DNA of 64,000 nt. Source: Minisyncoccia bacterium. Its GTDB lineage: Bacteria > Patescibacteriota > Minisyncoccia > UBA6257 > JAAZHW01. Shown one piece after another: positions 1 through 64,000 of this stretch (position 1 is the first letter of the stretch; each line of letters begins with the position of its first letter). The stretch spans positions 1,339 to 65,338 of the forward strand of contig JBNASH010000036.1 in NCBI GenBank assembly GCA_049720475.1, written 5' to 3'. The position numbers and the translations under genes were made by a program. The notes under the pieces were generated by a model. That model was not told where the DNA came from, did no database searches, and worked only from the letters and a program-made list of their open reading frames with translations.

Positions 1-557
1 AAAAACTAAAAAAGGAATTGGCGGTTTTGAGGAAAATAGCGATTAAAGATCCTTTAACGGGCTTGTATAACAGAAGGGGATTATTGGAAGAAGGGGAAAA
101 ATTTTTAAAAGTAATGGAACGGTTAAAAAGCGATAGATTTTCTGGCGGTAATACTTCTTTTAATCTAGGTGTTATTTTAATTGATTTGGATGATTTTAAA
201 AGGATTAATGACTTCTATGGCCATAAAACCGGTGATGAAGTTTTAAAGAAAATTGCAATTTTATTAGAAGAATCCCTGCGAAAATCAGATATTATTAGCC
301 GTTGGGGGGGTGATGAGTTTGCAATATTGATTTTTGATATTAATAAAAATGTTTTGATGGGAATTGCCCAGCGTCTTCAGGAAAAAATTTGTAATTATAA
401 TTTTCGGGTTAAAAATCGGAAAATTGTCCTAACTATTAGTTTAGGCGCCACTCTTTTTTCAAGTGTTAATTTAGATTTAGAAAGAGAAATAGAAAAAGCT
501 GATAAAGCGATGTATCGAGCTAAAAAAAGAGGAAAGAATAAATTTGTTATTGTTTAA
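1..557 (+). CDS. GGDEF-domain diguanylate cyclase, 5' end truncated by window edge (ORF track 18..557; frame is open back to position 1)
   Basis: Translation has DPLTGLYNRRG and RWGGDEFAILIF (GGDEF active-site motif); reading frame open to position 1. Confidence 0.8.
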   Translation, partial: KLKKELAVLRKIAIKDPLTGLYNRRGLLEEGEKFLKVMERLKSDRFSGGNTSFNLGVILIDLDDFKRINDFYGHKTGDEVLKKIAILLEESLRKSDIISRWGGDEFAILIFDINKNVLMGIAQRLQEKICNYNFRVKNRKIVLTISLGATLFSSVNLDLEREIEKADKAMYRAKKRGKNKFVIV

Positions 558-574
558 AAAATTAAAGATTCTTT

Positions 575-2023
575 ATGCAAAAAAAATTTAAACGTTTATT
601 ATTTTTCATTGTTTCTTTTTTGTTTTTAATTATTGCGGGTTTTTTTGTTGCTTATTCCTTTGGTTACCGTTGGGATCATGGAGATTGGAAATTTGTAAAA
701 ACAGGGGGTTTATATTTAAGAGTTTATAATAGCAAGCCGGAAGTTTATTTGAATAATCAATACTTAAAAAAAGCCACGCCTGGATTATTAAGCAGTGGCA
801 TTTTTTTACCTAATTTAATTCCAGATAATTATTCTATTTCAATCAAAAAACCAAATTATTTTTCTTGGGAGAAAGAAACAAAAATCGAACCACAAATGGT
901 AACGACTTTTTCTTCGGTTGTTTTGTTGCCAAAAAATCCTCTGGTAGAGGATGTATATTCATTAGGTGCAACTTCAACTTTAGAAATAACAAAAATTTTA
1001 CCTTTAAAAAATTATAAAGAAATAATTATCCAAGGAATTGAAACGACAACCTCTACAAATGCCCTAGTTTTTATTTATAATTTTAACAACCAAAACCAAA
1101 CAGAAATTTATAGAAAGAAAATAAACAAAGGAGAGAGTTTTAATTTAATTCCTAATTTAATTATTGCTGATAATGATGCCAACGAAATAATTTTTTCTTT
1201 AACGGTTAATAAAACGACAAATTTTTATTTATGGCAAAGAATCAACCCAGAAAATTTAAAAAACATTTCCCAATTAATCATCTCCCAATTTAAATTAAAA
1301 AACCCCATTAAAAAAATAGATTTTTATCCTAACGCCGAAAACAAATTTATTGTTTTGACCGGAACTGATTTGGCTGTCGTTGATTTGAATAAAAATGAGA
1401 TTAAAAAAATATTTTTAGATGTGAAAGATTTTGTGAGAAAAGATTACAATCTTTTTATAATTAACAATCAAAACGCCGCTTTTAGTTATAATTTGATTTT
1501 AGACACTAGCTCGCCATTAGGAATTTTAGAATTAGATTCGAAAAATGGTATTGAAAAAATTGAAATATCGCCTAAAAATACCTACTATGCTATTTGGTTG
1601 AGAAATAAAGATTTATATCTTATGAAAAGTGGAGAAGAAATGTTAAAAATTACCGATGTCGATTTGTTCGCTTTTTCGAATGATGATAAAAAATTAGCTT
1701 ATATCACCAATGGTGAATTACGAGTTAGATATTTGGTCGATTATAATGGTGATGTTTTATATAAAAAAGGGGACGATGTTTTGATAAAAAAATTAGAGGA
1801 TGGCGCGGATAATTTAATTTGGCACGCCGATTTAAACCACTTAATTTATCAAAAAAATAATAAAATTTATTTTGCGGAAATTGATGTGCGGGATAAAGTA
1901 AATGTTTTTGATTTAGAATTTGATTTTAAAAACTTTTATTTAGAGGGAGATAAAAATGGAACAGTTTTTACTTGGAATGATAAATTAATTAAAAGAATAA
2001 ATCTTCTTTTTGAACAATTTTAA
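575..2023 (+). CDS. hypothetical membrane-anchored protein, possible beta-propeller-like repeats
   Basis: N-terminal hydrophobic helix (LLFFIVSFLFLIIAGFFVAY) followed by long soluble repetitive region; no recognisable catalytic motif. Confidence 0.4.
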   Translation: MQKKFKRLLFFIVSFLFLIIAGFFVAYSFGYRWDHGDWKFVKTGGLYLRVYNSKPEVYLNNQYLKKATPGLLSSGIFLPNLIPDNYSISIKKPNYFSWEKETKIEPQMVTTFSSVVLLPKNPLVEDVYSLGATSTLEITKILPLKNYKEIIIQGIETTTSTNALVFIYNFNNQNQTEIYRKKINKGESFNLIPNLIIADNDANEIIFSLTVNKTTNFYLWQRINPENLKNISQLIISQFKLKNPIKKIDFYPNAENKFIVLTGTDLAVVDLNKNEIKKIFLDVKDFVRKDYNLFIINNQNAAFSYNLILDTSSPLGILELDSKNGIEKIEISPKNTYYAIWLRNKDLYLMKSGEEMLKITDVDLFAFSNDDKKLAYITNGELRVRYLVDYNGDVLYKKGDDVLIKKLEDGADNLIWHADLNHLIYQKNNKIYFAEIDVRDKVNVFDLEFDFKNFYLEGDKNGTVFTWNDKLIKRINLLFEQF

Positions 2024-2063
2024 TTGATTTTTAAGAATAAATCTGCTACATTAAAAAGAGATT

Positions 2064-3743
2064 ATGGAACAAAATGATAAAAATGCACAATTGGCGGAAA
2101 TGATTAAAAAAGCGCAATTAGCCGCTGAAGAAAGAGAGGCGGAGCGATTAGCTAAATCTCTTGGTTTTAAATATGGCGATTTGACCAAAATTGCTTCTCA
2201 AACAGATGCGTTGGAGTTAATTAGCGAGGAAGAGGCAAAAACTGCTCTCTGTGCGCCTTTTATGTTAAAACAAAAAACGGTTTTGTTGGCTTGTAAAAAT
2301 CCGGCTTTGGAAGAAACAAAGAAAGTGATTGAAAAATTAAAAAATGATGGCTATGAATTAGAAATTTATGTTGTTTCGATGAAGTCTTTGGAAAACCTTT
2401 GGCAGGGATATCGTTTTATTGTTAGTAGAAAAAAGGAAATTACCGGCGGCATTGAGGTGGATAAAGATAATTTGATAAGAATAATGGAAGAAGTTAAAAC
2501 CGTTCAACTTTTGCAAGAAAAAATAAAAAGCTTTAATAGTCCTTATATTTCTCAAATTTTTGAAATTATTATTGCTGGAGCGATTGTAATGGAGGCGTCG
2601 GATATTCATATTGAACCAGAAGAAAGCGGCGTTCGATTAAGATATCGTTTAGACGGTGTTTTACATGATGTTTCGGATTTAAGCCAGCACCATTATCGTT
2701 CCATCCTTTCTCGTATTAAATTGTTGGGCGGAATGAAAATTAATGTTCATACCGCGCCACAAGATGGAAGATTTACTATTAAGACTTATGATGTTGATAT
2801 AGAGGTGCGTGTTTCAATTATTCCCAGCGCTTATGGAGAAACAGTTGTGATGCGATTGCTTAATCCTAAAAACATTCGCTTAGATTTGAAAGATTTAGGT
2901 TTTCGCGAGGATGATTTAGCAATTATAGAGGAGCAAATTGAAAAACCGAACGGTATTATTTTAAATACTGGTCCAACGGGCTCTGGTAAAACAACGACTT
3001 TATACGCCTTTTTGCGTCGTATTTATAATCCCGAGATAAAAATTATTACTGTTGAAGACCCAATTGAATATCATTTGGAAGGCATTACACAAACACAAGT
3101 TAATCCAGCGCGTAATTATACTTTTGCTTCTGGTTTGCGTTCGATTTTGCGTCAAGATCCTGATGTTATTTTGGTAGGTGAGATTCGTGATAATGAAACA
3201 GCTGAAATTGCCATGCACGCTGCTTTAACTGGGCATTTAGTTTTTTCCACCCTACATACTAATGATGCTTGCGGCACCATTCCTCGGTTGTTAGATATGA
3301 ATATTCAGCCTGCTATTTTAGCTCCAGCTTTAAATTTGGCTATTGCCCAACGTTTAGTAAGAAAATTATGCCAGTATTGTAAAGAACCAGTGGAATTAAC
3401 GGCGGAACAAGCGGAGAAAATTCGAAAAATGGTTGAAAAAATGCCTGCTCGAGTTAAAAAACCGGAATTAGGAGAGAAAATTGTAATTTATAAATCCAAG
3501 GGCTGCGATCATTGTAATGGAACAGGTTATAAAGGAAGAGTGGCGGTAGCAGAATTATTAGTGGTTGATAGAGATATTCAAAATTTAATTACTCGTTCAG
3601 ACAAAATGCCGACAGCAGCCGAAATTAAAGATTTGGCAATTCAAAAAGGAATGACAACAATGGAAGATGATGCCATTTTGAAAATTTTGGCAGGCATTAC
3701 AAGTTTGTCAGAAGCCGAGAATGTTTTGGGTAAGATTTTGTAA
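2064..3743 (+). CDS. pilB: type IV pilus / type II secretion assembly ATPase (PilB/GspE family), copy 1
   Basis: Walker A GPTGSGKTTTLYA, GspE N-terminal domain, tetra-Cys CQYC...CDHC zinc motif, strong identity to second copy at 27435. Confidence 0.85.
   Translation: MEQNDKNAQLAEMIKKAQLAAEEREAERLAKSLGFKYGDLTKIASQTDALELISEEEAKTALCAPFMLKQKTVLLACKNPALEETKKVIEKLKNDGYELEIYVVSMKSLENLWQGYRFIVSRKKEITGGIEVDKDNLIRIMEEVKTVQLLQEKIKSFNSPYISQIFEIIIAGAIVMEASDIHIEPEESGVRLRYRLDGVLHDVSDLSQHHYRSILSRIKLLGGMKINVHTAPQDGRFTIKTYDVDIEVRVSIIPSAYGETVVMRLLNPKNIRLDLKDLGFREDDLAIIEEQIEKPNGIILNTGPTGSGKTTTLYAFLRRIYNPEIKIITVEDPIEYHLEGITQTQVNPARNYTFASGLRSILRQDPDVILVGEIRDNETAEIAMHAALTGHLVFSTLHTNDACGTIPRLLDMNIQPAILAPALNLAIAQRLVRKLCQYCKEPVELTAEQAEKIRKMVEKMPARVKKPELGEKIVIYKSKGCDHCNGTGYKGRVAVAELLVVDRDIQNLITRSDKMPTAAEIKDLAIQKGMTTMEDDAILKILAGITSLSEAENVLGKIL
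3120..3270 (+). repeat. nucleotide-level conserved paralogous segment shared by pilB-1 and pilB-2 (second copy about 28570-28720)
   Basis: e.g. ggtaggtgagattcgtgataatgaaac-gctga...gcacgctgctttaac present in both copies with only a few substitutions. Confidence 0.6.
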
Positions 3744-3766
3744 TCTTTGCGCTTATTTTTAAATTC

Positions 3767-3793
3767 AAAACCGCCCTTATAGGGGGCGGTTTT
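3767..3793 (+). terminator. intrinsic terminator hairpin after pilB-1 (palindromic, possibly bidirectional)
   Basis: aaaaccgccc-ttatagg-gggcggtttt: 10-bp GC-rich stem, A-run upstream and T-run downstream. Confidence 0.5.
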
Positions 3794-3804
3794 GAATTTG
3801 AGAA

Positions 3805-4000
3805 TAAAACAGCCTTTTTAACCCGGAGGCAATTTAATCTCGCAAAACAGGGCTGCGAGCTCAAGAATTTTTTAAGGCAATCCGCACAGGGCGGACGAAT
3901 AACCCAGCCGGAGCCAGGTTACCCTTAAAAAAATTCCCTATAGGCTATAAATTGGGTTAAAATTATAACGCCAATTGCCCCCAGGTTAAAAAGGCCGTTT
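3805..4000. ncRNA. candidate structured small RNA (6S-like closing stem?), identity unknown
   Basis: About 190 nt with GC well above local background, no ORF; long-range inverted repeat cagcctttttaacccggaggcaatt ... aattgcccccaggttaaaaaggccg closes the region; internal hairpins ctcgca/tgcgag and ccgc/gcgg; T-run after closing stem on + strand. Confidence 0.3.
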
Positions 4001-4196
4001 TTATATCTGTTCCATTATTTAATTAAAGAGCGTTCTAATTATAGCAAAAAATTATTTTTTGTCAATAGTTGACTAAAAGGAGATAAAATAGCAAAATATT
4101 TTAAATTAAAATGGTAAAAATTATTGTAGCAAAAAAAAGAAGTCAAGTCAAGATAACTGTGGATAACTTAATAAACCTGAAAAGAGGATTATTACA

Positions 4197-4224
4197 TTGA
4201 AAAGAACGGGGGATGTGTTATAAT
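4197..4224 (+). promoter_or_regulatory. sigma70-like promoter for ruvB (TTGAAA -16 nt- TGtTATAAT)
   Basis: -35 ttgaaa 4197-4202, extended -10 tgttataat ending 4224, ATG at 4241, no SD. Confidence 0.5.
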
Positions 4225-4240
4225 TTTAAATTGAAAAGAT

Positions 4241-5254
4241 ATGTCAAAGAATATTTTTAAAACCGATCCAATTTTAGACAACGCTTTGCGTCCAAAAAAG
4301 TGGCATGATTTTGTTGGCCAAGAAAAAGTTAAAGAAAATTTGAAAATAATGATTGAAGCGGCGCGCAAAAGAGCAGAAGCAGTAGACCATTTATTGTTTT
4401 ATGGTTGTGCTGGTTTGGGAAAGACAACACTTGCTTATTTAATTGCCCAGGAATTAGAAGCAAATATAAAAATCACTTCTGGGCCGGCCATTGAAAAGGC
4501 AGCTGATCTTGCTTCGTTGTTGGCTAATTTAGAAGAAGGAGATATTTTGTTTATTGATGAAATTCATCGTTTAAATAAAATGATTGAGGAAGTTTTATAT
4601 TCGGCAATGGAATCGCGCGTTTTAAATTTGGTATTAGGAAAAAAAGCATCAACGCGCGCTGTTCAAATTGATCTGCCCCCATTTACTTTAATTGGCGCCA
4701 CTACCCGCATTGGATTATTGTCTAGTCCTTTGCGTTCTCGTTTCGGAGCAATTTTTAAACTGGATTTTTATGAGATTGAAGATATTAAAAAAATTTTAGC
4801 CAACAACGCGCGATTGCTCAATATTGAAATGACGGAGGGCGCTAAAGAAATTTTAGCTAAGGCGAGTCGAGCAACCCCGCGCGTAGCCAATCGTTTATTA
4901 AAGCGCAGTCGAGATTTTGCTACAGTAGAAGGAAAAAAAGTAATTGATGAAGAAATTGCCCAAAAAACCCTAAAATTATTTGATATTGATGAATGGGGAT
5001 TGGAAGCAACCGACCGTCGTATTTTAGAGGTAATTGTTGATCGTTTTAATGGCGGGCCGGTGGGTATTAAAGCCTTGGCGGCAGCAACTAATGAAGAAGA
5101 AGATACAATTGAGGAGATTTACGAACCTTATTTGATGAGATTGGGATTACTGGAAAGAACTATCCGTGGCCGCATTGTAAGCGAAGCCGGTTATAAACAT
5201 TTAAACCTTTATCATTTAGCTAACAAAACACAGCAGAAAAAACTCATTGATTAA
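4241..5254 (+). CDS. ruvB: Holliday junction branch migration helicase RuvB
   Basis: AAA+ motifs GCAGLGKTTLA, LFIDEIHRL, sensor and winged-helix C-terminus typical of RuvB. Confidence 0.9.
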   Translation: MSKNIFKTDPILDNALRPKKWHDFVGQEKVKENLKIMIEAARKRAEAVDHLLFYGCAGLGKTTLAYLIAQELEANIKITSGPAIEKAADLASLLANLEEGDILFIDEIHRLNKMIEEVLYSAMESRVLNLVLGKKASTRAVQIDLPPFTLIGATTRIGLLSSPLRSRFGAIFKLDFYEIEDIKKILANNARLLNIEMTEGAKEILAKASRATPRVANRLLKRSRDFATVEGKKVIDEEIAQKTLKLFDIDEWGLEATDRRILEVIVDRFNGGPVGIKALAAATNEEEDTIEEIYEPYLMRLGLLERTIRGRIVSEAGYKHLNLYHLANKTQQKKLID

Positions 5255-6563
5255 AGGGAATTTTAGTATGAAAAATTTAGATTTTTTTACTAAGATTTTC
5301 TTTTTAATAGTCATTTTTCTTTTCTTTTGTTTTTTTAAGTCCCAAGCAGCCGGATCAATAATCATTAATGAAATTATGTATGATTTGGAGGGGGCGGATA
5401 ATGATATGGAATGGATTGAGTTAAAAAATATTTCTAGTGAGCCAGTTGATCTGAGTGGTTGGAAATTTAATGATGGCAGTAATCATTTGTTGAATCCTCC
5501 TCCAAAAAACGGAGGACAAGGCTCGATGATTGTTCCGCCAGAAGGCTTTGCAATTTTGGCTGATAAGGCAGATTTATTTTTGCAAACCCATCCAAATTTT
5601 TCAGGCATCGTAATTGATACGGTTATGAGTTTGAATAATACGGCGGCCACGTTGAAGTTAATTGATAAAAATGGTAATGTAGTTGAGGAAGTTTCTTATA
5701 ATAAAAATCAAGGCGGCAATGGTAATGGTTTTTCTTTGGAGCGAATATCTGATTCTGTTCCTGATTTTTGTGAGTCAAATGTTTTGGGAGGTACACCTGG
5801 CGAACAAAATAATTTTAATTGTCAAAAAGTAAATTCAAGTATTTCACCCAGCCAGCAACCAACTCCGGTAAATACTCCTTTGTCAACGCCAGTTGCTCAA
5901 ATTGAAGAAAATGAAAAAGAAGAAAATCTTACTCCTCCGCCAACGAGCAACAATATTATTAAAGTAAGAATTATCATCAATGAATTTTTGCCTAATCCGG
6001 TTGGCAATGATGAGGAGGGTGAATGGATTGAATTGTACAATGATAGTGAAACAGATGTACCATTGAAAGGGTGGCGGCTAGAAGATGTTAGTGGTCAAAA
6101 ATATTCTTTTAAGGATGAGGTTATCAAAGCAAAAGATTTTCTTGTTTTGCCTTATAAAACAACAAAAATTACTTTGAATAATAGTAATGAAACATTGACT
6201 TTGTTTTCTCCAAACAATGAAATGGCTTTTAAAATTAGTTATATAGGAAAAGCAGAAGAAGGATTTTCTTATGCGCGGATAGGTCCTAATAATTGGCAAT
6301 GGACTTCAATTTTGACGCCAGGCAAACCAAATCAATTTGAAAACACCCAAGCGAATAATCAGAAAAATTTTGAGGTTGATTCTATTGTTGAAGGAAATTT
6401 AACCAAAAATCAATCAAGCGTCGATCTTCCAACTTCTCAAGCCAACAATTATTCGCAAAAACAAACCAATAATTTTTCTGATAAAATTATCATAATGATT
6501 TTTGGAATTGGATTAGTTTTTAGTGTGGCAACGGCAATTTTTATCAAGAAAATTCTGCCTTAA
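5247..6563 (+). CDS. secreted/surface protein with two lamin-tail domains (LTD) and C-terminal membrane anchor; more likely start at 5268 (MKNLDFF)
   Basis: Two copies of the LTD signature INEIMYD...EWIELKN...L.GW and INEFLPNPVG...EWIELYN...LKGW; N-terminal signal/TM; C-terminal hydrophobic helix IIIMIFGIGLVFSVATAIFI. Confidence 0.6.
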   Translation: MIKGNFSMKNLDFFTKIFFLIVIFLFFCFFKSQAAGSIIINEIMYDLEGADNDMEWIELKNISSEPVDLSGWKFNDGSNHLLNPPPKNGGQGSMIVPPEGFAILADKADLFLQTHPNFSGIVIDTVMSLNNTAATLKLIDKNGNVVEEVSYNKNQGGNGNGFSLERISDSVPDFCESNVLGGTPGEQNNFNCQKVNSSISPSQQPTPVNTPLSTPVAQIEENEKEENLTPPPTSNNIIKVRIIINEFLPNPVGNDEEGEWIELYNDSETDVPLKGWRLEDVSGQKYSFKDEVIKAKDFLVLPYKTTKITLNNSNETLTLFSPNNEMAFKISYIGKAEEGFSYARIGPNNWQWTSILTPGKPNQFENTQANNQKNFEVDSIVEGNLTKNQSSVDLPTSQANNYSQKQTNNFSDKIIIMIFGIGLVFSVATAIFIKKILP

Positions 6564-6564
6564 T

Positions 6565-9147
6565 TTATTTCAGATCGGCCAATGTTTTGCCAATTGATGA
6601 TTGGACTTTAAGAGGGACGGAAAGCCACTCATTTTTTTCCATTATTTTTTGAATTTCATTTTTGGCCCAATCTATCCGATCTTCTTTAACTTCAAAAATT
6701 AATTCGTCATGGATTTGAAGGAGAGGTCGCACTTGATTTTTGAGATTATTTTTTAATATCCATTGATAAATGTTAATCATCGCTTTTTTTATAATATCAG
6801 CAGCCAGGCCTTGAATAGGGAAATTAATAGCGGCTCGTTCAGCTAAGCTCCGATATTTTTGATTGCCAGAGATTAAATCGTAAACCCATCGAATTCGGCC
6901 GGTTAAAGTTTTGACATAGCCTGTTTGTTGGGCTTCGGCCAAGGTATTAATCTGCCATTGGCGAACATTAGCAAAATCATGATAGTACTCATCAATAAAT
7001 TTTTTCGCTTCTTCCTTAGAAATATTAGCTGTTTCGCTAAAAGCTTTGGCACCCATTCCATAAAGCACGCCGAAATTTAATGTTTTTGCTTGTCGTCTCA
7101 TTTCAGGAGTAATCTTATCTGGCGAAGTATTATTAATTTCAGCGGCGGTGATGGTGTGAATATCGCCATCTTCTAGAAATACTTTTTTCATTTTGGGATC
7201 ATTGGAAAGCGAGGCAGCAATACGTAATTCAATTTGGGAATAATCAAATCCAAGAAAAAGATAACCATCGTCTGCCTTAAAACCTTTTCGAATTTTTTTT
7301 GCCCATTCGCTTTCGATGGGGATATTTTGAAGATTGGGGTTTTCAGAAGAAAGACGACCAGTGGCAGTGCCGGTTTGGTTGTAATTAGTGTGTAAACGCG
7401 AATTTTTATCTACCATTGATGGCAATGGGTCTAAATAAGTTGTTTTTAATTTCATTAATTCGCGATATTGAAGAATGAGAGGAATGATCGGATGAACATC
7501 TTTGAGTTTTATTAATTCTTCCTCTCGTGTGGAAAGAAGTCCGGTTGATGTTTTGGCTAATTTTTTATCAGTAATTTTTAATTGATTAAAAAGAATATCA
7601 GAAAGTTGTTTTGGTGAATTGAGATTAAATTCTTTTTTGGTGATATCGAAGATTTGCCGGGTGATTTGTTGAATTTCGTTATCAATCTCGGCGGTTAATT
7701 TTTTGAAATAATCAACATCGATTTTAATGCCCCACGTTTCCATTTGGGCCAAAACAGGAATTAAGGGCATTTCAATTTCAGAGCAAACCTTTTCAAGTCC
7801 CAATTCTTTTAATTTTTCTTTTTGGGCCTCATATATTTTTTGGATAATTTCCAGATTGTTAATCAAAGGCAGTGGTTTTTTAAAAAGATTGTGCCAGATT
7901 TTTTGCAGAGAATAGTTTTTATTTTCAGAATTAATCAGCCATTGGGCAATCCCAATATCATAAAAATTTTGATGCTCAAAAAGACCCAGTGTTTTAATAA
8001 TATTTTTTATGTCATAACCGATAATTTTTTTGTTTTGTAAATGAAGATAAAAATCAGCCGGCAATGAATCAATAGATCCTTTAAAAAATTTGTTATTGGT
8101 AAAAATTTGCAGTTCATTATTTTCAAAAAAGATAATGATTTCTTCAGAAAGATTTTTTAAGGGCATTTTTTCAAGGCTGAGCCATTCTGTCGTTGTGTTA
8201 AAAGAAGAATGGCTTAATTGTTGAGGATTATCATTTTGATTTGAGCTTTCTTTTAATTGAGCGATTAAACTTTCAAATTTCCATTGCTGAAAAAGTGGTA
8301 AAATGTCTTCAATTTTAATGTTGTTGAATTTTATCTCTTCAAGACTTTTTATTTCGAGGGGTACATTACAATTTAAAGTGGCAAGATACTTGCTAAAAAA
8401 AGCATCCTCTTTTTGTTCTAAAAGAAGATTTAAAATTTTGGGTTTAATCAAACGAGCTTTTTCTGATTGTAAAAAATTTTTGTCTTCTATTGTTTGATAA
8501 AGGTTTTCTAGTGAAGAAAAGTTTTTGATTAATTCGATAGCAGTTTTTTCGCCAATACCTTTAACGCCTAAAATATTATCCGAAGGGTCGCCTTTGAGAG
8601 CTTTGAAATCAACCAATTGGGTGGGCGATAGGCCTTCATACCTTTCTTTTACCAAATTTTCATTATAGATAATCGTATCTTGAAGACCTTTTTTCATTGT
8701 ATAAACTACTACTTTATCATCTTGAACTAATTGCAAAGTGTCTAAATCACCGGTTAAAATAATAATTTTTAAATCTTTTTCTGAGGAAAATTTTTTGACT
8801 AAGGTGCCAATAAGATCATCGGCTTCATAACCTGCTAATTCAAAATACTTAATTTTGGCTTTTTCAAAAAATTCTTTAACTTTGGCAAATTGAGAGATGA
8901 GCGCTTCGTCTGTTTTGGGGCGTGTTGCTTTATAATCTTTGTATTCTTTATGGCGAAAGGTTGGTTCAGCTAAATCAAAACAAGCAGCTAAATAGTCCGG
9001 TTTTAGTTCTTTTATTATTTTAAAAAGAAGGCGAATAGTGCCATAAACAGCGCCAATTGGTTCGTTGTTTGGCGTAGTTAAATTAGGCAAAGCGTGGTAA
9101 CAACGATGAATTAAAGCGTGTGAATCGATTAAAACCAGGGTTTTCAT
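6565..9147 (-). CDS. polA: DNA polymerase I
   Basis: N-terminal 5'-3' exonuclease (FEN-like) region, C-terminal family A polymerase motifs (RRQAKTLNFGVLYGMGA, QIHDELIFE). Confidence 0.9.
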   Translation of the reverse strand: MKTLVLIDSHALIHRCYHALPNLTTPNNEPIGAVYGTIRLLFKIIKELKPDYLAACFDLAEPTFRHKEYKDYKATRPKTDEALISQFAKVKEFFEKAKIKYFELAGYEADDLIGTLVKKFSSEKDLKIIILTGDLDTLQLVQDDKVVVYTMKKGLQDTIIYNENLVKERYEGLSPTQLVDFKALKGDPSDNILGVKGIGEKTAIELIKNFSSLENLYQTIEDKNFLQSEKARLIKPKILNLLLEQKEDAFFSKYLATLNCNVPLEIKSLEEIKFNNIKIEDILPLFQQWKFESLIAQLKESSNQNDNPQQLSHSSFNTTTEWLSLEKMPLKNLSEEIIIFFENNELQIFTNNKFFKGSIDSLPADFYLHLQNKKIIGYDIKNIIKTLGLFEHQNFYDIGIAQWLINSENKNYSLQKIWHNLFKKPLPLINNLEIIQKIYEAQKEKLKELGLEKVCSEIEMPLIPVLAQMETWGIKIDVDYFKKLTAEIDNEIQQITRQIFDITKKEFNLNSPKQLSDILFNQLKITDKKLAKTSTGLLSTREEELIKLKDVHPIIPLILQYRELMKLKTTYLDPLPSMVDKNSRLHTNYNQTGTATGRLSSENPNLQNIPIESEWAKKIRKGFKADDGYLFLGFDYSQIELRIAASLSNDPKMKKVFLEDGDIHTITAAEINNTSPDKITPEMRRQAKTLNFGVLYGMGAKAFSETANISKEEAKKFIDEYYHDFANVRQWQINTLAEAQQTGYVKTLTGRIRWVYDLISGNQKYRSLAERAAINFPIQGLAADIIKKAMINIYQWILKNNLKNQVRPLLQIHDELIFEVKEDRIDWAKNEIQKIMEKNEWLSVPLKVQSSIGKTLADLK

Positions 9148-9626
9148 AATTGAGTATTAAAACTTATTTCGCGAGTTTTTTCATCTACAATTTTAAATTT
9201 TATCCAAACGGCGTTTTTAGGAATTAATTTTTTGATTTTTTCCGGCCATTCAATAAAAACGAGATTTTTTGGTTCAGAAACAATTTCTTTAAACCCTAAA
9301 TTTTTAATTTCCGAAGGTTTTTCTAAACGATAGCAGTCGATATGATAAAAATTTTTAAAAAAATTTTTATGGTTGATTTTAAAATCTTTGATAATAACGA
9401 AGGTGGGGCTTAAAATTTTCTGTTTGATTTTTAAGGCGTGGGCAGCGCCTTGAACAAAATGTGTTTTACCAGCGCCCAAGTTTCCAGAAAGGGCAAAGAT
9501 GTGCGGTGGTAATAATCTTTTTTCTTTAAGAAGCGTTTTTACTAAAGTAACAGCAATTTTTTGTGTTTGTTTAGGGGAACAACTTTTTATAACGATTTTT
9601 TTCATAATATTCTTATTATAGCACAA
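9144..9626 (-). CDS. tsaE: tRNA threonylcarbamoyladenosine biosynthesis ATPase TsaE (YjeE family)
   Basis: P-loop SGNLGAGKTHFVQG and length about 160 aa typical of TsaE. Confidence 0.75.
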   Translation of the reverse strand: MCYNKNIMKKIVIKSCSPKQTQKIAVTLVKTLLKEKRLLPPHIFALSGNLGAGKTHFVQGAAHALKIKQKILSPTFVIIKDFKINHKNFFKNFYHIDCYRLEKPSEIKNLGFKEIVSEPKNLVFIEWPEKIKKLIPKNAVWIKFKIVDEKTREISFNTQL

Positions 9627-9673
9627 AAATTTTTAACTTGTATTTTCGGAATTTTTTTGTTTAAATATAAACG

Positions 9674-10954
9674 ATGAATGAATTCTTTGAAATTGAAGGT
9701 GGTCAAAAGTTAAAAGGCGAATTAGCGGTGGCGGGCAGCAAAAACGCCGCCTTAGCTATTTTACCCGCTTGTCTTTTAACGGATGAAGTATGCATTATAA
9801 AAAATATTCCGCTTTTAACTGATGTTTTGGTAATGATTGATCTGATGAAAAATTTGGGAGCGGAGATAGAATGGTTAGATGAAAAAGTTTTGAAAATTCA
9901 GGCTAAAAATTTAAATTCTAATGCGGATACAGTTTTAGTTAGAAAAATTCGCGCTTCAATTTTAATTGCTGGTCCAATTTTGGCTCGATTGGGTGAATTA
10001 AAAATTGCCAAGCCGGGCGGATGCCATATTGGGGTGCGTGGTTTGGATGCTCATTTTGAGGGATTCAAAGATCTAGGAATTGAATTGGTTGAAGAAAAAG
10101 TTGATAAAGAGAAATATTATTTAAAGAGGCCAGAAAAATTGCAGCCAACCAATATTTATTTGAATGAATTTAGTGTAACAGCGACGGAAAATTTAATGAT
10201 GCTTTTGGCTTCTATTGATGGAAAAAGTGAAATACATTTGGCAGCAGCTGAGCCGCATGTTCAAGAATTGGGAGAGGTGTTAATAAAAATGGGTGCTGAG
10301 ATTGAAGGTTTGGGTACTCATACGATCAAAATCAGAGGAGCCAAAAAATTAAGAGGAATAGAACACAGTATTGGTCCTGATTATATTGAGGCGGGAACTT
10401 TTTTCAGTTTAGCAGCAGCCACCAAAAGCAATTTGAAAATTTTAAATGTTCCGGTAGAGCATTTAGAAATGGTTTTTAGAAATTTGAAAAAAATAGGCGT
10501 TTCATATAAAATAGAAGACAAATCAGTATTTATCAATAGTGAAGATAGTTCCTTGAAAGCAGCCAAAATCCAAACCTTACCATACCCCGGATTTCCAACT
10601 GATTTACAGGCGCCATTTGCCGCGATGATGACTCAAGCAGCAGGAGAAAGTTTAATTTTTGATACTTTATTTGAGGGCCGATTTAAATATGTGGAAGAAC
10701 TAATACAAATGGGCGCTAAAATTTTTGTTTGCGATCCGCATCGTATTGTTGTCGTCGGACCAACGCCTTTGTACGGAACAAAAATAAAAAGTTTTGATTT
10801 AAGAGCCGGAGCAACTTTAATCATTGCTGCGTTAGCAGCGAAGGGGAAAAGTGAGGTTTATGGTATTGAGCAAGTTGATCGCGGTTATGAAAAAATCGAA
10901 GAAAGATTACAAAATATCGGCGCTTATATTAAAAGAGTCGTTCAGGAAAAATAA
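9674..10954 (+). CDS. murA: UDP-N-acetylglucosamine 1-carboxyvinyltransferase MurA
   Basis: EPSP-synthase fold length, active-site Cys context KPGGCHIGVRGLD. Confidence 0.9.
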   Translation: MNEFFEIEGGQKLKGELAVAGSKNAALAILPACLLTDEVCIIKNIPLLTDVLVMIDLMKNLGAEIEWLDEKVLKIQAKNLNSNADTVLVRKIRASILIAGPILARLGELKIAKPGGCHIGVRGLDAHFEGFKDLGIELVEEKVDKEKYYLKRPEKLQPTNIYLNEFSVTATENLMMLLASIDGKSEIHLAAAEPHVQELGEVLIKMGAEIEGLGTHTIKIRGAKKLRGIEHSIGPDYIEAGTFFSLAAATKSNLKILNVPVEHLEMVFRNLKKIGVSYKIEDKSVFINSEDSSLKAAKIQTLPYPGFPTDLQAPFAAMMTQAAGESLIFDTLFEGRFKYVEELIQMGAKIFVCDPHRIVVVGPTPLYGTKIKSFDLRAGATLIIAALAAKGKSEVYGIEQVDRGYEKIEERLQNIGAYIKRVVQEK

Positions 10955-10965
10955 AATTTTATTTT

Positions 10966-11973
10966 ATGTTTATTAAAAAAATTGGCATCGATTTAGGAAC
11001 AACAAATACTTTGGTTTTTGTACCCAAAAAAGGTATTGTGATTTTTGAGCCAACTATTGTCGCTTATGATTTGCATGATAATAAGATTTTAGCCGTTGGG
11101 AAGGAAGCAAAAGAGATGTTAGGTCGCACGCCCGAAGATATTGGTGCTTATCGTCCTTTAAAAGATGGCGTTATTGCTGATTACAAAACAACAAAGGCGA
11201 TGTTAAAATATTTTGTTTCTAAAGCGTTGGGAGGTTTTAATTTTTTTAAACCAACTTTAATTGTTTCTGGTCCTGCTGGCATTACCTCTACTGAAAGAAG
11301 AGCGGTAATAAATGCAGCTTTAGAAGCGGGCGCCAGAGAGGTTTATGTGGTAAGAGAGCCGATTTTAGCGGCATTAGGTGCTGGTATTCCTATTAATTCT
11401 GCTTCTGGTCATATGATTGTTAATATTGGTGGAGGCACAACAGAAGTTGCTGTTATTTCTTTGGGTGGAATTGTTTCCTGGGCTTCTTTAAGAGTGGCTG
11501 GTAATAGGTTTGATGAAGCGATTGTTAATTATGTAAGAAAAAAATATAATTTAGCGATTGGCGAACAAACAGCTGAAAAAATTAAAATTGAAGCAGGCGC
11601 AGCAATACCCTTAAAAAATAAAATTGAAACTGAGGCGAAAGGTAGAGATTTAACCAGCGGTTTGCCTCGTTCAATTGTTATCAATTCTAATGAAATTGCC
11701 GAGGCAATTACTCCTTATTTAGAGGAGATCGGCGAGGCAATTCGCAATGTTTTTCTAAATACCCCACCTGAATTAGCGGCTGATATTATTGAAAAAGGAA
11801 TTGTTATTTCTGGAGGAAGCGGTTTGTTGCGAAATCTCGATGAGTTTATTTCAAAAATTACCGGTGTTAATGCTTATATTGCTGATGAAGCGCTTTATTG
11901 TGTGGCAAAAGGAACAGGAATTATTTTGGAACATCTTGATATTTATAAACGCGCTTTATTAAGCAAAAAATAA
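10966..11973 (+). CDS. mreB: rod-shape determining actin homolog MreB (paralog 1)
   Basis: IGIDLGTTNTLVFV phosphate-1 motif, NIGGGTTEVAVIS, GGSGLLRNLDEFI. Confidence 0.85.
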   Translation: MFIKKIGIDLGTTNTLVFVPKKGIVIFEPTIVAYDLHDNKILAVGKEAKEMLGRTPEDIGAYRPLKDGVIADYKTTKAMLKYFVSKALGGFNFFKPTLIVSGPAGITSTERRAVINAALEAGAREVYVVREPILAALGAGIPINSASGHMIVNIGGGTTEVAVISLGGIVSWASLRVAGNRFDEAIVNYVRKKYNLAIGEQTAEKIKIEAGAAIPLKNKIETEAKGRDLTSGLPRSIVINSNEIAEAITPYLEEIGEAIRNVFLNTPPELAADIIEKGIVISGGSGLLRNLDEFISKITGVNAYIADEALYCVAKGTGIILEHLDIYKRALLSKK

Positions 11974-11974
11974 A

Positions 11975-12730
11975 ATGAATTTGGAAAAATATTTTAATCA
12001 AATAATCGAAAATAATAAAATCGAAGGCGGCTGGTTGTTTTTGAGTCTTGATGCTGAGAAAAGTTTTCAAAAAACACTGGAATTAGCTCAGAGAATTACC
12101 AACTCCTATTTAATTTATCTAATCGCTGACGAAGGATCATTAGACGAAAAAATAAAGGAAAAATTTCAAATATTTGCACCTGCGATTAAAAGCATTATAG
12201 AAATTCAAAAGCTTTTATATTTAGCCACCGAAGAAAAGAAAGTTTTGATTATCAAAACAGCCGAAGATTTATCGATTGAAGCCCAAAACTCACTTTTAAA
12301 ACTTACCGAAGAGCCACCACTTAAAACGACTATCTTTTTAATTAGTAAAGATGAAAATAATGTTTTGCCAACTCTTTTATCGCGCTTGAGAATAATTAAA
12401 ATTCCGCTTTTACCCAAAGATAAATTTTATCAAAAAAGAATCAACGAAAGTTTAAAAAAAGGATTGGAGCAAAAAAAATTAATGGAGGTTTATTTGGAAG
12501 AATTTTTAAATGAAAATGCAGTTGATTTTATCGAGAATCTAATTGTTTTGTTGCGCGACCAAATGCTTAATAAATTTGATATTAAAGATTATAAACATAC
12601 TGATGTTAAAGGTGAGATTGATGGTAAAATAATAAGAAATTTTGTTAAAGCACTTGAAGGTGTTAAATATGCCAATTTAAATCCTCGTTTACAAATAGAA
12701 AATATATTAATTAGCTTATCCAAAAAATAA
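11975..12730 (+). CDS. holB: DNA polymerase III delta-prime-like clamp-loader subunit
   Basis: LLKLTEEPP...TIFLIS...LPTLLSRLR resembles the delta-prime/gamma SRC-box region; AAA+-like but degenerate. Confidence 0.55.
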   Translation: MNLEKYFNQIIENNKIEGGWLFLSLDAEKSFQKTLELAQRITNSYLIYLIADEGSLDEKIKEKFQIFAPAIKSIIEIQKLLYLATEEKKVLIIKTAEDLSIEAQNSLLKLTEEPPLKTTIFLISKDENNVLPTLLSRLRIIKIPLLPKDKFYQKRINESLKKGLEQKKLMEVYLEEFLNENAVDFIENLIVLLRDQMLNKFDIKDYKHTDVKGEIDGKIIRNFVKALEGVKYANLNPRLQIENILISLSKK

Positions 12731-12779
12731 AAATAAATTATAATTAAAAAACCGCGGTCGAATATAATTTTTTTAAAAA

Positions 12780-13343
12780 ATGATAATCAATCAATTAATA
12801 GAAAAATTTAAAAAAGAAGGCCAAGAGATTATAAATAATTTTAAAGCAGAAATTGCCGGGATTCGATCTAATAGACCTCAGCCAGCTTTGATAGAAAATT
12901 TAAAAGTAGAATGTCCTTCTTATGGTTCTGTTTTGCCTTTAAAGCACATTGCTTCTATTCAAGTAAGTTTGCCAAACAGTTTAATTGTTCAAGTTTGGGA
13001 TAAAAGTAATGTTAATGCCTGCGAAAAAGCTATTCAAGCGGCTAATTTGGGTGTGACAACCGCTATCGAGGGATTTCAAATTAGAGTTATTTTGCCGCCT
13101 TTATCCCAAGAACGTCGCGAACAAATTTTTCAATTGGTAAAAAAGAAAGGAGAAGAAACCAAAATTCATTTAAGAGGAGCGCGAGAGGAAATATTAAAAG
13201 AAATAAAGAATCTTTTTGAGGAGAAAAAAATTACTGAAGATGATAAATATCGCGGGAAGGATGAATTGCAGAAGGTTATAGATGGTTTTAATGAAGAAAT
13301 AGAAAAAATTATCGAAAATAAAAGAAAAGAGTTATACGAATAG
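12780..13343 (+). CDS. frr: ribosome recycling factor
   Basis: Typical RRF length and sequence, IRSNRPQPALIENLKVE...FQIRVILPPLSQERREQ. Confidence 0.9.
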   Translation: MIINQLIEKFKKEGQEIINNFKAEIAGIRSNRPQPALIENLKVECPSYGSVLPLKHIASIQVSLPNSLIVQVWDKSNVNACEKAIQAANLGVTTAIEGFQIRVILPPLSQERREQIFQLVKKKGEETKIHLRGAREEILKEIKNLFEEKKITEDDKYRGKDELQKVIDGFNEEIEKIIENKRKELYE

Positions 13344-13357
13344 TTATCAATTGATCT

Positions 13358-14437
13358 ATGATGCTAATTATCATTTTTATTATCGCTTTAAATATTTTGG
13401 TTTTTGTTCACGAGTTGGGCCATTTTTTGGTTGCCAAGAAAAATGGTTTAAAAGTAGAAGAGTTTGGTTTGGGAATACCGCCAAGGATTTTTGGTATTAA
13501 AAAAGGAGAAACGGTTTATTCCATTAATGCTTTGCCGATTGGTGGTTTTGTTAAAATTTATGGTGAAGATGGTGACCATCCCGAAGAAAAAGAAAGTTTT
13601 GCTAATCGGCCGCCATTTACGCGCATTAAAATTTTAGCGGCTGGTGTGATTATGAATTTAATTTTTGGAATTATTCTTTTTTCTATTGGCTTTAATATCG
13701 GAATTCCGGCCGTAGCTGAAAAAGAAAATTTGGCATTCATGAAAGATATAAAACTTTCTATTTTAGAAATACAAAAGAATTCGCCAGCCGAGGCAGCGGG
13801 TTTAAAAATGGGCGATAGGATTTTAAGCCTTCAGAAAGGAGAAGATTTAATTGAAAACCCAACCGTTGAAGAGATGCAGCAATTTACTAAAAAATATGCG
13901 GGTCAAACGATTATTTTAAATGTTGAAAGAGGAAAAGAAAAGTTAACAATCGAGATTGTGCCTCGCGAAAAAGTTAGTGAAAATGAAGGTCCTTTGGGGG
14001 TGGTTATTAGCGAGACCGGTTTTATTCAGTATCCATTTTTTAGAAGCATTTGGGAAGGGATAAAGGCAGGTCTTTCTTTGTTTGTAAATGTTTTTGTGAT
14101 GCTTTTTATTTTTTTGAAGTCATTAATTTTTCAAGGGCGAATGATTGGAGAAGTAGCCGGGCCAGTAGGAATTACAGTATTGGGAACGCAGGTTTTAAAA
14201 CTAGGAACCGCTTATTTTATTCAATTTTTGGCGACTTTATCCGTTTATTTGGCGGCTATTAATTTAGTGCCATTTCCAGCATTGGATGGCAGTCGAATTC
14301 TTTTTATTTTAATAGAAAAAATTCGAGGAAAGGCTGTATCTAATAAAGTAGAAAATTTAATTCATACTGTTGGCTTCGCAATTTTATTATTGATTTTTGT
14401 TGTTATTACTTATCGTGATATTGTTAAATTATTTTAA
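13358..14437 (+). CDS. rseP: RIP site-2 metalloprotease RseP family
   Basis: HELGHF zinc motif in first TM, PDZ domain, C-terminal LDGS motif region. Confidence 0.8.
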   Translation: MMLIIIFIIALNILVFVHELGHFLVAKKNGLKVEEFGLGIPPRIFGIKKGETVYSINALPIGGFVKIYGEDGDHPEEKESFANRPPFTRIKILAAGVIMNLIFGIILFSIGFNIGIPAVAEKENLAFMKDIKLSILEIQKNSPAEAAGLKMGDRILSLQKGEDLIENPTVEEMQQFTKKYAGQTIILNVERGKEKLTIEIVPREKVSENEGPLGVVISETGFIQYPFFRSIWEGIKAGLSLFVNVFVMLFIFLKSLIFQGRMIGEVAGPVGITVLGTQVLKLGTAYFIQFLATLSVYLAAINLVPFPALDGSRILFILIEKIRGKAVSNKVENLIHTVGFAILLLIFVVITYRDIVKLF

Positions 14438-14482
14438 GGTCAAATTGAAAAAAATATAAAAAGTTTTAAAATAAAAAGAAAT

Positions 14483-15754
14483 ATGCTGCAATCACAATTA
14501 TTTTCTAAAGTTAGTAGGGATTTTCCCAAAGACGAAGTAGCGATTAATGCGAAATTATTAATTCGAGCAGGCTTTATTGATAAAGTAATGTCTGGTGTTT
14601 TTGTTTATTTACCTTTAGGTTGGCGAGTTTATAAAAAAATAGAACAAATTATCAGAGAAGAAATGGTAGCGATTGGAGGGCAAGAAGTTTTTCTTTCTGT
14701 TTTGATGCCTAAAGAACTATGGCAAAAAACGGGAAGATGGGATTCATTTGGTGATGCTCTGATGAAAGTTAAGGATCGTTCCGATAAAGAATATGTATTA
14801 GGTCCAACGCATGAAGAAATGATTGCCGAATTAGTAAGAAAAAACATTCATACTTATAGGGATTTGCCCAAAGCCATTTTCCAGATTCAAGATAAGTTTC
14901 GTGATGAACCGAGGGCAAAATCTGGATTATTGCGTGGCAAAGAATTTATGATGAAAGATTTATATAGTTTTCATGCCAGCCAACAAGATCTCGATAATTA
15001 TTATGAGGAAGCAAAAAAAGCTTATTTTAAAGTTTTTTCCCGTTGCGGCTTAAAATCATTTGCGGTGGAAGCTTCTGGTGCTGGATTTACCAAAGAAAGG
15101 GTTCATGAGTTTATGGTTAAAACGCCGGCTGGTGAAGATGTTACTGTTTTGTGTGAATTATGTGGCTTCGCTCAAAATAAGCAATTAGGAGAATATAAAG
15201 CTAAAAAAACTTGTCCTCAGTGCGGAGGTATTCTTAAGGAAGAAAAAACGGTGGAGGTGGGAAATATTTTTAAATTGGGAACCAAATTTAGTGAGGATAT
15301 TGGTGCTTATTTTATTGATCGCGATGGTCAAAAGAAGCCAGTTATTATGGGATGTTATGGTATAGGAGTGGGGCGTTTGATGGGAACAGTAGTTGAGGTT
15401 TCTCATGATGATAAAGGAATTATTTGGCCGCTAAGCGTTGCACCCTTTGCTGTTCATTTATTGAAAATTAATCATCCTGATGAAAAGATAGATAATAAAA
15501 TAAGAAAAGCAGCGGAGAAACTTTATAATGATTTATTGAAAAACAATATTGAAGTATTGTATGATGATCGTTTGGATTTTTCAGCTGGTGAAAAATTAGT
15601 TGAAGCTGATTTAATTGGTATTCCTTATCGAGTGGTGATTAGTGAAAAAACTTTACAAAAACAATCAGTTGAGGTTAAAAGTCGAAATAGTGATAAGATT
15701 GAATTTATTAAGCTATCGCAAGTGAAAAACTACTTTAAAAAAATTTTAAAATAA
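14483..15754 (+). CDS. proS: prolyl-tRNA synthetase, compact form lacking INS editing domain, with internal Cys4 cluster
   Basis: Class II motifs (FRDEPRAKSGLLRGKEFMMKDLYSF; GCYGIGVGRLMG), C-terminal anticodon-binding domain; CELCG...CPQCGG inserted between motifs 2 and 3. Confidence 0.85.
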   Translation: MLQSQLFSKVSRDFPKDEVAINAKLLIRAGFIDKVMSGVFVYLPLGWRVYKKIEQIIREEMVAIGGQEVFLSVLMPKELWQKTGRWDSFGDALMKVKDRSDKEYVLGPTHEEMIAELVRKNIHTYRDLPKAIFQIQDKFRDEPRAKSGLLRGKEFMMKDLYSFHASQQDLDNYYEEAKKAYFKVFSRCGLKSFAVEASGAGFTKERVHEFMVKTPAGEDVTVLCELCGFAQNKQLGEYKAKKTCPQCGGILKEEKTVEVGNIFKLGTKFSEDIGAYFIDRDGQKKPVIMGCYGIGVGRLMGTVVEVSHDDKGIIWPLSVAPFAVHLLKINHPDEKIDNKIRKAAEKLYNDLLKNNIEVLYDDRLDFSAGEKLVEADLIGIPYRVVISEKTLQKQSVEVKSRNSDKIEFIKLSQVKNYFKKILK

Positions 15755-15755
15755 T

Positions 15756-16808
15756 ATGTTTAAAAAATTATTATCCAAATTATCGCCGGGGTTAGGAATT
15801 GATTTGGGAACTGCAAATTCCCTTGTTTATTTAGAAAAAGAAGGGATTGTAATTAATGAACCGTCGGTTGTTGCTTATAACCAAAAAACTGGAGAAATTT
15901 TAGCAATTGGAAAAGAAGCTCAAGCAATGATAGGAAGAACGCCGCCGCATATTGCCGCTGTTCAACCCTTAACGAATGGTGTTATCTCTGATTTTGAATT
16001 AACCGAAGAGATGCTTAAATATTTTTATAAAAAATTCCGCAAATCTAAGATGGGAATTTTACCTTATCGTCCGAAAGTAATTATTGGGGTTCCTTGCGGC
16101 ATTACCGAAGTTGAAAGAAAAGCTGTGGCTGATGCTGCTTTAAATGCTGGAGCAGGAGAGGTTTATTTAATTGAAGAAGCTTTAGCAGCGGCCATCGGCA
16201 GTCATATTCCTATTTTTGAGCCTTCGGGCAATATTTTGGTTGATATTGGAGGTGGAACGACAGATATTGTTGTTATTTCTTTGGGTGGTATTGTTCGATA
16301 TAAGAGTTTAAAAATTGCTGGTCAAAAATTTAATGAAGATATTATTAGGTATGTTAAGGATGAGTATCGTTTATTAATTGGAGAAATGACGGCTGAGCAA
16401 ATAAAATTAGAAATAGGAGCAGCAAAAGTTAATGGTATGGAGAAAAAAGAGGCGATTGCTCGGGGCCGAGATTTAGCCACTGGATTACCAAAGGAGATTG
16501 TTTTAACAACAGATGAAATTGCTAAAGCGCTGGATAAATCATTAAAAGTTTTGATTGAAGCCATTCGTTCAACCATTGAAGAAACACCTCCAGAATTAGT
16601 AGCTGATATTTCAACAAAAAGCATTTGGTTGTCTGGCGGTGGCAGTTTATTGCGCAATCTAGATCGTTTAATTGAAAATTATTGTGCGATGCCTGTTAAA
16701 TTAGTCGATGATCCGTTAACGGCGACAGTGAGAGGGTTGGGAATGATTATTGAAGATTTGGAAAAATACAAGAATATTGTGAGTTATGAATCACAAACAA
16801 AAGAATAG
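15756..16808 (+). CDS. mreB: MreB paralog 2 (actin-like)
   Basis: LGIDLGTANSLVYL, DIGGGTTDIVVIS, LSGGGSLLRNLD; immediately upstream of mreC/mreD. Confidence 0.8.
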   Translation: MFKKLLSKLSPGLGIDLGTANSLVYLEKEGIVINEPSVVAYNQKTGEILAIGKEAQAMIGRTPPHIAAVQPLTNGVISDFELTEEMLKYFYKKFRKSKMGILPYRPKVIIGVPCGITEVERKAVADAALNAGAGEVYLIEEALAAAIGSHIPIFEPSGNILVDIGGGTTDIVVISLGGIVRYKSLKIAGQKFNEDIIRYVKDEYRLLIGEMTAEQIKLEIGAAKVNGMEKKEAIARGRDLATGLPKEIVLTTDEIAKALDKSLKVLIEAIRSTIEETPPELVADISTKSIWLSGGGSLLRNLDRLIENYCAMPVKLVDDPLTATVRGLGMIIEDLEKYKNIVSYESQTKE

Positions 16809-17562
16809 TTTAATAATTATTATTCTTGTTTTAATTTTGTTCCAATTTCAATTTGTTTCAGCAGCAACCGAATCAAAGAGCTTTTTTGAGGGCTTGAGGT
16901 TGTTTTTTCTCAAAATCATTAAGGGGGTAGATTATTGGGTTAACGGCCTTATTAAATACAAAGATCTCCAAGAAGAGAACAATCTTTTAATTTTTCAAAA
17001 CCGAGCCTTAAAATCGCTTTTAATTGAATATCAAGATTTGAAATCAGAAAATGAACTTTTAAAAGAAGCCCTGCAATTAAAAAAATCAAAAAATTTTAAT
17101 TTTGTTTTAGCAAATGTTGTTGGCCGTTCGCCATTAAATTTTTCTCAAACATTTATTATTGATAAAGGAGAGGAGGATGGGATTAAAGTTGGTCAAATAG
17201 TTGTGTGGGGAGGAAAAACATTAGTGGGTGAAATCATAAATGTTTCTAAGAGTTTCAGTACCGTTAGAGCCATTACTGATTCGGATTTTAAAGCAGCAGT
17301 TTTTGTTGGCGAAAATAAAGAGGAAGGACTTTTTAATGGTAATGATTTTTTGCCGCCTCGTGTTGATTTGATTCCTCTTAAAGCGCAAATTAATGAAGGT
17401 GATATTGTTTATACTTCCGGATTGGATAATAAGTTCATTAAGAATTTATATGTTGGAGAGGTAAAAGAAATAATTAAATCACCTGGAAAAATTTTTCAAG
17501 AGATAAAAGTAGAGCCAGCTATTGATTGGACAAAGTTGTATCAAGTTTTAGTTATTATCTAA
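16786..17562 (+). CDS. mreC: rod-shape determining protein MreC
   Basis: N-terminal TM, coiled-coil, then beta-rich domain VVGRSPLNFSQTFIIDKGEEDGIKVGQIV; synteny mreB-mreC-mreD-PBP2. Confidence 0.7.
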   Translation: MNHKQKNSLIIIILVLILFQFQFVSAATESKSFFEGLRLFFLKIIKGVDYWVNGLIKYKDLQEENNLLIFQNRALKSLLIEYQDLKSENELLKEALQLKKSKNFNFVLANVVGRSPLNFSQTFIIDKGEEDGIKVGQIVVWGGKTLVGEIINVSKSFSTVRAITDSDFKAAVFVGENKEEGLFNGNDFLPPRVDLIPLKAQINEGDIVYTSGLDNKFIKNLYVGEVKEIIKSPGKIFQEIKVEPAIDWTKLYQVLVII

Positions 17563-17563
17563 A

Positions 17564-18085
17564 ATGAAAAAGAATATCAATAATTTTTTAAAAATAATTC
17601 TTTTTGGATTTTTTATTGGCATTCTCGCTTTATTACAGATAACCTTTATTAATTGGTTTGATATTTTTGGAGTAAAAATAAATCTTGTTTTAATTGGTAT
17701 TTTAGCTAATATTTTTAATCCGAGTTGGCCTTTGATTTTGGTTGGGACTTTTATTGGTGGTTTGGTATATGATTTTACAAGTTTATTTAACTTTACTTAT
17801 ACAATTAGTTTTTTAATTTTGGTATTATTGTTTCGATTCTTGGGAAGAAAATATTTAGTAGAAAAACATCTTTTTTTAAATTTTTTCTTTGGTTTTTTGG
17901 GCACTATTATTTTCAATTTTCTTTATGTCTCCATTAATTATTTCTTTTTCCGAAATAACTTCTTTGGTTATTTTTTGAGTTGGAATCATCTTTTGGAAAT
18001 TGGAATTAATGCTTTTCTTGTTTTTCTTTTAGGTTTGATTGGAGAAGCTTTTAAAATAACATTAAAAATAATTAGAAAACAATGA
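17564..18085 (+). CDS. mreD: MreD-like polytopic membrane protein
   Basis: About 170 aa, 4-5 hydrophobic helices, position between mreC and PBP2. Confidence 0.45.
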   Translation: MKKNINNFLKIILFGFFIGILALLQITFINWFDIFGVKINLVLIGILANIFNPSWPLILVGTFIGGLVYDFTSLFNFTYTISFLILVLLFRFLGRKYLVEKHLFLNFFFGFLGTIIFNFLYVSINYFFFRNNFFGYFLSWNHLLEIGINAFLVFLLGLIGEAFKITLKIIRKQ

Positions 18086-20010
18086 GGCTAAATTTCAAAA
18101 AAAATAAAAAAATAAAAAGAAAAAGCGATTTTTTGGAAGCGGAAGAAATTTTGTTTAATAAAGAGGCGCTGTCTAAATTAAGTGATTTAGAAGAGGTGCA
18201 AAGGCTGGAATTAGATATTGGCCGCTGGGGTTTGGATTTATTATTGATTTTTTTTGTTTTGTTTTTGGTTTTTGCTCTTAGTTGGGTTTTTGTTTTGAAT
18301 ATTTCCAAGGGGAAAGAATTAAAATTAGCCGCCCAACAAAATGCGATGACTTCTATTCCTATTATTGCTAATAGAGGTTTAATTTTTGATAAATTTAATA
18401 AGGAATTGGTTTATAATCAAGAAGTTTTTGATTTGGTTCTTTTCCCTGTTTATTTGCCGGTTGATAAAACAGAAAGGACAGAAATTTTAGAGAAAATCAG
18501 ACAAGATAAAGATATTGCTGCTTCATTAGCGGAAGAAAAATTAGAAGAAAATAAAAATTTAGAACCAATTGTTTTAAAAGCTGATTTAACACGAGAAGAG
18601 GCAATAAAATATGAGAGTTATTTTGCCAATATTCCAGCTATTCAAGTAATGAAACAAAACTTAAGGCAATATACAAATAGTTTTGCTTTTAGCCATGTTT
18701 TAGGCTATACCGGCCGTTTATCAAAGGAAGATATACAGCAAAAAATTTACTATCCCTCATTTATGAAAATTGGTAAGAGCGGTTTGGAAGCATTTTATGA
18801 AGATTATTTAAAGGGAGAAAATGGTGAAATAAGAATTTTAAGAAATGCTGTAATGGAAATTCTTAATCAAGGAGTAGTTAAAGAGCCGGTCGATGGTAAT
18901 AATTTATATTTAACAATCGACGCTGATCTTCAAGAATATAGTTATAATCGTTTAGCAAAACAAATAAAAAGCTTGGGCACAAAACCCAGAGGAGGCGTGG
19001 TGATTGTAACTAATCCCAATTCCGGTGAAATCCTCTCTTTAGTTAGTTATCCTGGCTATGATACTAATCTTTTTTCAAAAGGTATTAGTATTGAAGAATT
19101 TCAGAAATTAGTTAATGATAGCAGCAAACCATTATTTAATCGAGCGATTTTGGGAATGTACAATCCAGGTTCAACTATTAAGCCTATTATGGCCACGGCG
19201 GCTTTGGCAGAGAAGATCATAGATCCTTATCAAAAGATTGAAACGCATGGTTATATTACTATCCCGAATCCTTATTTTCCTGATAAACCTTCTATTTTTG
19301 TTGATTGGCGCAATAATGGTTATGTGAATATGATTGATGCAATTGCACGTTCAAGTAATGTTTATTTTTATATCATTGGTGGCGGCTATCAACAATATCA
19401 AGGGTTGGGAATTGAAAAAATAAAAAAATATTTAGAAGAATTTCAATTTAATTCCATTACAGGAATTGATTTGCCATCCGAAAAAATCGGCTATATTCCC
19501 GACGAAAAAAGCAAAAATCCTTGGCGAATAGGTGATACTTATAATGTTTCAATCGGACAGGGTGATCTAACAGTAACCCCTATCCGTCTTATTACCAGTT
19601 TAAACTCTTTGATTAACGGGGGTCGTTTATTAAGGCCTTATCTTGTTGATCACATTAGCGCCAATAATAATCAAATCGTTTTACAAAACAATCCCCAAGT
19701 TATTAAAGATAACTTTCTTAACCCCGATGATTTAAAGATTGTAAAAGAGGGGATGGGCCAAACAGTCAAAAGTGTTATGGGAACAGCGCATTTGTTAGCT
19801 GATTTGCCGTTTAGCGTTGGCGGTAAAAGTGGTAGTGCTCAAACTACTGGTAACACAAAAATAAATGCTTTATTTTATGGCTTTGCGCCATTTGAAAATC
19901 CAAAAATTTCAATTTTAGTTTTGATTGAGGATGTTCCAGAGGGTTCGTTGAATGCTATTCCAGTAGTAAAAGATATTTTATTGTGGTATTATAAAAATAG
20001 AGGATTTTAG
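18082..20010 (+). CDS. mrdA: penicillin-binding protein 2 (elongasome transpeptidase)
   Basis: Transpeptidase motifs STIKP (SxxK), SSN, KSGS(A) (KTG-like); N-terminal TM and dimerisation domain. Confidence 0.8.
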   Translation: MRLNFKKNKKIKRKSDFLEAEEILFNKEALSKLSDLEEVQRLELDIGRWGLDLLLIFFVLFLVFALSWVFVLNISKGKELKLAAQQNAMTSIPIIANRGLIFDKFNKELVYNQEVFDLVLFPVYLPVDKTERTEILEKIRQDKDIAASLAEEKLEENKNLEPIVLKADLTREEAIKYESYFANIPAIQVMKQNLRQYTNSFAFSHVLGYTGRLSKEDIQQKIYYPSFMKIGKSGLEAFYEDYLKGENGEIRILRNAVMEILNQGVVKEPVDGNNLYLTIDADLQEYSYNRLAKQIKSLGTKPRGGVVIVTNPNSGEILSLVSYPGYDTNLFSKGISIEEFQKLVNDSSKPLFNRAILGMYNPGSTIKPIMATAALAEKIIDPYQKIETHGYITIPNPYFPDKPSIFVDWRNNGYVNMIDAIARSSNVYFYIIGGGYQQYQGLGIEKIKKYLEEFQFNSITGIDLPSEKIGYIPDEKSKNPWRIGDTYNVSIGQGDLTVTPIRLITSLNSLINGGRLLRPYLVDHISANNNQIVLQNNPQVIKDNFLNPDDLKIVKEGMGQTVKSVMGTAHLLADLPFSVGGKSGSAQTTGNTKINALFYGFAPFENPKISILVLIEDVPEGSLNAIPVVKDILLWYYKNRGF

Positions 20011-20054
20011 TCGGAATCGAAGGTCTTTAGAAAGATCATATTTTTTATTTTATT

Positions 20055-20522
20055 ATGAGCGACCAAATTTATTTATCCAAAGAAAAATACGAAGAATTAA
20101 AACAAGAATTAGAAGAAAGAAAAACAAAAATTCGTAATAAAATTGCGAATGATTTGAAACATGCCAAAGAATTAGGGGATTTGTCGGAAAATGCGGCCTA
20201 TGCTGAAGCCAAAGAGGCGAAGCAAAAAAATGATCAGCGTATTGCTGAGCTCGAAAGCATCTTGCATAATTGTATTATTGTTGAAAAACAAGAAAAAAAT
20301 GATAAAGTAAATATAGGATCAACGGTGAAATTAGAAGATGAAAATGGTAATATTTCAGAATACACTATTGTCGGTTCTTTAGAAAGTGATCCAGGCAAAA
20401 AATGCATTTCTTTTAAGTCGCCATTGGGTGAATCTTTATTAAATAGAAAAGTTGGGGATGAGGTAACATTTTGCGGACCCAATAATAATTGTAAAAAGTA
20501 TAAAATTTTAGAAATTAAATAA
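20055..20522 (+). CDS. greA: transcription elongation factor GreA
   Basis: N-terminal coiled-coil with acidic tip, C-terminal FKBP-like domain, 155 aa. Confidence 0.85.
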   Translation: MSDQIYLSKEKYEELKQELEERKTKIRNKIANDLKHAKELGDLSENAAYAEAKEAKQKNDQRIAELESILHNCIIVEKQEKNDKVNIGSTVKLEDENGNISEYTIVGSLESDPGKKCISFKSPLGESLLNRKVGDEVTFCGPNNNCKKYKILEIK

Positions 20523-20523
20523 T

Positions 20524-22002
20524 ATGTCAACAGCTGATCAAATAAAAAAAATAAGATTGAAAAAGGTGGCGGAATTGATAAAAAAAGGAGAGGATGTTTA
20601 TCCTAGTCAATCACAGAAAAATACTTCTATTGAAGAGGTTTTATTGAATTTTGAGACGTGGAGCAAGCGAAAGAAAAAAGTTTGGTTAGCTGGTAGAATT
20701 ATGAGCTTGCGTTTTCATGGCAAAATTATTTTTGTTGATTTAAGAGATGGAACTGGTGATTTGCAATTGGTTTTTAGGGTAGGGGAGACAAAAAATTTTG
20801 AGAATGTTGAGAAATTTTTAGATGCAAGTGATTTTATTGAAGTAAACGGCTATCCTTTTCAAACCCAACGCGGAGAAAAAAGTTTATTAATTTTAAATTG
20901 GCGATTATTGGCTAAAAGTTTAAAGCCATTACCTTCAGAATGGTATGGTTTAAAAGATGTTGAGGAGAGATTTCGCAAACGCTACATCGACTTAGCTCTC
21001 AATAAAGACGTTAAGGAAAGATTTTATTTACGAGCAAAAATTATTCGCGCCTTGCGAGATTTTTTGGAAAAAGAGGGATTTATAGAAGTGGAAACACCAA
21101 TACTTCAAACTCTCCATGGCGGAGCTTTAGCACGCCCTTTCAAAACCAAACTCAACGCTTTGAATATGCCGCTTTATTTAAGGATCGCGCCAGAGCTTTA
21201 TTTAAAAAAATTAATTGTTGGTGGTTTTGAAAAAATTTATGAAATTGGCAAATGTTTTCGCAATGAAGGTATTGATAAAACGCATAATCCCGAATTTACA
21301 ATGATGGAACTATACTGGGCTTATCAAAATTATGAAGGATTGATGAATTTTGTTGAGGAATTAATCACAACCATCCTTAAGAAAATTTTTGCCAACAGCA
21401 AAAACCCTCTGCTTTTAACTTATGATAACAAAACAATAAATTTTGAAAGACCATGGCCAAGAATTGGTTTTTTGGAATTAATTAAACAAAAAACTAATCT
21501 TGATCCTCAATTACATAGTGAAAAAGAAATCTTGGCCTTTTTGCAGAGTAGAGGGGTAGAAATAAAAGATGAGATGAAGAATCAAAATAGATGGGAACTT
21601 CTTGATGAGGTTTATAAGAAAGTTTGCTTGGAAGAAATTGTTCAACCTACTTTTATTATTCATCATCCCGTTGCTCTTTCTCCTTTGGCAAAAATCAGAA
21701 AAGAAAATAAAGAAGAGACAGAGCGATTCCAATTGGTAGTAGCGGGCGTCGAATTTGTTAATGGTTATTCTGAGTTAAATGATCCAGTTGATCAAGCAGA
21801 ACGATTCAAGAATCAGGAACAGAGAAGAAAGGCAGGTAATGAGGAGGCCAGTCCTTTTGATAAAGATTTTGTTGAAGCGTTAGAATATGGCATGCCCCCA
21901 ACTGCTGGGGTAGGCATTGGCATTGACCGTTTGGTAATGCTTTTAACTAACGCTCCATCTATTAAAGAGGTCATTTTCTTTCCATTTATGCGAAATAAAT
22001 AA
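20524..22002 (+). CDS. lysS: lysyl-tRNA synthetase class II
   Basis: OB anticodon-binding N-domain, motif 2 FRNEGIDKTHNPEFTMMELYWAY, motif 3 GIGIDRLVMLL. Confidence 0.9.
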   Translation: MSTADQIKKIRLKKVAELIKKGEDVYPSQSQKNTSIEEVLLNFETWSKRKKKVWLAGRIMSLRFHGKIIFVDLRDGTGDLQLVFRVGETKNFENVEKFLDASDFIEVNGYPFQTQRGEKSLLILNWRLLAKSLKPLPSEWYGLKDVEERFRKRYIDLALNKDVKERFYLRAKIIRALRDFLEKEGFIEVETPILQTLHGGALARPFKTKLNALNMPLYLRIAPELYLKKLIVGGFEKIYEIGKCFRNEGIDKTHNPEFTMMELYWAYQNYEGLMNFVEELITTILKKIFANSKNPLLLTYDNKTINFERPWPRIGFLELIKQKTNLDPQLHSEKEILAFLQSRGVEIKDEMKNQNRWELLDEVYKKVCLEEIVQPTFIIHHPVALSPLAKIRKENKEETERFQLVVAGVEFVNGYSELNDPVDQAERFKNQEQRRKAGNEEASPFDKDFVEALEYGMPPTAGVGIGIDRLVMLLTNAPSIKEVIFFPFMRNK

Positions 22003-22003
22003 T

Positions 22004-23242
22004 ATGCTTACTTATCTTTTAAGACAAATTAGAGAAAAACCAACCTATTTTGAGGAGGGTTTAAAGAAAAAAAATAAAGACCCGAACCTTGTTAAAAAAA
22101 TTGTTGAGTTGGACAAGGAATATCGGGGTGTTTTGTCGGAAATAGAATTTTTAAGATCTGAATTAAATATTTTATCAAAAGAAGCTGCCAAAAATTTCAG
22201 TCAGGATCATTTAGAAAAAGCAAAAGGGACTAAGCAGCGAATCAAAGAATTAGAAAAACAATTGGAGCCATTAGAAAAATCATTGGACGAATTGCTTTAC
22301 CGCATACCCAACATTCCATTACCTGATGTGCCAGTGGGAAAGGATGAAACAGAGAATGTTGTTTTGCGAGAAGTAGGAGAGAAACCAAATTTTAAATTTG
22401 AGCCTAAAGATTATTTGTCTTTGGTTGAAGATAATTGGATTGATGTCAAAAGAGCGGCAAAAGTATCAGGAACGCGTTTTGGTTATTTAAAAAATGAAGC
22501 AGTACTTTTGGAATATGCGATAGTCCGATGGGTGATGAATGTTTTAAAAGGAAAAGGATTTATTCCTGTGGTTCCGCCGGCTTTGATTTCGAGCAAAGCA
22601 ATGAAGGCAATGGGTTATATTGATGAAGAAAAAGATTTGGCCGAGCGTTATTATTTTCCGCAGGATGAATTGTTTTTAATTGGGACGGCCGAACAGGCCA
22701 TTGGGCCGATGCATATGGATGAAATTTTGGAAGAAAAACAATTGCCGCTTCGTTATATTGCTTTTTCTCCTTGTTTTAGGCGAGAGGCAGGTTCTTATGG
22801 TAGAGATACAAAGGGAATATGGCGTGTTCATTATTTTGAAAAATTAGAAATGTTTATTTTTTGTACCCCAGAACAATCTGAAAGTGAACATCAGTTAATT
22901 TTGTCCATTGAAGAAGAATTGATGCAGGCTCTAAAAATTCCTTATCGCGTTGTTCAATTATGTACTGGTGATTTAGCTAATCCTTCGGCAAAGAGTTTTG
23001 ATATTGAAGCATGGTTGCCATCGCAAAATCGTTATGCTGAAACCCATTCTTGTAGTAATTGTACGGATTTTCAGTCTCAGCGTTTAAATATTCGTTACAA
23101 AAGCAAAGGAGGTTTGCAATATGTTCATACTTTAAATGGAACTGCTTTTGCAATTGGCAGAATTTTGGTGGCTATCATAGAGAATTATCAGAGAAAAGAT
23201 GGCACAATTGAGATACCGGAGGTGCTCAAAAAATATTTATAA
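22004..23242 (+). CDS. serS: seryl-tRNA synthetase
   Basis: N-terminal coiled-coil arm, motif 2 FRREAGSYGRDTKGIWRVHYFEKLEMF, motif 3 GTAFAIGRIL. Confidence 0.9.
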   Translation: MLTYLLRQIREKPTYFEEGLKKKNKDPNLVKKIVELDKEYRGVLSEIEFLRSELNILSKEAAKNFSQDHLEKAKGTKQRIKELEKQLEPLEKSLDELLYRIPNIPLPDVPVGKDETENVVLREVGEKPNFKFEPKDYLSLVEDNWIDVKRAAKVSGTRFGYLKNEAVLLEYAIVRWVMNVLKGKGFIPVVPPALISSKAMKAMGYIDEEKDLAERYYFPQDELFLIGTAEQAIGPMHMDEILEEKQLPLRYIAFSPCFRREAGSYGRDTKGIWRVHYFEKLEMFIFCTPEQSESEHQLILSIEEELMQALKIPYRVVQLCTGDLANPSAKSFDIEAWLPSQNRYAETHSCSNCTDFQSQRLNIRYKSKGGLQYVHTLNGTAFAIGRILVAIIENYQRKDGTIEIPEVLKKYL

Positions 23243-23254
23243 TTTATAATATAT

Positions 23255-24040
23255 TTGATGTTTGCTACCAATCTTAATACCTACCGCTTAAGACAAATTC
23301 AAAAAAGGCGTCAGAAAAAAAAGCGTTTATTAGTAATGTCTTTCATTTTTTTATTTTTAATAGCCGCGTGGGCCTTTATTTTCTATTCTAAAATTTTCTT
23401 TTTTGAAAAATTAATAATTACCAACAATAATTTAGCTTCAATTGGGGATATTTATAAAAAATTTCAGGAAATTAATCATAATCGAAGATTATTCCAAGTT
23501 TTTAGTTTGGCTAACAATCTTCTTTTTTGGAACAATGATTCGTGTGATAAAATTGGGGAAGCCTCACTGGCGATAGAAAGCATAAATTGCCAAAAGAATT
23601 TTTTAAATAAAACGATAAAAATTTTAGTGAAAGAAAGAGAGCCGCTGTTTTTGTTTTATGATGAGGGATCGAAACAATATTTTTATTTAGATAAAGAGGG
23701 AGTGCTTTTTTATTCAATAAATGAAAACAATGCAAAAAACCTAATTTTAATTTATAACAAAAGCAGCAATATTTATCATTTAGGCGATAAATTAACGATT
23801 GATCTCGAAAAGGTTAAGGATTTAGCGACAGTTATTCAAAAAAATTTTAACTTTAGATATTTTGAATTAGAAAATCAGGATATTGTTGCGGTGTGTGATA
23901 AAGGATTTAGAATTTTAATTAGCCTTAATAAATTATTGGAAACAACGAAATTCATTCCTAAATTATTCGAAAGTAATTTTGAGCTAAATAATTTAGAGTA
24001 TTTAGATTTGAGGTTTTTGCCAAAAATTTATTACAAATAG
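23255..24040 (+). CDS. hypothetical bitopic membrane protein (FtsQ/DivIB-like topology, unconfirmed)
   Basis: Basic cytoplasmic N-terminus RLRQIQKRRQKKKR, single TM, extracytoplasmic domain; no confident motif. Confidence 0.3.
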   Translation: MMFATNLNTYRLRQIQKRRQKKKRLLVMSFIFLFLIAAWAFIFYSKIFFFEKLIITNNNLASIGDIYKKFQEINHNRRLFQVFSLANNLLFWNNDSCDKIGEASLAIESINCQKNFLNKTIKILVKEREPLFLFYDEGSKQYFYLDKEGVLFYSINENNAKNLILIYNKSSNIYHLGDKLTIDLEKVKDLATVIQKNFNFRYFELENQDIVAVCDKGFRILISLNKLLETTKFIPKLFESNFELNNLEYLDLRFLPKIYYK

Positions 24041-24043
24041 TTT

Positions 24044-24769
24044 TTAGCGCGCCACTGTCAGGCCGATGATTTTTGCAGCGCCGTTATTTTTTAAAACTTT
24101 CGCCGCTTCTTGAAGGGTGGCGCCAGAGGTGAAAACATCATCAACAAGAATTACTTTTTGTTTATAGATTAAATCTGGATTTGTTATAGAAAATATATTC
24201 TCGATGTTTTTATAACGTTGTTCATAACTTTCGATTTGGGCTTGAGGCGGATTGTTTACTTTACGAACTAAAACATTGTTAAAAATTTTAAGATTAAATT
24301 GAGTGGCAAAGACTTTAGCTATTTCTTCACTTTGATTAAAACCGCGTTCACAAAATTTATTCTTATGAAGGGGAACAGGAATGATGATGTAATCTTTCCA
24401 ATTTTCATTAATTGTTTTTGTTGTTTTTTCCCAAAAAATAATCAAAAATTCTCCTAAAGTTAAAGCAATTTCTTTAATATAATTATATTTAAATTGATGA
24501 ATGAGGGCTTTAACAGCCACATCTTCATAATTAGTAGCTGATCCCAAAAAATCGAGATAAGATTTTTTATTGGAATGGTGGCATTTTTTGAACTCGCTTA
24601 GTCGTTTATGACAAATAGGGCAAACGAATCCGGAAGAAATAAAGATTTTATTAAAACAATTGTCACATAAGTAACGTTTCCTTTTAGACGGAACAAAAGA
24701 TTGACAATTGACACAATAAACAGGGAAAAGACAATCAAAAATAAAATTTTTGATATCTGTGATTTTCAT
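24044..24769 (-). CDS. comFC: competence protein ComFC (phosphoribosyltransferase family)
   Basis: N-terminal double CxxC zinc finger, C-terminal PRTase motif VILVDDVFTSGATL. Confidence 0.8.
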   Translation of the reverse strand: MKITDIKNFIFDCLFPVYCVNCQSFVPSKRKRYLCDNCFNKIFISSGFVCPICHKRLSEFKKCHHSNKKSYLDFLGSATNYEDVAVKALIHQFKYNYIKEIALTLGEFLIIFWEKTTKTINENWKDYIIIPVPLHKNKFCERGFNQSEEIAKVFATQFNLKIFNNVLVRKVNNPPQAQIESYEQRYKNIENIFSITNPDLIYKQKVILVDDVFTSGATLQEAAKVLKNNGAAKIIGLTVAR

Positions 24770-24840
24770 TATTGTGGATAATTTTATTTAATATTTTATA
24801 ATTGTTTTTTATAATAGAAAAGAGATAAAGAATTCTAACT

Positions 24841-25881
24841 ATGCGTGTTTTGGGAATTGATATTGGAACAACTAATATTAAGGTGGTGGAACTATCTGAG
24901 GCAGGCGATCAGAGGGTTTTAGAGAATTATGGAATTTTAGAAACTTATGGTTATTTAGAACGTAATAACGCGACAATTCAAAGCAACTATTTTAAATTAG
25001 TTGAGGATATTACTGTTGATCTTATCAAAAAACTTTTTTTGGTTTTAAAACCAAAAACTAAAAGAGCAATTTTTTCTTTGCCGGTTTTTTCTAGTTTTAT
25101 CACCCAATTTGATTTGCCTTTTGTTGATAAAAAAGAAATTGCTAATGCCGTGATTTTTGAAGCAAAAAAATATATACCAGTTCCCTTGGATGATTTGGAG
25201 ATTAGTTGGATGTTGGTTGGTCAAATAAATGAAGGAACAAAACAGAAAAGCAGCATTGTTTTAATCGCCACCCCAAAAGAATTAATTGATAAATATAAAA
25301 GAATGGGGGAAATGTTGGGATTAAATGTGGTTGGTTGGGAGATTGAAGGAATTTCATTAGTTCGTTCATTAATAAAAGGCGATAAAAGAAATACTTTGAT
25401 TGTTGATATGGGAACGCAAATTACTAATTTTTTTATTGTTGAGAATGGTTTTTTAACAAATTACGAAACATTAAATATTGGTGGAGCCGAAATCACACAT
25501 GTTATTAGTCGTAGTATGGGCGTTACTAAAGAACGAGCCGAAGAATTTAAAAAGATAAAAGGATTTAAAGTTGATCCTCAGGAGATGGGAGTTGTTAATA
25601 TTTTAATGCCAATTGTGGATAACTTCGGCAACGAAATTTTAAGAATGATGGATATCTATCAACAGAAAACCAATAAAAAAATCGAACGAATTATTATTAC
25701 CGGCGGAGGGGCAAATATGCCAGGTTTAGTAGATTATTTCACACAATTTTTAAATATGCCGGTGGAAAAAGCGTGGCCATTTCAAGATATAAAATATGCT
25801 GATTTTCTAGAGCCTCTTTTGCGTGATGTAGCTCCATTTCTTTCTGTGGCTACCGGAGCAGCTTTAAGGGGCTTGGAATAG
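24841..25881 (+). CDS. pilM: type IV pilus assembly protein PilM (actin-like ATPase)
   Basis: VLGIDIGTTNIKVVEL, 346 aa, followed by PilN/PilO-like bitopic proteins and pilB/T/C/A/D. Confidence 0.7.
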   Translation: MRVLGIDIGTTNIKVVELSEAGDQRVLENYGILETYGYLERNNATIQSNYFKLVEDITVDLIKKLFLVLKPKTKRAIFSLPVFSSFITQFDLPFVDKKEIANAVIFEAKKYIPVPLDDLEISWMLVGQINEGTKQKSSIVLIATPKELIDKYKRMGEMLGLNVVGWEIEGISLVRSLIKGDKRNTLIVDMGTQITNFFIVENGFLTNYETLNIGGAEITHVISRSMGVTKERAEEFKKIKGFKVDPQEMGVVNILMPIVDNFGNEILRMMDIYQQKTNKKIERIIITGGGANMPGLVDYFTQFLNMPVEKAWPFQDIKYADFLEPLLRDVAPFLSVATGAALRGLE

Positions 25882-25909
25882 CTTTTAAAAAATATTATAA
25901 TTAAAATAT

Positions 25910-26443
25910 ATGGCTGAATTTCAAAATATAGATTTATATGCTAAAAAGAAATCCAGTGGTTGGTTGGGGAAGTTATTAACCCTCTCGATTATTTTATTAA
26001 TTATTTCTTTGGGGTTATATTTTATAGCGACTTTCTATCAAAATTATTTAAATAAAAATATCAGTGATATTAATAATAAAATTAAATCTTTGAGCAATGA
26101 GATTGCTGAGGGTGATAGAAAAGAAGTGTTGAGCTTTTACTCGCAATTAATAAATTTGAAAGCATTACTAAGCAATCACATTTATACCTCAAAAATTTTT
26201 GAACGATTAGAATTAATAACTCATCCAAAAGTGGCTTTTTCTGCATTTTCTTACGATTATAAAAACAAGTCATTAAAATTAGATGGTTATTCAGATAATT
26301 TAGAATTCATCGCTCAGCAAATTTTAGCTTTTCAGAAAGTTTCAGAATTTAGCAAAATTAATTTAACAAATTTAAGAACAAGCGACAATAAAATTTCTTT
26401 CAGTCTCGAAATAACTTTTAATCCCAATTTTATTTTAAAATAA
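25910..26443 (+). CDS. pilN: PilN-like bitopic inner-membrane pilus assembly protein
   Basis: Short cytoplasmic N-terminus, single TM, coiled-coil; operon position. Confidence 0.5.
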   Translation: MAEFQNIDLYAKKKSSGWLGKLLTLSIILLIISLGLYFIATFYQNYLNKNISDINNKIKSLSNEIAEGDRKEVLSFYSQLINLKALLSNHIYTSKIFERLELITHPKVAFSAFSYDYKNKSLKLDGYSDNLEFIAQQILAFQKVSEFSKINLTNLRTSDNKISFSLEITFNPNFILK

Positions 26444-26450
26444 TTAACCT

Positions 26451-27062
26451 ATGCAAGAAACAACCAAAAGAACTTTTAGTTTAATATTGATAATCGTCTT
26501 TTTCCTAGTATCACTAATAGTGTTTTTTAACTATACATGGCCGGCTTTATTAAAAGTTTTGGATTTAAATGATGCTTTAAAAATTGTGAAAGAAGAATAC
26601 GCAAAACAGAGTAAGTCTTTACAACTCGCTAAAGAAATTATTAATCAATACAAAAATTCATCAAATATTAATCAAATGGTTTCTTTAACGCTCCCTAAAA
26701 CCGATGAATTGTTTAATGTTTTAGCACAACTGGATAAAATTTCTAATGAAAGCGGAATATTAATCCAAAGTATTACAGTAAAAACTCCTTCCTCGAGTTC
26801 AACATCTAGTTCACCTTCTTCATCAAATGTTAGTTCAGCAAGTCAGAAAGCCTCTTTGATTAATCCAGTTCAATCTATCAGTATGGAGTTGTCGATGGTT
26901 GGAACTTATGAATCTTTTAAAACGTGGTTAAATGCAATCGAAACCAACATAAGATTAATGGATATTACTTCAATTAATATTGCTGGAGTGGCTACTTCGG
27001 AGAAAACATCATCTAATTTCTTTAATCTTCGAGTCACTTTAAACGTTTATTATCAACCATAA
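26451..27062 (+). CDS. pilO: PilO-like pilus assembly protein with Ser-rich low-complexity segment
   Basis: N-terminal TM, coiled coil, SSSTSSSPSSSNVSSAS tract; operon position. Confidence 0.45.
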   Translation: MQETTKRTFSLILIIVFFLVSLIVFFNYTWPALLKVLDLNDALKIVKEEYAKQSKSLQLAKEIINQYKNSSNINQMVSLTLPKTDELFNVLAQLDKISNESGILIQSITVKTPSSSSTSSSPSSSNVSSASQKASLINPVQSISMELSMVGTYESFKTWLNAIETNIRLMDITSINIAGVATSEKTSSNFFNLRVTLNVYYQP

Positions 27063-27063
27063 T

Positions 27064-27423
27064 ATGGAAACAGTAGAACAAAAACCAAAAACTAATATTT
27101 TTATTTATATTATAGTTATTTTAATAGCTGCTATTGCTATTGTTTATTTTGTTTTCTTTGCGCCCGAAAAAATTGCTAAAAAACAAACAACTGTTACAAC
27201 TGTTAATGTGGCAACAGAAGAAACAGGAGGGGTCGCATCTTCAAAAGGCGTCGTGTCAAAACCTAGTACCACTTCAACTTCAGATGTTACGGGAGGTTTA
27301 AGTGGTTTAAAATTAACGCCTGAAGAAATTATAAATAATCCAATTTTTCAGTCCTTGCATTCTTATACAGAATCGGTAGAATTGCCCAATTTGGGTCGTC
27401 CTAACCCATTTATTCCTTATTAA
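27064..27423 (+). CDS. small bitopic membrane protein of unknown function inside the pil operon (PilP-like position)
   Basis: 119 aa, N-terminal TM, Thr/Ser/Val-rich linker, C-terminal NPFIPY. Confidence 0.3.
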   Translation: METVEQKPKTNIFIYIIVILIAAIAIVYFVFFAPEKIAKKQTTVTTVNVATEETGGVASSKGVVSKPSTTSTSDVTGGLSGLKLTPEEIINNPIFQSLHSYTESVELPNLGRPNPFIPY

Positions 27424-27434
27424 TTTTAATTACA

Positions 27435-29195
27435 ATGATTCCAAACAAAAACTTTCTTGATTTATTGGTTAAGAATAACAAGATCAACCAAGAACTGGCT
27501 GATCGTTTATTAAAAGAAAGTCAAAATTTGAATCGTAATGTTGAGGATTTAATTTATGAACGGAATCTCGTTTCTGATCTAGAAATAGCCAAAATTAAAA
27601 GTGAATATTATAAAATCCCATTAAAGACTTTTACTAAAGATGAAGTAATTCCTAACGAGGTTTTAAATATTATTCCGGAAGAAGTTTCTCGTACTCATAA
27701 AATTATTGCCTTTAAAAAGGAAAAGGATACTTTATATGTCGGCATGCTTTACCCAGATGATTTAAAGGCGCAAGATATTTTAAAGTTTATTGCCAAACAG
27801 AAAAAATTAAATATCGCCATCTATCTTATTACTAAAAGCGATTTAGAGAATTTGTGGAAACATTATCGTTCGTTTGCTATCCGCTTAAAAGAAATTCAAG
27901 ATAGCGTAGAAATATTTAAGAGACAAGCGAAAACCACTCACCAATTATATCAACAAAAAATTATTAGAATTGATGAGGCGAGTGGTGTTATTGCCGAAGA
28001 AGCGCCGGTAATCAAAATTGTTTCAACTATCTTAGAGGAAGGCGTTAATTCCAATGCTTCTGATATTCATATTGAACCAATGAGAAATCGATTGAGAGTT
28101 CGTTTTAGATTGGATGGCGATTTAAAAGAAATTATGAGTTTGCCTTTGGAATTGCAACCACCTATCATTGCCCGTATTAAAATTTTATCTGATTTAAAAA
28201 TCGATGAGACGCGAATACCACAGGATGGACGCTTTCGTACTTTAATAGATAATAAAGAAGTAGATTTTCGTGTTTCAACTTTGCCGACGGCATTGGGCGA
28301 AAAAGTAGCCATTCGTATTTTGAACCCATATGTTGGATTAAAAACAATTGAAGGATTGGGCGTTAAGGATTATCACCAAAAATTAATTTTGGAAGGAATT
28401 GAAAAACCATTTGGTATGATTCTTGTCACTGGTCCAACGGGTTCTGGTAAAACCACAACTCTTTATGCCGTTCTTCAGAAATTAAACCAAGAAGATATTA
28501 ACATTGTTAGTTTGGAAGATCCGGTAGAGTATTTTATTGAAGGATTAAATCAATCGCAGGTGAAACCAGAAATTGGTTATACTTTTGCTTCGGGATTAAG
28601 ACAAATTGTTCGTCAAGACCCCGATGTTATTATGGTAGGTGAGATTCGTGATAATGAAACCGCTGAGTTAGCAGTGCACGCTGCTTTAACCGGTCATCTA
28701 GTACTTTCAACTTTACATACTAATAATGCTATAGGTGTTATTCCACGTTTAATTGATATGAAAATTGAACCTTATTTATTGCCAGCCTCATTAATTTTAA
28801 TGGTGGCCCAACGTTTAGTGGGAAAATTATGTGATAATTGTAAGCAGAAAGTTGAAGCAACCGGCCTTCTTAAAGAAGAAATTGAAAAGACAGTTGCTTC
28901 ATTGCCAGCAGACTTACAGAAGAAATATAAAAAAGATAAATACGAAATTTATCTACCCCAAGGTTGTAAAGAATGCAATTTTAAAGGTGTTAAAGGCAGA
29001 ATACCTATTTTTGAAATTTTAAAGATGACCCCATCATTAGAGCAGGTTATTTTAACCAACCCCTCAGAGGCTAACCTTAAAGCAGAAGCGGAAAAACAAG
29101 GAATGGTTAGTTTACGGCAAGACGGAATCATTAAAGCTTTAGAGGGCGTTGTTTCGATAGACGAAGTTCTTAAAGAAACAGTGAAATTGGAATAA
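27435..29195 (+). CDS. pilB: type IV pilus extension ATPase PilB (copy 2)
   Basis: Walker A GPTGSGKTTTLYA, Asp/His boxes, CDNC...CKEC zinc motif; N-terminal region FLDLLVKNNKINQELADRLLKESQ loosely resembles the start of an MshEN-type motif. Confidence 0.85.
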   Translation: MIPNKNFLDLLVKNNKINQELADRLLKESQNLNRNVEDLIYERNLVSDLEIAKIKSEYYKIPLKTFTKDEVIPNEVLNIIPEEVSRTHKIIAFKKEKDTLYVGMLYPDDLKAQDILKFIAKQKKLNIAIYLITKSDLENLWKHYRSFAIRLKEIQDSVEIFKRQAKTTHQLYQQKIIRIDEASGVIAEEAPVIKIVSTILEEGVNSNASDIHIEPMRNRLRVRFRLDGDLKEIMSLPLELQPPIIARIKILSDLKIDETRIPQDGRFRTLIDNKEVDFRVSTLPTALGEKVAIRILNPYVGLKTIEGLGVKDYHQKLILEGIEKPFGMILVTGPTGSGKTTTLYAVLQKLNQEDINIVSLEDPVEYFIEGLNQSQVKPEIGYTFASGLRQIVRQDPDVIMVGEIRDNETAELAVHAALTGHLVLSTLHTNNAIGVIPRLIDMKIEPYLLPASLILMVAQRLVGKLCDNCKQKVEATGLLKEEIEKTVASLPADLQKKYKKDKYEIYLPQGCKECNFKGVKGRIPIFEILKMTPSLEQVILTNPSEANLKAEAEKQGMVSLRQDGIIKALEGVVSIDEVLKETVKLE

Positions 29196-29225
29196 AATCT
29201 AAATTGGTTTATAATTAATAAAAAT

Positions 29226-30299
29226 ATGGATCTATTTTATAAAGACAAATTAGAACAACTTTTAACTCTTACCGCGCAAGAGAATGCTTCTGATTTGCAT
29301 TTTTCAGTTGGTCGAAAGCCGACCCTAAGAATTGATGGTCGTCTCGTGCCTATTGTTAAAGAAGAAGTATATACAAAAGATATTGTTGCTGGATTAATCG
29401 ATGCTTTGCTTCCAGCAGAAAAAAAAGAAGAATTTCTTAAAAACCGGGAAATTGATTTTTCTTATACTTTATCTGATAAAGCTCGTTTTCGGGTTAATGT
29501 TTATTTCCAGAGAGGCAATATGGCTGCTTCTCTAAGATTTATTCCTTATAAAATTAGAACTATTGAAGAATTAAATTTGCCACCGGTACTGCATGATTTT
29601 ACAAAATATACCCAAGGATTTGTTTTGGTGGTTGGTCCAGCAGGTCATGGTAAATCAACAACACTTGCTGCTTTAATTGATGAAATTAATCATAAAAGAA
29701 CCTCCCATATTATTACAATTGAAGATCCAATCGAGTATGTTTTTATTCAAGATCGCTCGATTATTGATCAAAGAGAGGTTTATAGCGATACTTTAAGTTT
29801 TCATCGCGCTTTGCGATCAGTTTTGAGACAAGACCCCGATGTAATTATGGTTGGAGAGATGCGCGACCCCGAAACTATTCAAACAGCTATTACTGCTGCT
29901 GAAACGGGGCATTTAGTTTTTTCTACTCTTCATACCAATTCTGCCTCTCAAACAATAGATCGTATTATTGATAGTTTTCCGGCTTCGCAGCAAGCCCAAA
30001 TCAGAACTCAATTAGCTTCAACTTTGGTAGGTATTGTTTCTCAAAGATTGGTACCCCGATTAAATGGCGGTCGCATTCCCGCTTGTGAAGTAATGATTAC
30101 CAATTCAGCCATTCGTAATTTAATCAGAGATGATAAGGTTTATCAGATTGATTTAGTAATTGAAACAAGTATCCAAGAAAAGATGATTTCTTTAAATCGT
30201 TCATTGGCCACCCTTGTTAAACAAAGCGAAATTTCTTTAGAGACGGCCCAAGCATATTCATTAAATCCGGCCGAGTTAGCTAATCTTTTAGCTCGATAA
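29226..30299 (+). CDS. pilT: twitching motility retraction ATPase PilT
   Basis: About 357 aa, Walker A GPAGHGKSTTLAALI, no GspE N-domain, AIRNLIRD C-terminal motif. Confidence 0.85.
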   Translation: MDLFYKDKLEQLLTLTAQENASDLHFSVGRKPTLRIDGRLVPIVKEEVYTKDIVAGLIDALLPAEKKEEFLKNREIDFSYTLSDKARFRVNVYFQRGNMAASLRFIPYKIRTIEELNLPPVLHDFTKYTQGFVLVVGPAGHGKSTTLAALIDEINHKRTSHIITIEDPIEYVFIQDRSIIDQREVYSDTLSFHRALRSVLRQDPDVIMVGEMRDPETIQTAITAAETGHLVFSTLHTNSASQTIDRIIDSFPASQQAQIRTQLASTLVGIVSQRLVPRLNGGRIPACEVMITNSAIRNLIRDDKVYQIDLVIETSIQEKMISLNRSLATLVKQSEISLETAQAYSLNPAELANLLAR

Positions 30300-30303
30300 A
30301 ACT

Positions 30304-31515
30304 ATGGCTAAATTTAGATATACAGGAAGAAATGAATTGGGAGAAATTCAAAGCGGTGTGGTTGAGGCTGGCAATCGCGATTTAGCCGTTAGAGTTTTGC
30401 AGGATAATAAAATTTATGTTCTTTCGATTGAATCTTTGGAAAAGAAAGGATTTTTTGAAGATTTACTAAGAAGTTTTCGGAAAGTCAAAATTAAAAATTT
30501 AATGATTTTTACAAGACAGTTAAGCACTTTGCTTTCCGCCAAAGTTCAATTGATAGACGCTCTTAAAACTTTATATAACCAAATTAACGATCCAATTTTA
30601 AAAGATGCTATTTTTGATGTTTTTACTGATGTAGAAGGCGGACTATATCTTTCTCAGGCCCTTTCAAAACACCCAAAAGTTTTCTCCGATTTTTATATTA
30701 ACATGATTAAGTCGGCAGAATTGTCAGGTCGATTGGAAGAAACACTAAATTATTTAGCTGATTATTTAGAAAAGGAAAATAAATTAAGCAGCAAATTTAG
30801 AAATGCTTTAATATATCCTATATTTATTTTAGTTGTTTTCTTGGCTGTTTTAATTTTAGTGGTAACGGTAGTTATTCCTCAATTAAAAGGCGTTTTTGTT
30901 GAGGCGAATGTAAAACTCCCATTTCTTACTCGGTTTTTATTAAATATTGGCGATTTTATTTTGAATTGGGGTGTGGGGTTAATTCTTTTTTTTGGCGTAG
31001 CAATTTTCTTATTTATTAGATATTTAAGAACAGAAGAGGGCAAAAGATTTTGGCAGCAAACTACTCTTTCTATTCCTATTTTGGGAGGGATTATTAAAAA
31101 AGTTGCTTTGAGTCGTTTTGCGTCCTCTTGTAGCGCTTTGATTAAAGGAGGATTGCCAATTGCTAATTCTTTAGAGATTTCAGGAAAAATTACCACTAAT
31201 ATTGTTTATGAAAAAATTCTTATGAATACAGCCGAAGCTGTTAGAACAGGCTCAACCATTTCTCAGTATCTTGCTCAATATCCTGATTATTTTCCGCCGA
31301 TGGTTATTCAGATGATTTCGGTTGGTGAAGCTTCTGGAAGGGTAGAGGATTTATTAACAAGAGTGGCGGATTTTTACAGCAATGAAGTAGATCAAACAGT
31401 AGGTAATATTGCCGAAATTATCCAACCAATATTGATTATTGCTCTGGGCATTTTTATGGGTTTGTTTATTGCTGCCGTTCTTTTGCCGATTTATAATTTA
31501 GCCCAGGTCTTTTAA
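30304..31515 (+). CDS. pilC: type IV pilus platform protein PilC (GspF family)
   Basis: Two GspF repeats with 3 TM helices, about 400 aa. Confidence 0.8.
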   Translation: MAKFRYTGRNELGEIQSGVVEAGNRDLAVRVLQDNKIYVLSIESLEKKGFFEDLLRSFRKVKIKNLMIFTRQLSTLLSAKVQLIDALKTLYNQINDPILKDAIFDVFTDVEGGLYLSQALSKHPKVFSDFYINMIKSAELSGRLEETLNYLADYLEKENKLSSKFRNALIYPIFILVVFLAVLILVVTVVIPQLKGVFVEANVKLPFLTRFLLNIGDFILNWGVGLILFFGVAIFLFIRYLRTEEGKRFWQQTTLSIPILGGIIKKVALSRFASSCSALIKGGLPIANSLEISGKITTNIVYEKILMNTAEAVRTGSTISQYLAQYPDYFPPMVIQMISVGEASGRVEDLLTRVADFYSNEVDQTVGNIAEIIQPILIIALGIFMGLFIAAVLLPIYNLAQVF

Positions 31516-31578
31516 ATCGAATTTTAATATTATAAAATAAATAAATAAAAGGTCGATTTATTAATAAAAAACAATTCA

Positions 31579-32028
31579 ATGCGTAATAAAAACAAAGGTT
31601 TTACTTTAATCGAAATGCTCGTCGTTATAGCTGTCATTGGTTTGTTGGCTGCTTTGATTTTGGTTGGTTTATCAAGTTTTAGAACTCGAGGTCGTGATAC
31701 AAGAAGAATTGCTGATTTAAAAGAAGTGCAGAATGGTTTAGAGGTGTACTATATGAAAAATGGTACTTACCCCACTGGTATAAATACGTGGACTGATTTG
31801 GAAAACGCTTTAACTAGTGCCGGCATTGGAATTACAAGCATTCCTAAAGATCCAACCAATGGTAGTCCCTATCAATATGTTTATGGAGTTGATGGAACGG
31901 GTCAGCATTATGTTATTGGCGCAACCATTGAGGATCCAGATGCCAATACTTCATTATTGCAAAATGATTTAGATGGAACTGTTTATAATGTTTCTTGCGA
32001 TGACCCTGTTTATTGTATAGGAATGTAA
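31579..32028 (+). CDS. pilA: type IV major pilin
   Basis: Class III signal KGFTLIEMLVVIAVIGLLAA (G-F-T-L-I-E prepilin cleavage/methylation site), C-terminal Cys pair. Confidence 0.8.
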   Translation: MRNKNKGFTLIEMLVVIAVIGLLAALILVGLSSFRTRGRDTRRIADLKEVQNGLEVYYMKNGTYPTGINTWTDLENALTSAGIGITSIPKDPTNGSPYQYVYGVDGTGQHYVIGATIEDPDANTSLLQNDLDGTVYNVSCDDPVYCIGM

Positions 32029-32047
32029 AAGGAAAATTAGGGATGTT

Positions 32048-32962
32048 ATGGTAGAAATCATTTTGTCAGTGATTCTATTTTTAATCGGGTTGGGAGTGGG
32101 GAGTTTTATTAATGTCATAACAACTCGCTTCCAGCCCGATTCTCATATTAAATTTTCTCAATTAGTCAGCGGTCGCTCCCGCTGTCCTTTTTGCTTCCAT
32201 CAATTAAAATGGTATGATTTGATACCTATTTTTAGTTTTGTTTTTCTTCGAGGAAAATGTCGTTATTGTAAAAATAAAATTTCTTACCAATATCCAATCG
32301 TTGAATTTTTAACGGCAGTAATTTTTCTAGGTTTATTTTTAAAAATTTATAATTTAACGCCGGTACGATTAGCTTTGGCGCAACAAATATATTCTTGGCC
32401 GGTAATTTTATTATTAAGTTTTGCTATTTATTTATCAATTTTAATAATTTTATCCATTATTGATCTTAAATATTATCTTTTGCCCGATAACTATATTTTG
32501 TTTGGTGTTGTTTTGGCTTTTTTATTTAACGCATTTTTTTATTGGATTAATCAAAATCCCCATAACAATTTTTTTACTTGCGGGATTAATTTCTTAGGTT
32601 CCTATATTGATTATTTTAATTGCCAAATTCCTTTTTGGTTATCACCAATTTTAGGAGCGATTTTTACCAGCGGCTTTTTATTTTTAATTTATCTTTTTAG
32701 TCGAGGCAAAGGAATGGGTTTTGGCGATGTAAAATTGGGTATTTTTATTGGATTAATTTTGGGTTTGACGAATAGTATTTTGGCTTTAGTCATTGCCTTT
32801 ATTTTTGGTTCAATTGCTGGTATAATACTTTTAGTAGCCAAAAAAAGAACTTTAAAATCAATGGTTCCTTTTGGCCCTTTTTTGGCTTTAGGTGTTTTAA
32901 TAACAATTTTTTTCGGTTCGAATTTAATAGACTTATATTTAGCTCTTTTTAATATTTTTTAA
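32048..32962 (+). CDS. pilD: prepilin peptidase PilD (A24 family) with N-terminal zinc-binding domain
   Basis: CPFC...CRYC tetra-Cys motif, polytopic membrane, GFGDVKL active-site Asp region. Confidence 0.75.
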   Translation: MVEIILSVILFLIGLGVGSFINVITTRFQPDSHIKFSQLVSGRSRCPFCFHQLKWYDLIPIFSFVFLRGKCRYCKNKISYQYPIVEFLTAVIFLGLFLKIYNLTPVRLALAQQIYSWPVILLLSFAIYLSILIILSIIDLKYYLLPDNYILFGVVLAFLFNAFFYWINQNPHNNFFTCGINFLGSYIDYFNCQIPFWLSPILGAIFTSGFLFLIYLFSRGKGMGFGDVKLGIFIGLILGLTNSILALVIAFIFGSIAGIILLVAKKRTLKSMVPFGPFLALGVLITIFFGSNLIDLYLALFNIF

Positions 32963-32966
32963 AAAT

Positions 32967-33434
32967 ATGAGAGACGTAATGATTTCAAATTCGTTATATT
33001 GGGGCGCTATTTCTTTTATGGCAGTACTTTTTGTCGCAACGGTAATTTTAAATAGCTATCTTTTTATGTTGGACAATCAATTAACACAAGAAGTTTATTT
33101 ATCTCGAATTCAAGCTAATAAAGCTCGATTAATTATTCAGTATGATAGTAAGAATAAAAGAGTTTTTGAAGGAGATGTGATAGGAGGACAATTAAGTTTA
33201 TATGATATTCTTGTTTTATCTTCTCGAGCGGGCAATTTACAAGTCGAATTTTCTAAATCACCCGATGGCCGAGTGACTCTTTCTAAAATCGAGAATTTTG
33301 CTAATAATGAAAAGCATTACTGGGAAATGAGGTTGCCGAATTTAAACTGGTCTAAATCACTAAATGGTTCAGATGTTGATTTAACAAGAATTTTTGTTAA
33401 TGGCGGAACAACCGTCCATCTTATTTACAGATAA
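32967..33434 (+). CDS. hypothetical membrane-anchored protein downstream of pilD
   Basis: 155 aa, one N-terminal hydrophobic helix, no pilin cleavage motif. Confidence 0.3.
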   Translation: MRDVMISNSLYWGAISFMAVLFVATVILNSYLFMLDNQLTQEVYLSRIQANKARLIIQYDSKNKRVFEGDVIGGQLSLYDILVLSSRAGNLQVEFSKSPDGRVTLSKIENFANNEKHYWEMRLPNLNWSKSLNGSDVDLTRIFVNGGTTVHLIYR

Positions 33435-33443
33435 AAAATAAAG

Positions 33444-34274
33444 ATGGTTGAAATTATAAATGGTAAAAATTTAGCTCAGGAAATTCTGGATGAGTTAAAA
33501 AATTTTTTTCTGCGAAAGAAAGTAGCGCTGGCGGTTATTTCTATTGGAGATGAAAAAGAGAATTTAACTTTTATCAAACAAAAACAAAAAGCAGCCGCCT
33601 ATTTGGGAATAGAGTTTTTTCATTTCCATTTTGATAAAAAGCTTTCTAACAAAACTATTAGAAAGAAACTAAACGAAATTGTTCGAAAAGATTTTATAAA
33701 GGGTGTTGTTTTACAGTTACCGTTACCCCAAAATTTTAACACCAACGCTTTAGCCAATATCATTCCGATCAACAAAGACCCCGATGTTTTAAACGAACGT
33801 CATTTTGGTCAATTTTGTTTGGGTCGAAGTAAAATTTTACCACCGGCTGTTGCGAGCTTAAAATTTATTTTTGATAAATATCAAATTGATTTTCAAAATA
33901 AAAAAATTGGCGTGGTGGGTGCGGGGCGACTGATTGGTTTGCCAATTATTGTTTGGCTCCTAAAACAAAAATGCACTGTTTTTACCGTTGATATTCATAC
34001 TGAAAAACCCGCAGAAATTATCAAAAATTGCGATATTGTTATTAGTGGGGTAGGCAAGGCTAATTTAATTGATGATAAATGGATTAAAGAGGGGGCAGTA
34101 GTTATTGATTTCGGTTTTGAAAAACAAAATGACAAAATAAGCGGTGATTTAAATTTTGATTCTTTAAAAAACAAAGCTTTATTAATTACCCCAACGCCGG
34201 GCGGGATGGGACCGATTTTGGTAGCAATGATTTATAAAAATTTGCAAACGTTAATAATGAATGAAAAGAAATAA
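33444..34274 (+). CDS. folD: bifunctional methylene-THF dehydrogenase/methenyl-THF cyclohydrolase FolD
   Basis: GVVGAGRLIGLPI NAD(P) site, TPTPGGMGPILVAMI C-terminal motif. Confidence 0.8.
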   Translation: MVEIINGKNLAQEILDELKNFFLRKKVALAVISIGDEKENLTFIKQKQKAAAYLGIEFFHFHFDKKLSNKTIRKKLNEIVRKDFIKGVVLQLPLPQNFNTNALANIIPINKDPDVLNERHFGQFCLGRSKILPPAVASLKFIFDKYQIDFQNKKIGVVGAGRLIGLPIIVWLLKQKCTVFTVDIHTEKPAEIIKNCDIVISGVGKANLIDDKWIKEGAVVIDFGFEKQNDKISGDLNFDSLKNKALLITPTPGGMGPILVAMIYKNLQTLIMNEKK

Positions 34275-34319
34275 CTTGTCTTTTAAGCTAGAAGGAGTAA
34301 AATGAAAAGTTGATTAGCC

Positions 34320-35921
34320 ATGAATAAATTTGTAGAGAAAATTTTTAATTTTGAGTCAAAAACAATTAGTGGTGGGGCAGTAATAATTGCTTTTTTTTAT
34401 TTACTTAATGGTTTGATTGCTTTATTAAGAAATGGTATTTTGGCTTATCAGTTTGGTGCCAGTCGAATTTTGGATATTTATTGGGCATCATTTAGAGTGC
34501 CGGATTTAATTTATGTAATTTTTATTAGTGGCGCTTTGTCGGCTGGTTTTATTCCTTTTTTTGCCGAAAAATTAAATAAATCAAAAGAAGAAGCTTGGCA
34601 ATTAGCGAACAATATTTTAAGTACAATTATTCTCGTTTTGTTTATCGCGGCTCTCTTAATTTTAATTGTTGCGCCTTTGATAGTTAAATTAATTGTTCCT
34701 GGTTTTGATGTTTCTTCTCAAAAAGAAGTAGCAAAGTTTTTAAGAGTGATGATGTTTCAGCCGATTTTTTTGGGCGCCTCTGCAATTTTTGGAGGAATGC
34801 TTCAAACTTTTCGGCGTTTTTTTGTCACTTCGCTTTCACCCATTTTTTATAATCTAGGTATTATTATTGGCGCCATTTTTTTAACAAAAATTTTTGGGCC
34901 AATTGGTTTGGCGATTGGTGTTTTGTTAGGTGCCTTTCTTCATTTGGCGGTTTTATTTCCATCGCTCAAAAGTATTAATTTCCGCTTTAATTTTTTGCCT
35001 TCGTTTAAATCAGAAAACATCAAAAATTTAATTAGTATCGCCGGTCCAAGAACATTAAGTTTAATTTCAACCCAGATAAATTTTTTAGTTATCACAATTA
35101 TTGCCTCACATTTAGAAAAGGGAAGTTTGGCTATTTTTAATTTTGCGAATGATTTACATTCTTTACCACAAAATATTTTTGCCATTTCTTTTGCCATCTC
35201 CGCTTTTCCAATTTTAGCAACTCTTTCTTTTAACGCCGAAGAATTTTCCAGTTATTTTATCAAAACACTTAAAAATATTTTGTTTTTTCTTCTTCCGGCT
35301 GCCGCTTTTTATTTTATTTTTCGACAAGAAATTATTTTTCTCACTTTAAAATACGGACAATTTGATCTGACAGCCCAAAAAGAAACGAGTTTAATTTTGG
35401 GTATTTTTTCTTTTAATATTATTTTTGCAGGCCTTTTGCCATTATTAATTAGAGTATTTTTTGCCCAAAAAGACGCCTGGCGGCCATTCTTGGCTGGTTT
35501 AAGCGCCAATATTTTAAATGTTTTTTTGAGTTTGGTTTTGGCCGCGCGATTAGGTATTAAAGGTATTGCCATTTCATTTGTAATTAGCAATTTTATTAAT
35601 TTAGTGTTGTTAATTTGGTTTATAAAAAGAAAAAATTTGTTGATGGGCAAAGAAGGATTGTGGTTAAATTTCAAAAAATTTTTTCAAAAAATTATTTTGG
35701 CCACAATAGCTGATTTCATTTTTCTCTTTATTATTTTTTCTTTTCTTCCATTCCCCCAAGATAAAATAATTGCCATCATTTATTTAATTAGCGGTGGTGC
35801 TATTTTTGTTTTAATTTATTTAGCTATTAACTATTTTTTAATGAAAGAAGAACTGATAGAATTATTAAAGGATTATCCTTTGATAAAGAAATTTGTGGGT
35901 AAATATGAAAAAAATTCGTAA
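34320..35921 (+). CDS. murJ: lipid II flippase MurJ (MOP superfamily)
   Basis: About 530 aa, about 14 TM helices, N-terminal LAYQFGASRILDIYWASFRVPDLIY similar to MurJ TM1-2 region. Confidence 0.6.
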   Translation: MNKFVEKIFNFESKTISGGAVIIAFFYLLNGLIALLRNGILAYQFGASRILDIYWASFRVPDLIYVIFISGALSAGFIPFFAEKLNKSKEEAWQLANNILSTIILVLFIAALLILIVAPLIVKLIVPGFDVSSQKEVAKFLRVMMFQPIFLGASAIFGGMLQTFRRFFVTSLSPIFYNLGIIIGAIFLTKIFGPIGLAIGVLLGAFLHLAVLFPSLKSINFRFNFLPSFKSENIKNLISIAGPRTLSLISTQINFLVITIIASHLEKGSLAIFNFANDLHSLPQNIFAISFAISAFPILATLSFNAEEFSSYFIKTLKNILFFLLPAAAFYFIFRQEIIFLTLKYGQFDLTAQKETSLILGIFSFNIIFAGLLPLLIRVFFAQKDAWRPFLAGLSANILNVFLSLVLAARLGIKGIAISFVISNFINLVLLIWFIKRKNLLMGKEGLWLNFKKFFQKIILATIADFIFLFIIFSFLPFPQDKIIAIIYLISGGAIFVLIYLAINYFLMKEELIELLKDYPLIKKFVGKYEKNS

Positions 35922-37725
35922 TTTTGCTATTATTGCCCATATTGATCATGGAAAATCGACTTTGGCCGATCGTTTTTTAGAAATAACCCAAACAATAGAT
36001 AAAAGAAAAATGAAAGATCAGTTTTTGGATCAAATGGATTTGGAAAGGGAAAGGGGGATAACTATTAAAATGCAGCCAGTGCGAATGATTTACCATTATC
36101 AAAACGAAGATTATATTTTGAATTTAATTGATACGCCGGGCCACGTTGATTTTACCTATGAAGTTTCAAGAAGTTTAGCGGCTGTTGAAGGTGTTATTTT
36201 ATTGGTTGATGCTACTCAAGGTATTCAAGCGCAAACGATGGGTAATTATCAATTGGCCAAAAAACAAAATCTAGTGATTATTCCAGCAATTAATAAAATT
36301 GATCTGCCCAATGCCCAAATTGAAGAAGTTAAGAAAGAGTTAGTAGCTTTGATGGGCGTGCACGAAGAAGAAATTTTTTTGGTCTCGGCGAAAACCGGCG
36401 AGGGAGTTATTAAATTATTGAATGCTGTGATTGAAAAAATTCCTGCGCCAACCACTGATGCAAATTCCAAACTAAGAGCTTTAGTTTTTGATTCGATTTA
36501 TAACGATCATAAAGGCGTTATTTCTTATGTGCGGATTGTTGATGGCGAGATAAGAGCGGGCGAGTATGGATTTTTAATGGCTTCACAAACGCCTTTTAAA
36601 ATTAATGAAGTAGGAGTTTTTAAGCCAAATTTTGAAGAAACAGATAAATTAAGCGCTGGTGAAATAGGCTATATTGTTACGGGTTTGAAAGAACCGATGA
36701 AAGTAAGAGTGGGTGATACTATTACATTGCTACCATCTTTGAAAATTAAAACCAAAAACTTTGATTTTGTTTTTAAAGAAGTAAAGCCATTGACGGGTTA
36801 TCAAGAACCAGAACCAATGGTTTTTGCTAGTGTTTATCCGATTTCTAATGATGATTTTGGTTTGCTGAAAAATGCGATTTTAAAATTAAAACTTAATGAT
36901 CCGAGTTTAGTTTATAAAGCAGAATTTTTTTCTATTTTAGGACAGGGTTTTTGTTTAGGATTTTTGGGCTTGTTGCATTTGGAGATTATTAAAGAACGGT
37001 TGGAGCGTGAGTATAAAATAGAAGTTATTTTTACAACGCCATCGGTTAATTATAAAGTAATTCTTAAAGATAAAAGCGAGGTAAATGTTTATCGAGCGTC
37101 GGACATGCCCGATTTTGATAAGATTTTAAAAATTTTAGAACCATGGGTAAAATTGGAAATTGTTACGCCGCCTCGGTATGTGGGATCTATAATGGAATTA
37201 AAAGAGAGGCACCGATTGAATTACTTGACCACTAAATATTTGGGCAATTTAATCATTTTAGTTTTTGAGGCGCCACTAAGCGAAATAATCGTTAATTTCT
37301 ATGACAAGCTTAAAAGTAGCACTGAAGGATATGCATCGATGAATTATGAATTTTTGGAATACCGAGAAGGTGATTTGGTTAAGTTAGAAATTTTATTAGC
37401 AGGAGAGAAAGAGGAGAGTTTGGCGCGGATTGTTCATCGTCGTTTTGCGGAGGAGGAGGGAAGAAAGATGGTGGCAAAACTTAAAAATGTTTTACCAAGA
37501 CAAAATTTTGTGGTTGCCATTCAAGCTATGATTGAAAATAAAATTATTGCTAGAGAAAATCTGCCCGCCTTAAAAAAAGATGTTACAGGTTATTTATATG
37601 GTGGCGATCGGACTCGTAAAATGAAATTATGGAAAAAGCAAAAAGAAGGAAAAAAAAGATTAAAAGAAAGAGGCCGAGTTCGTCTTTCAACCAAAGCTTA
37701 TCTTGATCTTTTAAAATTAGATTAA
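35893..37725 (+). CDS. lepA: elongation factor 4 (LepA)
   Basis: IRNFAIIAHIDHGKSTLADR G1 motif, DTPGHVDF, LepA-specific C-terminal domain. Confidence 0.9.
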   Translation: MWVNMKKIRNFAIIAHIDHGKSTLADRFLEITQTIDKRKMKDQFLDQMDLERERGITIKMQPVRMIYHYQNEDYILNLIDTPGHVDFTYEVSRSLAAVEGVILLVDATQGIQAQTMGNYQLAKKQNLVIIPAINKIDLPNAQIEEVKKELVALMGVHEEEIFLVSAKTGEGVIKLLNAVIEKIPAPTTDANSKLRALVFDSIYNDHKGVISYVRIVDGEIRAGEYGFLMASQTPFKINEVGVFKPNFEETDKLSAGEIGYIVTGLKEPMKVRVGDTITLLPSLKIKTKNFDFVFKEVKPLTGYQEPEPMVFASVYPISNDDFGLLKNAILKLKLNDPSLVYKAEFFSILGQGFCLGFLGLLHLEIIKERLEREYKIEVIFTTPSVNYKVILKDKSEVNVYRASDMPDFDKILKILEPWVKLEIVTPPRYVGSIMELKERHRLNYLTTKYLGNLIILVFEAPLSEIIVNFYDKLKSSTEGYASMNYEFLEYREGDLVKLEILLAGEKEESLARIVHRRFAEEEGRKMVAKLKNVLPRQNFVVAIQAMIENKIIARENLPALKKDVTGYLYGGDRTRKMKLWKKQKEGKKRLKERGRVRLSTKAYLDLLKLD

Positions 37726-37764
37726 ACTTGAGATTTTGCGATTTTATAGTTAAAATAATAAATA

Positions 37765-38145
37765 ATGCCAAAGATTTTAAATTCGAAAATTTTGTTAATT
37801 TTTCTTTTAATTTTGGCCATTATAGTGATTGTTTATTTTTACCGCCAAATTCTTAACGAACGTAAGTTAAAAATGGAATATGAGGCAATTATGAAAAAAA
37901 TAGAAATGCTTAAACAAGAAAATGAAGCATTGACAGATGAAATAGAACGATTAAAAAATGAACAAGAATTAGAGCGGTTGGCGAGGGAACTCTATGTTTT
38001 AAAGAAGGAAGGAGAAAAAGCGATGGTTGTGCCGCAAGAAATAATGGAACAATTAACAGTAAAAACGACTTCTGTACCGACTTCGCATTCATTTATTAAT
38101 GAAATGTGGCAAAAAATTAAAGGTTTTTTTAATGATTTATTTTGA
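37765..38145 (+). CDS. ftsB: septum formation initiator FtsB/DivIC family
   Basis: TM + coiled coil + LERLARELYVLKKEGE resembling the FtsB YIEELAR.KLG..K.GE motif. Confidence 0.55.
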   Translation: MPKILNSKILLIFLLILAIIVIVYFYRQILNERKLKMEYEAIMKKIEMLKQENEALTDEIERLKNEQELERLARELYVLKKEGEKAMVVPQEIMEQLTVKTTSVPTSHSFINEMWQKIKGFFNDLF

Positions 38146-38146
38146 T

Positions 38147-38218
38147 GCGGGTGTGGTGTAGTGGCAACACGTCTGCTTCCCAAGCAGAAGATCGGCGGTT
38201 CAAATCCGCTCACCCGCT
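38147..38218 (+). tRNA. tRNA-Trp (anticodon CCA)
   Basis: Cloverleaf: acceptor gcgggtg/cacccgc, anticodon stem ctgct/agcag with loop tcCCAag, T-loop ggttcaaatcc. Confidence 0.85.
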
Positions 38219-38240
38219 CAGAAAGTTCTTTAAAGTTTTT

Positions 38241-38312
38241 GCCGAGGTAGCTCAATGGCAGAGCAATCGCTTCGTAAGCGATGGGTTGGAGGTTCGAATC
38301 CTCTCCTCGGCT
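38241..38312 (+). tRNA. tRNA-Thr (anticodon CGU)
   Basis: Acceptor gccgagg/cctcggc, anticodon stem atcgc/gcgat with loop ttCGTaa, T-arm ggagg-ttcgaat-cctct. Confidence 0.85.
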
Positions 38313-38348
38313 CATTTACTGCGAGATTAATAATTTTTAAAAAATTCA

Positions 38349-39464
38349 ATGAAACAAATTCAGATCCAAATTGATAATTTAAAAGATAAAATTAAAAAAA
38401 TAGAAGAGAAAATTAATCTTTCAGAAAAAATCAACAAATTGAAAGAGCTGGAAGAAATAAGTCGGCGTTCTGATTTTTGGGGTTTTCCCGATCAGGCGGC
38501 TCAGACAATGAAAGAGATAGATGCGTTAAGCAATGAAATTAATTTTTGGTTAAACATTGATAAAGAAATGGAGAATTTAAAAGAACTTGTTGAGGGGACT
38601 GATGATGAAGAAATGCTTAAAGAAATTCAGAAACAACTGAATAGTTTAGAAGAAAAAGTAAAAGAGAAAGAAATGATTATTTTTTTATCAGGCCCGTATG
38701 ATAAAAATGAAGCGATAATGAATATTACTGCCGGTCAGGGAGGAAGGGATGCCGAGGATTTTTGTCGGATGCTTTTTAAAATGTATTGCCGCTATTTTGA
38801 AAAAAAGAACTGGCCTTATAAGGTTATTCATCAGCATTTTTCAGAGGAGGCTGGTGGTTCGAAAGAGGCTGGCGGCGAAATTGGTTTAAAAAATGTTTCT
38901 ATTGAAATTAACGAGCCTTACGCCTACGGTTTTTTAAAAAACGAAAGCGGGGTTCATCGTTTGGTTAGGATTTCACCTTTTGATGCTAAGAAATTAAGAC
39001 ACACCTCTTTTGTTTTGGTTGAAGTTTTGCCTCAAATAGGAGAGATAGATTTAAAAGAAATAGAACTCAATGAAGCAGATTTAAAATTTGATTTTTTCCG
39101 CTCGTCTGGACCTGGTGGGCAAAACGTCAACAAAAGAGAAACAGCGGTGAGAGTCGTTCATTTGCCAACAGGTCTTTCAGCTACTTGTCAAACTGAACGC
39201 TTTCAAGCTCAAAATAGAGAAAAAGCCCTTCATCTTTTAAAAATTAAATTATTCAATCTTTTGCAACAGCAAAAAAATAAAGAAAAAAGTATTTTAAGAA
39301 AAAAAGTGGAACCATCCTGGGGAAATCAGATCAGAAATTATGTTCTCCATCCTTATAGATTAGTTAAAGATTTGCGGACAAATGTTGAAACTAGCGAAAT
39401 TTACGAAGTTTTAGATGGAGAGCTGGATAGTTTTATTCAAGCAGAAATTTTACTTAATAAATAG
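38349..39464 (+). CDS. prfB: peptide chain release factor 2, single uninterrupted ORF (no programmed frameshift)
   Basis: SPF tripeptide (RISPFDAKK) and GGQ (SGPGGQNVNK) motifs. Confidence 0.85.
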   Translation: MKQIQIQIDNLKDKIKKIEEKINLSEKINKLKELEEISRRSDFWGFPDQAAQTMKEIDALSNEINFWLNIDKEMENLKELVEGTDDEEMLKEIQKQLNSLEEKVKEKEMIIFLSGPYDKNEAIMNITAGQGGRDAEDFCRMLFKMYCRYFEKKNWPYKVIHQHFSEEAGGSKEAGGEIGLKNVSIEINEPYAYGFLKNESGVHRLVRISPFDAKKLRHTSFVLVEVLPQIGEIDLKEIELNEADLKFDFFRSSGPGGQNVNKRETAVRVVHLPTGLSATCQTERFQAQNREKALHLLKIKLFNLLQQQKNKEKSILRKKVEPSWGNQIRNYVLHPYRLVKDLRTNVETSEIYEVLDGELDSFIQAEILLNK

Positions 39465-39504
39465 TTGTTTGCAAAAATAAATTATTGATGCTAAAATAAT
39501 TGAT

Positions 39505-40197
39505 ATGAACGAGGAGCTTGTGTATTTTCAAAACGTTTCCAAAGTCTACAATAGTCATACAACAGCATTGGATAATATTAATTTAAAGATAATGCGAGGT
39601 GAATTTGTGGCCATTGTTGGTAAGTCAGGCGCAGGCAAATCAACCCTCCTTAAATTATTAATCGGCGAAGAAAAACCAACGAAGGGAAGAATATTTTTTG
39701 AGAAAGTTGATATTACTAAATTAAAATATAAAGAACTCCCAAAAATTAGAAGACAGATCGGCATGATTTTCCAAGATTTTAAATTATTGCCTGATAAAAC
39801 TGCTTTCGAAAATGTTGCTTTTGCTTTGGAGGCGGCTGGATTTTCTCCGCAGGACATCAAAAAAACTGTTCCACAAATGTTAGAATTAGTTGGGTTAAAA
39901 GATAAGGTTTTTAATTTTCCTCATGAATTATCAGGAGGTGAAAAACAAAGAGTTGCCATTGCTCGGGCAATGATTAATAAGCCGGATTTATTAATTGCTG
40001 ATGAACCGACTGGTAATTTAGATCCGATTAATACCGCGGAAATTATAAAATTACTATTGCGAATTAATGAATTGGGAACAACTGTGATGTTGGCCACTCA
40101 TAACAAAAATGTAGTGGATATGTTAAATACTCGCGTTGTTTCATTGGATAGCGGGCGAATCATTCGCGATGAAGAAGAAGGTCAATTTATAATATAA
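39505..40197 (+). CDS. ftsE: cell-division ABC ATPase FtsE
   Basis: Walker A GKSGAGKSTLLKLL, signature LSGGEKQRVAIARA, Walker B LLIADEPTGNLD; followed by FtsX. Confidence 0.85.
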   Translation: MNEELVYFQNVSKVYNSHTTALDNINLKIMRGEFVAIVGKSGAGKSTLLKLLIGEEKPTKGRIFFEKVDITKLKYKELPKIRRQIGMIFQDFKLLPDKTAFENVAFALEAAGFSPQDIKKTVPQMLELVGLKDKVFNFPHELSGGEKQRVAIARAMINKPDLLIADEPTGNLDPINTAEIIKLLLRINELGTTVMLATHNKNVVDMLNTRVVSLDSGRIIRDEEEGQFII

Positions 40198-40201
40198 AAA
40201 T

Positions 40202-41110
40202 ATGTTTATTTTTGTTGCAAGAATTATTAAATACGGTTTTCAAAATTTTACACGCAATGGATTGCTTTCGAGTGCAACTATTGCGGTGATGACATTAACA
40301 CTTCTTCTTTGTGCCGGATTAATTATTTTTGGTAATGCCGGCAAAACAGTTCTAAATAATTTACAAAGTAAAATTGATATTAGTATTTACTTTAAAACAA
40401 ACGTCAATGAGAATCAGATTCTAGCGATTAAAAAAAATTTGGAAACATTAGATGAAGTGGCTTCAGTCGATTATATCTCTCAGGATGACGCTCTCAATGC
40501 TTTTAAAGAAAGACATAAAAACGATCCAGTTATTTTGCAATCATTGGAGGAGCTGGGATATAATCCACTTTCTGCTTCATTGAATATTAAAGCCAAGAAT
40601 CCAAGAAATTATGCTGGCATTGCTAATTATTTAGAGAAAGAAATTCCTTCGGAATTTATCGATAAAATTAATTATAGTCAAAATCAAGTTATTATTGATC
40701 GTTTAACAAAAATAATTGATACTCTAAGAAATGCTGGTATTATTTTGGCAATTGTTTTGGGTTTTGTGGCAGCTTTGGTTACATTTAATACTATCCGTTT
40801 AGCCATCTATTCTAATCGTGAATCAATTGGAATTATGCGTTTGGTTGGTGCGGCCAGTTCCTTAATTAGGGGTCCGTATATTTTTCAAGGTTTTATTATT
40901 AGTTTGGCTTCCACGCTTTTGTCAATGATTATTTTAATTCCGGTTTGTTATATTTTGGCACCATATCTTCAAAATTTTATTCCTGAGTTTAACATTATAC
41001 ATTTTTATTGGAGCAATTGGTTTAACCTTTTCGGTGTTTTATTTTTGATTGGTTTGGTTTTGGGTATTCTTTCAAGTGTCATTGCTATTCGCAAATACCT
41101 GAGAATTTAA
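40202..41110 (+). CDS. ftsX: cell-division permease FtsX
   Basis: 4-TM topology with large first periplasmic loop, about 300 aa, downstream of ftsE. Confidence 0.75.
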   Translation: MFIFVARIIKYGFQNFTRNGLLSSATIAVMTLTLLLCAGLIIFGNAGKTVLNNLQSKIDISIYFKTNVNENQILAIKKNLETLDEVASVDYISQDDALNAFKERHKNDPVILQSLEELGYNPLSASLNIKAKNPRNYAGIANYLEKEIPSEFIDKINYSQNQVIIDRLTKIIDTLRNAGIILAIVLGFVAALVTFNTIRLAIYSNRESIGIMRLVGAASSLIRGPYIFQGFIISLASTLLSMIILIPVCYILAPYLQNFIPEFNIIHFYWSNWFNLFGVLFLIGLVLGILSSVIAIRKYLRI

Positions 41111-41147
41111 TTGAATTTAGATATAAATTGATTAAAATATAAACGAC

Positions 41148-41220
41148 TTGCGGGGTCGTCTAATGGTAGGACGCCTGGCTCTGGACCAGGTAATCTTGGT
41201 TCGAATCCAAGCCCCGCAGC
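41148..41220 (+). tRNA. tRNA-Gln (anticodon CUG), exact ends uncertain by 1-2 nt
   Basis: D-stem cgtc/gacg, anticodon stem cctgg/ccagg with loop ctCTGga, T-arm cttgg-ttcgaat-ccaag, acceptor gcgggg/ccccgc. Confidence 0.6.
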
Positions 41221-41271
41221 AAAATTGTTCGCTTCAAACTCTAAATTTTTAGAAAAAATTATATTTCCTCA

Positions 41272-41303
41272 TCGGCGCTTCGCGCCGAAGCCCAGCCTGT
41301 TTT
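41272..41303 (+). terminator. GC hairpin (tcggcgc-ttc-gcgccga) followed by T-run, possible tRNA-Gln terminator
   Basis: 7-bp perfect GC stem, ttttt about 10 nt downstream. Confidence 0.3.
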
Positions 41304-41564
41304 TAACCCGTGGATTAAATTTTGGTAAGATGATAAAGAAAATTGGCGATAGGGTAATTTCTACAACCAGATTAGAAAATTTCAGTTTTCTCCCTTGCTC
41401 GAACAGAATAGAAAGGAAAAAGTTTCAGTAAAAGTAATTCTTGCCCCGTTCTCGCTTTTTTCATCTGTTTCAGGGGTCCGCCCCGCCGATTGTATTCTTT
41501 GCTTTCTCAAAAATTTTTGTTATCATTATAAGAGATTAAGAAAGTTTTGTATCTATTACTTTGA

Positions 41565-41583
41565 TTGTAGTAATATACTACAA
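41565..41583 (+). promoter_or_regulatory. perfect 19-bp palindrome TTGTAGTAATATACTACAA overlapping the XRE start codon (candidate autoregulatory operator)
   Basis: Perfect dyad symmetry; overlaps putative -10 (taatat) and ATG at 41583. Confidence 0.45.
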
Positions 41584-41795
41584 TGAAGTTTAACAATAAA
41601 TCAACAATCGCCGAAAACATAAAGAAATATCGCCAGAAAATGGGTATTTCTCAAGATAGGCTTTCAAAATTAGCCGATGTCACCTATAACACGATTATTA
41701 AAATCGAATCGGGAGCAAACAAAAACCCGACTATTGAAACATTGGCAAAAATCGCCAAAGCGTTAGGCGTTGGAGTAGATGATTTAATAAAATAA
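41583..41795 (+). CDS. XRE-family (Cro/C1-type) helix-turn-helix transcriptional regulator
   Basis: 70 aa; MGISQDRLSKLADVTYNTIIKIESG...PTIETLAKIAKALGV typical HTH_3. Confidence 0.8.
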   Translation: MKFNNKSTIAENIKKYRQKMGISQDRLSKLADVTYNTIIKIESGANKNPTIETLAKIAKALGVGVDDLIK

Positions 41796-41817
41796 TAATT
41801 TTAGTTAATAATTTTTT

Positions 41818-42306
41818 ATGAAATTACCAACAAAAATAATTTTAACAAGCGGTATCGGAATGGGGTCAACGAAATTAAATGCATTCGATAATGCTTTATT
41901 AAATGCAGGAATAGGTAACTTTAATTTATTACAGACATCAAGTATTATACCTCCAAAAGCAAAAATTATTTATCTCACAAAAAGCAAGCAGGGGAAATTA
42001 TTACCTTCAATTGGGTCGGTGGTGCCAACAGTTTATTGTTATATCTTTGGAGAAAAAGTCGGAATAAGAATTACAGCTATTTTAGGATTGGGCATTCCTA
42101 AAAACTACAAAGAGCATAACGGGGTTATATTTGAATTTGCCGGAACTAATATTACAAAAGATAAGGCTAAAAAAACTTGTGGAAGAATGATTGAAGAGGC
42201 ATTTAATTCTAGAAACTTAGAAATAGAAAAAATTCAATTTATAGAGGCAGATTGTTTAGTAAAAAAGAAATATACTTGTGTAATCGTTGCTGCGCTATTA
42301 ATATAA
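41818..42306 (+). CDS. pdaD: pyruvoyl-dependent arginine decarboxylase proenzyme homolog (PvlArgDC/PdaD family)
   Basis: [27 protein letters not shown] closely resembles the Methanocaldococcus PdaD self-cleavage region ([27 protein letters not shown]) including the Ser-Ser processing site; 162 aa. Confidence 0.75.
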   Translation: [162 protein letters not shown]

Positions 42307-42319
42307 TTTAAACCAAATT

Positions 42320-43603
42320 ATGATTCTTTTAGTTAGTAAAAAAGATTATAAAAATCTAAATCCCAAGCAAGGGAAACTAATAATAAGTTATATAAAATTT
42401 GCTGTAGAGGAGACGCTTTTTTATTCAAAATTTAAAAATAAATTAGAAAATATCAATTACAGAAATTTTTTTGAATTTCCAATTACTTATGAATACGATT
42501 TGATAAACAATCCTTTCGCTTTTGTTGGTAAAAATAGCCAATTAGTTCAACTTGCATCTTCGGGAGGAACTTATGGAAAAAGAAAATTAATTTTTAGAAC
42601 AAACGAGGATATACAAAAAAGTGTAGAAACAGCGACTGCGATGTTTCTATGTGGAAAGATTAAATCAAAAGACAGAATTGCAATTTTACAACCCTTTGAT
42701 TTATGGAATATAGGACATATAGCTTTGTTAACCTTTAGAAGAATAGGTGCTTTAAGTGTACCCATAGGGCTTTCTATGGACAATGCGAGTATTTTAAATA
42801 TTTTGGCAACAACTAAATGCAATGTTATTTATGGTACGCCCTCCAAAGTAACGACAATAGCAGAGTTAAGTAAGAAAATAGGTCTAACATTAAAGATAGA
42901 TAAGGTATTTTGTGCTGGCGAACCAATTTTACAGAGTCATCGAGAATCTATTAAGAAAATATGGAATGCTGAAATTTATGGTATTTATGGCTCTGAAGAA
43001 ACTGATGGAATAGGAGCGGAATGCGATTCTCATTGTGGTTATCATATATTTGACAAAACCTTATTGATAGAAGTTTTAAATCCCGAAACATTATTACCCG
43101 CGGAAGAGAACAAAGGTGTATTAGTAGTTACAAAATTAGGATATTCTGGCACAATTTTAGTTCGCTATTTATTAGGAGATTTAGTGGAAATAACAAAAAA
43201 TCCTTGTGAGTGTGGGCGTAAAGAAATAAGAATTTTTCCTAGGGGAAGAATAAAAGAGGTTATTTGGCTTTATGATGGTAGAAAAATTTCTTTGCAATCA
43301 ATAGAAAATGCTTTGAATATGATTTTTTGTGAAGTTCCTCAATATCAGATTCTGGTTAAGAATACACTAAAAGGAAGTATTTTAAGATTTAAAATTTTAA
43401 TCAAAAATAATAATCTTTTAAAAAAGAAAAATGATTTTAAAAAGATAATAGCGAAATCTTCTCAAGACATAGAAGAAGGAATAAATAAGCGAGAAGTTAA
43501 ATTATCCATTGAATTATTTAAAGACCCTTCTCAGTTTATTTATACGGAGAGAGGTAAAATTCCAAAAATAATTTATGAAAAACATGAAGAACATAAAAGT
43601 TGA
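42320..43603 (+). CDS. PaaK / coenzyme F390 synthetase-like adenylate-forming ligase
   Basis: About 430 aa; SSGGTYGKRK at the position of the PaaK SSGTTGKP AMP-binding motif; YGSEET core motif region. Confidence 0.5.
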   Translation: MILLVSKKDYKNLNPKQGKLIISYIKFAVEETLFYSKFKNKLENINYRNFFEFPITYEYDLINNPFAFVGKNSQLVQLASSGGTYGKRKLIFRTNEDIQKSVETATAMFLCGKIKSKDRIAILQPFDLWNIGHIALLTFRRIGALSVPIGLSMDNASILNILATTKCNVIYGTPSKVTTIAELSKKIGLTLKIDKVFCAGEPILQSHRESIKKIWNAEIYGIYGSEETDGIGAECDSHCGYHIFDKTLLIEVLNPETLLPAEENKGVLVVTKLGYSGTILVRYLLGDLVEITKNPCECGRKEIRIFPRGRIKEVIWLYDGRKISLQSIENALNMIFCEVPQYQILVKNTLKGSILRFKILIKNNNLLKKKNDFKKIIAKSSQDIEEGINKREVKLSIELFKDPSQFIYTERGKIPKIIYEKHEEHKS

Positions 43604-44912
43604 TAGGGAGTATATAGAGATATACCCTATAAATTGGCGGAATGTAAGTCAGAAAATGGTAGACAAAATATTTTCCAGCCGCTCTTTTGATTTTATTAAA
43701 GAAATCAGCATCTATGTGCATATTCCTTTTTGCCCCACTATTTGTCCCTTTTGTAAATTTAATATTTCAAAATACGAACCTTTAATTTATCAAAAATATC
43801 TCGGTGTATTAAAAAAAGAAATATCCCTATTTAAAAATCATCCAGATTTACGAAACCGAATTGTTACTGCTATCTATTTTGGGGGTGGTACCGGATCTAT
43901 GTTAACTCCCACTGACATTGATGCGATTTTAAATCTAATAAGTAAAATTTTCAAATTAAGTGATAAAACAGAAATTACCGTAGAATGCCATCCAAGCACA
44001 GTTAATGCTAATAAATTAAAAGAATATAAAAAAGCAGGTGTTAATCGTGTGAGTTTGGGGATCCAATCTTTTCAAGATCAAAATTTAAGAAATATTGGGA
44101 GAAACCATTCAGCTGAACAAAATGAGAAACTTTTAAAAGATGCTCTAAAAATAGGATTTAATTGTGTAGCGATGGATTTAATGTATAGACTTCCAAATCA
44201 AGATTTTAAAAATTTAAAATTTGATCTTAATAAAATTAAAAAACTTTCTCCAGATGGAGTTAGTGTTTATAGCTTGGAACCGGAAGCAACTCCTTTAGAG
44301 AGAAAAACTTCAGAGATGCCACCTGAAGAGATTGATAGGGAGATGTTTTATTTTATTGGAGATTTTCTTGAAAATATTGGTTATCGCCGCTTTATGCAAC
44401 CTGATTTTTCAAAACCTGGCAAAGAATGTAAATATGTACTAAATGCTTGGAAAGCGCCACAACAATTAATGATTGGTTTTGGTGCTGGTGCTCATACGCA
44501 TTATTTTGGAAATCATGTATGGGCAAATGTTTATCCTATAAAAAGTTATATTGAGGCTCTAGAGAATGGATATTTTCCAGGAGTTATGGGTATTGAGGTT
44601 CCTCTAAAAGAATTGAAAGCGAAATATATGGTTTTAGGCGTTCGACATCTTTCAGTAGAAAAAGCAAGTTTTGAAAGAATGTTCAAAGAAAAAATTAATG
44701 ATATATATAGTGCAAAAATTAAAGAATTGAAAAAATTAGGATGGATAGTCGAAGAAAATGGTTGTTATAAAATAACCAGAGAGGGATTCTATTATATTGA
44801 TAACATATCAAAGACATTTTATACCAAGGCAAATAAAGGGGAAGGTCAACCTTGGCTTAAAGGTCTTTATAATTATATTCCTAAGAAATTTTACAAACCA
44901 TCAAAATTTTGA
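43575..44912 (+). CDS. HemN/HemW-family radical SAM enzyme (coproporphyrinogen oxidase-like; class C rSAM)
   Basis: YVHIPFCPTICPFCKF (CxxxCxxC in HemN context), GGGTGS, 445 aa with HemN C-terminal domain. Confidence 0.8.
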   Translation: MKNMKNIKVDREYIEIYPINWRNVSQKMVDKIFSSRSFDFIKEISIYVHIPFCPTICPFCKFNISKYEPLIYQKYLGVLKKEISLFKNHPDLRNRIVTAIYFGGGTGSMLTPTDIDAILNLISKIFKLSDKTEITVECHPSTVNANKLKEYKKAGVNRVSLGIQSFQDQNLRNIGRNHSAEQNEKLLKDALKIGFNCVAMDLMYRLPNQDFKNLKFDLNKIKKLSPDGVSVYSLEPEATPLERKTSEMPPEEIDREMFYFIGDFLENIGYRRFMQPDFSKPGKECKYVLNAWKAPQQLMIGFGAGAHTHYFGNHVWANVYPIKSYIEALENGYFPGVMGIEVPLKELKAKYMVLGVRHLSVEKASFERMFKEKINDIYSAKIKELKKLGWIVEENGCYKITREGFYYIDNISKTFYTKANKGEGQPWLKGLYNYIPKKFYKPSKF

Positions 44913-44984
44913 CAAAATTCATAAAATTTGTTAAGATTGTTAAAGAGTGAAAAACTTTTTAACAACTTAAATGGAGGTGAAATC

Positions 44985-45512
44985 ATGGAAAAAGAACAAA
45001 AAATCACAAAAGAAAAAGAGGTAATACTTGAAACTTTTTTAAAAGGGTGGAAAGAAACAAGGCAGCTCACACTGGATTGGATAGATGCGCTTTCATTAGA
45101 GCAATTGAATCAAGAATTGCCACGGCCAGGCCTTAATTCTTTCACAAAGCATATTTACGAAATGGGAGAAATTCAGAAAATATATGCAGCTGTACTTAAA
45201 GGAGAAGAACCAAAGATGGAAAAGGTGACAACCTTGACTTTTGAATCAGAAAAAGTTGTTGCCAAAACAAAAGAAGAATTAAAACAATTTCTTGGCGAAT
45301 GTGATGAAAACTTCTATGAGGCAGTAGGAAAGGTAAAAAATTGGGAAGAAAAAGTTTCGATTTTTGGAGTGGAAGTACCAAAATTTGGTGTTGTGGAACT
45401 GTTGATAAGACACGAAACCCTGCATCATGGACAATTTATCGCCTTCGGTTACATTTTAGGTATTCAATTCCCTCAAAGCTGGATAGATGCATGGGCCCTA
45501 CCCACTAAGTAA
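44985..45512 (+). CDS. DinB/YfiT-like four-helix-bundle protein (DinB_2 superfamily), start moved to ATG 44985 with strong RBS
   Basis: C-terminal HETLHHGQ matches DinB-family H-H-R/G-Q motif; RBS GGAGGTG 6 nt upstream of ATG 44985. Confidence 0.5.
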   Translation: MEKEQKITKEKEVILETFLKGWKETRQLTLDWIDALSLEQLNQELPRPGLNSFTKHIYEMGEIQKIYAAVLKGEEPKMEKVTTLTFESEKVVAKTKEELKQFLGECDENFYEAVGKVKNWEEKVSIFGVEVPKFGVVELLIRHETLHHGQFIAFGYILGIQFPQSWIDAWALPTK

Positions 45513-45574
45513 TTCAACCCAGACCTGGCTATGTCGCTAAACTACCTTTTTTCATAAGAAGGAGGTGAGGTAAG

Positions 45575-46333
45575 ATGGATAAGAAAACGATGTATTGGAA
45601 ACTTGCATGGGATACTTTTCATTTGCAAGTTTTCGACTATAAAGGTGATGTGAACAGAATAAATAACTGGGTTAAAAAAAGAGGTTACAACGTAACGAAC
45701 ATATTGGAAATAGGATGCGGAGCTGGTCGTTATCTCAAATTCTTGAAAAAGTTAGGTTATAAATGTGCGGGAGTAGACAAAGATGCTGATATTTTAGAAT
45801 ATGCAAGGCAAATAGTTTTACAGGAAGATAAGGATATCGAATTAGCAAAAAGAGATATTCTAAAAAGGATCCCATCAGTATTTAAAGGACGATTTGACTT
45901 GGTTCTTGGCAAACATCTTTCGTTGCCATTGGTTGATTTGGAGAAGGTCTTAGATTATGCAAAGAGAGCTTTAAATCCAAAAGGACCTAAACTCTTAGTA
46001 TTTGATTTTATGGTAGCTAATAAAAGTAACCTCGACAAAGAAATTCTCAGTATTGATAGTGCTGTAAAAGACCATCTCTTTTTAGTAAGACTAAATCAAA
46101 TGGAGCTAAGAAAAGAATTAAATGAATACAGATGGGAAGAATTTTACTTCATAGAGGATGCTCGAGAAGGAATTATTTTTACTAAGATCAACACGCGACA
46201 CTTATGGTTTCTTTCTCGTGATGAATTAAACAAATTGTTAGGGGATAAAGGTATAGAAATTGAAAACGAGTTGAGAGAAGATACAGGAATTAATAACTTA
46301 GAGGGGGTGACAATCTATGGGAAATTTAAATAA
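45575..46333 (+). CDS. class I SAM-dependent methyltransferase
   Basis: Motif I ILEIGCGAGRYL, motif post-I GVDKD; strong RBS AAGGAGGTGAGG. Confidence 0.7.
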   Translation: MDKKTMYWKLAWDTFHLQVFDYKGDVNRINNWVKKRGYNVTNILEIGCGAGRYLKFLKKLGYKCAGVDKDADILEYARQIVLQEDKDIELAKRDILKRIPSVFKGRFDLVLGKHLSLPLVDLEKVLDYAKRALNPKGPKLLVFDFMVANKSNLDKEILSIDSAVKDHLFLVRLNQMELRKELNEYRWEEFYFIEDAREGIIFTKINTRHLWFLSRDELNKLLGDKGIEIENELREDTGINNLEGVTIYGKFK

Positions 46334-46919
46334 CAAAATTTCTATTCTTATTGATAAAGAGCTGAAAACACTAGGCGACAAAGAATTTGCAAGGCGTAGA
46401 GATAGATTGATTGGTGAAGGAGTGAGGTCTTATGGAGTGGAAACCCAAGAGATTAGAAAAATTGCCAAGAAATACTTCAAGCAATTTCAAGAAAGAGAAA
46501 CCATAAGAGATTGGTTAGGAACCATCAAAGACTTGCTATCAACAAAAGTATTTGAGAATCAAATGGCTGGGATATTTCTTTTAGGTGCTTTTCTTAAAAG
46601 TGGTGGAAAGGTAAGTATTCCTGAGCTTGAAAGATTGATTATAAAATATCTTGATAATTGGGCAACCTGCGATACGATAAGTAGTGAAGTCGTGGCAAAA
46701 ATTTTAAGTGGATCCCCAAAAGAAATTAAAACTTTGTATGTTTGGGCAAGATCTAGAAATATTTGGTTAAAAAGAATTGCTTTGGTAACTATAGTGAAAC
46801 TCAAAAGTGAGATTGAAAATTGGCAAGAAATTGCTTCCAGGATATTTTCCTTTTCTAAAAAAGCAAAAGAGCCAATCATTAAAAAGGCAGTTCGTTGGTT
46901 AGAAAAAGAACTTTCTTAA
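46317..46919 (+). CDS. AlkD-like HEAT-repeat DNA alkylation repair glycosylase (DNA_alkylation family)
   Basis: About 200 aa helical repeats; NWATCD (Trp-x3-Asp catalytic spacing as in AlkD), later WARSRNIWLKR with conserved Arg/Trp; RBS GAGGGGGTG. Confidence 0.5.
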   Translation: MGNLNNKISILIDKELKTLGDKEFARRRDRLIGEGVRSYGVETQEIRKIAKKYFKQFQERETIRDWLGTIKDLLSTKVFENQMAGIFLLGAFLKSGGKVSIPELERLIIKYLDNWATCDTISSEVVAKILSGSPKEIKTLYVWARSRNIWLKRIALVTIVKLKSEIENWQEIASRIFSFSKKAKEPIIKKAVRWLEKELS

Positions 46920-46922
46920 TCA

Positions 46923-46955
46923 CGGGACGGAAGAACATTCTGTCCCGTTTTTTTT
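46923..46955 (+). terminator. rho-independent terminator
   Basis: cgggacgg-aagaacatt-ctgtcccg stem followed by 8 T. Confidence 0.7.
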
Positions 46956-46959
46956 ATTT

Positions 46960-47200
46960 TTGGATAATAAGTTTAGAATTTCTAAAATCGGCGGCGCGCC
47001 CGCGAAGTGGGCGAGAAGAAAAGCGAGGGTGAGGCGGAAATTTCTTTTTCCCGAACCCCTTTTCCTTCCCGCCCCGCCCGAGCGAATTTTTCAGAAATTA
47101 GCATCGGGATTTTCGCGGAAGAAAGTTCGGATTTTGTTCAAAAGAGACAGCCAACAAAAATCCACCAGAAGGCGGGTTTTTTAAATTCTATTGACAAATT
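46960..47200. other. GC-rich noncoding segment (local GC far above flanks) between terminator and promoter; candidate structured RNA or foreign remnant
   Basis: Runs such as ggcggcgcgcccgcgaagtgggcgag, ccttcccgccccgcccgagcg; hairpin cgccc-gcgaagt-gggcg; only Arg/Lys-rich spurious ORFs; TTGACA -35-like box at about 47190. Confidence 0.3.
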
Positions 47201-47264
47201 TTTTAAAAAATGAATATGTAATTAGATTTAAGATTTAAAAATCAAAAAAAAAGGAGGTGGGCGA

Positions 47265-47519
47265 ATGAGAAAAATTTTTAAAAAAGCGCAACATTTTCTT
47301 CAACTTCTGATCTTATTATTTTGGCCAGCAATTTTGGTGGGATTCCCCCTTCGAATTTTAATGATAAAAAAAGTAATTAATATTTCTGTTCTCGGAGCAG
47401 CAATAATTATTTTTCTGATACAGCTGGCCTGGCTTTTCTTTTACGCCGCCTGCAAGGCAGCGGGCGATGCTGATGAAAAATTAGAAGAAATTTTTTATAA
47501 AAAATTAAATAATTTTTAA
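47265..47519 (+). CDS. small membrane protein (84 aa), unknown function
   Basis: Two hydrophobic helices; strong RBS AAGGAGGTGGGCG 5 nt before ATG. Confidence 0.4.
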   Translation: MRKIFKKAQHFLQLLILLFWPAILVGFPLRILMIKKVINISVLGAAIIIFLIQLAWLFFYAACKAAGDADEKLEEIFYKKLNNF

Positions 47520-47547
47520 ATTGGGCTAGATGTCTAGCCCAATTTTT
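47520..47547 (+). terminator. rho-independent terminator
   Basis: ttgggctag-atgt-ctagcccaa perfect stem followed by ttttttat. Confidence 0.7.
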
Positions 47548-47693
47548 TATAAAATGAGAATAAAGATTTACTGTAAATAAGCCACCCAGCGAGCTATTCA
47601 ACAAAATTTTATACTAATTATTAGTATCGCTATTTTTAGAATAAAAAATTAAAATTAAATCGGCAATCCACTTTCCATTTATATTTTATTATA

Positions 47694-47702
47694 TGCTATA
47701 AT
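47694..47702 (+). promoter_or_regulatory. extended -10 promoter element TGcTATAAT about 10 nt upstream of ATG (leaderless or near-leaderless transcript)
   Basis: tgctataat at 47694-47702, ATG at 47712, no SD. Confidence 0.4.
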
Positions 47703-47711
47703 ATATCCTAT

Positions 47712-48266
47712 ATGTTTATAACATTTTTAATTTTGTTTGTTTTGGCGGTTTTTTTAGGAGAAGAGTTGATGCTTTTTGTTGGCGCTATGATTCATATTGA
47801 GTTTCTGCCGTTGTGGCGAACTTTTTTCATAATGCTATCGGCAGTCTATTTTGGCGACTTCCTATTTTTTTATTTAGGTTATCATTATGGCGACCAACTT
47901 ATTGAAAAATTAATTAATAAAAAACTAATTAAACGAACAAAAGTGGAAAAAATAAAAGGTATTTTTGAGCGAGGCGGCACGTGGATTTTATTTGTTTCGA
48001 AATTTGCCTATGGACTTAATCACCTAACTCAGTTAGTGGCTGGTGTAATGAAGTTTGATGTTAAAAAATATATAAAAAACCAACTTGTTGTTTCTTTGGC
48101 CTGGGTGGTTTTTTATTTATTCATTGGTTATACTTTTTCTGCTGTTTTGTCTGAAATCTTTTTTGATATTAGAGCATTAAGCGCGGCTTTGTTATTGGTT
48201 TTTGCCGCTATTTTTGCTTTGGGCTGGGTGATCGATAGAATTATTAGTAAAATTTTTCCCAAATAA
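47712..48266 (+). CDS. DedA/TVP38-family-like membrane protein
   Basis: 184 aa polytopic; FERGGTWILFVSKFAYGLNHLTQLVAGVMKF resembles DedA RF.PG.R...SL.AG motif region. Confidence 0.4.
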   Translation: MFITFLILFVLAVFLGEELMLFVGAMIHIEFLPLWRTFFIMLSAVYFGDFLFFYLGYHYGDQLIEKLINKKLIKRTKVEKIKGIFERGGTWILFVSKFAYGLNHLTQLVAGVMKFDVKKYIKNQLVVSLAWVVFYLFIGYTFSAVLSEIFFDIRALSAALLLVFAAIFALGWVIDRIISKIFPK

Positions 48267-48332
48267 AAACAGCAATTGTCTAGATTTATTTTTTAATTTA
48301 TACTAATAAATAGTCGGCTAAAGCTAAATTCT

Positions 48333-49094
48333 ATGAAAAATTATCTTCAAAAAATAACAACAAACGGCAAGGCTATTTATTTGGCTTATGATCATGGTTT
48401 TGAGCATGGGCCGGAGGATTTGCCTGGTTCATCATTAGATCCGCAATACATTTTAGATATTGCCGTAGAGGGTGGCTATAATGCGGTCATTTTTCAAAAA
48501 GGCCTGGCGGAAAAATATTATACCGGAACCATTTACGAAAAAAAGATTCCTTTGATTTTGAAAATTAATGGGAAGGCGAATATTTGGAAAGGAGGCGATA
48601 TTTATTCTTATCAAAATTGTTCAGTGAAATACGCGAAAGAATTAGGAGCCAGTGCTGTCGGTTATACAATTTATTTAGGTTCAGAACATGACGGAAAAAT
48701 GTTTGCTGATTTTGGAAGAATTGTGGAAGAGGCGCATCAATTAAAAATGGCGGCGATTGCTTGGGTGTATCCACGAGGAGAATTTGTTAAAGATGAAACT
48801 TCCAAAGAAATTACTGCTTACGCTGCGCGGATTGGACTGGAATTGGGAGCGGATATGGTAAAAATTAAATATTCCGGCTCAAAAGAAAATTTTGAATGGG
48901 CGGTTAAGGCAGCAGGTAAAACCAAAGTTGTGTTGTCTGGCGGTCCAAAGGTAGCAGAGGAGGAATTTTTGAAAATCCTAAAAGAAGTAATGATGGCTGG
49001 TGCGGCTGGGGTAGCTGTTGGCAGAAATGTTTGGCTATCAGAAAAGCCGCTTGTTATAACCGAGAAGATCAAACAAATAGTTTTTAATAGCTAA
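48333..49094 (+). CDS. class I fructose-bisphosphate aldolase, archaeal/DhnA type (DeoC/FbaB family)
   Basis: About 250 aa TIM-barrel; AIYLAYDHGFEHGP...KINGKANIW...VKIKYSG pattern typical of DhnA-type aldolases. Confidence 0.6.
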   Translation: MKNYLQKITTNGKAIYLAYDHGFEHGPEDLPGSSLDPQYILDIAVEGGYNAVIFQKGLAEKYYTGTIYEKKIPLILKINGKANIWKGGDIYSYQNCSVKYAKELGASAVGYTIYLGSEHDGKMFADFGRIVEEAHQLKMAAIAWVYPRGEFVKDETSKEITAYAARIGLELGADMVKIKYSGSKENFEWAVKAAGKTKVVLSGGPKVAEEEFLKILKEVMMAGAAGVAVGRNVWLSEKPLVITEKIKQIVFNS

Positions 49095-49112
49095 TTATTC
49101 ACATTTTAAAAC

Positions 49113-49140
49113 TTGACTTTATTTAAAATTAGAATAAAAT
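49113..49140 (+). promoter_or_regulatory. sigma70-like promoter upstream of tuf (TTGACT -16- TAAAAT)
   Basis: ttgact 49113-49118, taaaat 49135-49140. Confidence 0.35.
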
Positions 49141-49197
49141 TTTTATAAATCTTTAAAGGGTCATTTTATTAATCGTCGATTAAATTTAATTAAAAAA

Positions 49198-50397
49198 ATG
49201 GCAGAAAAAAAGAAATTTGAACGTAAAAAACCACACGTTAATGTGGGAACAATTGGTCATATTGATCACGGTAAAACCACTTTAACTGCTGCAATAATGC
49301 ACGTTTTAAATTTTAAGGGTTTAGTAGAAAAAGTGGAAGGTGTTGATCAAATTGATAATGCACCCGAAGAAAGAGCGAGGGGCATTACTATTGCGTTGCA
49401 TCATTCCGAATATGAGTCGGAAAAAAGACATTATGCTCATATTGATGCACCAGGTCATGCCGACTACATTAAAAACATGATTACTGGCGCCGCTCAAATG
49501 GATGGTGCCATCCTTGTTGTCTCAGCGGCTGATGGTCCAATGCCTCAAACTCGGGAGCATATTCTTTTGGCGCGCCAAGTAGGCGTTCCGGCAATTATTG
49601 TTTTCTTAAATAAAGTTGATCAAGTTAGTGATCCAGAATTAATTGATTTGGTTGAAAATGAAGTTCGCGAATTATTAACCAAATATCAATTCCCAGGTAA
49701 TGAAGTTCCGGTGATCCGTGGTTCCGCATTAGCAGCTTTAAATGCTAAATCAATTGATGATCCAGCTTGCAAACCAATTTTGGATTTGGTTGAAGCAATG
49801 GATAATTATATTCCTGATCCCGTCCGTGAAGTTGATAAACCATTTTTGATGCCTATTGAAGATGTGTTTTCAATTGAAGGACGTGGAACTGTTGTTACTG
49901 GTCGTGTTGAGCGAGGAGTTTTGAAATTAAATGAAGAAGTAGAAATAGTTGGTTTGAGACCGACTCAAAAAACTGTTGTGACTGGTATAGAAATGTTTAA
50001 TAAAACATTGGATGAGGCGCAAGCTGGTGATAATGTTGGTATTTTATTGCGCGGTCTTAAGAAAGAAGATGTTGAAAGAGGTCAGGTTGTTGCCAAACCA
50101 GGCAGTGTAACTCCTCATACTGAATTCGAGGCCGAGGTTTATATTTTAACCAAAGAAGAAGGTGGAAGACACACCCCATTCTTTACTGGCTATAAACCGC
50201 AATTTTATATTCGTACTACCGATGTAACAGGTGAAGTTACTCTTCCTCAAGGAATTGAAATGGTAATGCCAGGTGATAATGTCAATCTCACTATTAAATT
50301 AATTGCGCCAGTCGCATTGGAAGAGAAACAAAGATTTGCTATTCGTGAAGGTGGTAAAACTGTCGGTGCTGGTGTGGTAACAAAAATTATTAAATAA
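49198..50397 (+). CDS. tuf: elongation factor Tu
   Basis: [26 protein letters not shown] motifs, 399 aa. Confidence 0.95.
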
Positions 50398-50426
50398 TAA
50401 AATATATTTAGCTCTTTCCAACAACA

Positions 50427-50750
50427 ATGACCAAAAAAGATGAATTGCAACAAAAAATAAGAATTAAATTGAAGGCTTATGACCATAAAGTATTAGATAA
50501 TTCTTGTAAGCAAATAGTTGAAACTGCAAGCCGTTATGTTAAAGATATTATTGGTCCAATACCATTACCAACCGAAATCCGACGATATACCATTAACCGT
50601 TCAACCTTTATTGATAAAAATTCGCGTGAACAATTTGAAATTCGCATTCATAAAAGAATCCTTGACATATTAAATCCGAACCAAAAATTGATTGACGCTC
50701 TGATGAATCTTAATTTACCGGCAGGAGTAGACATTGAGATAAAGATGTAG
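50427..50750 (+). CDS. rpsJ: 30S ribosomal protein S10
   Basis: [16 protein letters not shown]...; 107 aa; directly downstream of tuf. Confidence 0.9.
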
Positions 50751-50755
50751 GTTGT

Positions 50756-50826
50756 AAAAAATAAATGCCGGGCGTCTCTTCTCAAAACTATGTTTATCAG
50801 AGGAGAATACCCGGCATTTATTTATC
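50756..50826 (+). terminator. long stem-loop between rpsJ and rplC (14-bp perfect stem aaataaatgccggg/cccggcatttattt, 37-nt loop) flanked by A-run and T-run: attenuator/terminator-like
   Basis: Perfect inverted repeat 50759-50772 / 50810-50823. Confidence 0.5.
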
Positions 50827-50871
50827 ACAAATATTGATAAATTTATTAAAATATATAAAATAACGAAAAAT

Positions 50872-51480
50872 ATGAAGAAATTTATTCTTGCTCAAAAAAT
50901 AGGAATGACAGAAATTTTTCAGAATGACAAGATGATTCCAGTGACTGTTTTAGAAGCAGGTCCTGTTGTTGTTACTCAAATAAAAACTAAAGAGAAAGAT
51001 GGCTATTGTGCGGTTCAGGTTGGTTTTGGAAAAAAGAAAAAAATTTCGAAAGCATTAAAAGGACATTTGAAGGATTTGGGCAATTTTAAATGGTTGAAGG
51101 AATTTAGAGTAGATGAGTCAGAAATAAATAATTATAAAGTAGGCGATAAAATCGATCTTTCTATTTTTCAAGAAGGAGAGAAAATAAAAATTTCTGGAAC
51201 GAGTAAAAGCAAAGGATTTCAAGGTGTAGTAAAAAGACATGGTTTTCATGGCGGTCCTAAAACGCATGGTCAAAAAAATCGTTTGCGAGCACCCGGTTCA
51301 ATTGGTGCAACTCATCCCCAGCATGTTCCTAAAGGAAGAAAAATGGCCGGGCGAATGGGTGGTGAAAGGATAACTTTAAAAAATGTAAAAATTGCAAAAA
51401 TAATCAATGATAAAAATATAATTTGTGTAAAAGGGGCGGTTCCAGGGAAAAAAGGAGATCTAGTCGAAATATCAGCTTAA
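50872..51480 (+). CDS. rplC: 50S ribosomal protein L3
   Basis: KGFQGVVKRHGFHGGPKTHGQ signature. Confidence 0.9.
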   Translation: MKKFILAQKIGMTEIFQNDKMIPVTVLEAGPVVVTQIKTKEKDGYCAVQVGFGKKKKISKALKGHLKDLGNFKWLKEFRVDESEINNYKVGDKIDLSIFQEGEKIKISGTSKSKGFQGVVKRHGFHGGPKTHGQKNRLRAPGSIGATHPQHVPKGRKMAGRMGGERITLKNVKIAKIINDKNIICVKGAVPGKKGDLVEISA

Positions 51481-51485
51481 TTATT

Positions 51486-52124
51486 ATGAAAGTTGATTTA
51501 TACAATCAAAATGGAAAAGTGATTGATCAGATTGATTTGCCTGATAACATTTTTGGTTATAAATGGAATCCGATTTTGGTCCATCAAGTTTTTGTTGCTT
51601 TGCAAAGTAATCAACGAAAGCCGATTGCGCATGCTAAAGATAGAGGAGAGGTTTCTGGTGGTGGTAGAAAACCTTGGCGTCAGAAAGGAACTGGTCGTGC
51701 TCGACATGGCTCTATTCGTTCTCCTTTGTGGATCGGCGGTGGCGTTACTTTCGGACCAACTAAAGAAAAAAATTATTCAAAAAAGATAAATAAAAAAGCT
51801 AAATTAAATGCTCTGCTATCAGCTTTATCTAAAAAATTAGCTGATCAAGAAATCAAAGTCATTGATAAAATTGAAATTGAACAAGCAAAAACCAAGGAAA
51901 TGGCAAAAATTTTGAAAAACTTTTTAAATAATAAAAAGAAAAACCAAGGACTATTAATTTTGCCAACAAATGATAAAAATATTATTAAAGCAACTCGTAA
52001 TTTACCATTTGCTCAAGTTACAACAGTTAATAATCTTAATTTAATAGATGTTTTAACTTATAAAAACCTTCTTTTTATAAAAGATGCTGTCGAAAAATTA
52101 AAAGATAGAGTTTTAAATAAATAA
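51486..52124 (+). CDS. rplD: 50S ribosomal protein L4 (start moved to ATG 51486; the ORF track's upstream extension overlaps rplC)
   Basis: MKVDLYNQNGKVIDQIDLPD...; GGGRKPWRQKGTGRAR signature. Confidence 0.9.
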   Translation: MKVDLYNQNGKVIDQIDLPDNIFGYKWNPILVHQVFVALQSNQRKPIAHAKDRGEVSGGGRKPWRQKGTGRARHGSIRSPLWIGGGVTFGPTKEKNYSKKINKKAKLNALLSALSKKLADQEIKVIDKIEIEQAKTKEMAKILKNFLNNKKKNQGLLILPTNDKNIIKATRNLPFAQVTTVNNLNLIDVLTYKNLLFIKDAVEKLKDRVLNK

Positions 52125-52125
52125 T

Positions 52126-52521
52126 ATGGCGCTTTTTTCAAGAAAAAAAACAGATAAGAAAGAAGAGAAAGAAAAAGTAGAAAAAGAAGTAAAACAGGAA
52201 GTTAAGCAGAAAGAAGATAAAAAACTCAATCTGGTTAATGAGAATATTTTGTTAATAAAAAAGCCGCGAGTGACTGAAAAAAGCCAATTAGTAAAAAAAT
52301 ATAGACAATATGTTTTTGATGTAGATAAAAATGCAAATAAAACAGAAGTTAAAAAAGCTATAGAAACCATTTACAATGTTAAAGTCGAAAAGGTTAGAAT
52401 AGTAAATATTCCTTTCAAAAAAAGACGCTTAGGCGTGACTCAAGGAAAAAAGTCGGGATATAAAAAAGCCATTGTGACATTAAAAGAAGGGTACCAAATC
52501 GAAATAATTCCTCAGAAATAA
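52126..52521 (+). CDS. rplW: 50S ribosomal protein L23 with Lys/Glu-rich N-terminal extension
   Basis: Core LIKKPRVTEKS...YVFDVDKNANKTEVKKAIE; about 35-aa KE-rich N-extension. Confidence 0.85.
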   Translation: MALFSRKKTDKKEEKEKVEKEVKQEVKQKEDKKLNLVNENILLIKKPRVTEKSQLVKKYRQYVFDVDKNANKTEVKKAIETIYNVKVEKVRIVNIPFKKRRLGVTQGKKSGYKKAIVTLKEGYQIEIIPQK

Positions 52522-52524
52522 AAT

Positions 52525-53349
52525 ATGAAGAAATTAAAACCAACAACTCCATCACGACGGCAAATGACTCTTATTGAATATAAGAAGATTTTGACAACGG
52601 ATGAGCCTAAAAAGCAGTTAACAAAACCTCTTAAGAAAAAAGCAGGACGAAATTCTAGTGGCAGAATTACTGTTCGTCATCAAGGTGGAGGCAATAAAAA
52701 ATTATATCGTTTAGTTGACTTTAAACAGGATAAATTTAATATTATTGGTACTGTTAAGACAATAGAGTATGATCCCAATCGTAATACTTTTATTGGATTG
52801 GTTGCTTATGCGGATGGTGAATATCGATATGTTTTATTACCGGAAGGAGTAGAAGTTGGTCAACAAATTATTAGCGCTGAGGATGCACCGATTAAATTGG
52901 GTAATCGATTACCTTTAAAAAACATTCCAGTTGGTACGAGTGTTTTCAATATTGAATTAATGCCTGGCAGCGGTGGTAAATTAGCGCGGAGCGCTGGTTC
53001 AGCCGCTGAAGTGATGGGTCTTGAAGGTAAATATTGTATTTTAAAGATGCCATCTGGAGAAATAAGGAAAGTTTTGGCAAATTGTTATGCGACAATCGGC
53101 GTTCCTTCAAATATAGAATACCGAAATATAAATATCGGCAAGGCCGGAAGAAATCGATGGCTAGGTATTAGACCAACAGTGCGAGGTTCGGCTATGAATC
53201 CTTGCGATCATCCTTATGGTGGTGGTGAAGGTCGTCAACCTCGAGGTACACGCAGACCGAAAACTGCTTGGGGTAAAGTTACTGGTGGTCATAAGACTAG
53301 AAAGAAGAGAAAGTGGTCGAATTCGCTAATTATTAAACGTAGAAAATAA
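52525..53349 (+). CDS. rplB: 50S ribosomal protein L2
   Basis: [32 protein letters not shown]. Confidence 0.95.
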
Positions 53350-53351
53350 AT

Positions 53352-53654
53352 ATGAGCAGAAGTCTCAAAAAAGGTCCATATATTGATCCAAAGTTGCTAA
53401 AGAAAATTGCTAAAATTAAACCTGATTCTGGTCAGGTTATTAAGACATGGGCACGCGATTCAATGATTTCACCAGAGATGATAGGTTATACATTTGCAGT
53501 ACATAATGGGAAAGATTTTATTGAGGTTAAAGTTACTGAAGAAATGGTCGGCCATCGCCTCGGTGAATTTGCGCCCACGCGAAAATTCATTAAACATGGC
53601 GGTAAAATGCAGCGAGAGTTAGAGAAAAAAGCAGCCGCAAATGCTAATCAATAA
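53352..53654 (+). CDS. rpsS: 30S ribosomal protein S19
   Basis: [39 protein letters not shown]. Confidence 0.95.
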
Positions 53655-53668
53655 AAATAATAAAAAAT

Positions 53669-54184
53669 ATGGAAGAAAATAAGATAGCAACAGCAAAATT
53701 AAAATATTTACACATGGCACCGCGAAAGGTGAAATTTGTTGCTGATTTAATTAAAGGCAAACATATTACTGAAGCCGAAGCGCAATTGTTATATTGTCGC
53801 CGCCGAGCAGCCAAACCAATTTTAAAACTTTTACACTCAGCAATTAACAATGCTTTAAATAAAAAATTAAACAAAGATCTTCTTTATATTGAATCTATTC
53901 GAGTGGATCAAGGTCCGATGCTTAAAAGATGGTTGCCTCGAGCAATGGGAAGAGCAACGCCTATTCAAAAGAAAATGTCACATGTTACATTATGTTTAGC
54001 CGAAGGAAAACAATTTAAACGCTATGCAGTGCCTAAGGCGAAAATTACTAAATCCGAAAAGACAATCAGTAAAGAAAAAACCGAGAAGAAACAAGAATAT
54101 AAGAAAAAAGAACAAAAGGTCGTTGAAACAAAACCTAAAGAAGGAGCAGTTAAAAAATTCTTTAGAAGAAAAGAAATAGCATAA
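53669..54184 (+). CDS. rplV: 50S ribosomal protein L22 with Lys/Glu-rich C-terminal extension
   Basis: L22 core through about residue 115, then about 55-aa KE-rich tail. Confidence 0.9.
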   Translation: MEENKIATAKLKYLHMAPRKVKFVADLIKGKHITEAEAQLLYCRRRAAKPILKLLHSAINNALNKKLNKDLLYIESIRVDQGPMLKRWLPRAMGRATPIQKKMSHVTLCLAEGKQFKRYAVPKAKITKSEKTISKEKTEKKQEYKKKEQKVVETKPKEGAVKKFFRRKEIA

Positions 54185-54185
54185 T

Positions 54186-54905
54186 ATGGGACATAAAATT
54201 CATCCAAAATCTTTTAGATTGGGAATCATTAAAGATTGGAGCGCGAAGTGGTTGGTTTCAAAAAAGGAACTTCCAATTATTTTAGAGGAAGATGTTAAAA
54301 TTAGAGAGTATTTAAATAAAAAGTTAAAAAATACTTATATTGCTGAAATTGTTATTGAAAGATTGGAGAACAATATTAATATCACAATAAAAACAGCGCG
54401 TCCAGGTTTGATAATCGGCCGCGGTGGTAAAGGAGTTGAGGATTTAAAGAAGGAATTAGAAAAAATTATTAACAAACATCGCAAAGAAAAGAAATATAAT
54501 CTAAACCACAATCTTTCTATCAATATAGAGGAAGTTAAGAATCCAACTGCGAATGCAGCAATTGTTGCTCAAGGTATTGCTAGTGCCATTGAAAAAAGAA
54601 TGCCTTATCGTCGGGTGATGAAAAAGGCGATTGAGGAGGCAAAGCAAAATAAAGAAGTAAAAGGAATTAAAATTAAAGTATCCGGTCGATTAAATGGAGC
54701 AGAAATTGCTCGAACAGAATGGTTGGATTGGGGATGTATGCCACTTCAAACACTTCGTGCCGATATTGATTATGGTGAAGCAACTGCATTTTGTACTTAT
54801 GGAACAATTGGTGTTAAAGTTTGGATATACAAAGGAGAAGTTTTTCTAAAAGAAAAAAAGAAAGAAAAAAGCAACGAAGTCGCAATTAAAACCGAAAACA
54901 AATAA
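54186..54905 (+). CDS. rpsC: 30S ribosomal protein S3
   Basis: KH domain [40 protein letters not shown]. Confidence 0.95.
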
Positions 54906-54910
54906 AGCAT

Positions 54911-55324
54911 ATGTTGATGCCCAAAAAAATGAAACATCGAAAAGCACAGAAAGGCAGATCTCGAAATAGAAATCTTGATACGCGAGGCACTTTTTTAGTT
55001 TTTGGTTCTTATGGGCTTCAAGCATTAGAAAGCGCCTGGTTAACATCGAGACAGATTGAAGCGGGAAGAAAAGCAATTTCTGGATATTTAAAGAAAGGCG
55101 GTAAAATCTGGTTAAGAGTTTTTCCAGATAAACCGATTACTAAACGACCACCTGAAGTAACAATGGGTGGCGGAAAAGGAGATTTAGATCATTTTGCTTT
55201 TCCATTAAAACCTGGTCGAATTATTTATGAAATTGATGGCGTTAGTGAAGAGATTGCCACTGAAGCTTTAAGAAGAGCTGCTTCGAAAATGCCGGTTAAA
55301 ACAAAAATAGTTAAGAAAATTTAG
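54911..55324 (+). CDS. rplP: 50S ribosomal protein L16
   Basis: [16 protein letters not shown], 137 aa. Confidence 0.95.
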
Positions 55325-55330
55325 TAAAAT

Positions 55331-55543
55331 ATGAAATTCGAAGAGTTAAAAAAATTACCAAAGTCAGAGTTGCATAAACTTTTGGCAGAGAGTCGAAATA
55401 AATTAAAAGACTTGCGTTTTAATTTGTCTTTCGGTAAAGTAAAAGATATTAGTGAGATTAAAAAAACAAAAAAATTAATTGCTCAAATTTTAACGGTTTT
55501 AAATTTATCTAATAATTATGACAGAGAAAAAACAAACAATTAA
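55331..55543 (+). CDS. rpmC: 50S ribosomal protein L29
   Basis: 70 aa helical, [20 protein letters not shown]. Confidence 0.8.
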
Positions 55544-55853
55544 AAGAAGATTGGAAGGAATAGTAGTTTCTGATAAGATGAGTAAAACGGTTGTTGTAGA
55601 AGTAGAACGATTTAAACGACATCCGCTTTATCATAAAATCATGAGAATTTCTAAGCGTTTTAAAGCTCATGATGAAAAGAATGAATGTAAAGTAGGTGAC
55701 CGAGTTTTAATTGAACAAACCCGACCTTTATCTAAAGAGAAGAGGTGGAAAGTTATTAAAATTATTCATCGCAAAGAAGAAAATAATGGAATTGAAAATG
55801 AGAATCTTGATCAAGAGAAAGATGAGTCGATTTTAAATAATTCAGAGCAATAA
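55518..55853 (+). CDS. rpsQ: 30S ribosomal protein S17
   Basis: [18 protein letters not shown]...[27 protein letters not shown]. Confidence 0.9.
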
Positions 55854-55854
55854 T

Positions 55855-56223
55855 ATGATTCAACCCAGAACAATGTTAAAAGTAGCAGATAATAGTGGCG
55901 CCAAAATAGTTCAGTGTTTTAAAGTTTTGGGGGGATCAAGAAGAAGATATGCAGAAATCGGTGATATTATCATTGCTTCTGTTAAGGTAGCCCAACCAAG
56001 AAAAAGTGTTGCCAAAAAGGATGTGGTTCGCTGTTTGATTATCAGACAACGAAAGCCTTATCGTCGAGAAGATGGTTCTTATATTCGTTTTGATGACAAT
56101 GCGGTTGTTTTGCTGGATAATAAGAATCAACCAAGAGGAACTAGAATTTTCGGTCCTATTCCAAGAGAAATAAAACAAAAAGGATTTGAAGAAGTCGCTT
56201 CTTTAGCTATTGAAATTTTATAA
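55855..56223 (+). CDS. rplN: 50S ribosomal protein L14
   Basis: [17 protein letters not shown], 122 aa. Confidence 0.95.
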
Positions 56224-56557
56224 TATGGAAGAGAAGAAAGTGAAAAAAAGTTTAAAATTTAAAAAAGGAGACGAAGTAATTATGTTAACTGGAAAAGATA
56301 GAGGGAAGAGAGGAAAAATAATTAAGGTTTTACCTGATAAGAATAAAGTGGTGGTTGAGGGTTTAAATTTAATTAAAAAACATCTTCGTCCAAAAAGACA
56401 GGGTGAGAAGGGTGAAATTATTAATTTGCCACGCCCAGTTGATGCTTCCAATGTCGCTTTGTGGTGTTCAACTTGCGGAAAGGGCGTGAGAGCAGGCTAT
56501 CGTTTTGAGGGCGATAAAAAAATAAGAATTTGTAAAAAATGTCAGCAATTAATCTAA
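56210..56557 (+). CDS. rplX: 50S ribosomal protein L24 with C-terminal CxxC...CxxC zinc-ribbon extension
   Basis: KOW motif [20 protein letters not shown]; tail [28 protein letters not shown]. Confidence 0.85.
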
Positions 56558-57102
56558 AAGAAAAATACAAAAAAGAAATTGCACCGAAACTTCAAAAAGA
56601 ATTTGAGTTGAAGAATATTTTTATGGTGCCTTCGATTAAAAAGGTAGTAGTTAATGCCGGAATTGGAAGATTAATTACCAATGCCGGTGGAATTAAAAAC
56701 GCAGAGGAACTTATTAAAAATATTAAACAAGATATTAGTTTAATAACTGGTCAATGGCCAACTGAAACAAAAGCAAAGAAATCTATTTCTTCTTTTAAAA
56801 TTCGAGAAGGACAAACCGTTGGTTTAAAGGTAACATTAAGAGGCCAAAAGATGTATGATTTTATAGCAAGATTAGTTAATATAGCCTTGCCGCGCATAAG
56901 AGATTTTAAAGGTATTCCAGAGAAAAATTTAGATCAATATGGTAATTTAAATATTGGAATTCCAGAAGCAACCATTTTTCCAGAGGTTACTAATAGTGTT
57001 TTAAAACATCCTTTTGGTTTAGAAATTACCGTTGTTACTAATGATAAACATCGCGAAAGAGTCGTTCAATTATTAAAATATTTAGGTTTTCCTTTAAAAT
57101 AG
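56539..57102 (+). CDS. rplE: 50S ribosomal protein L5
   Basis: [17 protein letters not shown]...VVVNAGIG; 187 aa. Confidence 0.9.
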
Positions 57103-57103
57103 T

Positions 57104-57289
57104 ATGGCAAAAACTTCTGTAATTGCTCGCGCAAAAAAAACACCAAAATTTTCTACAAGAATTGTAAGACGTTGTTTTCGTTGTGGTCGTAAAAGAGGTT
57201 ATATGAGAGATTTTGGTTTGTGCCGAATTTGTTTTAGAGAGTTAGTGCGAAAGGGCGAGATACCTGGTATTCGGAAAGCGTCGTGGTAA
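57104..57289 (+). CDS. rpsZ: 30S ribosomal protein S14 type Z (zinc-binding)
   Basis: 61 aa with [10 protein letters not shown]...CRICFRE. Confidence 0.9.
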
Positions 57290-57301
57290 ATAACAAATTT
57301 T

Positions 57302-57691
57302 ATGGATACAATAGCTGATTTTCTTACTCAAATTAAAAATGCAATCGCGGTTAAAAAACCGTCTGTTACAGCACGTTTTTCTAAAATGAATTATGAAATT
57401 GCCCAGATTTTATTGAAAGAGGGATGGATTAATGATGTAAAAATAGTTGGTAAATCCCCCAAAAAGAATATTAGGATTGATTTAAAATATGATGAGAATG
57501 GAGTGTCGGCCATTCAAGAAATAAAAAGAATTAGCAAACCAGGTTGTCGTCGTTATATAAAAGCAAACCAATTAAAACCTGTTAAATCCGGTTATGGTCG
57601 CTATATTATTTCAACCCCTCGTGGTTTAATGACAAACGTTGAAGCAAAAAAGCACAATTTAGGAGGGGAAATAATTTGTGAGATATTCTAA
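57302..57691 (+). CDS. rpsH: 30S ribosomal protein S8
   Basis: DTIADFLTQIKNA..., 129 aa. Confidence 0.9.
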   Translation: MDTIADFLTQIKNAIAVKKPSVTARFSKMNYEIAQILLKEGWINDVKIVGKSPKKNIRIDLKYDENGVSAIQEIKRISKPGCRRYIKANQLKPVKSGYGRYIISTPRGLMTNVEAKKHNLGGEIICEIF

Positions 57692-57698
57692 TCAAAAT

Positions 57699-58247
57699 AT
57701 GTCTAAAATAGGAAAAAAACCAATTGAAATACCCGATAATGTCCAGATTGATATAAAAGATCAAGCAGTTGTTGTTAAAGGTCCAAAAGGAGAATTACAA
57801 GTGCCTATTTTTCAGGGATTTGAAATTAAATTAGAAGAGAAGAATTTGTATGTTATTCCTCCTGAAGACAATAAAAAACGTACGCCAGCTTTTTGGGGAA
57901 CGCTGAGAGCTTTAATAGCTAATGCTGTAAAGGGTGTAATTGAAGGATATGAAAAGAAATTAGAAATTGAAGGAATAGGCTATCGTGCTAATGTTGAGGG
58001 AAGGGTTTTGGTTTTAAATCTTGGTTTTTCTCATCCAATTCGTTATGAAATTCCCGAAGGCATTCAAATTACCACGGATAAAAATATTATTACAGTTTCC
58101 GGTATTGATAAACAATTAGTGGGTCAAGTTGCTGCTAAAATTAGATCATTTAGAAAACCCGAGCCTTATAAAGGCAAGGGAATTCATTATGTTGGTGAAT
58201 ATATTCGTCGAAAAGCCGGTAAGAAAGCTACCGGAGCGGCAGCTTAA
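57699..58247 (+). CDS. rplF: 50S ribosomal protein L6 (start moved to ATG 57699; track start 57678 is GTG)
   Basis: MSKIGKKPIEIPDNVQIDIKDQ... Confidence 0.9.
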   Translation: MSKIGKKPIEIPDNVQIDIKDQAVVVKGPKGELQVPIFQGFEIKLEEKNLYVIPPEDNKKRTPAFWGTLRALIANAVKGVIEGYEKKLEIEGIGYRANVEGRVLVLNLGFSHPIRYEIPEGIQITTDKNIITVSGIDKQLVGQVAAKIRSFRKPEPYKGKGIHYVGEYIRRKAGKKATGAAA

Positions 58248-58256
58248 TAAATAACT

Positions 58257-58616
58257 ATGAAAAGAAAAATTAGTAAAAAAGACAAAAGAATAAGAAGACA
58301 TAAAAAAATTCGAGCAAAAATTTTCGGCGTTGCTAATAAACCACGCGTCTCTGTTTTTATTTCTAACAAACATTTATATGCCCAGGTTATTGATGACAAC
58401 AAAGGAAAAACATTAATTAGTGTTTCTGATTTTGAATTGAAAACAGATAAAAAAGAGACTAAAATGACAATAGCTAAAAAAATTGGTTTACTTTTGGCAG
58501 AAAAGTTGAAAAAGTTAAAAATTTATAAAATTGTTTTTGATCGAGGAGGATTTAAATATCATGGTCGAGTAAAAAACATTGCCGAAGGTTTAAGAGAAGG
58601 AGGAATTAAATTCTAA
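58257..58616 (+). CDS. rplR: 50S ribosomal protein L18
   Basis: NKPRVSVFISNKHLYAQVIDDNKGKTLISVS...FDRGGFKYHGRVKNIAEGLREGG. Confidence 0.85.
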   Translation: MKRKISKKDKRIRRHKKIRAKIFGVANKPRVSVFISNKHLYAQVIDDNKGKTLISVSDFELKTDKKETKMTIAKKIGLLLAEKLKKLKIYKIVFDRGGFKYHGRVKNIAEGLREGGIKF

Positions 58617-58623
58617 ATAAAAT

Positions 58624-59181
58624 ATGATAAAAGAAAAGAAATCATTGAATAATAAAAAAGAAATAAAGTTAGAACAACCAGAAAAACAATACGAGGAAAA
58701 ACTTATTGATTTGCGAAGAGTAACTCGTGTTGTTGCGGGTGGAAAGAGATTTAGTTTCAGAGCCACCTTGGTTGTTGGCGATCGAGCAGGTAAAGTAGGT
58801 ATTGGTATTGCTAAAGGTAAAGATGTTAGTGAGGCCATTGCCAAGGCAAAAAATCAAGCCATTAAAAAAATGATCCGAGTGCCAATTATTAATGATACTA
58901 TTCCTCATGAGGTAAAAGCGAAATATTGTGCTGCTCAAGTTATTTTAAAACCCGCTCAACGAGGACATGGTATTGTGGCTGGTGGTGCGGTACGGGCGGT
59001 ATGTGAATTGGCTGGTATTAAAGATTTAAGTGCTAAAATTTTAAGTCGAACGCCGAATAAATTAAGCAATGCAATGGCTACGGTGGCTGCTTTGAAAAAA
59101 ATCAAACCAGAAATTTTAAAAGCTGTAATGGCCAAAAAAGAAAATACTCAGTCGCCATCAATAGATGAGAATAATAAATAA
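58624..59181 (+). CDS. rpsE: 30S ribosomal protein S5
   Basis: LIDLRRVTRVVAGGKRFSFRATLVVGDRAGKVGIGIAKGKDVSEAIAKA. Confidence 0.9.
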   Translation: MIKEKKSLNNKKEIKLEQPEKQYEEKLIDLRRVTRVVAGGKRFSFRATLVVGDRAGKVGIGIAKGKDVSEAIAKAKNQAIKKMIRVPIINDTIPHEVKAKYCAAQVILKPAQRGHGIVAGGAVRAVCELAGIKDLSAKILSRTPNKLSNAMATVAALKKIKPEILKAVMAKKENTQSPSIDENNK

Positions 59182-59184
59182 AAT

Positions 59185-59604
59185 ATGCAAATTCACGAGT
59201 TGAAAAAAGAATATAAAACAAAAAAAGAAAAAAGAGTTGGTCGAGGAGGAAAAAGAGGGACTTATTCTGGCAGAGGTTTAAAGGGTCAAAAAGCTCGAGC
59301 TGGTGCTAAAATTCGACCAGCCATTTATGATTTAATTATCAAAATTCCCAAAAAGAGAGGTCTTAAACATAAACCAATTAGTCAAAAACCATTAGCAATA
59401 AATTTTGAGATTTTAAATAAATATTTTAAGGATGGAGAAATTGTTTCCCCCCAGACATTATTTGAAAAAGGCTTAATTAGCAAGACAAAAGGCAAACTGC
59501 CAAAGGTTAAAATTTTAGGCCGTGGCGAATTAAAAAAGAAATTAATTTTTAAAAAATGCCATTTTTCTCAAAAGGCATTGAAAAAAATTCAAATTAAGAA
59601 ATAA
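59185..59604 (+). CDS. rplO: 50S ribosomal protein L15 (follows S5 directly; no L30 gene between)
   Basis: GRGGKRGTYSGRGLKGQKARAG. Confidence 0.85.
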   Translation: MQIHELKKEYKTKKEKRVGRGGKRGTYSGRGLKGQKARAGAKIRPAIYDLIIKIPKKRGLKHKPISQKPLAINFEILNKYFKDGEIVSPQTLFEKGLISKTKGKLPKVKILGRGELKKKLIFKKCHFSQKALKKIQIKK

Positions 59605-59606
59605 AT

Positions 59607-60890
59607 ATGGGATTCCTTAGCAAAACAATTCAATTATTCAAAATAAAAGACTTAAGAAAAAAAATTTTAATGGTGGTTTTGATTTTGGTAATTTTTCGGT
59701 TATTTGCGAGCTTGCCCATTCCGGGGATTAATTTAGAAAGATTAAGAGCGATTTTTGCTTCTAATCAATTGCTGGGTATTTTAAATATTTTTTCCGGTGG
59801 AACTTTGAGTAGATTATCAATTATGATGTTGGGTGTGGGTCCTTATATTACGGCTACGATTATAATGCAGCTTTTAACAATGATCATTCCTCGCTTGAAA
59901 GAAATTTACTATGAAGAAGGCGAGGCGGGAAGAAGAAAGTTTAATCAATGGTCTCGCTATCTTACAATACCTTTGTGCATGCTTCAATCATACGCATTTT
60001 TGAACTTATTAATATCGCAAAATGTTATTTTGCCACTTTCGCCATTGGAAATGATTAGAAACATTTTGGTTATTACAGGTGGATCTGTTTTTTTAATGTG
60101 GTTGGGTGAATTGATTACTGAATATAAAATTGGCAATGGCATTTCATTAATTATTTTTGCTGGTATTATTAGTAGCTGGCCAGCTAATTTTCGTTCAGCC
60201 ATTTTATCATATACGCCGTCAGCCCTTCCAACTTATTTAATGTTTATCGCGGTGGCTGTAATTGTTATTGCCGGGGTTGTTTATATTAATGAAGCCGAGC
60301 GAAAAGTACCAGTGGCTTATGCGAAAAGAGTGAGAGGAAATAAAATGTATGGCGGAGTGACAAGTTATTTGCCATTAAAGGTTAATCAGGCTGGTGTTAT
60401 TCCGATTATTTTTGCCATTTCTATTTTACTTTTTCCGCAATTTTTAGGACAAATTATCACCACCCTTAAAACACCGTGGGCATTAACCGTAGGCAAATTT
60501 TTAATGGGATTGTTAAATAACCATTTAATTTATTCAGCTTTATATTTTGTCTTGGTAGTGCTATTTACTTATTTTTATACGATGGTTACTTTCGATCCAA
60601 AAGAAATTTCTACCAATTTACAGAGAAATGGCGGTTTTATTCCTGGAATTAGACCCGGACAATCAACGGCGGAATATATAAATTTTGTTTTAAATCGAAT
60701 CACTTTTGTTGGTGCTTTGTTTTTAGGTTTAATTGCCATTTTACCCAATATTTTACAAAGCGTTACCGGAACTCAATTTTTGACCATCGGTGGCACCTCG
60801 ATTTTAATTGTTGTTTCAGTGGCTATTGAAACCATTAAACAAATTGAAGCTCAATTAATAATGCGCGAATACGAAGGCTTTTTAAGTTAA
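59607..60890 (+). CDS. secY: preprotein translocase SecY
   Basis: 10-TM protein; GVGPYITATIIMQLL..., GGTSILIVVSVAIETIKQIEAQL. Confidence 0.9.
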   Translation: MGFLSKTIQLFKIKDLRKKILMVVLILVIFRLFASLPIPGINLERLRAIFASNQLLGILNIFSGGTLSRLSIMMLGVGPYITATIIMQLLTMIIPRLKEIYYEEGEAGRRKFNQWSRYLTIPLCMLQSYAFLNLLISQNVILPLSPLEMIRNILVITGGSVFLMWLGELITEYKIGNGISLIIFAGIISSWPANFRSAILSYTPSALPTYLMFIAVAVIVIAGVVYINEAERKVPVAYAKRVRGNKMYGGVTSYLPLKVNQAGVIPIIFAISILLFPQFLGQIITTLKTPWALTVGKFLMGLLNNHLIYSALYFVLVVLFTYFYTMVTFDPKEISTNLQRNGGFIPGIRPGQSTAEYINFVLNRITFVGALFLGLIAILPNILQSVTGTQFLTIGGTSILIVVSVAIETIKQIEAQLIMREYEGFLS

Positions 60891-60891
60891 T

Positions 60892-61590
60892 ATGGAAAAG
60901 CCAAAAATTTTAATTTTTTATGGTCCACCGGGCGCTGGTAAAGATACCCAGGCAAAAAGAGTTGCCTTTAAAACCGGTGCTTATATTGTCAGTTCTTCTA
61001 AATTAATTGAGGAAAAAATTTTCAACCCAGATTTACAAAATGATCCAATAATTCAAAGAGAAAGAAAAAATTATGAAAGCGGGGCATTGTGTACGCCTGA
61101 ATGGGTGACTGAAATTATTAACAATAAAGTCAAAGAATTACACCAAGAAAAAAAGTCATTAATTTTTACTGGTTCACCCCGAACTTTATATGAAGCAGAG
61201 AACGAAATTCCATTTTGGGAAAGTATTTATGGAAAAGAAAATATTTTTATCATTGAAATTAAATTAAAAGAAGAAACTTCGATTTTTAGAAACAGTCATC
61301 GCCGAGTTTGTGAAAATTGTGGCTATCCAGTGGTTTATTCTTTTGAAACAGAGATGTGGCGATTTTGCCCGATGTGCGGCGGGAAAATTGTTGATCGTGG
61401 CGCGCTGGATAAACCAGAAACAATTAAGGTTCGATTAGTAGAATATCGCGAGAGAACAAAACCCGTAATAGATTATTTTATCAATCGCGGTTATTCTATT
61501 ATTGAAATTGATGGTGAGCCGCTGCCCGATATTGTTACTCAAAATATTTTTGAACAATTAAATAGAATCAATTTTTTTAATAATGATTAA
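60892..61590 (+). CDS. adk: adenylate kinase with zinc-binding lid
   Basis: GPPGAGKDTQAKR P-loop; lid CENCG...CPMCGG. Confidence 0.85.
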   Translation: MEKPKILIFYGPPGAGKDTQAKRVAFKTGAYIVSSSKLIEEKIFNPDLQNDPIIQRERKNYESGALCTPEWVTEIINNKVKELHQEKKSLIFTGSPRTLYEAENEIPFWESIYGKENIFIIEIKLKEETSIFRNSHRRVCENCGYPVVYSFETEMWRFCPMCGGKIVDRGALDKPETIKVRLVEYRERTKPVIDYFINRGYSIIEIDGEPLPDIVTQNIFEQLNRINFFNND

Positions 61591-62341
61591 ATTAAAATCC
61601 AAAGAAGAAATTAAAATTTTAAAGGAGGGAGGGCATATTTTGGCTAAAATTCTTTTGGAGGTAGCAAAAAAAGTAAAACCAGGTGTTACAACCAGAGAAT
61701 TGGATTGGGTGGCGGAAAATTATATTTTAAAATTTGGCGGCGAACCGGCTTTTAAAAATTATCAGCCGAGTTTTAGTTTAGCACCATTTCCTGCTTCGCT
61801 TTGTGTTTCAGTTAATAATGTTATTGTTCATGGCATCCCTGGCGATTATGTTTTAGCGGGCGGAGATGTAGTAAAATTAGATTTAGGTATGAAATATAAG
61901 GGTTTGTATACTGATATGGCCATTACGGTGGGAGTGGGTAATATATCACCTTTGGCAAAAAAATTGATTCAAACAACAAAAAAAGCGTTGGAATTGGCAA
62001 TTAAAAAAGCTCAGCCTAATGCTACATTGGGTGATGTAGGCTTTGCCATTCAGAGTTATGTTCGTTCGCGGGGTTTTTATGAAATCCAAACTTTAACAGG
62101 ACATGGTGTTGGTTATTCCCAACACGAGGATCCGGATGTTTTTAATTATGGTACACCCGGCAAAGGAATAAAATTAAAAGAAGGAATGGTAATTGCCATT
62201 GAACCAATGGTGGCTGTTGATTCTCCTGATGTTGTTGAATTGCATGATGGCAGTTTTGCAACTAAAACGGGATGTTTGTCAGCGCACTTTGAACATACTA
62301 TCGCCATTACTGATCGCGGTCCAATAGTATTAACAAAATAA
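61583..62341 (+). CDS. map: methionine aminopeptidase type I
   Basis: Pita-bread fold metal ligands context (DLGMKYKGLYTDMA, GHGVG, IEPMV). Confidence 0.9.
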   Translation: MIKLKSKEEIKILKEGGHILAKILLEVAKKVKPGVTTRELDWVAENYILKFGGEPAFKNYQPSFSLAPFPASLCVSVNNVIVHGIPGDYVLAGGDVVKLDLGMKYKGLYTDMAITVGVGNISPLAKKLIQTTKKALELAIKKAQPNATLGDVGFAIQSYVRSRGFYEIQTLTGHGVGYSQHEDPDVFNYGTPGKGIKLKEGMVIAIEPMVAVDSPDVVELHDGSFATKTGCLSAHFEHTIAITDRGPIVLTK

Positions 62342-62344
62342 ACT

Positions 62345-62782
62345 ATGGCGAGTATTTTAGCAGTGGATTATGGGACTAAACGGCTAGGATTAGCCATCGC
62401 AGATGAGCATTTAAAATTGCCGTTGCTTTTAAAGCCGATTGAATATTCGCAGAATAATATTGATGCTGTTTTTGAAAAAATTAAAAAAATTTGCGAAGAA
62501 AATAATGTTTCTTTAATTATTTTAGGACTACCCTTATCATTTAATTTTCAAGAAACCCCCATTTGTCAAAAAATCAAAAAATTTGGGGAGTTGTTGGAAA
62601 AAAATACTCAAAGAAAGGTAATATACCAAAATGAAGTATTAACAACTGATGAGGCGATAAAAATTCAGGAAAATATTACTGGTCAAAGAAAAAGAAAATA
62701 TCACAGCGGTTCTAATTTAGATAGTCAATCAGCGGCATTGATTTTGGAAAGCTATTTTATTTCTAAAAAAGCGATCAACTAA
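62345..62782 (+). CDS. ruvX: Holliday-junction resolvase-like YqgF/RuvX
   Basis: ILAVDYGTKRLGLAIAD N-terminal motif, about 145 aa. Confidence 0.8.
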   Translation: MASILAVDYGTKRLGLAIADEHLKLPLLLKPIEYSQNNIDAVFEKIKKICEENNVSLIILGLPLSFNFQETPICQKIKKFGELLEKNTQRKVIYQNEVLTTDEAIKIQENITGQRKRKYHSGSNLDSQSAALILESYFISKKAIN

Positions 62783-62812
62783 AAAAGAGATCAACTAACC
62801 CTCTTGACGATC

Positions 62813-62841
62813 TTGCATTTTTTATTTTTTTATGATATAAT
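62813..62841 (+). promoter_or_regulatory. sigma70-like promoter TTGCAT -17- TGaTATAAT, ending 8 nt before ATG 62850 (near-leaderless)
   Basis: ttgcat 62813-62818; tgatataat 62833-62841. Confidence 0.4.
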
Positions 62842-62849
62842 TTAATTAT

Positions 62850-63302
62850 ATGAGAAAAACAACGATATTTTTAATCATTTGCATTATTATTTTAGTGGCC
62901 CTTTTGGCTTTAATTTTATATACTTATTATTCTGATTATAAAAGAGCCAAGGAGAGTATGGCTGACAAAATATTAACAGTCCATCTTGAAAAATTTGCAC
63001 CAGGTACTAACATTGAACGCAACATGAGAGGAGAAGAGGCTTCGGTTTTTAAAAAAGGAGAGTGGTTGGGTGTTTTTGGAACAATCCAAGCCAACAAAGA
63101 TTCAGAATTAACCTTTAAAATTTTTGATTTAAATGAAAATCTTATTGCTTCAAACAATCAATGGAAAACAGAAATTAAAAAGGGGCAGGGTGAGTTTGGG
63201 ATGTGTTGTGTAGAAGTTCCAGACGAAGTAGGGCAATATCAAATTAATCTCTATTTGAACGATAATTTAATGGGGGTTCTAAATTTTTCTGTTACGGAGT
63301 AA
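62850..63302 (+). CDS. hypothetical membrane-anchored protein
   Basis: N-terminal TM IFLIICIIILVALLALILY, 150 aa, no motif recognised. Confidence 0.4.
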   Translation: MRKTTIFLIICIIILVALLALILYTYYSDYKRAKESMADKILTVHLEKFAPGTNIERNMRGEEASVFKKGEWLGVFGTIQANKDSELTFKIFDLNENLIASNNQWKTEIKKGQGEFGMCCVEVPDEVGQYQINLYLNDNLMGVLNFSVTE

Positions 63303-63332
63303 TTTTTTATTGCTAAAATTTTTTGTTGTTAA

Positions 63333-63363
63333 AAAACCGCCTAGTAAACTATGCGGTTTTTTT
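63333..63363 (+). terminator. rho-independent terminator
   Basis: aaaaccgc-ctagtaaactat-gcggttttttt. Confidence 0.6.
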
Positions 63364-63413
63364 AATTTTTATGTTATAATAAAACAAATGGTCTATTTAA
63401 TAAAATTTAGATT

Positions 63414-64000
63414 ATGGCCAAACCTTTTCTTTCAGTAATTATACCCGCTTATAACGAAGCGGAAAGAATACCAAAAACGCTTTTGGATATAGACAAATAT
63501 TTATCGCAGGCGGGTTTTTCCTATGAAATTATTGTAGTAAATGATGGTTCAAAAGATAAAACTGCTGAAGTGGTAGAAAAAATGAAAAGTTTGGTAAAAA
63601 ATTTAAAATTAATTGATAATAAAGTTAATCAAGGAAAAGGAGGGGTTGTTGCGCAGGGCATGCTTGATGCTAAGGGAATGATTCGTTTGTTTGCTGATGC
63701 TGATAATTCAACGCCGATTGAACAAATTGAAAAATTTTTCCCTTATTTTAAAGAGGGTTATGATGTTGTTATTGGTTCACGAGCAATGAAAGATTCTCAA
63801 TTAGCCGTGAAACAACCTTTTTATCGTCAGATTTTAGGAAGAGTGGGTAACTTGATAATTCGTTTATTAGCAGTGCCGGGCATAAAAGATACTCAATGTG
63901 GTTTTAAAGCTTTTACTGAAAAAGCCGCTGAAAAAATTTTTCCACAATTAACAATAAAAAGATGGGGATTTGATGTTGAGGTTTTAGTTATTGCCAGATT
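63414..64000 (+). CDS. family 2 glycosyltransferase (dolichyl/polyprenyl-phosphate sugar transferase-like), 3' end beyond window
   Basis: LSVIIPAYNEAERIPKTL...VVNDGSKDKT...DADNS (DxD context), open to window end. Confidence 0.7.
   Translation, partial: MAKPFLSVIIPAYNEAERIPKTLLDIDKYLSQAGFSYEIIVVNDGSKDKTAEVVEKMKSLVKNLKLIDNKVNQGKGGVVAQGMLDAKGMIRLFADADNSTPIEQIEKFFPYFKEGYDVVIGSRAMKDSQLAVKQPFYRQILGRVGNLIIRLLAVPGIKDTQCGFKAFTEKAAEKIFPQLTIKRWGFDVEVLVIAR

Follow-up and report, generated by a model that had tools for sequence, protein, structure and literature searches.

Does the spacer between a pilB-type ATPase gene and ruvB hold a gene of its own in the 64-kb stretch of DNA analysed here (the window) and, if so, from which strand is it read and what kind of product does it make? 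An earlier note on this DNA had singled out an ORF-free segment of the spacer as a candidate small RNA, had placed it on the plus strand and had found its size and long closing stem reminiscent of 6S RNA. We find that the spacer element is a genuine small RNA gene and that it lies on the minus strand.

A structured element between pilB and ruvB

The genes that border the spacer are both encoded on the plus strand.

2064-3743, plus strand: PilB-type (T2SSE) ATPase gene (Pfam T2SSE, E=9e-121), convergent with the RNA and its conserved 3′ neighbour
4241-5254, plus strand: ruvB (Pfam RuvB_N, AAA_lid_4 and WHD_RuvB), divergent from the RNA and its conserved 5′ neighbour in most loci

The long-range closing helix proposed earlier is encoded by two inverted arms of 29 nt (3806-3834 and 3973-4001), which are 90% complementary and have 138 nt between them. 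The internal hairpins reported with it were also recovered: ctcgca/tgcgag at 3839-3859, ccgc/gcgg at 3881-3895. On the minus strand the core of the RNA spans 4001-3806, a length of 196 nt. Its GC content of 43.9% lies above the background, as had been noted, both of the window (32.7%) and of the remaining pilB-ruvB spacer (23.4%). The element likewise carries no ORF of at least 40 aa on the plus strand; on the minus strand a mechanical 55-aa ORF (3697-3864) overlaps part of it. Its position is as first described: the pilB terminator (3753-3807) precedes it, and a promoter-like site for ruvB (4197-4224) follows.

The arm motif is unique within the 64-kb window, where its expected count is 0 (100 shuffles). 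The minus strand folds at -91.5 kcal/mol (z=-8.6) and the plus strand at -65.3 kcal/mol (z=-4.3), and for neither did any of 200 dinucleotide shuffles do as well. Given the unique arms, the better-than-shuffled folds of both strands and a GC content above the surroundings, the element is not a chance feature.

The assignment to the plus strand did not hold. A T-run does exist on that strand at 3998-4004, as the earlier note had it, but it is only the complement of an A-run at the 5′ end of the minus-strand RNA. All three mismatches between the arms are transitions, leaving G·U on the minus strand and A·C on the plus strand. A covariance model, R1, was built from ten sequences with the window copy among them; that copy, being one of the ten seeds, matches R1 over the full model length at E=8e-27, with 119.7 bits for the minus strand and 36.4 bits for the plus strand. 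We therefore place the RNA on the minus strand, because of its better fold, its R1 score, the excess of G·U over A·C and the consensus promoter upstream.

Homologues of the RNA

By its RuvB the source of the window belongs to the Parcubacteria/Paceibacteria. This RuvB has a best genome match of 84% identity, and the remaining loci stand at 55-63%. A search by nhmmer with the minus-strand sequence returned weak matches at nine loci, all on the same relative strand and just upstream of ruvB, and each of the nine folds into the same design as the window copy. Of 80 RuvB-anchored loci, 72 yielded the RNA with R1, the opposite strand scoring far lower in every case, and five more copies that R1 missed were recognised by eye. 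To avoid anchoring on ruvB, metagenome contigs were also scanned with a 28-nt pattern from the core of the long arm H2 (see below), a pattern that favours two subfamilies. It matched 90 stretches, and R1 confirmed 77 of the 80 loci among the matches listed. Two close relatives outside the seed, L158 and L130, score 103-104 bits with R1. The RNA had no matches in viral contigs, and a phage origin was rejected on this ground.

In total about 150 homologues were collected from Parcubacteria/Paceibacteria genomes and metagenomes, of which 130 are distinct, with lengths of 124-217 nt (median 167 nt). The RNA family is widespread across Parcubacteria/Paceibacteria and, as far as sampled, confined there. 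Three close metagenome relatives (L158, L130 and L122) carry RuvB proteins 88% and PilB proteins 85-90% identical to those of the window. Their RNA body is about 95% identical and their -35 and -10 elements are intact; the leader, terminator and hairpin loops diverge, and the closing helix has compensatory changes. Selection thus appears, from these comparisons, to act on the body of the RNA.

The closest genome representative (L002, RuvB 84% identical) is missing the RNA upstream of ruvB, and its PilB synteny is also broken. In its place, L002:5690-5950 holds GC-rich, partly repeated inverted segments, e.g. CAGCAGTCATCCTGAGGGCAAAGCCCGAAGGATCCC and GTCATTCTGAACGAAGCCCC..., which resemble a different repeat or mobile element. 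The only other assembly with the exact RuvB (L001, Logan contig SRR30978041_4552) starts about 10 nt outside the closing helix of the RNA, at the equivalent of window position ~3795; this break coincides with the region of the long hairpin and terminator.

A stand-alone gene in a fixed neighbourhood

The following features flank the body of the RNA.

4060-4065, minus strand: -35 hexamer TTGACA, consensus, retained by about 50 of 72 homologues and by the close relatives
4038-4046, minus strand: extended -10 element TGCTATAAT, conserved in L158, L130 and L122; TGnTAnnAT is common in the family
4002-4034, minus strand: predicted 5′ leader from the start to the closing helix, differing among close relatives and probably not functional
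3753-3807, both strands: bidirectional intrinsic terminator, an inverted repeat with T-runs on either side and a core stem at 3767-3793

TTGACA, a 16-nt spacer and TGCTATAAT together make a promoter with 12 of 12 consensus positions and an extended -10, directed into the element. It is the sole perfect TTGACA-N16-18-TATAAT within the 64-kb window on either strand. The only other promoter-like site in the window that combines TTGACA with an extended -10 (TGnTAnnnT) lies at 44909-44937 on the plus strand. Judged from the position of the -10 element, transcription is predicted to start near 4031-4034. Among the homologues, those with a perfect TTGACA (~50/72) mostly have a 17-nt spacer and TGnTAnnAT, and the -10 elements end 5-70 nt before the helix. 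The leader is 0-70 nt long across the family, and its sequence and length diverge even among close relatives. At the other end, UUUUAUU comes after the 3′ arm of the closing helix, and next the GC-rich terminator hairpin, which is predicted to serve both genes, ending the minus-strand RNA as well as plus-strand pilB. Many homologues have an intrinsic terminator after the RNA or a U-run directly after the closing helix.

The RNA is always antisense to ruvB and lies 100-400 nt upstream of it (72 RuvB-anchored loci), and the next gene downstream on the strand of the RNA never has the same orientation. Of the 65 RuvB-anchored loci with room for a convergent PilB-type gene, 58 have one that ends no more than 600 nt from the RNA (median gap 65 nt). 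Essentially all RNA-anchored loci with room also have a convergent PilB-type gene, often at a gap of 3-11 nt. Where the 5′ neighbour is not ruvB, it is yebC followed by ruvC, or a lamin-tail-domain (LTD) gene. No RNA-binding gene is consistently adjacent among the loci examined.

Since the downstream gene is always convergent, about 50 of 72 homologues retain the promoter and many have terminators, this is a stand-alone RNA gene, locked between pilus-ATPase genes and the ruv gene cluster. In the window it runs, by its predicted ends, from ~4034 to ~3762 on the minus strand and encodes a structured non-coding RNA. The earlier view that the element is not a 5′ UTR is borne out; it is predicted to be an independently transcribed, structured small RNA.

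Several further features of the neighbourhood were recorded. A 482-aa ORF directly upstream of the PilB-type gene (575-2023, plus strand) has no Pfam match at E≤1e-5; the same position holds a second PilB paralogue in many related loci, seen as two tandem T2SSE matches. An LTD protein gene (5247-6563, plus strand) overlaps the end of ruvB by 8 nt and travels with the RNA/ruv neighbourhood. In some loci the LTD gene is the divergent neighbour of the RNA, and at L093:4554-6221 it carries PKD domains. Unrelated loci (L029:5520-5552; L035:~3640-3710) share sequences such as GGTTCGACAAGCTCGCCAC and GGTTCGACTGGCTCACCA just past the RNA on its downstream side; these look like a dispersed short repeat of the genomes concerned.

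Architecture of the RNA

From 5′ to 3′ the minus-strand RNA is built of the following parts, with the two local elements of H2 given after the arm that contains them.

3974-4001, minus strand: 5′ arm of the closing helix, from the fold; 18 of 19 closing-helix pairs in the family show compensatory changes (20 of 25 in the MAFFT alignment)
3953-3973, minus strand: H1, a small hairpin that not all family members have, with UGG...CCA at its base (MFE decomposition)
3937-3952, minus strand: linker with a possible mini-hairpin CCUAUAGG, clade-specific (MFE prediction only)
3865-3936, minus strand: H2, the long arm and most conserved part, with base, middle and upper helices supported by covariation
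3897-3924, minus strand: conserved core of H2, GGGUAACCUGGCUCCGGCUGGGUUAUUC, the seed of the nhmmer and blastn matches
3881-3895, minus strand: extra hairpin UCCGCCCUGUGCGGA in the 3′ strand of H2, clade-specific, present in L158, L130 and L122 with an altered loop
3834-3864, minus strand: H3, a hairpin with core CUCGCA...UGCGAG at 3839-3859; 7 of 7 modelled pairs show compensatory changes
3806-3833, minus strand: 3′ arm of the closing helix, then UUUUAUU; compensatory changes against L158 and L122

The members of the family are built alike: a long closing helix leads into a three-way or four-way junction, which carries the long arm H2. At 28 bp the closing helix of the window copy exceeds the family median of 23 bp; it shows U-A to C-G and A-U to G·U changes relative to L158 and L122. 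Its uninterrupted run has a median of 13 bp and reaches at least 20 bp in 40 of 129 homologues, the window copy standing at 28-31. The top of the helix is conserved in sequence as well (CUnnAGRCAAU / AUUGYCUnnAG). In 86 of 130 members the junction strands measure 0-4 nt and are flanked by H1 and H3. Hairpins at the H1 position differ in sequence, with several pair types per level and a UNCG, GNRA or other loop. H1 is missing from about 23 short members (~125-150 nt), which hence form three-way junctions; in these, about 10 nt of the 5′ strand are left free. The linker after H1, with its putative mini-hairpin at 3937-3944, is invariant in sequence in the three close relatives and only 2-4 nt long in other members. 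H3 is conserved in shape only, and its loop sequence is not conserved.

H2 consists of a base helix, an invariant AGGA/UCCU helix with a one-by-two-nucleotide internal loop (C / UA), and an upper helix that ends in U·G, G·U and G-C (5′-UGG/5′-CUG). The consensus of its core is GGgYannnUGGYU..CUGnRnuaunCCuc. In the window the tandem wobble is U3916·G3905 and G3915·U3906, followed by the pair G3914-C3907 with a UCCG tetraloop on top. Across the family the tip is a UNCG tetraloop or an insertion of up to ~80 nt, and most homologues do not have the extra hairpin UCCGCCCUGUGCGGA. In two Sungiibacteriota/Parcubacteria loci (L019:5669-5882 and L023:5684-5886) the tip holds a long insertion of CCAGTTAC-type heptamer repeats, which also fill the DNA just downstream of the RNA (flank L019:~5600-5668). 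The tip of H2 evidently tolerates repeat expansion.

Covariation and conservation

Across 66 model-aligned sequences, 92.3% of cells in the modelled pairs are paired, against 36-49% in slid controls and with 0 of 500 shuffles equal, and 35 of 38 pairs show compensatory double changes. A MAFFT alignment of 19 sequences from another subfamily, not fitted to R1, gave much the same picture: 92.6% paired against 40-53% in slid controls, 0 of 500 shuffles equal, and double changes at 33 of 47 pairs. The columns of H1 and of the H2 base were too noisy to refine in the model-derived alignment, and for these the MAFFT subfamily alignment and per-sequence folds were used instead. The earlier note had named a lack of covariation and of conservation in relatives as the outcome that would speak against a structured RNA; what we find is about 150 related loci with abundant compensatory changes.

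Over all modelled pairs there are 390 G·U cells and 53 A·C cells, and this strong excess of G·U indicates selection on the transcript of one strand. The tandem wobble is near-invariant. Its U·G is kept in 60 of 66 sequences, its G·U in 63 and the neighbouring G-C in 65, and replacement by a Watson-Crick pair was never seen. Because the wobble is never exchanged for Watson-Crick pairs it would be read for its shape, and we take the middle of H2 as the likely, predicted recognition site. Taken together, these data establish an independently promoted and terminated, strongly structured RNA gene with predicted ends, under purifying selection on the minus strand and single-copy within the 64-kb window.

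Comparison with known RNA classes

An Rfam 15 scan of the 64-kb window at gathering thresholds returned nothing at the element. The sole Rfam-recognised RNAs are three tRNA genes elsewhere on the plus strand (38147-38218, 38241-38312 and 41149-41219). A permissive scan of 3700-4260 (561 nt, E≤10) found no 6S, SRP, RNase P, tmRNA, Y RNA or riboswitch, and permissive scans of 12 homologue loci (E≤5) and of the short form in L020 (E≤10) gave no credible family. What these scans did return was junk miRNA matches, on the terminator hairpin only, and one 5.8S match. The latter, to a stretch of H2 that resembles a 5.8S/23S 5′ end (L020:5830-5882, UGGAUAUCUUGGCUC; 13 bits, sequence-only, E=0.14), is confined to one subfamily and was judged to be chance. 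A resemblance to the 3′ end of 16S rRNA, seen in some members, was also rejected: at L015:~5770-5800, 12 contiguous nt are identical (CGGCUGGAUCAC, as CGGCUGGAUCAC-UCCUC in the 3′ strand of H2), and the family as a whole does no better than shuffled sequence.

With bacterial SRP RNA (4.5S / scRNA) the RNA shares a long, hairpin-like form with paired ends and a conserved internal-loop motif near the tip. In SRP RNA that motif is the binding site of Ffh, which is the source of the protein-binding analogy drawn below. It differs in having neither the GNAR tetraloop nor GGAAG..AGCA, its tip being UNCG or a variable insertion, and neither the small nor the large SRP models match in the window, the locus or the 12 homologue loci. 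RNase P and tmRNA models do not match either; the RNA has no GAGGAAAGUCC-type motif and is too short for either class. The earlier reading that RNase P, tmRNA and SRP signatures are absent thus agrees with the Rfam 15 scans. Y RNAs (YrlA/Yrn1) also pair their ends in a long stem with a multi-helix module above, and are protein-bound and stable, but no Y RNA model matches, and neither H1 nor H3, both with variable loops, shows a T-loop or a tRNA-like module.

Another parallel in kind is offered by the raiA motif, OLE, ROOL and GOLLD, which are likewise comparative-genomics finds that covary, stand alone, are restricted to lineages and have no known role. There is no match to them in sequence or structure, and the present RNA is smaller than OLE, ROOL and GOLLD. 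It also differs from such orphan RNAs in keeping a fixed pilB-ruv position, in Parcubacteria/Paceibacteria only as sampled. Canonical SRP, RNase P, tmRNA and 6S RNAs were found neither by a crude regular-expression search of 1.56 Mb of related DNA nor by Rfam in 284 kb, although these neighbourhoods are too small to be informative. A full-text search of the literature returned no CPR 6S RNA and no description of such a structured RNA in CPR bacteria. By sequence and structure, the RNA forms a new family with no catalogued relative.

A proposed function in trans

The explanation that we favour as a whole, and regard as somewhat probable, is a stand-alone gene for a stable, trans-acting, protein-binding RNA. 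By analogy with SRP RNA, it may be abundant and stable and act in trans as the RNA component of a ribonucleoprotein; this more specific claim is plausible, if a little short of probable. Transcription would start at the consensus sigma-70 promoter with its extended -10 and would stop either at the U-run that follows the closing helix or at the terminator used jointly with pilB. The two ends of the RNA pair in the 28-bp closing helix, which would protect both from nuclease, and the junction on top carries H1, H2 and H3, of which H1 and H3 would brace it. The closing helix may also stop convergent transcription from pilB. The invariant middle of H2 and the conserved top of the closing helix would form a putative protein-binding surface. 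We look for the recognition site in H2 because the wobble and the AGGA-C/UA-UCCU loop are invariant and the tip tolerates long insertions.

Three considerations weigh against this explanation. A ligand-binding, catalytic or RNA polymerase-binding role would give similar conservation; the very tight linkage to pilB and ruv could point to a local role in cis; and L002 has no RNA upstream of ruvB, though its pilB synteny is broken as well. The wider proposal, of a novel class of housekeeping ribonucleoprotein RNAs that would occur across all Paceibacteria and perhaps in other CPR bacteria, with a biochemical role distinct from those of 6S, SRP, RNase P, tmRNA and Y RNA, is tentative and rather doubtful. 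CPR episymbionts are thought to depend on DNA uptake and recombination, and the fixed position of the RNA, with type IV pilus/DNA-uptake ATPase genes on one side and Holliday-junction (ruv) genes on the other, may reflect a functional tie to these processes. A further idea, that a four-way RNA junction beside ruv genes mimics a Holliday junction, is weakened by the ~23 three-way members without H1, and we set it aside as remote speculation.

Alternative explanations

Of the alternatives, the one that survives best is a highly divergent 6S RNA (ssrS), which would mimic an open promoter for the sigma-70 holoenzyme, with the closing helix and H2 as its duplexes and the junction as its bubble. The likeness is considerable: both are stand-alone RNAs with a strong promoter, a length of about 150-200 nt (196 nt here; 124-217 nt, median 167, in the family), paired ends in a long closing stem, and a rod form broken in the middle with a long terminal arm. 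The short forms come nearer still, as a closing helix, an asymmetric 'bubble' with a hairpin on its 3′ side and a terminal arm. The literature search described above returned no 6S RNA from the CPR. However, neither Rfam RF00013 nor 6S-Flavo matches the window, the short form or the 12 homologue loci, at E≤10 for the first two and E≤5 for the last. In place of a large single-stranded central bubble, most members have a three- or four-way junction with strands of 0-4 nt (86/130), and what would be the bubble strands are the stable hairpins H1 and H3, with varied, compensating sequences and, for H3, covariation at all 7 modelled pairs. Moreover, the strongest conservation, a tandem wobble and internal-loop motif, sits in the middle of the terminal arm H2 and not around the bubble, and 6S RNAs are in general conserved in shape and not in sequence. 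We consider this reading unlikely, and the resemblance to 6S drawn in the earlier note is not upheld.

Less likely again is that the transcript is a processing precursor, in which the closing duplex is an RNase III site and the active product is an inner RNA of 130-140 nt or small RNAs derived from the duplex. The 28-31 uninterrupted bp of the window copy, and the runs of at least 20 bp in 40 of 129 homologues, would suit such a site, and the strong promoter resembles those of stable-RNA genes. Against this, the median uninterrupted run is only 13 bp, the sequence-conserved top of the closing helix suggests that it is part of the functional RNA, and Rfam scans of the locus and its homologues detected no rRNA-like content.

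We give still lower probability to a mainly cis-acting element, a bidirectional terminator or insulator between the pilB operon and the ruv promoter with no function in trans. Its position is fixed across deep divergence, the pilB stop codon being 0-250 nt away at almost every locus, and the closing helix, with A- and U-runs on its flanks, could act as a terminator in both directions. Yet a terminator needs no consensus promoter of its own, no invariant wobble and internal loop and no covarying inner hairpins; a separate, ordinary terminator is also present in the window and in many loci; and the G·U asymmetry points to selection on the transcript of one strand.

Finally, a plus-strand RNA, a ruvB 5′ leader and the relic of a miniature transposon (MITE) are very improbable and effectively refuted: despite the plus-strand T-run beyond the helix and terminal inverted repeats that are superficially MITE-like, the plus strand folds 26 kcal/mol worse and scores 36 against 120 bits; the ruvB promoter-like site lies downstream of the element and the 5′ neighbour in some loci is yebC-ruvC or the LTD gene; and the element is single-copy in the 64-kb window, orthologous and at the same syntenic site in ~150 loci, seen in none of the viral contigs, with arm mismatches that are G·U on one strand. 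Nor does it lie, as a riboswitch or cis-leader does, upstream of and on the same strand as a gene that it could control, since the next gene is the convergent pilB-type gene; a terminator or U-run follows the RNA, and no riboswitch family matches.

Significance

The stable, protein-binding RNA that we propose would come from a part of the tree where CPR/Patescibacteria make up a large share of bacterial diversity with tiny genomes. To our knowledge, almost nothing has been established about non-coding RNAs in these bacteria. Annotators gain a covariance model for a gene that is now left as blank intergenic DNA, and RNA biologists gain a compact new family (~130-200 nt) to assay for a partner protein, a ligand or an activity. 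Should it prove to be the missing 6S RNA of the CPR, the 6S architecture would be extended to a four-way junction; should it not, it would be a new kind of stable RNA. We hold its novelty with some reserve, as a 6S-like function, if true, would lower it.

Because CPR genomes are so small, little in them is dispensable. A central cellular role is argued for by the presence of the RNA at nearly every Parcubacteria locus examined, by the best promoter in 64 kb, by covariation and by the invariant tandem wobble. Among the loci sampled, the RNA appears to be near-universal in a major, poorly understood lineage with minimal genomes.

Follow-up and report, generated by a model that had tools for sequence, protein, structure and literature searches.

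The segment 24044-32962 of the 64,000-nucleotide stretch of DNA analyzed here (the window) is very probably the core, well-conserved type IV pilus (T4P) locus of a Minisyncoccia bacterium (Parcubacteria, CPR/Patescibacteria), and it appears to encode a secretin-less, T4aP-like, retractile machine. Its gene order, comF on the minus strand followed by pilM-pilN-pilO-orf119-pilB1-pilT-pilC-pilA-pilD on the plus strand (Table 1), was obtained by checking ORF coordinates and strands and by Pfam and NCBIfam assignments, which confirmed the pil gene map, the T4P cluster with a PilT retraction ATPase and the divergent comFC upstream of pilM, all proposed in a first-pass annotation. That annotation also called the operon complete; the core genes are indeed present, but the term is overstated, since there is one prepilin gene in the 64 kb, with no minor pilin genes, and comEC, comEA and dprA are absent from the window. 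T4P and com genes have already been documented in CPR bacteria. Three features may be new: the divergent comF-pilM pairing, which is found in 41 of 59 evaluable related metagenomic loci, the orf119 family of small membrane proteins with a terminal G(R/K)xNPFxP motif, and a conserved neighbourhood around the second pilB gene, with a beta-propeller gene upstream and ruvB downstream.

Table 1. Features of the window, in order of position.
Feature	Position	Strand	Description
GGDEF diguanylate cyclase	18-557	+	GGDEF E=4e-41; RKSD I-site and intact GGDEF motif
orf482	575-2023	+	membrane-anchored beta-sandwich plus beta-propeller; directly 5' of pilB2
pilB2	2064-3743	+	ancient PilB/GspE-family paralogue, putative separate transcription unit; T2SSE 403 bits
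LTD surface protein	5247-6563	+	signal peptide, two LTD domains, C-terminal TM anchor; LTD E=3e-36
comF (ComF/ComFC family)	24044-24769	-	Cys-rich zinc ribbon at the N-terminus, followed by a type I phosphoribosyltransferase fold; transcribed divergently to pilM
comF-pilM intergenic region	24770-24840		71 bp; two overlapping promoter-like sites facing pilM
pilM	24841-25881	+	actin-like cytoplasmic alignment protein
pilN	25910-26443	+	bitopic, one N-terminal TM segment; position kept in relatives
pilO	26451-27062	+	bitopic, one N-terminal TM segment; position kept in relatives
orf119	27064-27423	+	small conserved membrane protein: TM helix, Ser/Thr-rich linker, C-terminal GRPNPFIPY
pilB1	27435-29195	+	operon-linked extension ATPase; T2SSE 431 bits plus MshEN
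pilT	29226-30299	+	retraction ATPase; TIGR01420 449 bits, above 319 cutoff
pilC	30304-31515	+	platform protein; two T2SSF stretches, E=4e-61; NCBIfam GspF and PilC matches
pilA	31579-32028	+	prepilin; N_methyl E=5.7e-10
pilD	32048-32962	+	prepilin peptidase / N-methylase; A24_N_bact E=2.8e-30 plus Peptidase_A24
orf155	32967-33434	+	single-TM protein directly 3' of pilD

Gene content of the pilus locus

All catalytic motifs of the locus proteins are intact. PilM matched Pfam PilM_2 over its full length (E=1e-35) and TIGR01175 at 157.4 bits (cutoff 133), PilO scored 23.0 bits against Pfam PilO (cutoff 22), and PilN gave a weak match to Pfam PilN (E=6.9e-4) that, at 20.1 bits, lies below the gathering score of 22.8. 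The top NCBIfam match of PilB1 was PilB (551 bits) and its top PDB sequence matches were PilB of M. xanthus and Geobacter; it carries the Walker A, Asp box, Walker B, His box and tetra-Cys motifs. PilT, with the AIRNLIRD signature at residue 295, is the most conserved operon protein in relatives (56-98% identity). The PilA leader, MRNKNKG/FTLIE with Glu5 and cleavage between G and FTLIE, is the only class-III signal motif in a six-frame scan of the window, and the protein has a C-terminal Cys140/Cys146 pair. PilD has the motifs CxxC..CxxC, IIDLKYYLLPD and GFGDVK.

The cluster could alternatively be read as a T2SS-like pseudopilus that secretes proteins and forms no surface pilus, in keeping with the top NCBIfam matches of PilC (GspF), PilA (GspG) and PilB2 (GspE) and with a further match of the pilin to Pfam T2SSG. 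We consider this very unlikely, because the PilT is bona fide and above its family cutoff, PilB1 scores highest as PilB, PilM/N/O are found rather than GspL/M/C while a secretin is absent, and in Saccharibacteria imaging has shown pili that genetic work links to the homologous loci (PMC9894109, PMC11623550).

For orf119 we found no Pfam family and no PDB sequence match, and a single-sequence search of 1.84 billion representative proteins returned only 19 matches. In 25 related loci pilB is immediately preceded by an ORF of 80-126 aa that shares the architecture and the terminal motif of orf119. The E. coli PilP homologue HofP carries RDPFKPP beside its lipid anchor, resembling the orf119 terminus, and orf119 is possibly a minimal PilP-like adaptor. 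Similarly, PilW of Thermus is a lineage-specific protein in the PilP position after pilO (PMC13039148); however, Thermus is bounded by an outer membrane and has a secretin, and its PilW, of 292 aa, includes a domain that binds the secretin, whereas orf119 has 119 aa and no detected folded domain and is followed by pilB.

The order orf261-comF-pilMNO-orf119-pilBTCAD-orf155-folD-murJ-lepA was found entire in two relatives (L001 and L012), and a sequence scan revealed no terminator delimiting the putative pil operon. orf155, which had no Pfam match, is kept after pilD only in these close relatives (45% identity in L001 and 61% in L012), and it is uncertain whether it belongs to the pilus unit.

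Divergent pairing of comF and pilM

The comF product scored 34.9 bits against Pfam Pribosyltran (cutoff 26.3) and 29 bits against DZR_2 (cutoff 27), and its top NCBIfam match was TIGR00201 ComF (E=3.6e-29), although under the curated cutoff (102 versus 233.55 bits), followed by GntX. An alignment with relatives shows invariant Cys residues and the VDDVFTSGAT loop. An AF2 model (pLDDT 92.6) had H. pylori ComF (7P0H) as its top PDB match (E=1.3e-8, 232 columns), and structure comparison also found similarity to the PRT domains of PurF and ShosT. The NCBI annotation reads 'ComF family protein' but calls it at 167 aa only.

The promoter-like sites facing pilM are TGGATA-16-TATAAT (24775-24802) and TTAATA-16-TATAAT (24788-24815), such sites showing overall no enrichment over shuffles in the whole scan. 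The corresponding regions of relatives are also short (median about 56 bp), and many have a TGnTATAAT box immediately 5' of pilM. Among the 32 long loci, 19 have pilM, pilB, pilT and pilC all upstream of comF, and the divergent pairing with pilM is still seen at ComF identities as low as about 32%.

Proposed working of the pilus and its link to DNA uptake

In the machine that we propose, PilD would cut the PilA prepilin before FTLIE, and PilB1 would dock on the PilC platform, which PilM-PilN-PilO would hold in place, and polymerize the pilin, which PilT would depolymerize for retraction. orf119 would add a small membrane component that probably binds the ectodomains of PilN/O. The lack of PilQ and of a canonical PilP would follow from an envelope devoid of an outer membrane. 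Since the comF-pilM divergence is kept across the clade, which strengthens the link between pilus and DNA uptake, the two are most likely coupled: retraction would draw in DNA as far as the surface, ssDNA would be imported by a ComEC encoded elsewhere, and ComF would handle it. Twitching and host attachment would be further functions of this pilus, as has been shown experimentally in Saccharibacteria; twitching and host association are driven by T4P (PMC9894109). In CPR genomes the T4P genes lie together, there is no PilQ, and 86% of genomes have ComEC (PMC6744442), and natural transformation of Saccharibacteria requires comEC (PMC10633639). With comEC, comEA, dprA and minor pilin genes absent from the window, the completeness of the DNA-uptake pathway is not demonstrable for this genome.

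A pilus used for host attachment and twitching only is possible though unlikely, with comF adjacent through frozen synteny or serving another role, such as that of a phosphoribosyltransferase-fold protein of nucleotide salvage or signalling; the resemblance of the fold to PurF and ShosT would fit the latter. In Saccharibacteria the T4P is essential, whereas comEC, comF and dprA are dispensable for fitness (PMC10633639), and T4P-2 mutants retain full, normal competence (PMC11623550), so that pilus and competence can be uncoupled. Gene order is moreover generally well kept in these genomes, folD-murJ-lepA being linked too, and pilM is not adjacent to comF in 18 of the 59 related loci (31%). On the other hand, comF is the sole minus-strand ORF of at least 90 aa in 9674-64000 outside longer plus-strand ORFs, and yet its pairing with pilM endures between distant relatives. 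Its best structural match, H. pylori ComF, acts in ssDNA handling in transformation according to work cited in PMC10633639, and in E. coli the comF homologue gntX and hofMNOPQ are annotated as 'DNA utilization' proteins. We favour coupling to DNA uptake.

Comparison with known systems

One of the closest parallels is Saccharibacteria T4P locus one (TM7x_00415-00475 of N. lyticus; T4P1 of S. epibionticum), which has the same single cluster of PilC/B/T/M/N/O/D and pilin genes (PMC11623550, PMC10633639), listed in TM7x as PilC1/B1/T/M1/N1/O1/D plus pilins (PMC11623550). Both are secretin-free loci of CPR genomes, and in both a second PilB lies elsewhere beside recombination genes, RecA/RecX there (PMC11623550) and RuvB here. 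The present locus nevertheless belongs to another CPR class, has one pilin gene rather than five, and has comF divergently paired with pilM, a pairing of which we found no statement in the papers cited here; its second PilB is, within the window, an orphan without PilC2 or PilM2N2O2 beside it.

In E. coli and Haemophilus, PilM/N/O/P-type genes (hofMNOPQ and comABCDE) are likewise functionally grouped with a ComF-family protein (gntX/comF) for DNA uptake. Unlike here, these systems are diderm; they have a secretin (HofQ/ComE) and a full PilP, and the genes for their ATPase, platform and pilin are located at other sites. In E. coli the 10-kb hofM region does not contain gntX, so that the two genes are not neighbours, while Haemophilus comF presumably lies in or beside the comA-E operon. 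Thermus thermophilus (PilF, PilMNO-PilW-PilQ) uses one T4aP-type machine for both pili and natural transformation. The Gram-positive Com pseudopilus (ComGA-GG, ComC) with ComFA/ComFC is, like the present system, monoderm-type and secretin-free with a ComFC protein, and the ComGA, ComGB and ComGC NCBIfam models match PilB, PilC and PilA here, at lower scores. It lacks PilT and PilMNO, however, while its ComFA helicase was not seen here, and by score the proteins of the locus fit the PilB, PilT and PilM families better.

Age of the two pilB genes

The second pilB gene proposed beside the GGDEF gene was borne out by Pfam, and NCBIfam gave GspE (491 bits) ahead of PilB (469 bits). Its proposed origin by recent duplication or gene conversion was not. 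Over their whole length pilB1 and pilB2 share 53.6% DNA and 42% protein identity, the former equal to a codon null made by back-translating both proteins with the codon usage of the window (0.532+-0.007, P=0.29). The sequences that had been called near-identical, 3120-3270 and 28570-28720, are only 25.8% identical in that register; the correct in-frame register (offset 25461, 3120-3270 against 28581-28731) gives 80.8%. In a tree, PilB1 and PilB2 formed two separate, reciprocally monophyletic clades with 100% bootstrap each, and one other contig (L064) also has both paralogues. The depth inside each clade (0.82-0.86) approaches the B1-B2 distance (1.15), and every PilB2 orthologue, over a graded range of 50-90% identity, is nearer to PilB2 than PilB1 is. 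The two genes are thus ancient paralogues.

Their nucleotide likeness is confined to the catalytic core, where the best 150-nt segment reaches 0.813 (null 0.745+-0.023) and 28 nt covering the Walker B motif VGEIRDNET form the longest exact run (null 15+-3.3), both with P~0.001. This local excess is what speaks for recent duplicates or copies being homogenised by gene conversion, together with the run being exact solely between the two pilB copies of the window, a Val GTA codon unique to them, and a Glu codon that is GAG in this pilB1, as in B2 copies, but GAA in the aligned B1 orthologues of L001, L002 and L012. Yet the core shows no more synonymous similarity inside this genome than across genomes: over 60 codons, identical residues share identical codons at 30/48 positions here, compared with 27/48 between L012 PilB1 and the PilB2 of the window (Fisher p=0.68) and 25/47 in a second cross-genome comparison (p=0.47). 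Flanking the run is, moreover, a Met/Leu codon that distinguishes B1 from B2, which limits any conversion tract to at most 28 nt, embedded in sequence that is otherwise probably too diverged for homologous recombination. Recent duplication is already refuted, and we find homogenisation unlikely in the extreme; the core likeness reflects protein conservation and codon bias, the run being at most micro-conversion, or chance.

Surroundings of pilB2

The LTD surface protein had been counted as part of the pilus module. It is present, with hydrophobic segments at its N- and C-terminus, but its membership is unsupported. Its gene is part of a distinct pilB2-ruvB-LTD neighbourhood that is itself conserved, an LTD gene following ruvB in L010 and L095. 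Apart from LTD, Pfam revealed no domain of a nuclease or DNA-binding type in this protein, and even for the nuclease ExeM the role of the LTD was left open (PMC6085458). pilB2 would form its own unit, GGDEF gene - beta-propeller protein gene - pilB2 - terminator, adjoining ruvB and the LTD gene, consistent with an intrinsic terminator hairpin directly 3' of pilB2 (about 3765-3795). The AF2 model of orf482 (pLDDT 87.6, pTM 0.81) gave generic WD40-like propeller matches only against the PDB, and an orf482-like gene (480-490 aa) precedes pilB2 in four of seven contexts; orf482 and PilB2 are each 100% identical to an NCBI Minisyncoccia MAG protein. The GGDEF ORF has no in-frame stop before position 18 and probably extends a few codons past the left edge of the window, and in L008 and L009 the same position is taken by a stand-alone GGDEF gene (194-203 aa).

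The type IV pilus gene cluster is a secretin-less variant

Few conserved features of the CPR/Patescibacteria are documented as well as T4P and com genes, and the locus itself matters little. According to Meheust et al. 2019 (PMC6744442), many CPR genomes have the genes for PilB, PilT, PilC, PilM, PilN, PilO, pilins and PilD grouped together; PilQ is missing, 86% of CPR genomes encode ComEC, and both DprA and ComFC are widely distributed. Experiments in Saccharibacteria have shown natural transformation that depends on comEC, and have shown T4P to be essential (Wang et al. 2023, PMC10633639). Twitching and host binding were also tied to T4P there, and two loci were described, locus one with the parts found here and another in which a second PilB is encoded beside recA/recX (Xie et al. 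2022, PMC9894109; Grossman et al. 2024, PMC11623550). Pilus and comEC genes are also expressed in enrichment transcriptomes of Paceibacterales/Minisyncoccia (PMC10936435). The candidates for novelty are modestly useful by-products of our analysis: the divergent comF-pilM pairing, the orf119 family and the neighbourhood shared by the second pilB and ruvB.

The first-pass annotation had described a complete pilus operon here, and its gene identities, coordinates, strands and motifs were borne out. Neighbouring genes of the comF-pilD cluster lie 1-63 bp apart, and a scan for promoters and terminators found no enrichment over shuffled sequences.

Genes of the comF-pilD cluster and the evidence for each
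Gene	Position in window	Strand	Evidence
comF	24044-24769	minus	ORF map, Pfam/NCBIfam
pilM	24841-25881	plus	ORF map, Pfam/NCBIfam
pilN	25910-26443	plus	ORF map, Pfam/NCBIfam
pilO	26451-27062	plus	ORF map, Pfam/NCBIfam
orf119 (119-aa ORF)	27064-27423	plus	ORF map
pilB1	27435-29195	plus	ORF map, Pfam/NCBIfam
pilT	29226-30299	plus	ORF map, Pfam/NCBIfam
pilC	30304-31515	plus	ORF map, Pfam/NCBIfam
pilA	31579-32028	plus	ORF map, Pfam/NCBIfam
pilD	32048-32962	plus	ORF map, Pfam/NCBIfam

As judged from their sequences, PilB, PilT, PilC, PilM-PilN-PilO, the prepilin and PilD are predicted components of a type IVa pilus machinery. The operon-linked PilB1 carries a Walker A motif (GPTGSGKTT), an Asp box (EDPVEY), Walker B (VRQDPDVIMVGEIR), a His box (TGHLVLSTLHT) and a tetra-Cys site (CDNC..CKEC); PilB2, the product of the second pilB, also has all five types of motif intact. 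PilB1 matched T2SSE in Pfam at 431 bits, its top PDB sequence matches were PilB, and its best NCBIfam family was PilB at 551 bits, under the equivalog cutoff of 675.65. PilT exceeded its cutoff (TIGR01420, 449.3 bits against 319.1) and reads AIRNLIRD at residue 295 where the signature tested was AIRNLIRE, while PilC contains PF00482 (T2SSF) in two stretches (E=4.2e-61). PilM scored above its curated NCBIfam cutoff, PilO marginally over and PilN marginally under the Pfam gathering score; PilN and PilO are both bitopic with one N-terminal TM segment each, and their gene order is kept in relatives. PilA has a class III leader (MRNKNKG/FTLIE), an N-methylation motif and a C-terminal Cys pair, and PilD has both catalytic-Asp motifs (IIDLKYYLLPD and GFGDVK) and both A24 domains, including the A24 N-terminal domain.

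The word complete, however, overstated the case. Neither the operon nor the 64-kb window contains an ORF for the secretin PilQ or the lipoprotein PilP, as expected for CPR (PMC6744442), and the locus is thus a secretin-less variant rather than a canonical diderm T4aP. A minor pilin set was likewise absent, since a search of all six frames of the 64 kb returned a single [GAS][FM..][TS]L.E motif at a plausible N-terminal position; minor pilins must be encoded elsewhere or be too divergent for detection. Two adjacent pilA-like genes occur in some relatives. The associated view of the locus as a pilus and DNA-uptake module is plausible and already known for CPR, but the 64-kb window holds no comEC, comEA or dprA.

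ComF is divergently paired with pilM across the clade

NCBI names the gene at 24044-24769 a 'ComF family protein'. Its product has an N-terminal Cys4-type zinc finger (Pfam DZR_2, 29 bits against a threshold of 27), with cysteines C18, C21, C34, C37, C49, C52 and C62 invariant in an alignment of 18 sequences, and a type I phosphoribosyltransferase (PRT) domain (PF00156, 34.9 bits against 26.3) with the PRPP loop VILVDDVFTSGAT. Against TIGR00201 it scored 102.1 bits, under the cutoff of 233.55, yet this was still the best-scoring family (E=3.6e-29). A sequence search of the PDB gave no match, so a fold search was needed: the best PDB match of the AF2 model (pLDDT 92.6) was H. pylori ComF (7P0H, E=1.3e-8, 232 columns, TMq 0.58), which spans nearly the full length of the protein and lies more than three orders of magnitude ahead of other PDB chains, the next matches being PRT domains only (E>=2.6e-5). 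The whole protein is thus predicted to fold like the solved ComF structure, and the family assignment holds on the zinc finger, the PRT fold and the modelled overall fold, at a score below the curated cutoff. The NCBI protein (P0125) has only 167 aa and is without the zinc-ribbon domain; this public call is probably truncated at its N-terminus, because the 241-aa ORF fits both the length of the homologues and their invariant cysteines.

The full gene order (orf261, comF on the minus strand, then pilM, pilN, pilO, orf119, pilB, pilT, pilC, pilA, pilD, orf155, folD, murJ and lepA) recurs in the related loci L001 and L012. We surveyed 80 metagenomic loci with ComF relatives at 31-56% identity, which were fetched using the ComF alignment. 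Of these loci, 59 extended 1.3 kb or more beyond comF on its upstream side, and pilM was divergently adjacent to comF in 41 of them; 32 extended 6.5 kb or more, and 19 of those had pilM, pilB, pilT and pilC in the same order. From position 9674 to the end of the window, comF is the sole minus-strand ORF of at least 90 aa that does not lie inside a longer ORF on the plus strand. We found no explicit description of this divergent pairing in the literature searched, and it provides a clade-wide genomic signal of coupling between the pilus and DNA uptake in the Paceibacteria/Minisyncoccia, lineages with almost no genetics.

The comF-pilM intergenic region is short in relatives (median about 56 bp), and many such regions have a TGnTATAAT-like box near the pilM start; beyond these -10-like boxes no shared operator was seen in them. 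In many relatives (among loci L012-L091; compare 24770-24840 in the window) this extended -10 box ends about 7-25 nt ahead of the pilM start codon, and such proximity points to pilM transcripts with a very short leader or none.

The orf119 family is a candidate for a PilP-like contact

An orf119-like ORF of 80-126 aa lies immediately 5′ of pilB in 25 related loci (L001, L002 and others among L012-L091), and orf119 is thus a genuine gene under conservation. All these ORFs have a common architecture, in which a basic N-terminus precedes a single TM helix and a variable linker leads to the conserved terminal G(R/K)xNPFxP(F/Y). When the family was searched against PDB profiles and, at E up to 10, against Pfam, TM-helix noise was the sole outcome. 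A single-sequence search of 1.84 billion representatives gave only 19 matches, which indicates that the family evolves fast. No description of it was found in the literature searched; novel TM families in pilB/pilC/pilM contexts in Patescibacteria are included in a catalogue of unknown gene families (Nature 2023, PMC10849945), and orf119 may be among them.

The defining features of PilP are a lipoprotein anchor, a PilN/O-binding peptide at the N-terminus and a secretin-binding beta-sandwich (HR) domain at the C-terminus. The orf119 product is not a member of the PilP family by these features: it matched neither Pfam PilP nor any PDB entry, a TM helix replaces the lipobox, and 119 aa leave no room for an HR domain. 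What the two have in common is only an (R/K)x(D/N)PFxP motif and the place after pilO, a position held in diderms by PilP, or by PilW in Thermus (PMC13039148). In E. coli HofP, a PilP homologue, RDPFKPP stands right after the lipid anchor. This motif and the post-pilO position suggest that the orf119 product may act like the PilN/O-binding N-terminal part of PilP, the secretin-binding domain having been lost with the secretin. Such a 'minimal PilP' would consist of a membrane anchor and a C-terminal G(R/K)xNPFxP peptide plugging into PilN/O, and could be a remnant of PilP after the loss of the outer membrane and secretin. The family is thus a concrete, testable candidate for a PilP-like contact in a secretin-less machine.

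The two pilB genes are old paralogues

Domain searches also bore out the other three genes named in the first-pass annotation: a second pilB at 2064-3743, a GGDEF gene at 18-557 and, at 5247-6563, one for a protein with two LTD domains. The first-pass annotation had proposed recent duplication or gene conversion of pilB from a near-identical stretch, 3120-3270 against 28570-28720. In that register identity is only 25.8%; the proper in-frame offset of 25461 gives 80.8%, and over the whole genes identity is 53.6% for DNA and 42% for protein. We back-translated both PilB proteins with the codon usage of the window 1000 times, and the overall DNA identity matched this null (0.532±0.007, P=0.29). 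A local excess was nevertheless present, both in the best 150-nt window (0.813 against 0.745±0.023, P~0.001) and in the longest exact run (28 nt against 15±3.3, P~0.001), and the earlier reading had therefore caught something real in the Walker B/His-box core.

A distance-based, bootstrapped tree of 16 operon-linked PilB1 sequences, 14 PilB2 sequences and five non-CPR PilBs, with PilT as outgroup, recovered PilB1 and PilB2 as reciprocally monophyletic clades with 100% bootstrap each. Their internal depth (0.82-0.86) approaches the distance between them (1.15), and both genes are present on the related contig L064. As a synonymous control we counted identical codons at identical residues over the 60-codon catalytic core: the two window copies had 30 of 48, and comparisons across genomes gave 27/48 for L012 PilB1 against window PilB2 (p=0.68) and 25/47 for L001 PilB1 against window PilB2. 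Window PilB1 and its L012 orthologue are 100% identical in protein over this core, yet only 34 of 59 codons are common to them, so synonymous sites are saturated even between close genomes. Shared AT-rich codon bias thus sets a high floor for nucleotide identity. The two fully supported clades and the synonymous controls refute a recent duplication, and together they argue against ongoing homogenisation.

A conversion tract of at most 28 nt could account for the exact run GTAGGTGAGATTCGTGATAATGAAAC.. at 28617-28644 and 3156-3183, which is exact only between the two copies in the window. Inside it, the orthologues of both paralogues show 2-4 synonymous differences, its Val GTA is unique to both window copies, and its Glu codon is GAG in window pilB1 against GAA in the pilB1 orthologues compared (L012, L001 and L002). 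A Met/Leu codon that distinguishes B1 from B2 bounds the run, and the surrounding sequence is about 54% identical; chance is at least as likely an origin as such a micro-conversion. High identity over Walker B/His-box motifs in AT-rich genomes should accordingly not be read as recent duplication.

PilB2 and the adjacent orf482 protein match proteins of an NCBI 'Minisyncoccia bacterium' MAG at 100% identity, on a contig of 156,698 bp. Among species-representative genomes, the nearest PilB1 relatives were Parcubacteria/Patescibacteria MAGs, at 77% and 54%. Many PilB-family proteins of Moranbacteria/Parcubacteria (P0018-P0094), with strong scores and many of them partial, have 700-980 aa compared with 560 here, and these may contain inteins or be fused.

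The second pilB has its own neighbourhood with ruvB

A strong intrinsic terminator follows pilB2 at about 3765-3795 (AAAACCGCCC-TTATA-GGGGGCGGTTTT), and thus GGDEF, orf482 (575-2023) and pilB2 form a separate unit. With this terminator begins a 497-bp ORF-free gap (3744-4240), in a window where genes lie a median of 9 bp apart, and the gap matched no Rfam family. Beyond the terminator lies a comparatively GC-rich stretch (about 3800-4000) with two short blocks conserved in the related locus L008, and L008, L010 and L095 likewise have a gap in this position, of 212-450 bp.

We compared seven pilB2 contexts (from L008-L011, L064, L093-L095 and window 18-6563). ruvB lay downstream of pilB2 in six of the seven, an orf482-like gene of 480-490 aa upstream in four and an LTD protein after ruvB in three, while close relatives also have a stand-alone GGDEF gene upstream; in L064, pilB2-ruvB directly abuts comF-pilM. 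No description of this neighbourhood was found in the literature searched. It echoes the second T4P locus of Saccharibacteria, which is linked there to RecA/RecX. In a combination that we consider rather improbable, the orf119 family would be an undescribed clade-wide T4P component, the minimal PilP, and pilB2 would encode a second extension motor, under separate regulation, for the single PilC/PilMNO platform. On this reading the second motor, whose conserved partners are the upstream surface beta-propeller, the GGDEF cyclase in close relatives, the downstream ruvB and, in some genomes, the LTD protein, might be dedicated to a pilus for DNA uptake and have a genomic tie to recombination. The conserved neighbourhood points to where the function of the second motor should be sought.

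The AF2-type model of orf482 is confident (pLDDT 87.6) and predicts a TM anchor, a beta-sandwich and a beta-propeller; the fold search returned generic WD40-like propellers only, which gave no functional assignment. In the GGDEF protein both the active site and the I-site are intact. The c-di-GMP-binding MshEN domain is marked by a motif pair, RLGxx(L/V/I)(L/V/I)xxG(L/V/I)(L/V/I)xxxxLxxxLxxQ. The N-terminus of PilB1 aligns with Geobacter PilB, but NVEDLIYERNL replaces RLGSILIKNGL, and PilB2 gave a weak MshEN match (19.1 against 23.1 bits) and has no N-terminal helices. The key residues of the motif are thus absent from both proteins, which argues against canonical MshEN receptors and leaves a direct link of the canonical kind from GGDEF to PilB unsupported.

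The LTD protein had been counted as part of the DNA-uptake module. Its occurrence after ruvB in three of the seven contexts places it in the pilB2-ruvB neighbourhood, and nothing ties it to DNA uptake; we rejected a role as a DNA-binding or nuclease component, for which neither its domains nor the literature gave support, and work on the nuclease ExeM does not settle what LTD does either (PMC6085458).

Genomic setting

The window has a GC content of 32.7%, and the rest of it is core genome (polA, murA, two mreB, mreCD, PBP2, aminoacyl-tRNA synthetases, lepA, prfB, ftsEX, tuf and ribosomal proteins). Two single-TM proteins flank the pilus module, orf261 (23255-24040) before comF and orf155 (32967-33434) after pilD, at positions kept only in the closest relatives (L001 and L012). 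Pfam searches with orf261, orf155 and orf482 (E up to 5) gave nothing credible; orf261 has an FtsQ-like topology, for which Pfam gives no support. Further large ORF-free gaps lie at 41221-41817 (597 bp) and 46920-47711 (792 bp), where Rfam (E<=0.1) gave only a chance miRNA-like hairpin at 47005-47076 on the minus strand. Over the window and its large gaps, Rfam found just three tRNAs, and the sub-threshold miRNA-like matches correspond to the pilB2 terminator hairpin. Two MreB paralogues lie within one 6-kb stretch (10966-11973 and 15756-16808), and the second is followed by mreC, mreD and a gene for a PBP2-like transpeptidase (16786-20010), which gives this ultra-small genome a full rod-shape module.

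Follow-up and report, generated by a model that had tools for sequence, protein, structure and literature searches.

PaaK-like enzymes such as 6siw and AjiA1 join acyl-adenylates to oxygen or nitrogen nucleophiles without CoA. Class C radical SAM (rSAM) enzymes put the methylene of SAM on sp2 carbons (PMC10114718), and in the yatakemycin and CC-1065 clusters a cyclopropanase made up of a HemN-like rSAM enzyme and a methyltransferase is encoded together with the AlkD homologs YtkR2 and C10R5 (PMC8626424, PMC6050322).

Here, we analysed a 64,000-nucleotide stretch of DNA from a Minisyncoccia bacterium (the whole stretch is called the window), in which genes for an XRE-family regulator, PdaD, a PaaK-like ligase, an rSAM enzyme, a DinB-family protein, a methyltransferase and an AlkD-family protein form one seven-gene cassette. 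PdaD, the ligase and the rSAM enzyme, which a previous sequence-only reading had flagged, are part of this larger unit. The cassette is carried on a mobile element, hosted by bacteria with tiny genomes and some archaea, and its predicted product is probably a small molecule, possibly a DNA-damaging one; a predicted DNA-repair gene (AlkD-family) is encoded within the cassette itself. Our preferred reading, with a probability of roughly 45%, is a portable pathway in which an acid would be joined to agmatine or a polyamine and radical chemistry would add a C1 unit, with DNA repair as self-protection.

Organisation of the cassette

The first four genes were found as the sequence-only reading had described them: on the + strand, 3' of a tRNA-Gln(CTG) gene, tightly packed (intergenic gaps of 22 and 13 nt, with the rSAM start about 20 nt inside the 3' end of the ligase gene) and without SD sites. 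The family searches upheld all four assignments. The proposed unit of 41565-44912 consists of real genes, but its end at 44912 halves the cassette, as about 2 kb more, with the DinB, methyltransferase and AlkD-like genes and a terminator at about 46950, belong to it. The features are as follows (other loci are given as L numbers):

41149..41220, + strand: tRNA-Gln(CTG), from ARAGORN and Rfam; landmark left of the cassette
41495..41582, + strand: conserved XRE promoter/5' region, 83-84% identical in DNA to its counterparts in L034, L013 and L039
41583..41795, + strand: XRE-family HTH regulator, 70 aa (PF01381, E 9e-17)
41818..42306, + strand: PdaD, a pyruvoyl-dependent arginine decarboxylase (PF01862, E 5e-37; TIGR00286, 123 bits, cutoff 107)
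42320..43603, + strand: PaaK-like adenylate-forming ligase (PF00501, 35.9 bits against 29.9)
43584..44912, + strand: HemN-like (class C type) rSAM enzyme (PF04055, E 3e-21)
44985..45512, + strand: DinB-family metalloprotein (PF05163, E 3e-10)
45575..46333, + strand: class I SAM-dependent methyltransferase (PF13649, PF13847, PF08241)
46317..46919, + strand: AlkD-family HEAT-like-repeat protein (PF08713, E 2e-30)
46922..46948, + strand: intrinsic-terminator-like hairpin (11 bp) and T-run, from a consensus scan and the sequence; likely end of the transcription unit
46985..47180, no strand assigned: conserved non-coding element, GC-rich and with a long hairpin inside, from blastn and MAFFT

As the rSAM gene starts within the 3' end of the ligase gene, translational coupling of the two is probable; another possible rSAM start is at 43575. 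For DinB there is a longer ORF from 44928, the form called by NCBI being 175 aa. The start of the AlkD-like gene overlaps the 3' end of the methyltransferase gene.

The ligase and the radical SAM enzyme

The ligase had been called PaaK/F390-synthetase-like, which agrees with its match to PF00501 above cutoff, while all PaaK, F390-synthetase and DVU_1553 models matched below their cutoffs only. The best NCBIfam matches were to the DVU_1553 family (135 bits, cutoff 300) and PaaK (79 bits, cutoff 646). Identity as a PaaK ortholog was rejected on these scores, which are far under every PaaK cutoff. Its solved relatives are PaaK, the PaaK-like ligase 6siw and AjiA1 (1e-19 to 1e-22), and it shares the adenylate-forming fold family with true PaaK and with the PaaK-like natural-product ligases (6siw-type, AjiA1, BagE/FevW). 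A further likeness is an invariant Lys near the C-terminus (K413, in an R-G-K-x-P motif), R411-G412-K413 being invariant. In contrast, the ligase is far under all equivalog cutoffs for PaaK, F390-synthetase and BagE and carries a group of invariant Cys and His residues (C235, H238, H242, C296 and C298). The homolog search gave only 76 clusters, and judged by its sequence the ligase is a member of a distinct small family of PaaK-like adenylate-forming enzymes.

The rSAM enzyme, with the cluster motif HIPFCPTICPFC, was confirmed as a HemN-family protein by PF04055 together with a sub-threshold HemN_C match. The public name for its near-identical and related proteins at NCBI is HemW, and it does pass the cutoff of the HemW model TIGR00539 (233.8 bits against 205.4) and shares with HemW a CxxxCxxCxF motif without the fourth cysteine of HemN. 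This favours an explanation in which the genes are chance neighbours with housekeeping roles, namely PdaD for polyamine supply, PaaK for use of aromatic acids, HemW as a heme chaperone and generic repair. However, the rSAM enzyme lacks the heme-binding motif HNxxYW and has [KR]YV.NAW.APQ in its place, carries about 50-80 additional N-terminal residues and belongs to a clade that is monophyletic with respect to E. coli HemW, ChuW and HemN, with the common signature W-x-[AS]-P-Q. In every case it comes coupled with a ligase, as part of a cassette that is accessory and mobile, and not in a housekeeping setting. Its closest solved structures are NocN (1e-31), a class C methylase, and HemN (1e-29).

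The other members of the rSAM clade are found in biosynthetic clusters, namely on the C. botulinum plasmid pCLJ, on a Lachnospiraceae contig and at an NRPS locus. All five core proteins, the methyltransferase and the AlkD-like protein among them, have homologs on plasmid pCLJ, with identities to the window of 37% for the rSAM enzyme (E 2e-97), 29% for the ligase (1e-48) and 31% for DinB (6e-24). Their neighbours are a LuxR regulator, a 46-aa GWQSA-repeat peptide, a SPASM-type rSAM enzyme, a creatininase/MftE-like protein, a MATE exporter and a NosL-like rSAM enzyme, which scores 241 bits with the 3-methyl-2-indolic acid synthase model (under the family cutoff of 400) against 122 with ThiH. The Lachnospiraceae contig (L069) repeats the pCLJ gene set, and at the NRPS locus (L068) an rSAM enzyme 44% identical to that of the window stands by an NRPS, P450s and an MFS exporter.

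Synteny and a likely amine link

Synteny was counted over 14 ligase lineages, 13 of which could be assessed for ligase-rSAM adjacency. The two genes are neighbours in 12 of these 13, from both domains of life, and therefore their linkage is beyond chance. The methyltransferase is present in 11/14 lineages, DinB in 10/14 and the AlkD-family (PF08713) protein in 9/14, so that the recurrent set is the ligase, the rSAM enzyme and these three; the sequence-only reading had missed the methyltransferase, DinB and the AlkD-family protein. The triad of PdaD, ligase and rSAM enzyme that it proposed does not hold as a conserved unit, because PdaD is missing from 9/14 lineages, including the close relatives L002, L033 and L037. 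For all five proteins the identity to the window drops in the same order (L034 > L002 > L041 > L006), which indicates that the unit was inherited together. The gene order was not found as a known annotated pathway, and a place for the cassette genes outside core metabolism is supported. Recurrence of the gene set at 30-50% identity over CPR bacteria, archaea, Desulfobacteraceae and Clostridia speaks against chance neighbours. In Methanosuratincola the ligase occurs alone, which counts against the pathway.

The Ser-Ser self-processing site noted previously in PdaD aligns to Ser52/Ser53 of M. jannaschii PdaD, and Asp35, Asn47 and Glu109 are also kept. The window PdaD is therefore, like that of the canonical archaeal polyamine operon (PdaD-agmatinase-SpeE-BpsA; present in L060, an outgroup at 41% identity), a true family member with intact processing and catalytic residues. 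Unlike that operon, the cassette encodes neither an agmatinase nor an aminopropyltransferase, which makes agmatine the likely final amine. PdaD stands beside the core in four lineages (the window clade, L020, L053 and L056), at differing positions, and in a fifth SpeD and SpeE are found upstream of the core in its place (L011, L012 and L049-51). This recurrence and replacement make an amine link likely, and an amine-using small-molecule pathway, as first suggested, is the best current reading. PdaD is predicted to supply agmatine as a facultative member of the cassette. It could also be a hitch-hiker, as most lineages lack it and members of its clade are also found by themselves among housekeeping genes (L058), a point in favour of the housekeeping explanation.

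DinB, the methyltransferase and the AlkD-family protein

The His/Glu metal site of DinB is intact, with H75, H162, E163, H166 and H167 kept in at least 18 of 20 cassette DinBs. The methyltransferase has a canonical ExGxGxG SAM motif and is of the small-molecule type (TehB/UbiE/CpaM-like), its NCBIfam matches being sub-threshold only. The AlkD-like protein matches B. cereus AlkD at 1e-8, and the catalytic triad Trp/Asp/Trp, as defined in PMC8626424, aligns to identical residues (Trp109, Asp113 and Trp187). It is predicted to be a DNA glycosylase for alkylated purines. The W-x3-D/E motif is kept across cassette variants; the HEAT-type variants have Glu where the catalytic Asp stands, which counts against the preferred reading. 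As AlkD is a general repair enzyme in non-producers too (PMC8626424), the gene is no proof of genotoxin synthesis.

DinB and AlkD, like VOC/glyoxalase and PIG-L, are of families best known from detoxification and repair. The cassette could be an island for damage tolerance without a product of its own, in which AlkD repairs alkylated DNA while the ligase, the rSAM enzyme, DinB and the methyltransferase render harmless an electrophile or aromatic acid from the environment or the host, for example by conjugation with agmatine. An internal deletion in L059, which spares PdaD and AlkD and removes the ligase through the methyltransferase, and the lack of an acid-precursor gene and an exporter in the CPR cassette would fit this. 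However, the tight coupling of a class C rSAM enzyme with an adenylating ligase is a biosynthetic signature, the same rSAM subfamily clusters with a precursor-like peptide, a NosL-like rSAM enzyme, NRPS and efflux pumps, and dedicated amine-forming genes recur. We consider such an island unlikely.

The mobile backbone

In the best explanation, the region 41583-46950 represents about 5.4 kb of cargo on a small integrative element; in relatives the backbone consists of XRE and a large serine recombinase, and the window has lost the latter. A large serine recombinase adjoins the cassette in L034, L024, L002 and L056, with tRNA genes in L034 and L024; in L034 a tRNA-Gln at the position equivalent to that of the window is followed by the recombinase. 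Between the window and L034 the cassette proteins are 69-87% identical, against 59% for the flanking FtsE and 37% for FtsX. Strong SD sites (GGAGGTGA for DinB) precede the DinB, methyltransferase and AlkD-like genes, although SD sites are rare in this host (3/7 cassette genes vs 2/52 host genes, p = 0.01). Therefore, the view of the cassette as long-resident is unsupported. Decayed copies were also found, with a transposon insertion in L004/L005 and the L059 deletion.

The flanking recombinases, the far better conservation of the cassette than of its flanks, the decayed copies and the low PaaK scores all argue against chance housekeeping neighbours, in spite of a cassette GC content equal to that of the host; that explanation is very improbable and already largely refuted by synteny.

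XRE had been read as the regulator of the cassette but is probably part of the recombinase-XRE backbone and outside the pathway. Its cluster at 90% identity has 194 members across Patescibacteria, and in L002 and L059 an XRE-family gene is upstream of a different cargo. A palindrome, GTAGTA-ATA-TACTAC, directly 5' of the XRE ATG is a possible operator. In relatives, an inverted second copy of the 46985-47180 element lies between the recombinase and XRE, so that the cargo is bracketed by two copies; for a left copy in the window itself the match was not significant. The element matched no Rfam family and its RNA fold had a z of -1.8.

The recombinase-XRE elements lie amid restriction-modification, SMODS and patatin genes (L002, L059). 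This raises the possibility of nucleic-acid hypermodification as anti-restriction or defence cargo, in which the AlkD-family protein would bring the enzymes to DNA, the rSAM enzyme would put methylene-SAH on an sp2 carbon of a base (e.g. pyrimidine C5) and agmatine or a polyamine would displace SAH to give an aminoalkyl base. In its favour, even the most divergent forms keep the DNA-binding PF08713 protein as part of the core, genes resembling nucleoside 2-deoxyribosyltransferase turn up repeatedly in the vicinity (L006, pCLJ and L069), and NosN-type methylene transfer followed by nucleophile capture is established chemistry (PMC10114718). However, the methyltransferase belongs to no DNA methyltransferase family, the scheme leaves the adenylating ligase without a role, viral contigs gave no match, and relatives lie in obvious small-molecule clusters. 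Among the five core enzymes PADLOC matched the methyltransferase only (mad2, E 7e-13), which looks like a match through the generic SAM-binding domain. Class C rSAM enzymes are not known to act on DNA, and hypermodification appears slightly less likely still than detoxification.

Proposed pathway

For the portable pathway, the data show the gene families with their intact catalytic residues, a synteny that recurs, a mobile setting and the occurrence of the rSAM subfamily in biosynthetic clusters. All substrates, the formation of an amide, the product and its reactivity with DNA, and any role in protection are what we infer. PdaD would decarboxylate arginine to agmatine, while in other lineages SpeD/SpeE would give an aminopropylated amine or the host would provide the amine. 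The ligase would adenylate a carboxylic acid, with aryl or heteroaryl acids as the likeliest substrates, and hand the acyl group to CoA or directly to the amine, giving an amide. The rSAM enzyme could then put a SAM-derived methylene on an sp2 carbon of the acyl moiety, and the methyltransferase could methylate the product or help to resolve the SAM adduct. The product would probably be electrophilic and DNA-directed; the AlkD-family glycosylase may remove purine adducts, cationic or bulky, from the DNA of the producer itself, and DinB (VOC and PIG-L instead in one lineage) may quench or process the compound. Against the pathway, the CPR cassette encodes no enzyme for the carboxylic-acid substrate and no NosL-like gene, PKS, NRPS or exporter. 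Of the earlier interpretation, the family calls, the non-core status and the amine pathway stand, but the triad as a unit, the long residence and the XRE role do not.

Comparison with known natural-product systems

With the indolic-acid module of nosiheptide and nocathiacin (NosL, NosI and NosN/NocN), the locus shares an adenylating ligase and a HemN-like rSAM enzyme, which in that module methylenates an aromatic sp2 carbon. Among solved structures NocN is nearest to the window rSAM enzyme, and the pCLJ and Lachnospiraceae relatives carry a NosL-like rSAM enzyme. In contrast, the window has no NosL-like gene, thiopeptide precursor or carrier protein, and NosI is probably from another branch of adenylating enzymes than the PaaK-like ligase.

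With the clusters for the spirocyclopropylcyclohexadienones yatakemycin and CC-1065, it shares a HemN-like class C rSAM enzyme, a SAM methyltransferase (YtkT/C10P and C10Q) and an AlkD-family protein that, like YtkR2/C10R5, keeps the Trp/Asp/Trp triad; the rSAM enzyme is likened to YtkT/C10P by description. The common logic would be a C1-installing radical enzyme paired with self-protection by base excision. The window has none of the benzodipyrrole-building genes, and its methyltransferase has the canonical SAM motif instead of the DxGxNxG of C10Q. It adds a PaaK-like ligase for acid activation, an amine-forming decarboxylase and a DinB protein and, whereas the yatakemycin and CC-1065 clusters are from Streptomyces, its mobile unit spans only 5.4 kb and occurs in CPR bacteria and archaea.

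Gene content and extent of the cassette

The host is a Minisyncoccia (CPR/Patescibacteria) MAG of about 32% GC. The sequence-only reading had described four co-directional genes after a tRNA-Gln gene, encoding an XRE regulator, a PdaD homolog with a Ser-Ser processing site, a PaaK-like ligase and a radical SAM enzyme (rSAM) of HemN-like type. All four were found on the plus strand, Pfam and NCBIfam profile searches supported each family, the PdaD processing site is kept, and that description of the sequence was judged correct. The gene set was nevertheless incomplete, as three further genes on the same strand had been missed, coding for a DinB-family protein, a methyltransferase and an AlkD-like protein.

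Features of the cassette and its flanks (window positions; the rSAM gene lies between the ligase and DinB genes)
41149-41220, plus strand, tRNA-Gln, precedes the cassette
41583-41795, plus strand, XRE regulator
41818-42306, plus strand, PdaD homolog (Pfam and NCBIfam)
42320-43603, plus strand, PaaK-like ligase (Pfam and NCBIfam)
44960-44984, strong SD site of the DinB gene
44985-45512, plus strand, DinB-family protein (PF05163)
45550-45574, strong SD site of the methyltransferase gene
45575-46333, plus strand, class I SAM methyltransferase
46292-46316, strong SD site of the AlkD-like gene
46317-46919, plus strand, PF08713 'DNA alkylation repair' (AlkD-like) protein
46922-46948, 11-bp hairpin and then a T-run, directly after the AlkD-like gene
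46985-47180, GC-rich non-coding element (about 170-250 bp), directly right of the AlkD-like gene, conserved in relatives

As the genes overlap or are only 13-72 nt apart, they appear to form one transcription unit of about 5.4 kb, reaching from XRE to the AlkD-like gene. These gaps hold no small ORF, which rules out a RiPP precursor within the window cassette.

Conservation across lineages

Exact-protein look-ups, together with scans for patterns in 185,579 species genomes and in JGI metagenomes, gave 57 loci with relatives of the ligase. The cassette genes were mapped at these loci by phmmer, and clustering of the ligases at 65% identity resulted in 14 lineages. The ligase family is rare: 5.8 billion proteins yielded 76 clusters, and the 185,579 species genomes 11 loci.

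Genes found beside the ligase, by lineage
rSAM: 12 of 13 assessable lineages
Methyltransferase: 11 lineages
DinB: 10 lineages (VOC and PIG-L in its place in one)
PF08713 protein, AlkD-type or HEAT-type: 9 lineages
PdaD: 4 lineages
SpeD and SpeE: 1 lineage

The sole assessable lineage without the rSAM is Methanosuratincola/Nitrososphaerota, in which the ligase is alone. Identity to the window proteins declines in the same order (L034, L002, L041, L006, each a locus with a related cassette) for all five core proteins, namely the ligase, rSAM, methyltransferase, DinB and PF08713 protein, indicating that the set is inherited as a unit. The hosts include CPR bacteria, Archaeoglobaceae, Desulfobacteraceae and 'Gammaproteobacteria' MAGs, and the GC content of the loci ranges from 0.33 to 0.57. 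That the genes are simply unrelated housekeeping neighbours is therefore highly improbable, since their synteny crosses domains.

The radical SAM enzyme

The window rSAM has a PF04055 domain (76.7 bits) with the CxxxCxxC cluster motif. It also scores above the HemW family cutoff (TIGR00539, 233.8 bits against 205.4), and the public subfamily members P0157, P0163, P0165, P0203 and P0241 are all labelled 'radical SAM family heme chaperone HemW' by the NCBI pipeline. The heme-binding motif of HemW is HNxxYW (PMC10114718, PMC11834973). At this site E. coli HemW reads HNLNYW, whereas the window enzyme reads YVLNAW; HN..YW was absent from all 16 subfamily members checked, and the cassette enzymes carry a conserved [KR]YV.NAW.APQ in its place. 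The form W-x-[AS]-P-Q is common to the wider subfamily, including Clostridium and NRPS-linked members. The cysteine motif is at residue 50 in the window enzyme and at 50-84 across the subfamily, compared with 16 in HemW.

The genuine E. coli HemW and HemN and O157 ChuW genes were used as references, to each of which the cassette rSAMs are 23-35% identical. In a neighbour-joining (NJ) tree the cassette rSAMs were monophyletic and apart from E. coli HemW. HemW was therefore rejected despite the TIGR00539 score, because of the missing HNxxYW, the longer N-terminus and the separate NJ clade. Motif, tree and context together indicate that the HemW naming of this subfamily is a systematic misannotation, which masks a separate, biosynthesis-linked branch of HemN-like enzymes. 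ChuW/HutW was also rejected (TIGR04107, 195.2 bits against 400; 24% identity to O157 ChuW), as was the coproporphyrinogen dehydrogenase HemN (TIGR00538, 165.8 bits against 324.95), the window motif CPTICPFCKF lacking the fourth cysteine of CxxxCxxCxC.

The nearest solved structure is NocN (E 1e-31), with HemN slightly behind. NocN is a class C rSAM methylase, and in this class a SAM methylene radical adds to an sp2 carbon, with a methylated, cyclopropane or methylene-bridged product as possible outcomes (PMC10114718). The features of class C methylases (NosN/NocN, TbtI, YtkT/C10P) are all found in the window enzyme: a HemN-like fold, CxxxCxxC and a C-terminal HemN_C region, the last just under its cutoff in the window (22.9 bits against 24) and above it in relatives. 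By analogy, a two-SAM C1 transfer to an sp2 carbon is predicted.

The ligase and its amine partner

The window ligase passes only the generic AMP-binding model (PF00501, 35.9 bits against 29.9) and falls far under every PaaK, F390 and BagE cutoff in NCBIfam. Phenylacetate-CoA ligase PaaK could be ruled out (TIGR02155, 79.3 bits against 646.3; NF041878, 95.5 against 700). Among 14 diverse homologs, R411-G412-K413-x-P415 is invariant, and we take the conserved lysine of this R-G-K-x-P motif near the C-terminus to be the catalytic position of ANL enzymes. The protein accordingly belongs to the adenylate-forming (ANL) superfamily. C235, H238, H242, C296 and C298 are also invariant across the 14 homologs, suggesting a putative structural metal site. 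A lead from NCBIfam to DVU_1553 and DVU_1556 was dropped, as both matches were sub-threshold and no publication was found in the searchable literature.

Ligases about 40% identical to that of the window occur without a nearby rSAM or other cassette genes at nine loci of Methanosuratincola and relatives (L016-L019, L023, L043-L045 and L047). The ligase family would therefore have a second, cassette-independent role in these archaea. By ORF appearance, the solitary ligase adjoins an alpha/beta hydrolase-sized ORF and transporter-like ORFs.

The window PdaD, a pyruvoyl-dependent arginine decarboxylase, exceeds its family cutoffs (PF01862, 127.6 bits against 22.7; TIGR00286, an equivalog model, 123 against 106.95). 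When aligned to M. jannaschii PdaD (1n2m), the Ser52/Ser53 self-cleavage site, Asn47, Asp35 and Glu109 are all identical, bearing out the original identification. Conversion of arginine to agmatine is predicted for it. In three close relatives (L002, L033, L037), XRE is followed directly by the ligase without PdaD, and at L058 a PdaD 62% identical to that of the window is alone amid cell-division and translation genes. PdaD is next to more distant ligases in other arrangements: PdaD-ligase at L020 (ligase 48% identical to the window's), methyltransferase-PdaD-ligase at L053 (32%) and PdaD after a HEAT protein at L056 (30%). In a fifth lineage, AdoMet decarboxylase (SpeD) and spermidine synthase (SpeE) are directly upstream of the core. 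Because linkage to PdaD or SpeD and SpeE repeats in differing arrangements, the gene contexts argue that an amine, agmatine or a polyamine, would serve as a substrate. The amine link proposed for the PdaD, ligase and rSAM triad survives in this form, although PdaD itself lies outside the invariant core. The repeated linkage to an arginine decarboxylase or to SpeD/SpeE also suggests a new use of polyamines as building blocks.

A detoxification or repair island that makes no product is an unlikely explanation, given the tight coupling of the ligase and rSAM and the presence of dedicated amine genes.

The AlkD-like, DinB and methyltransferase proteins

The AlkD-like protein scores 106.8 bits against a PF08713 cutoff of 21. 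The catalytic triad of AlkD is Trp109, Asp113 and Trp187 (PMC8626424). In the alignment the window protein has NWATCD and VRW where B. cereus AlkD has WWDSVD and IGW, so that all three residues are identical, and W-x3-D and the C-terminal Trp are kept in all AlkD-type cassette copies and in the copy on pCLJ, a plasmid of Clostridium botulinum strain Ba4 657. Excision of cationic or bulky alkylpurines is predicted from these residues. The HEAT-type variants are also above the PF08713 cutoff (46.9 bits at L056, 28.4 bits at L011) and have W-x3-E; a deoxyhypusine-hydroxylase-like identity was ruled out for them, as they are without His-Glu motifs.

The DinB-family protein (PF05163, 40.8 bits against 23) has the four-helix-bundle domain with its His metal triad. 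Of 20 cassette copies, at least 18 keep the His/Glu metal site, with H75, H162 and H166/H167 conserved. The idea that YtkR3 of yatakemycin is DinB-like was dropped, since the yatakemycin literature searched made no mention of it.

The methyltransferase is of the small-molecule type. This speaks against a DNA/RNA hypermodification system, which would make nucleic acid the substrate of the cassette and, with exporters also borne by relatives, is quite unlikely.

Relatives in secondary-metabolite clusters

When plasmids were searched by tblastn, the ligase turned up on seven of C. botulinum. On pCLJ (locus L064), a cluster of about 14 kb holds homologs of all five core proteins.

Homologs of the core proteins on pCLJ (identity to the window protein, E-value)
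rSAM: 37%, 2e-97
Ligase: 29%, 1e-48
DinB: 31%, 6e-24
Methyltransferase: 25%, 1e-8
AlkD-like: 23%, 7e-7

The cluster also encodes a LuxR regulator, a DHODH-like flavoprotein, a deoxyribosyltransferase-like protein, a MATE exporter, a creatininase/MftE-like protein and an rSAM best matching the mycofactocin maturase model (sub-threshold). The best model for a further rSAM is 3-methyl-2-indolic acid synthase (NosL), at 241.5 bits (cutoff 400) compared with 122 for ThiH. A 46-aa ORF at 5454-5594 of L064, MWNRLMYYINANRASGWQSVIGWQSATGWQSATGWQSAAGWQSAVK, contains five GWQSA repeats and looks like a candidate repeat-core RiPP precursor; it adjoins an rSAM and the creatininase/MftE-like protein, and the searchable literature holds no mention of such a peptide.

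The pCLJ gene set is present again on a Lachnospiraceae contig (L069), and at L068 two P450s, an NRPS and an MFS exporter are neighbours of an rSAM 44% identical to that of the window. These contexts show that the rSAM subfamily lives in secondary-metabolite clusters. Neither the gene set nor the pCLJ cluster was found described in the searchable literature. Other plasmid matches, in Monoglobus, Bacillus ZJS3 and Azospirillum, lacked the cassette and had the usual surroundings of PaaK.

In the nosiheptide pathway the indolic acid comes from a NosL-type enzyme, and a ligase also takes part. The HemN-like NosN adds a C1 unit (PMC10114718), and the same three kinds of enzyme are present in the pCLJ cluster.

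Mobility of the cassette

The cassette had been taken as probably long-resident in its host. This is contradicted by the recombinases beside its relatives, the flank identities, the bracketing of the cargo, the SD sites and the decayed copies.

A large serine recombinase (Resolvase, Recombinase and Zn-ribbon) adjoins the cargo at L034, L024, L002, L028 and L056. At L034 the order is FtsE-FtsX-tRNA-Gln, the recombinase on the opposite strand, XRE through AlkD and then Obg; at L024 a tRNA cluster precedes the same arrangement, L002 has two recombinase-XRE-cargo modules in tandem, one of them with this cassette, and at L056 the recombinase is at the opposite end of the cassette. The FtsEX-tRNA-Gln site is common to L034 and the window, and the cassette proteins of the two are 69-87% identical, compared with 59% for FtsE and 37% for FtsX. 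No recombinase or remnant was found in the window, including the 360-bp gap between tRNA-Gln and XRE, where the only match was tRNA-Gln itself, which overlaps the recombinase 3' end in L034.

Other cargo occurs on the same backbone. Positions 1-6030 of L002 combine XRE and the serine recombinase with an N6/N4 DNA methyltransferase, unknown proteins and a SMODS protein, and positions 4129-6902 of L059 have the XRE backbone with an N6/N4 DNA methyltransferase and unknown proteins. This suggests that CPR genomes have a family of small, modular elements that carry cargo. At L028, inverted copies of tRNA-Ser(CGA) and the serine recombinase (1034-2681 and 9377-11024) flank the cassette on both sides, which is either real, as an inverted duplication or an invertible segment, or an artefact of assembly.

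The GC-rich element contains a long internal hairpin (GCGAGGG..GGCGG / CCGCCCCGCCCGAGCG). At L034 it is at 12612-12858, with an inverted copy at 6939-7104; such an inverted copy is located between the recombinase and XRE in L034, L013, L039 and L028, so that the cargo from XRE to AlkD is bracketed. The hairpin loop of L039 has the opposite orientation to that at the other loci. The element may be a recombination or cassette-exchange site. A structured RNA was rejected (no Rfam family, fold z = -1.8). A decayed left-hand copy in the window was dropped, its score being equalled by 10 of 340 control windows, and a 22-nt inverted repeat (41534/46900) was taken as chance, as similar AT-rich matches are abundant nearby.

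An SD core was found in 2 of 52 host genes, compared with GGAGGTGA-type sites at all three of the DinB, methyltransferase and AlkD-like genes (Fisher p = 0.0096). SD sites are absent from XRE, PdaD, ligase and rSAM, as had been observed previously. In SD-using hosts, every cassette gene has one. This pattern suggests that the cassette was acquired from a lineage that uses SD sites and has been ameliorated unevenly. Just two 'host' genes have a strong SD site, and one of them (GGAGGTG) encodes an 84-aa predicted membrane protein (47265-47519), which directly follows the GC-rich element on its right; the other loci gave no homolog of it, and it may be part of the island.

Decay was seen at L004/L005, where a DDE_3 transposase splits the rSAM gene (L004 2821-5279), and at L059 (8220-8510), where a clean 3.7-kb deletion from about codon 102 of the ligase to the start of the AlkD-like gene leaves XRE, PdaD and AlkD.

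A phage origin was rejected, as IMG/VR viral contigs gave no relative and GenBank phages gave weak ligase-domain matches only. Known anti-phage defence was likewise rejected, as PdaD, ligase, rSAM, DinB and the AlkD-like protein match no PADLOC-DB model; the matches obtained were a generic XRE, and the methyltransferase to mad2 (E 7e-13) through a generic domain.

Proposed pathway and comparison with known systems

Our preferred reading, to which we give a probability of roughly 0.45, is that the cassette encodes an acid-plus-amine pathway with C1 addition by the rSAM and self-protection by DNA repair. The protein families, conserved residues, linkage and genomic context it builds on were observed directly. 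The ligase would adenylate an acid, probably aryl or heteroaryl, which would be joined to agmatine or a polyamine, or routed via a CoA thioester; the class C rSAM would add a C1 unit and the methyltransferase would finish the product. The AlkD-family glycosylase and DinB could then shield the producer against a product that reacts with DNA. What we infer are the substrates, the product, its reactivity with DNA and the protective roles. The main weaknesses are the lack of an evident acid source or exporter in the CPR version, the facultative PdaD and the role of AlkD homologs in general repair.

A more specific version is doubtful: that a recombinase-borne cassette of 5-7 genes, moving among CPR bacteria, archaea and other anaerobes, makes a minimal, agmatine- or polyamine-tailed, DNA-alkylating aryl acid amide with an rSAM-installed warhead and an AlkD-type glycosylase as antidote. 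If true, it would be a portable chemical weapon or chemical anti-phage defence, and the smallest known genotoxin-plus-base-excision-immunity cluster, with larger cultured relatives on C. botulinum toxin plasmids.

CPR/Patescibacteria have minimal genomes and, to our knowledge, very little secondary metabolism that has been recognised. A pathway that is conserved, moves laterally and brings a DNA-repair gene of its own would mean that these bacteria put resources into chemical interactions, be it with hosts, competitors or phages. The related gene clusters, borne by neurotoxin plasmids of C. botulinum and present in a sequence cluster with the cultured Lachnospiraceae bacterium MD335, make the chemistry open to experiment. 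If the product damages DNA, an AlkD-family gene beside a ligase-rSAM pair would be a simple marker for genotoxin mining outside actinomycetes.

The yatakemycin and CC-1065 clusters contain the AlkD-family proteins YtkR2 and C10R5, and in both the cyclopropane warhead is made by a HemN-like rSAM together with a methyltransferase (PMC8626424, PMC6050322). The self-protection proposed for AlkD and DinB parallels YtkR2 and C10R5 of these SCPCHD pathways, and an rSAM and a methyltransferase are present in the window cassette. There are differences: the window methyltransferase has a canonical ExGxGxG, compared with DxGxNxG in the C10Q type, which is described with a catalytic His138, and no gene for the benzodipyrrole subunits of SCPCHD is among the seven. 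The cassette is best filed with class C rSAM clusters having AlkD-type self-protection, among which it is unusual in its small size, amine-forming gene, PaaK-like ligase, carriage by a serine recombinase, and CPR and archaeal hosts.
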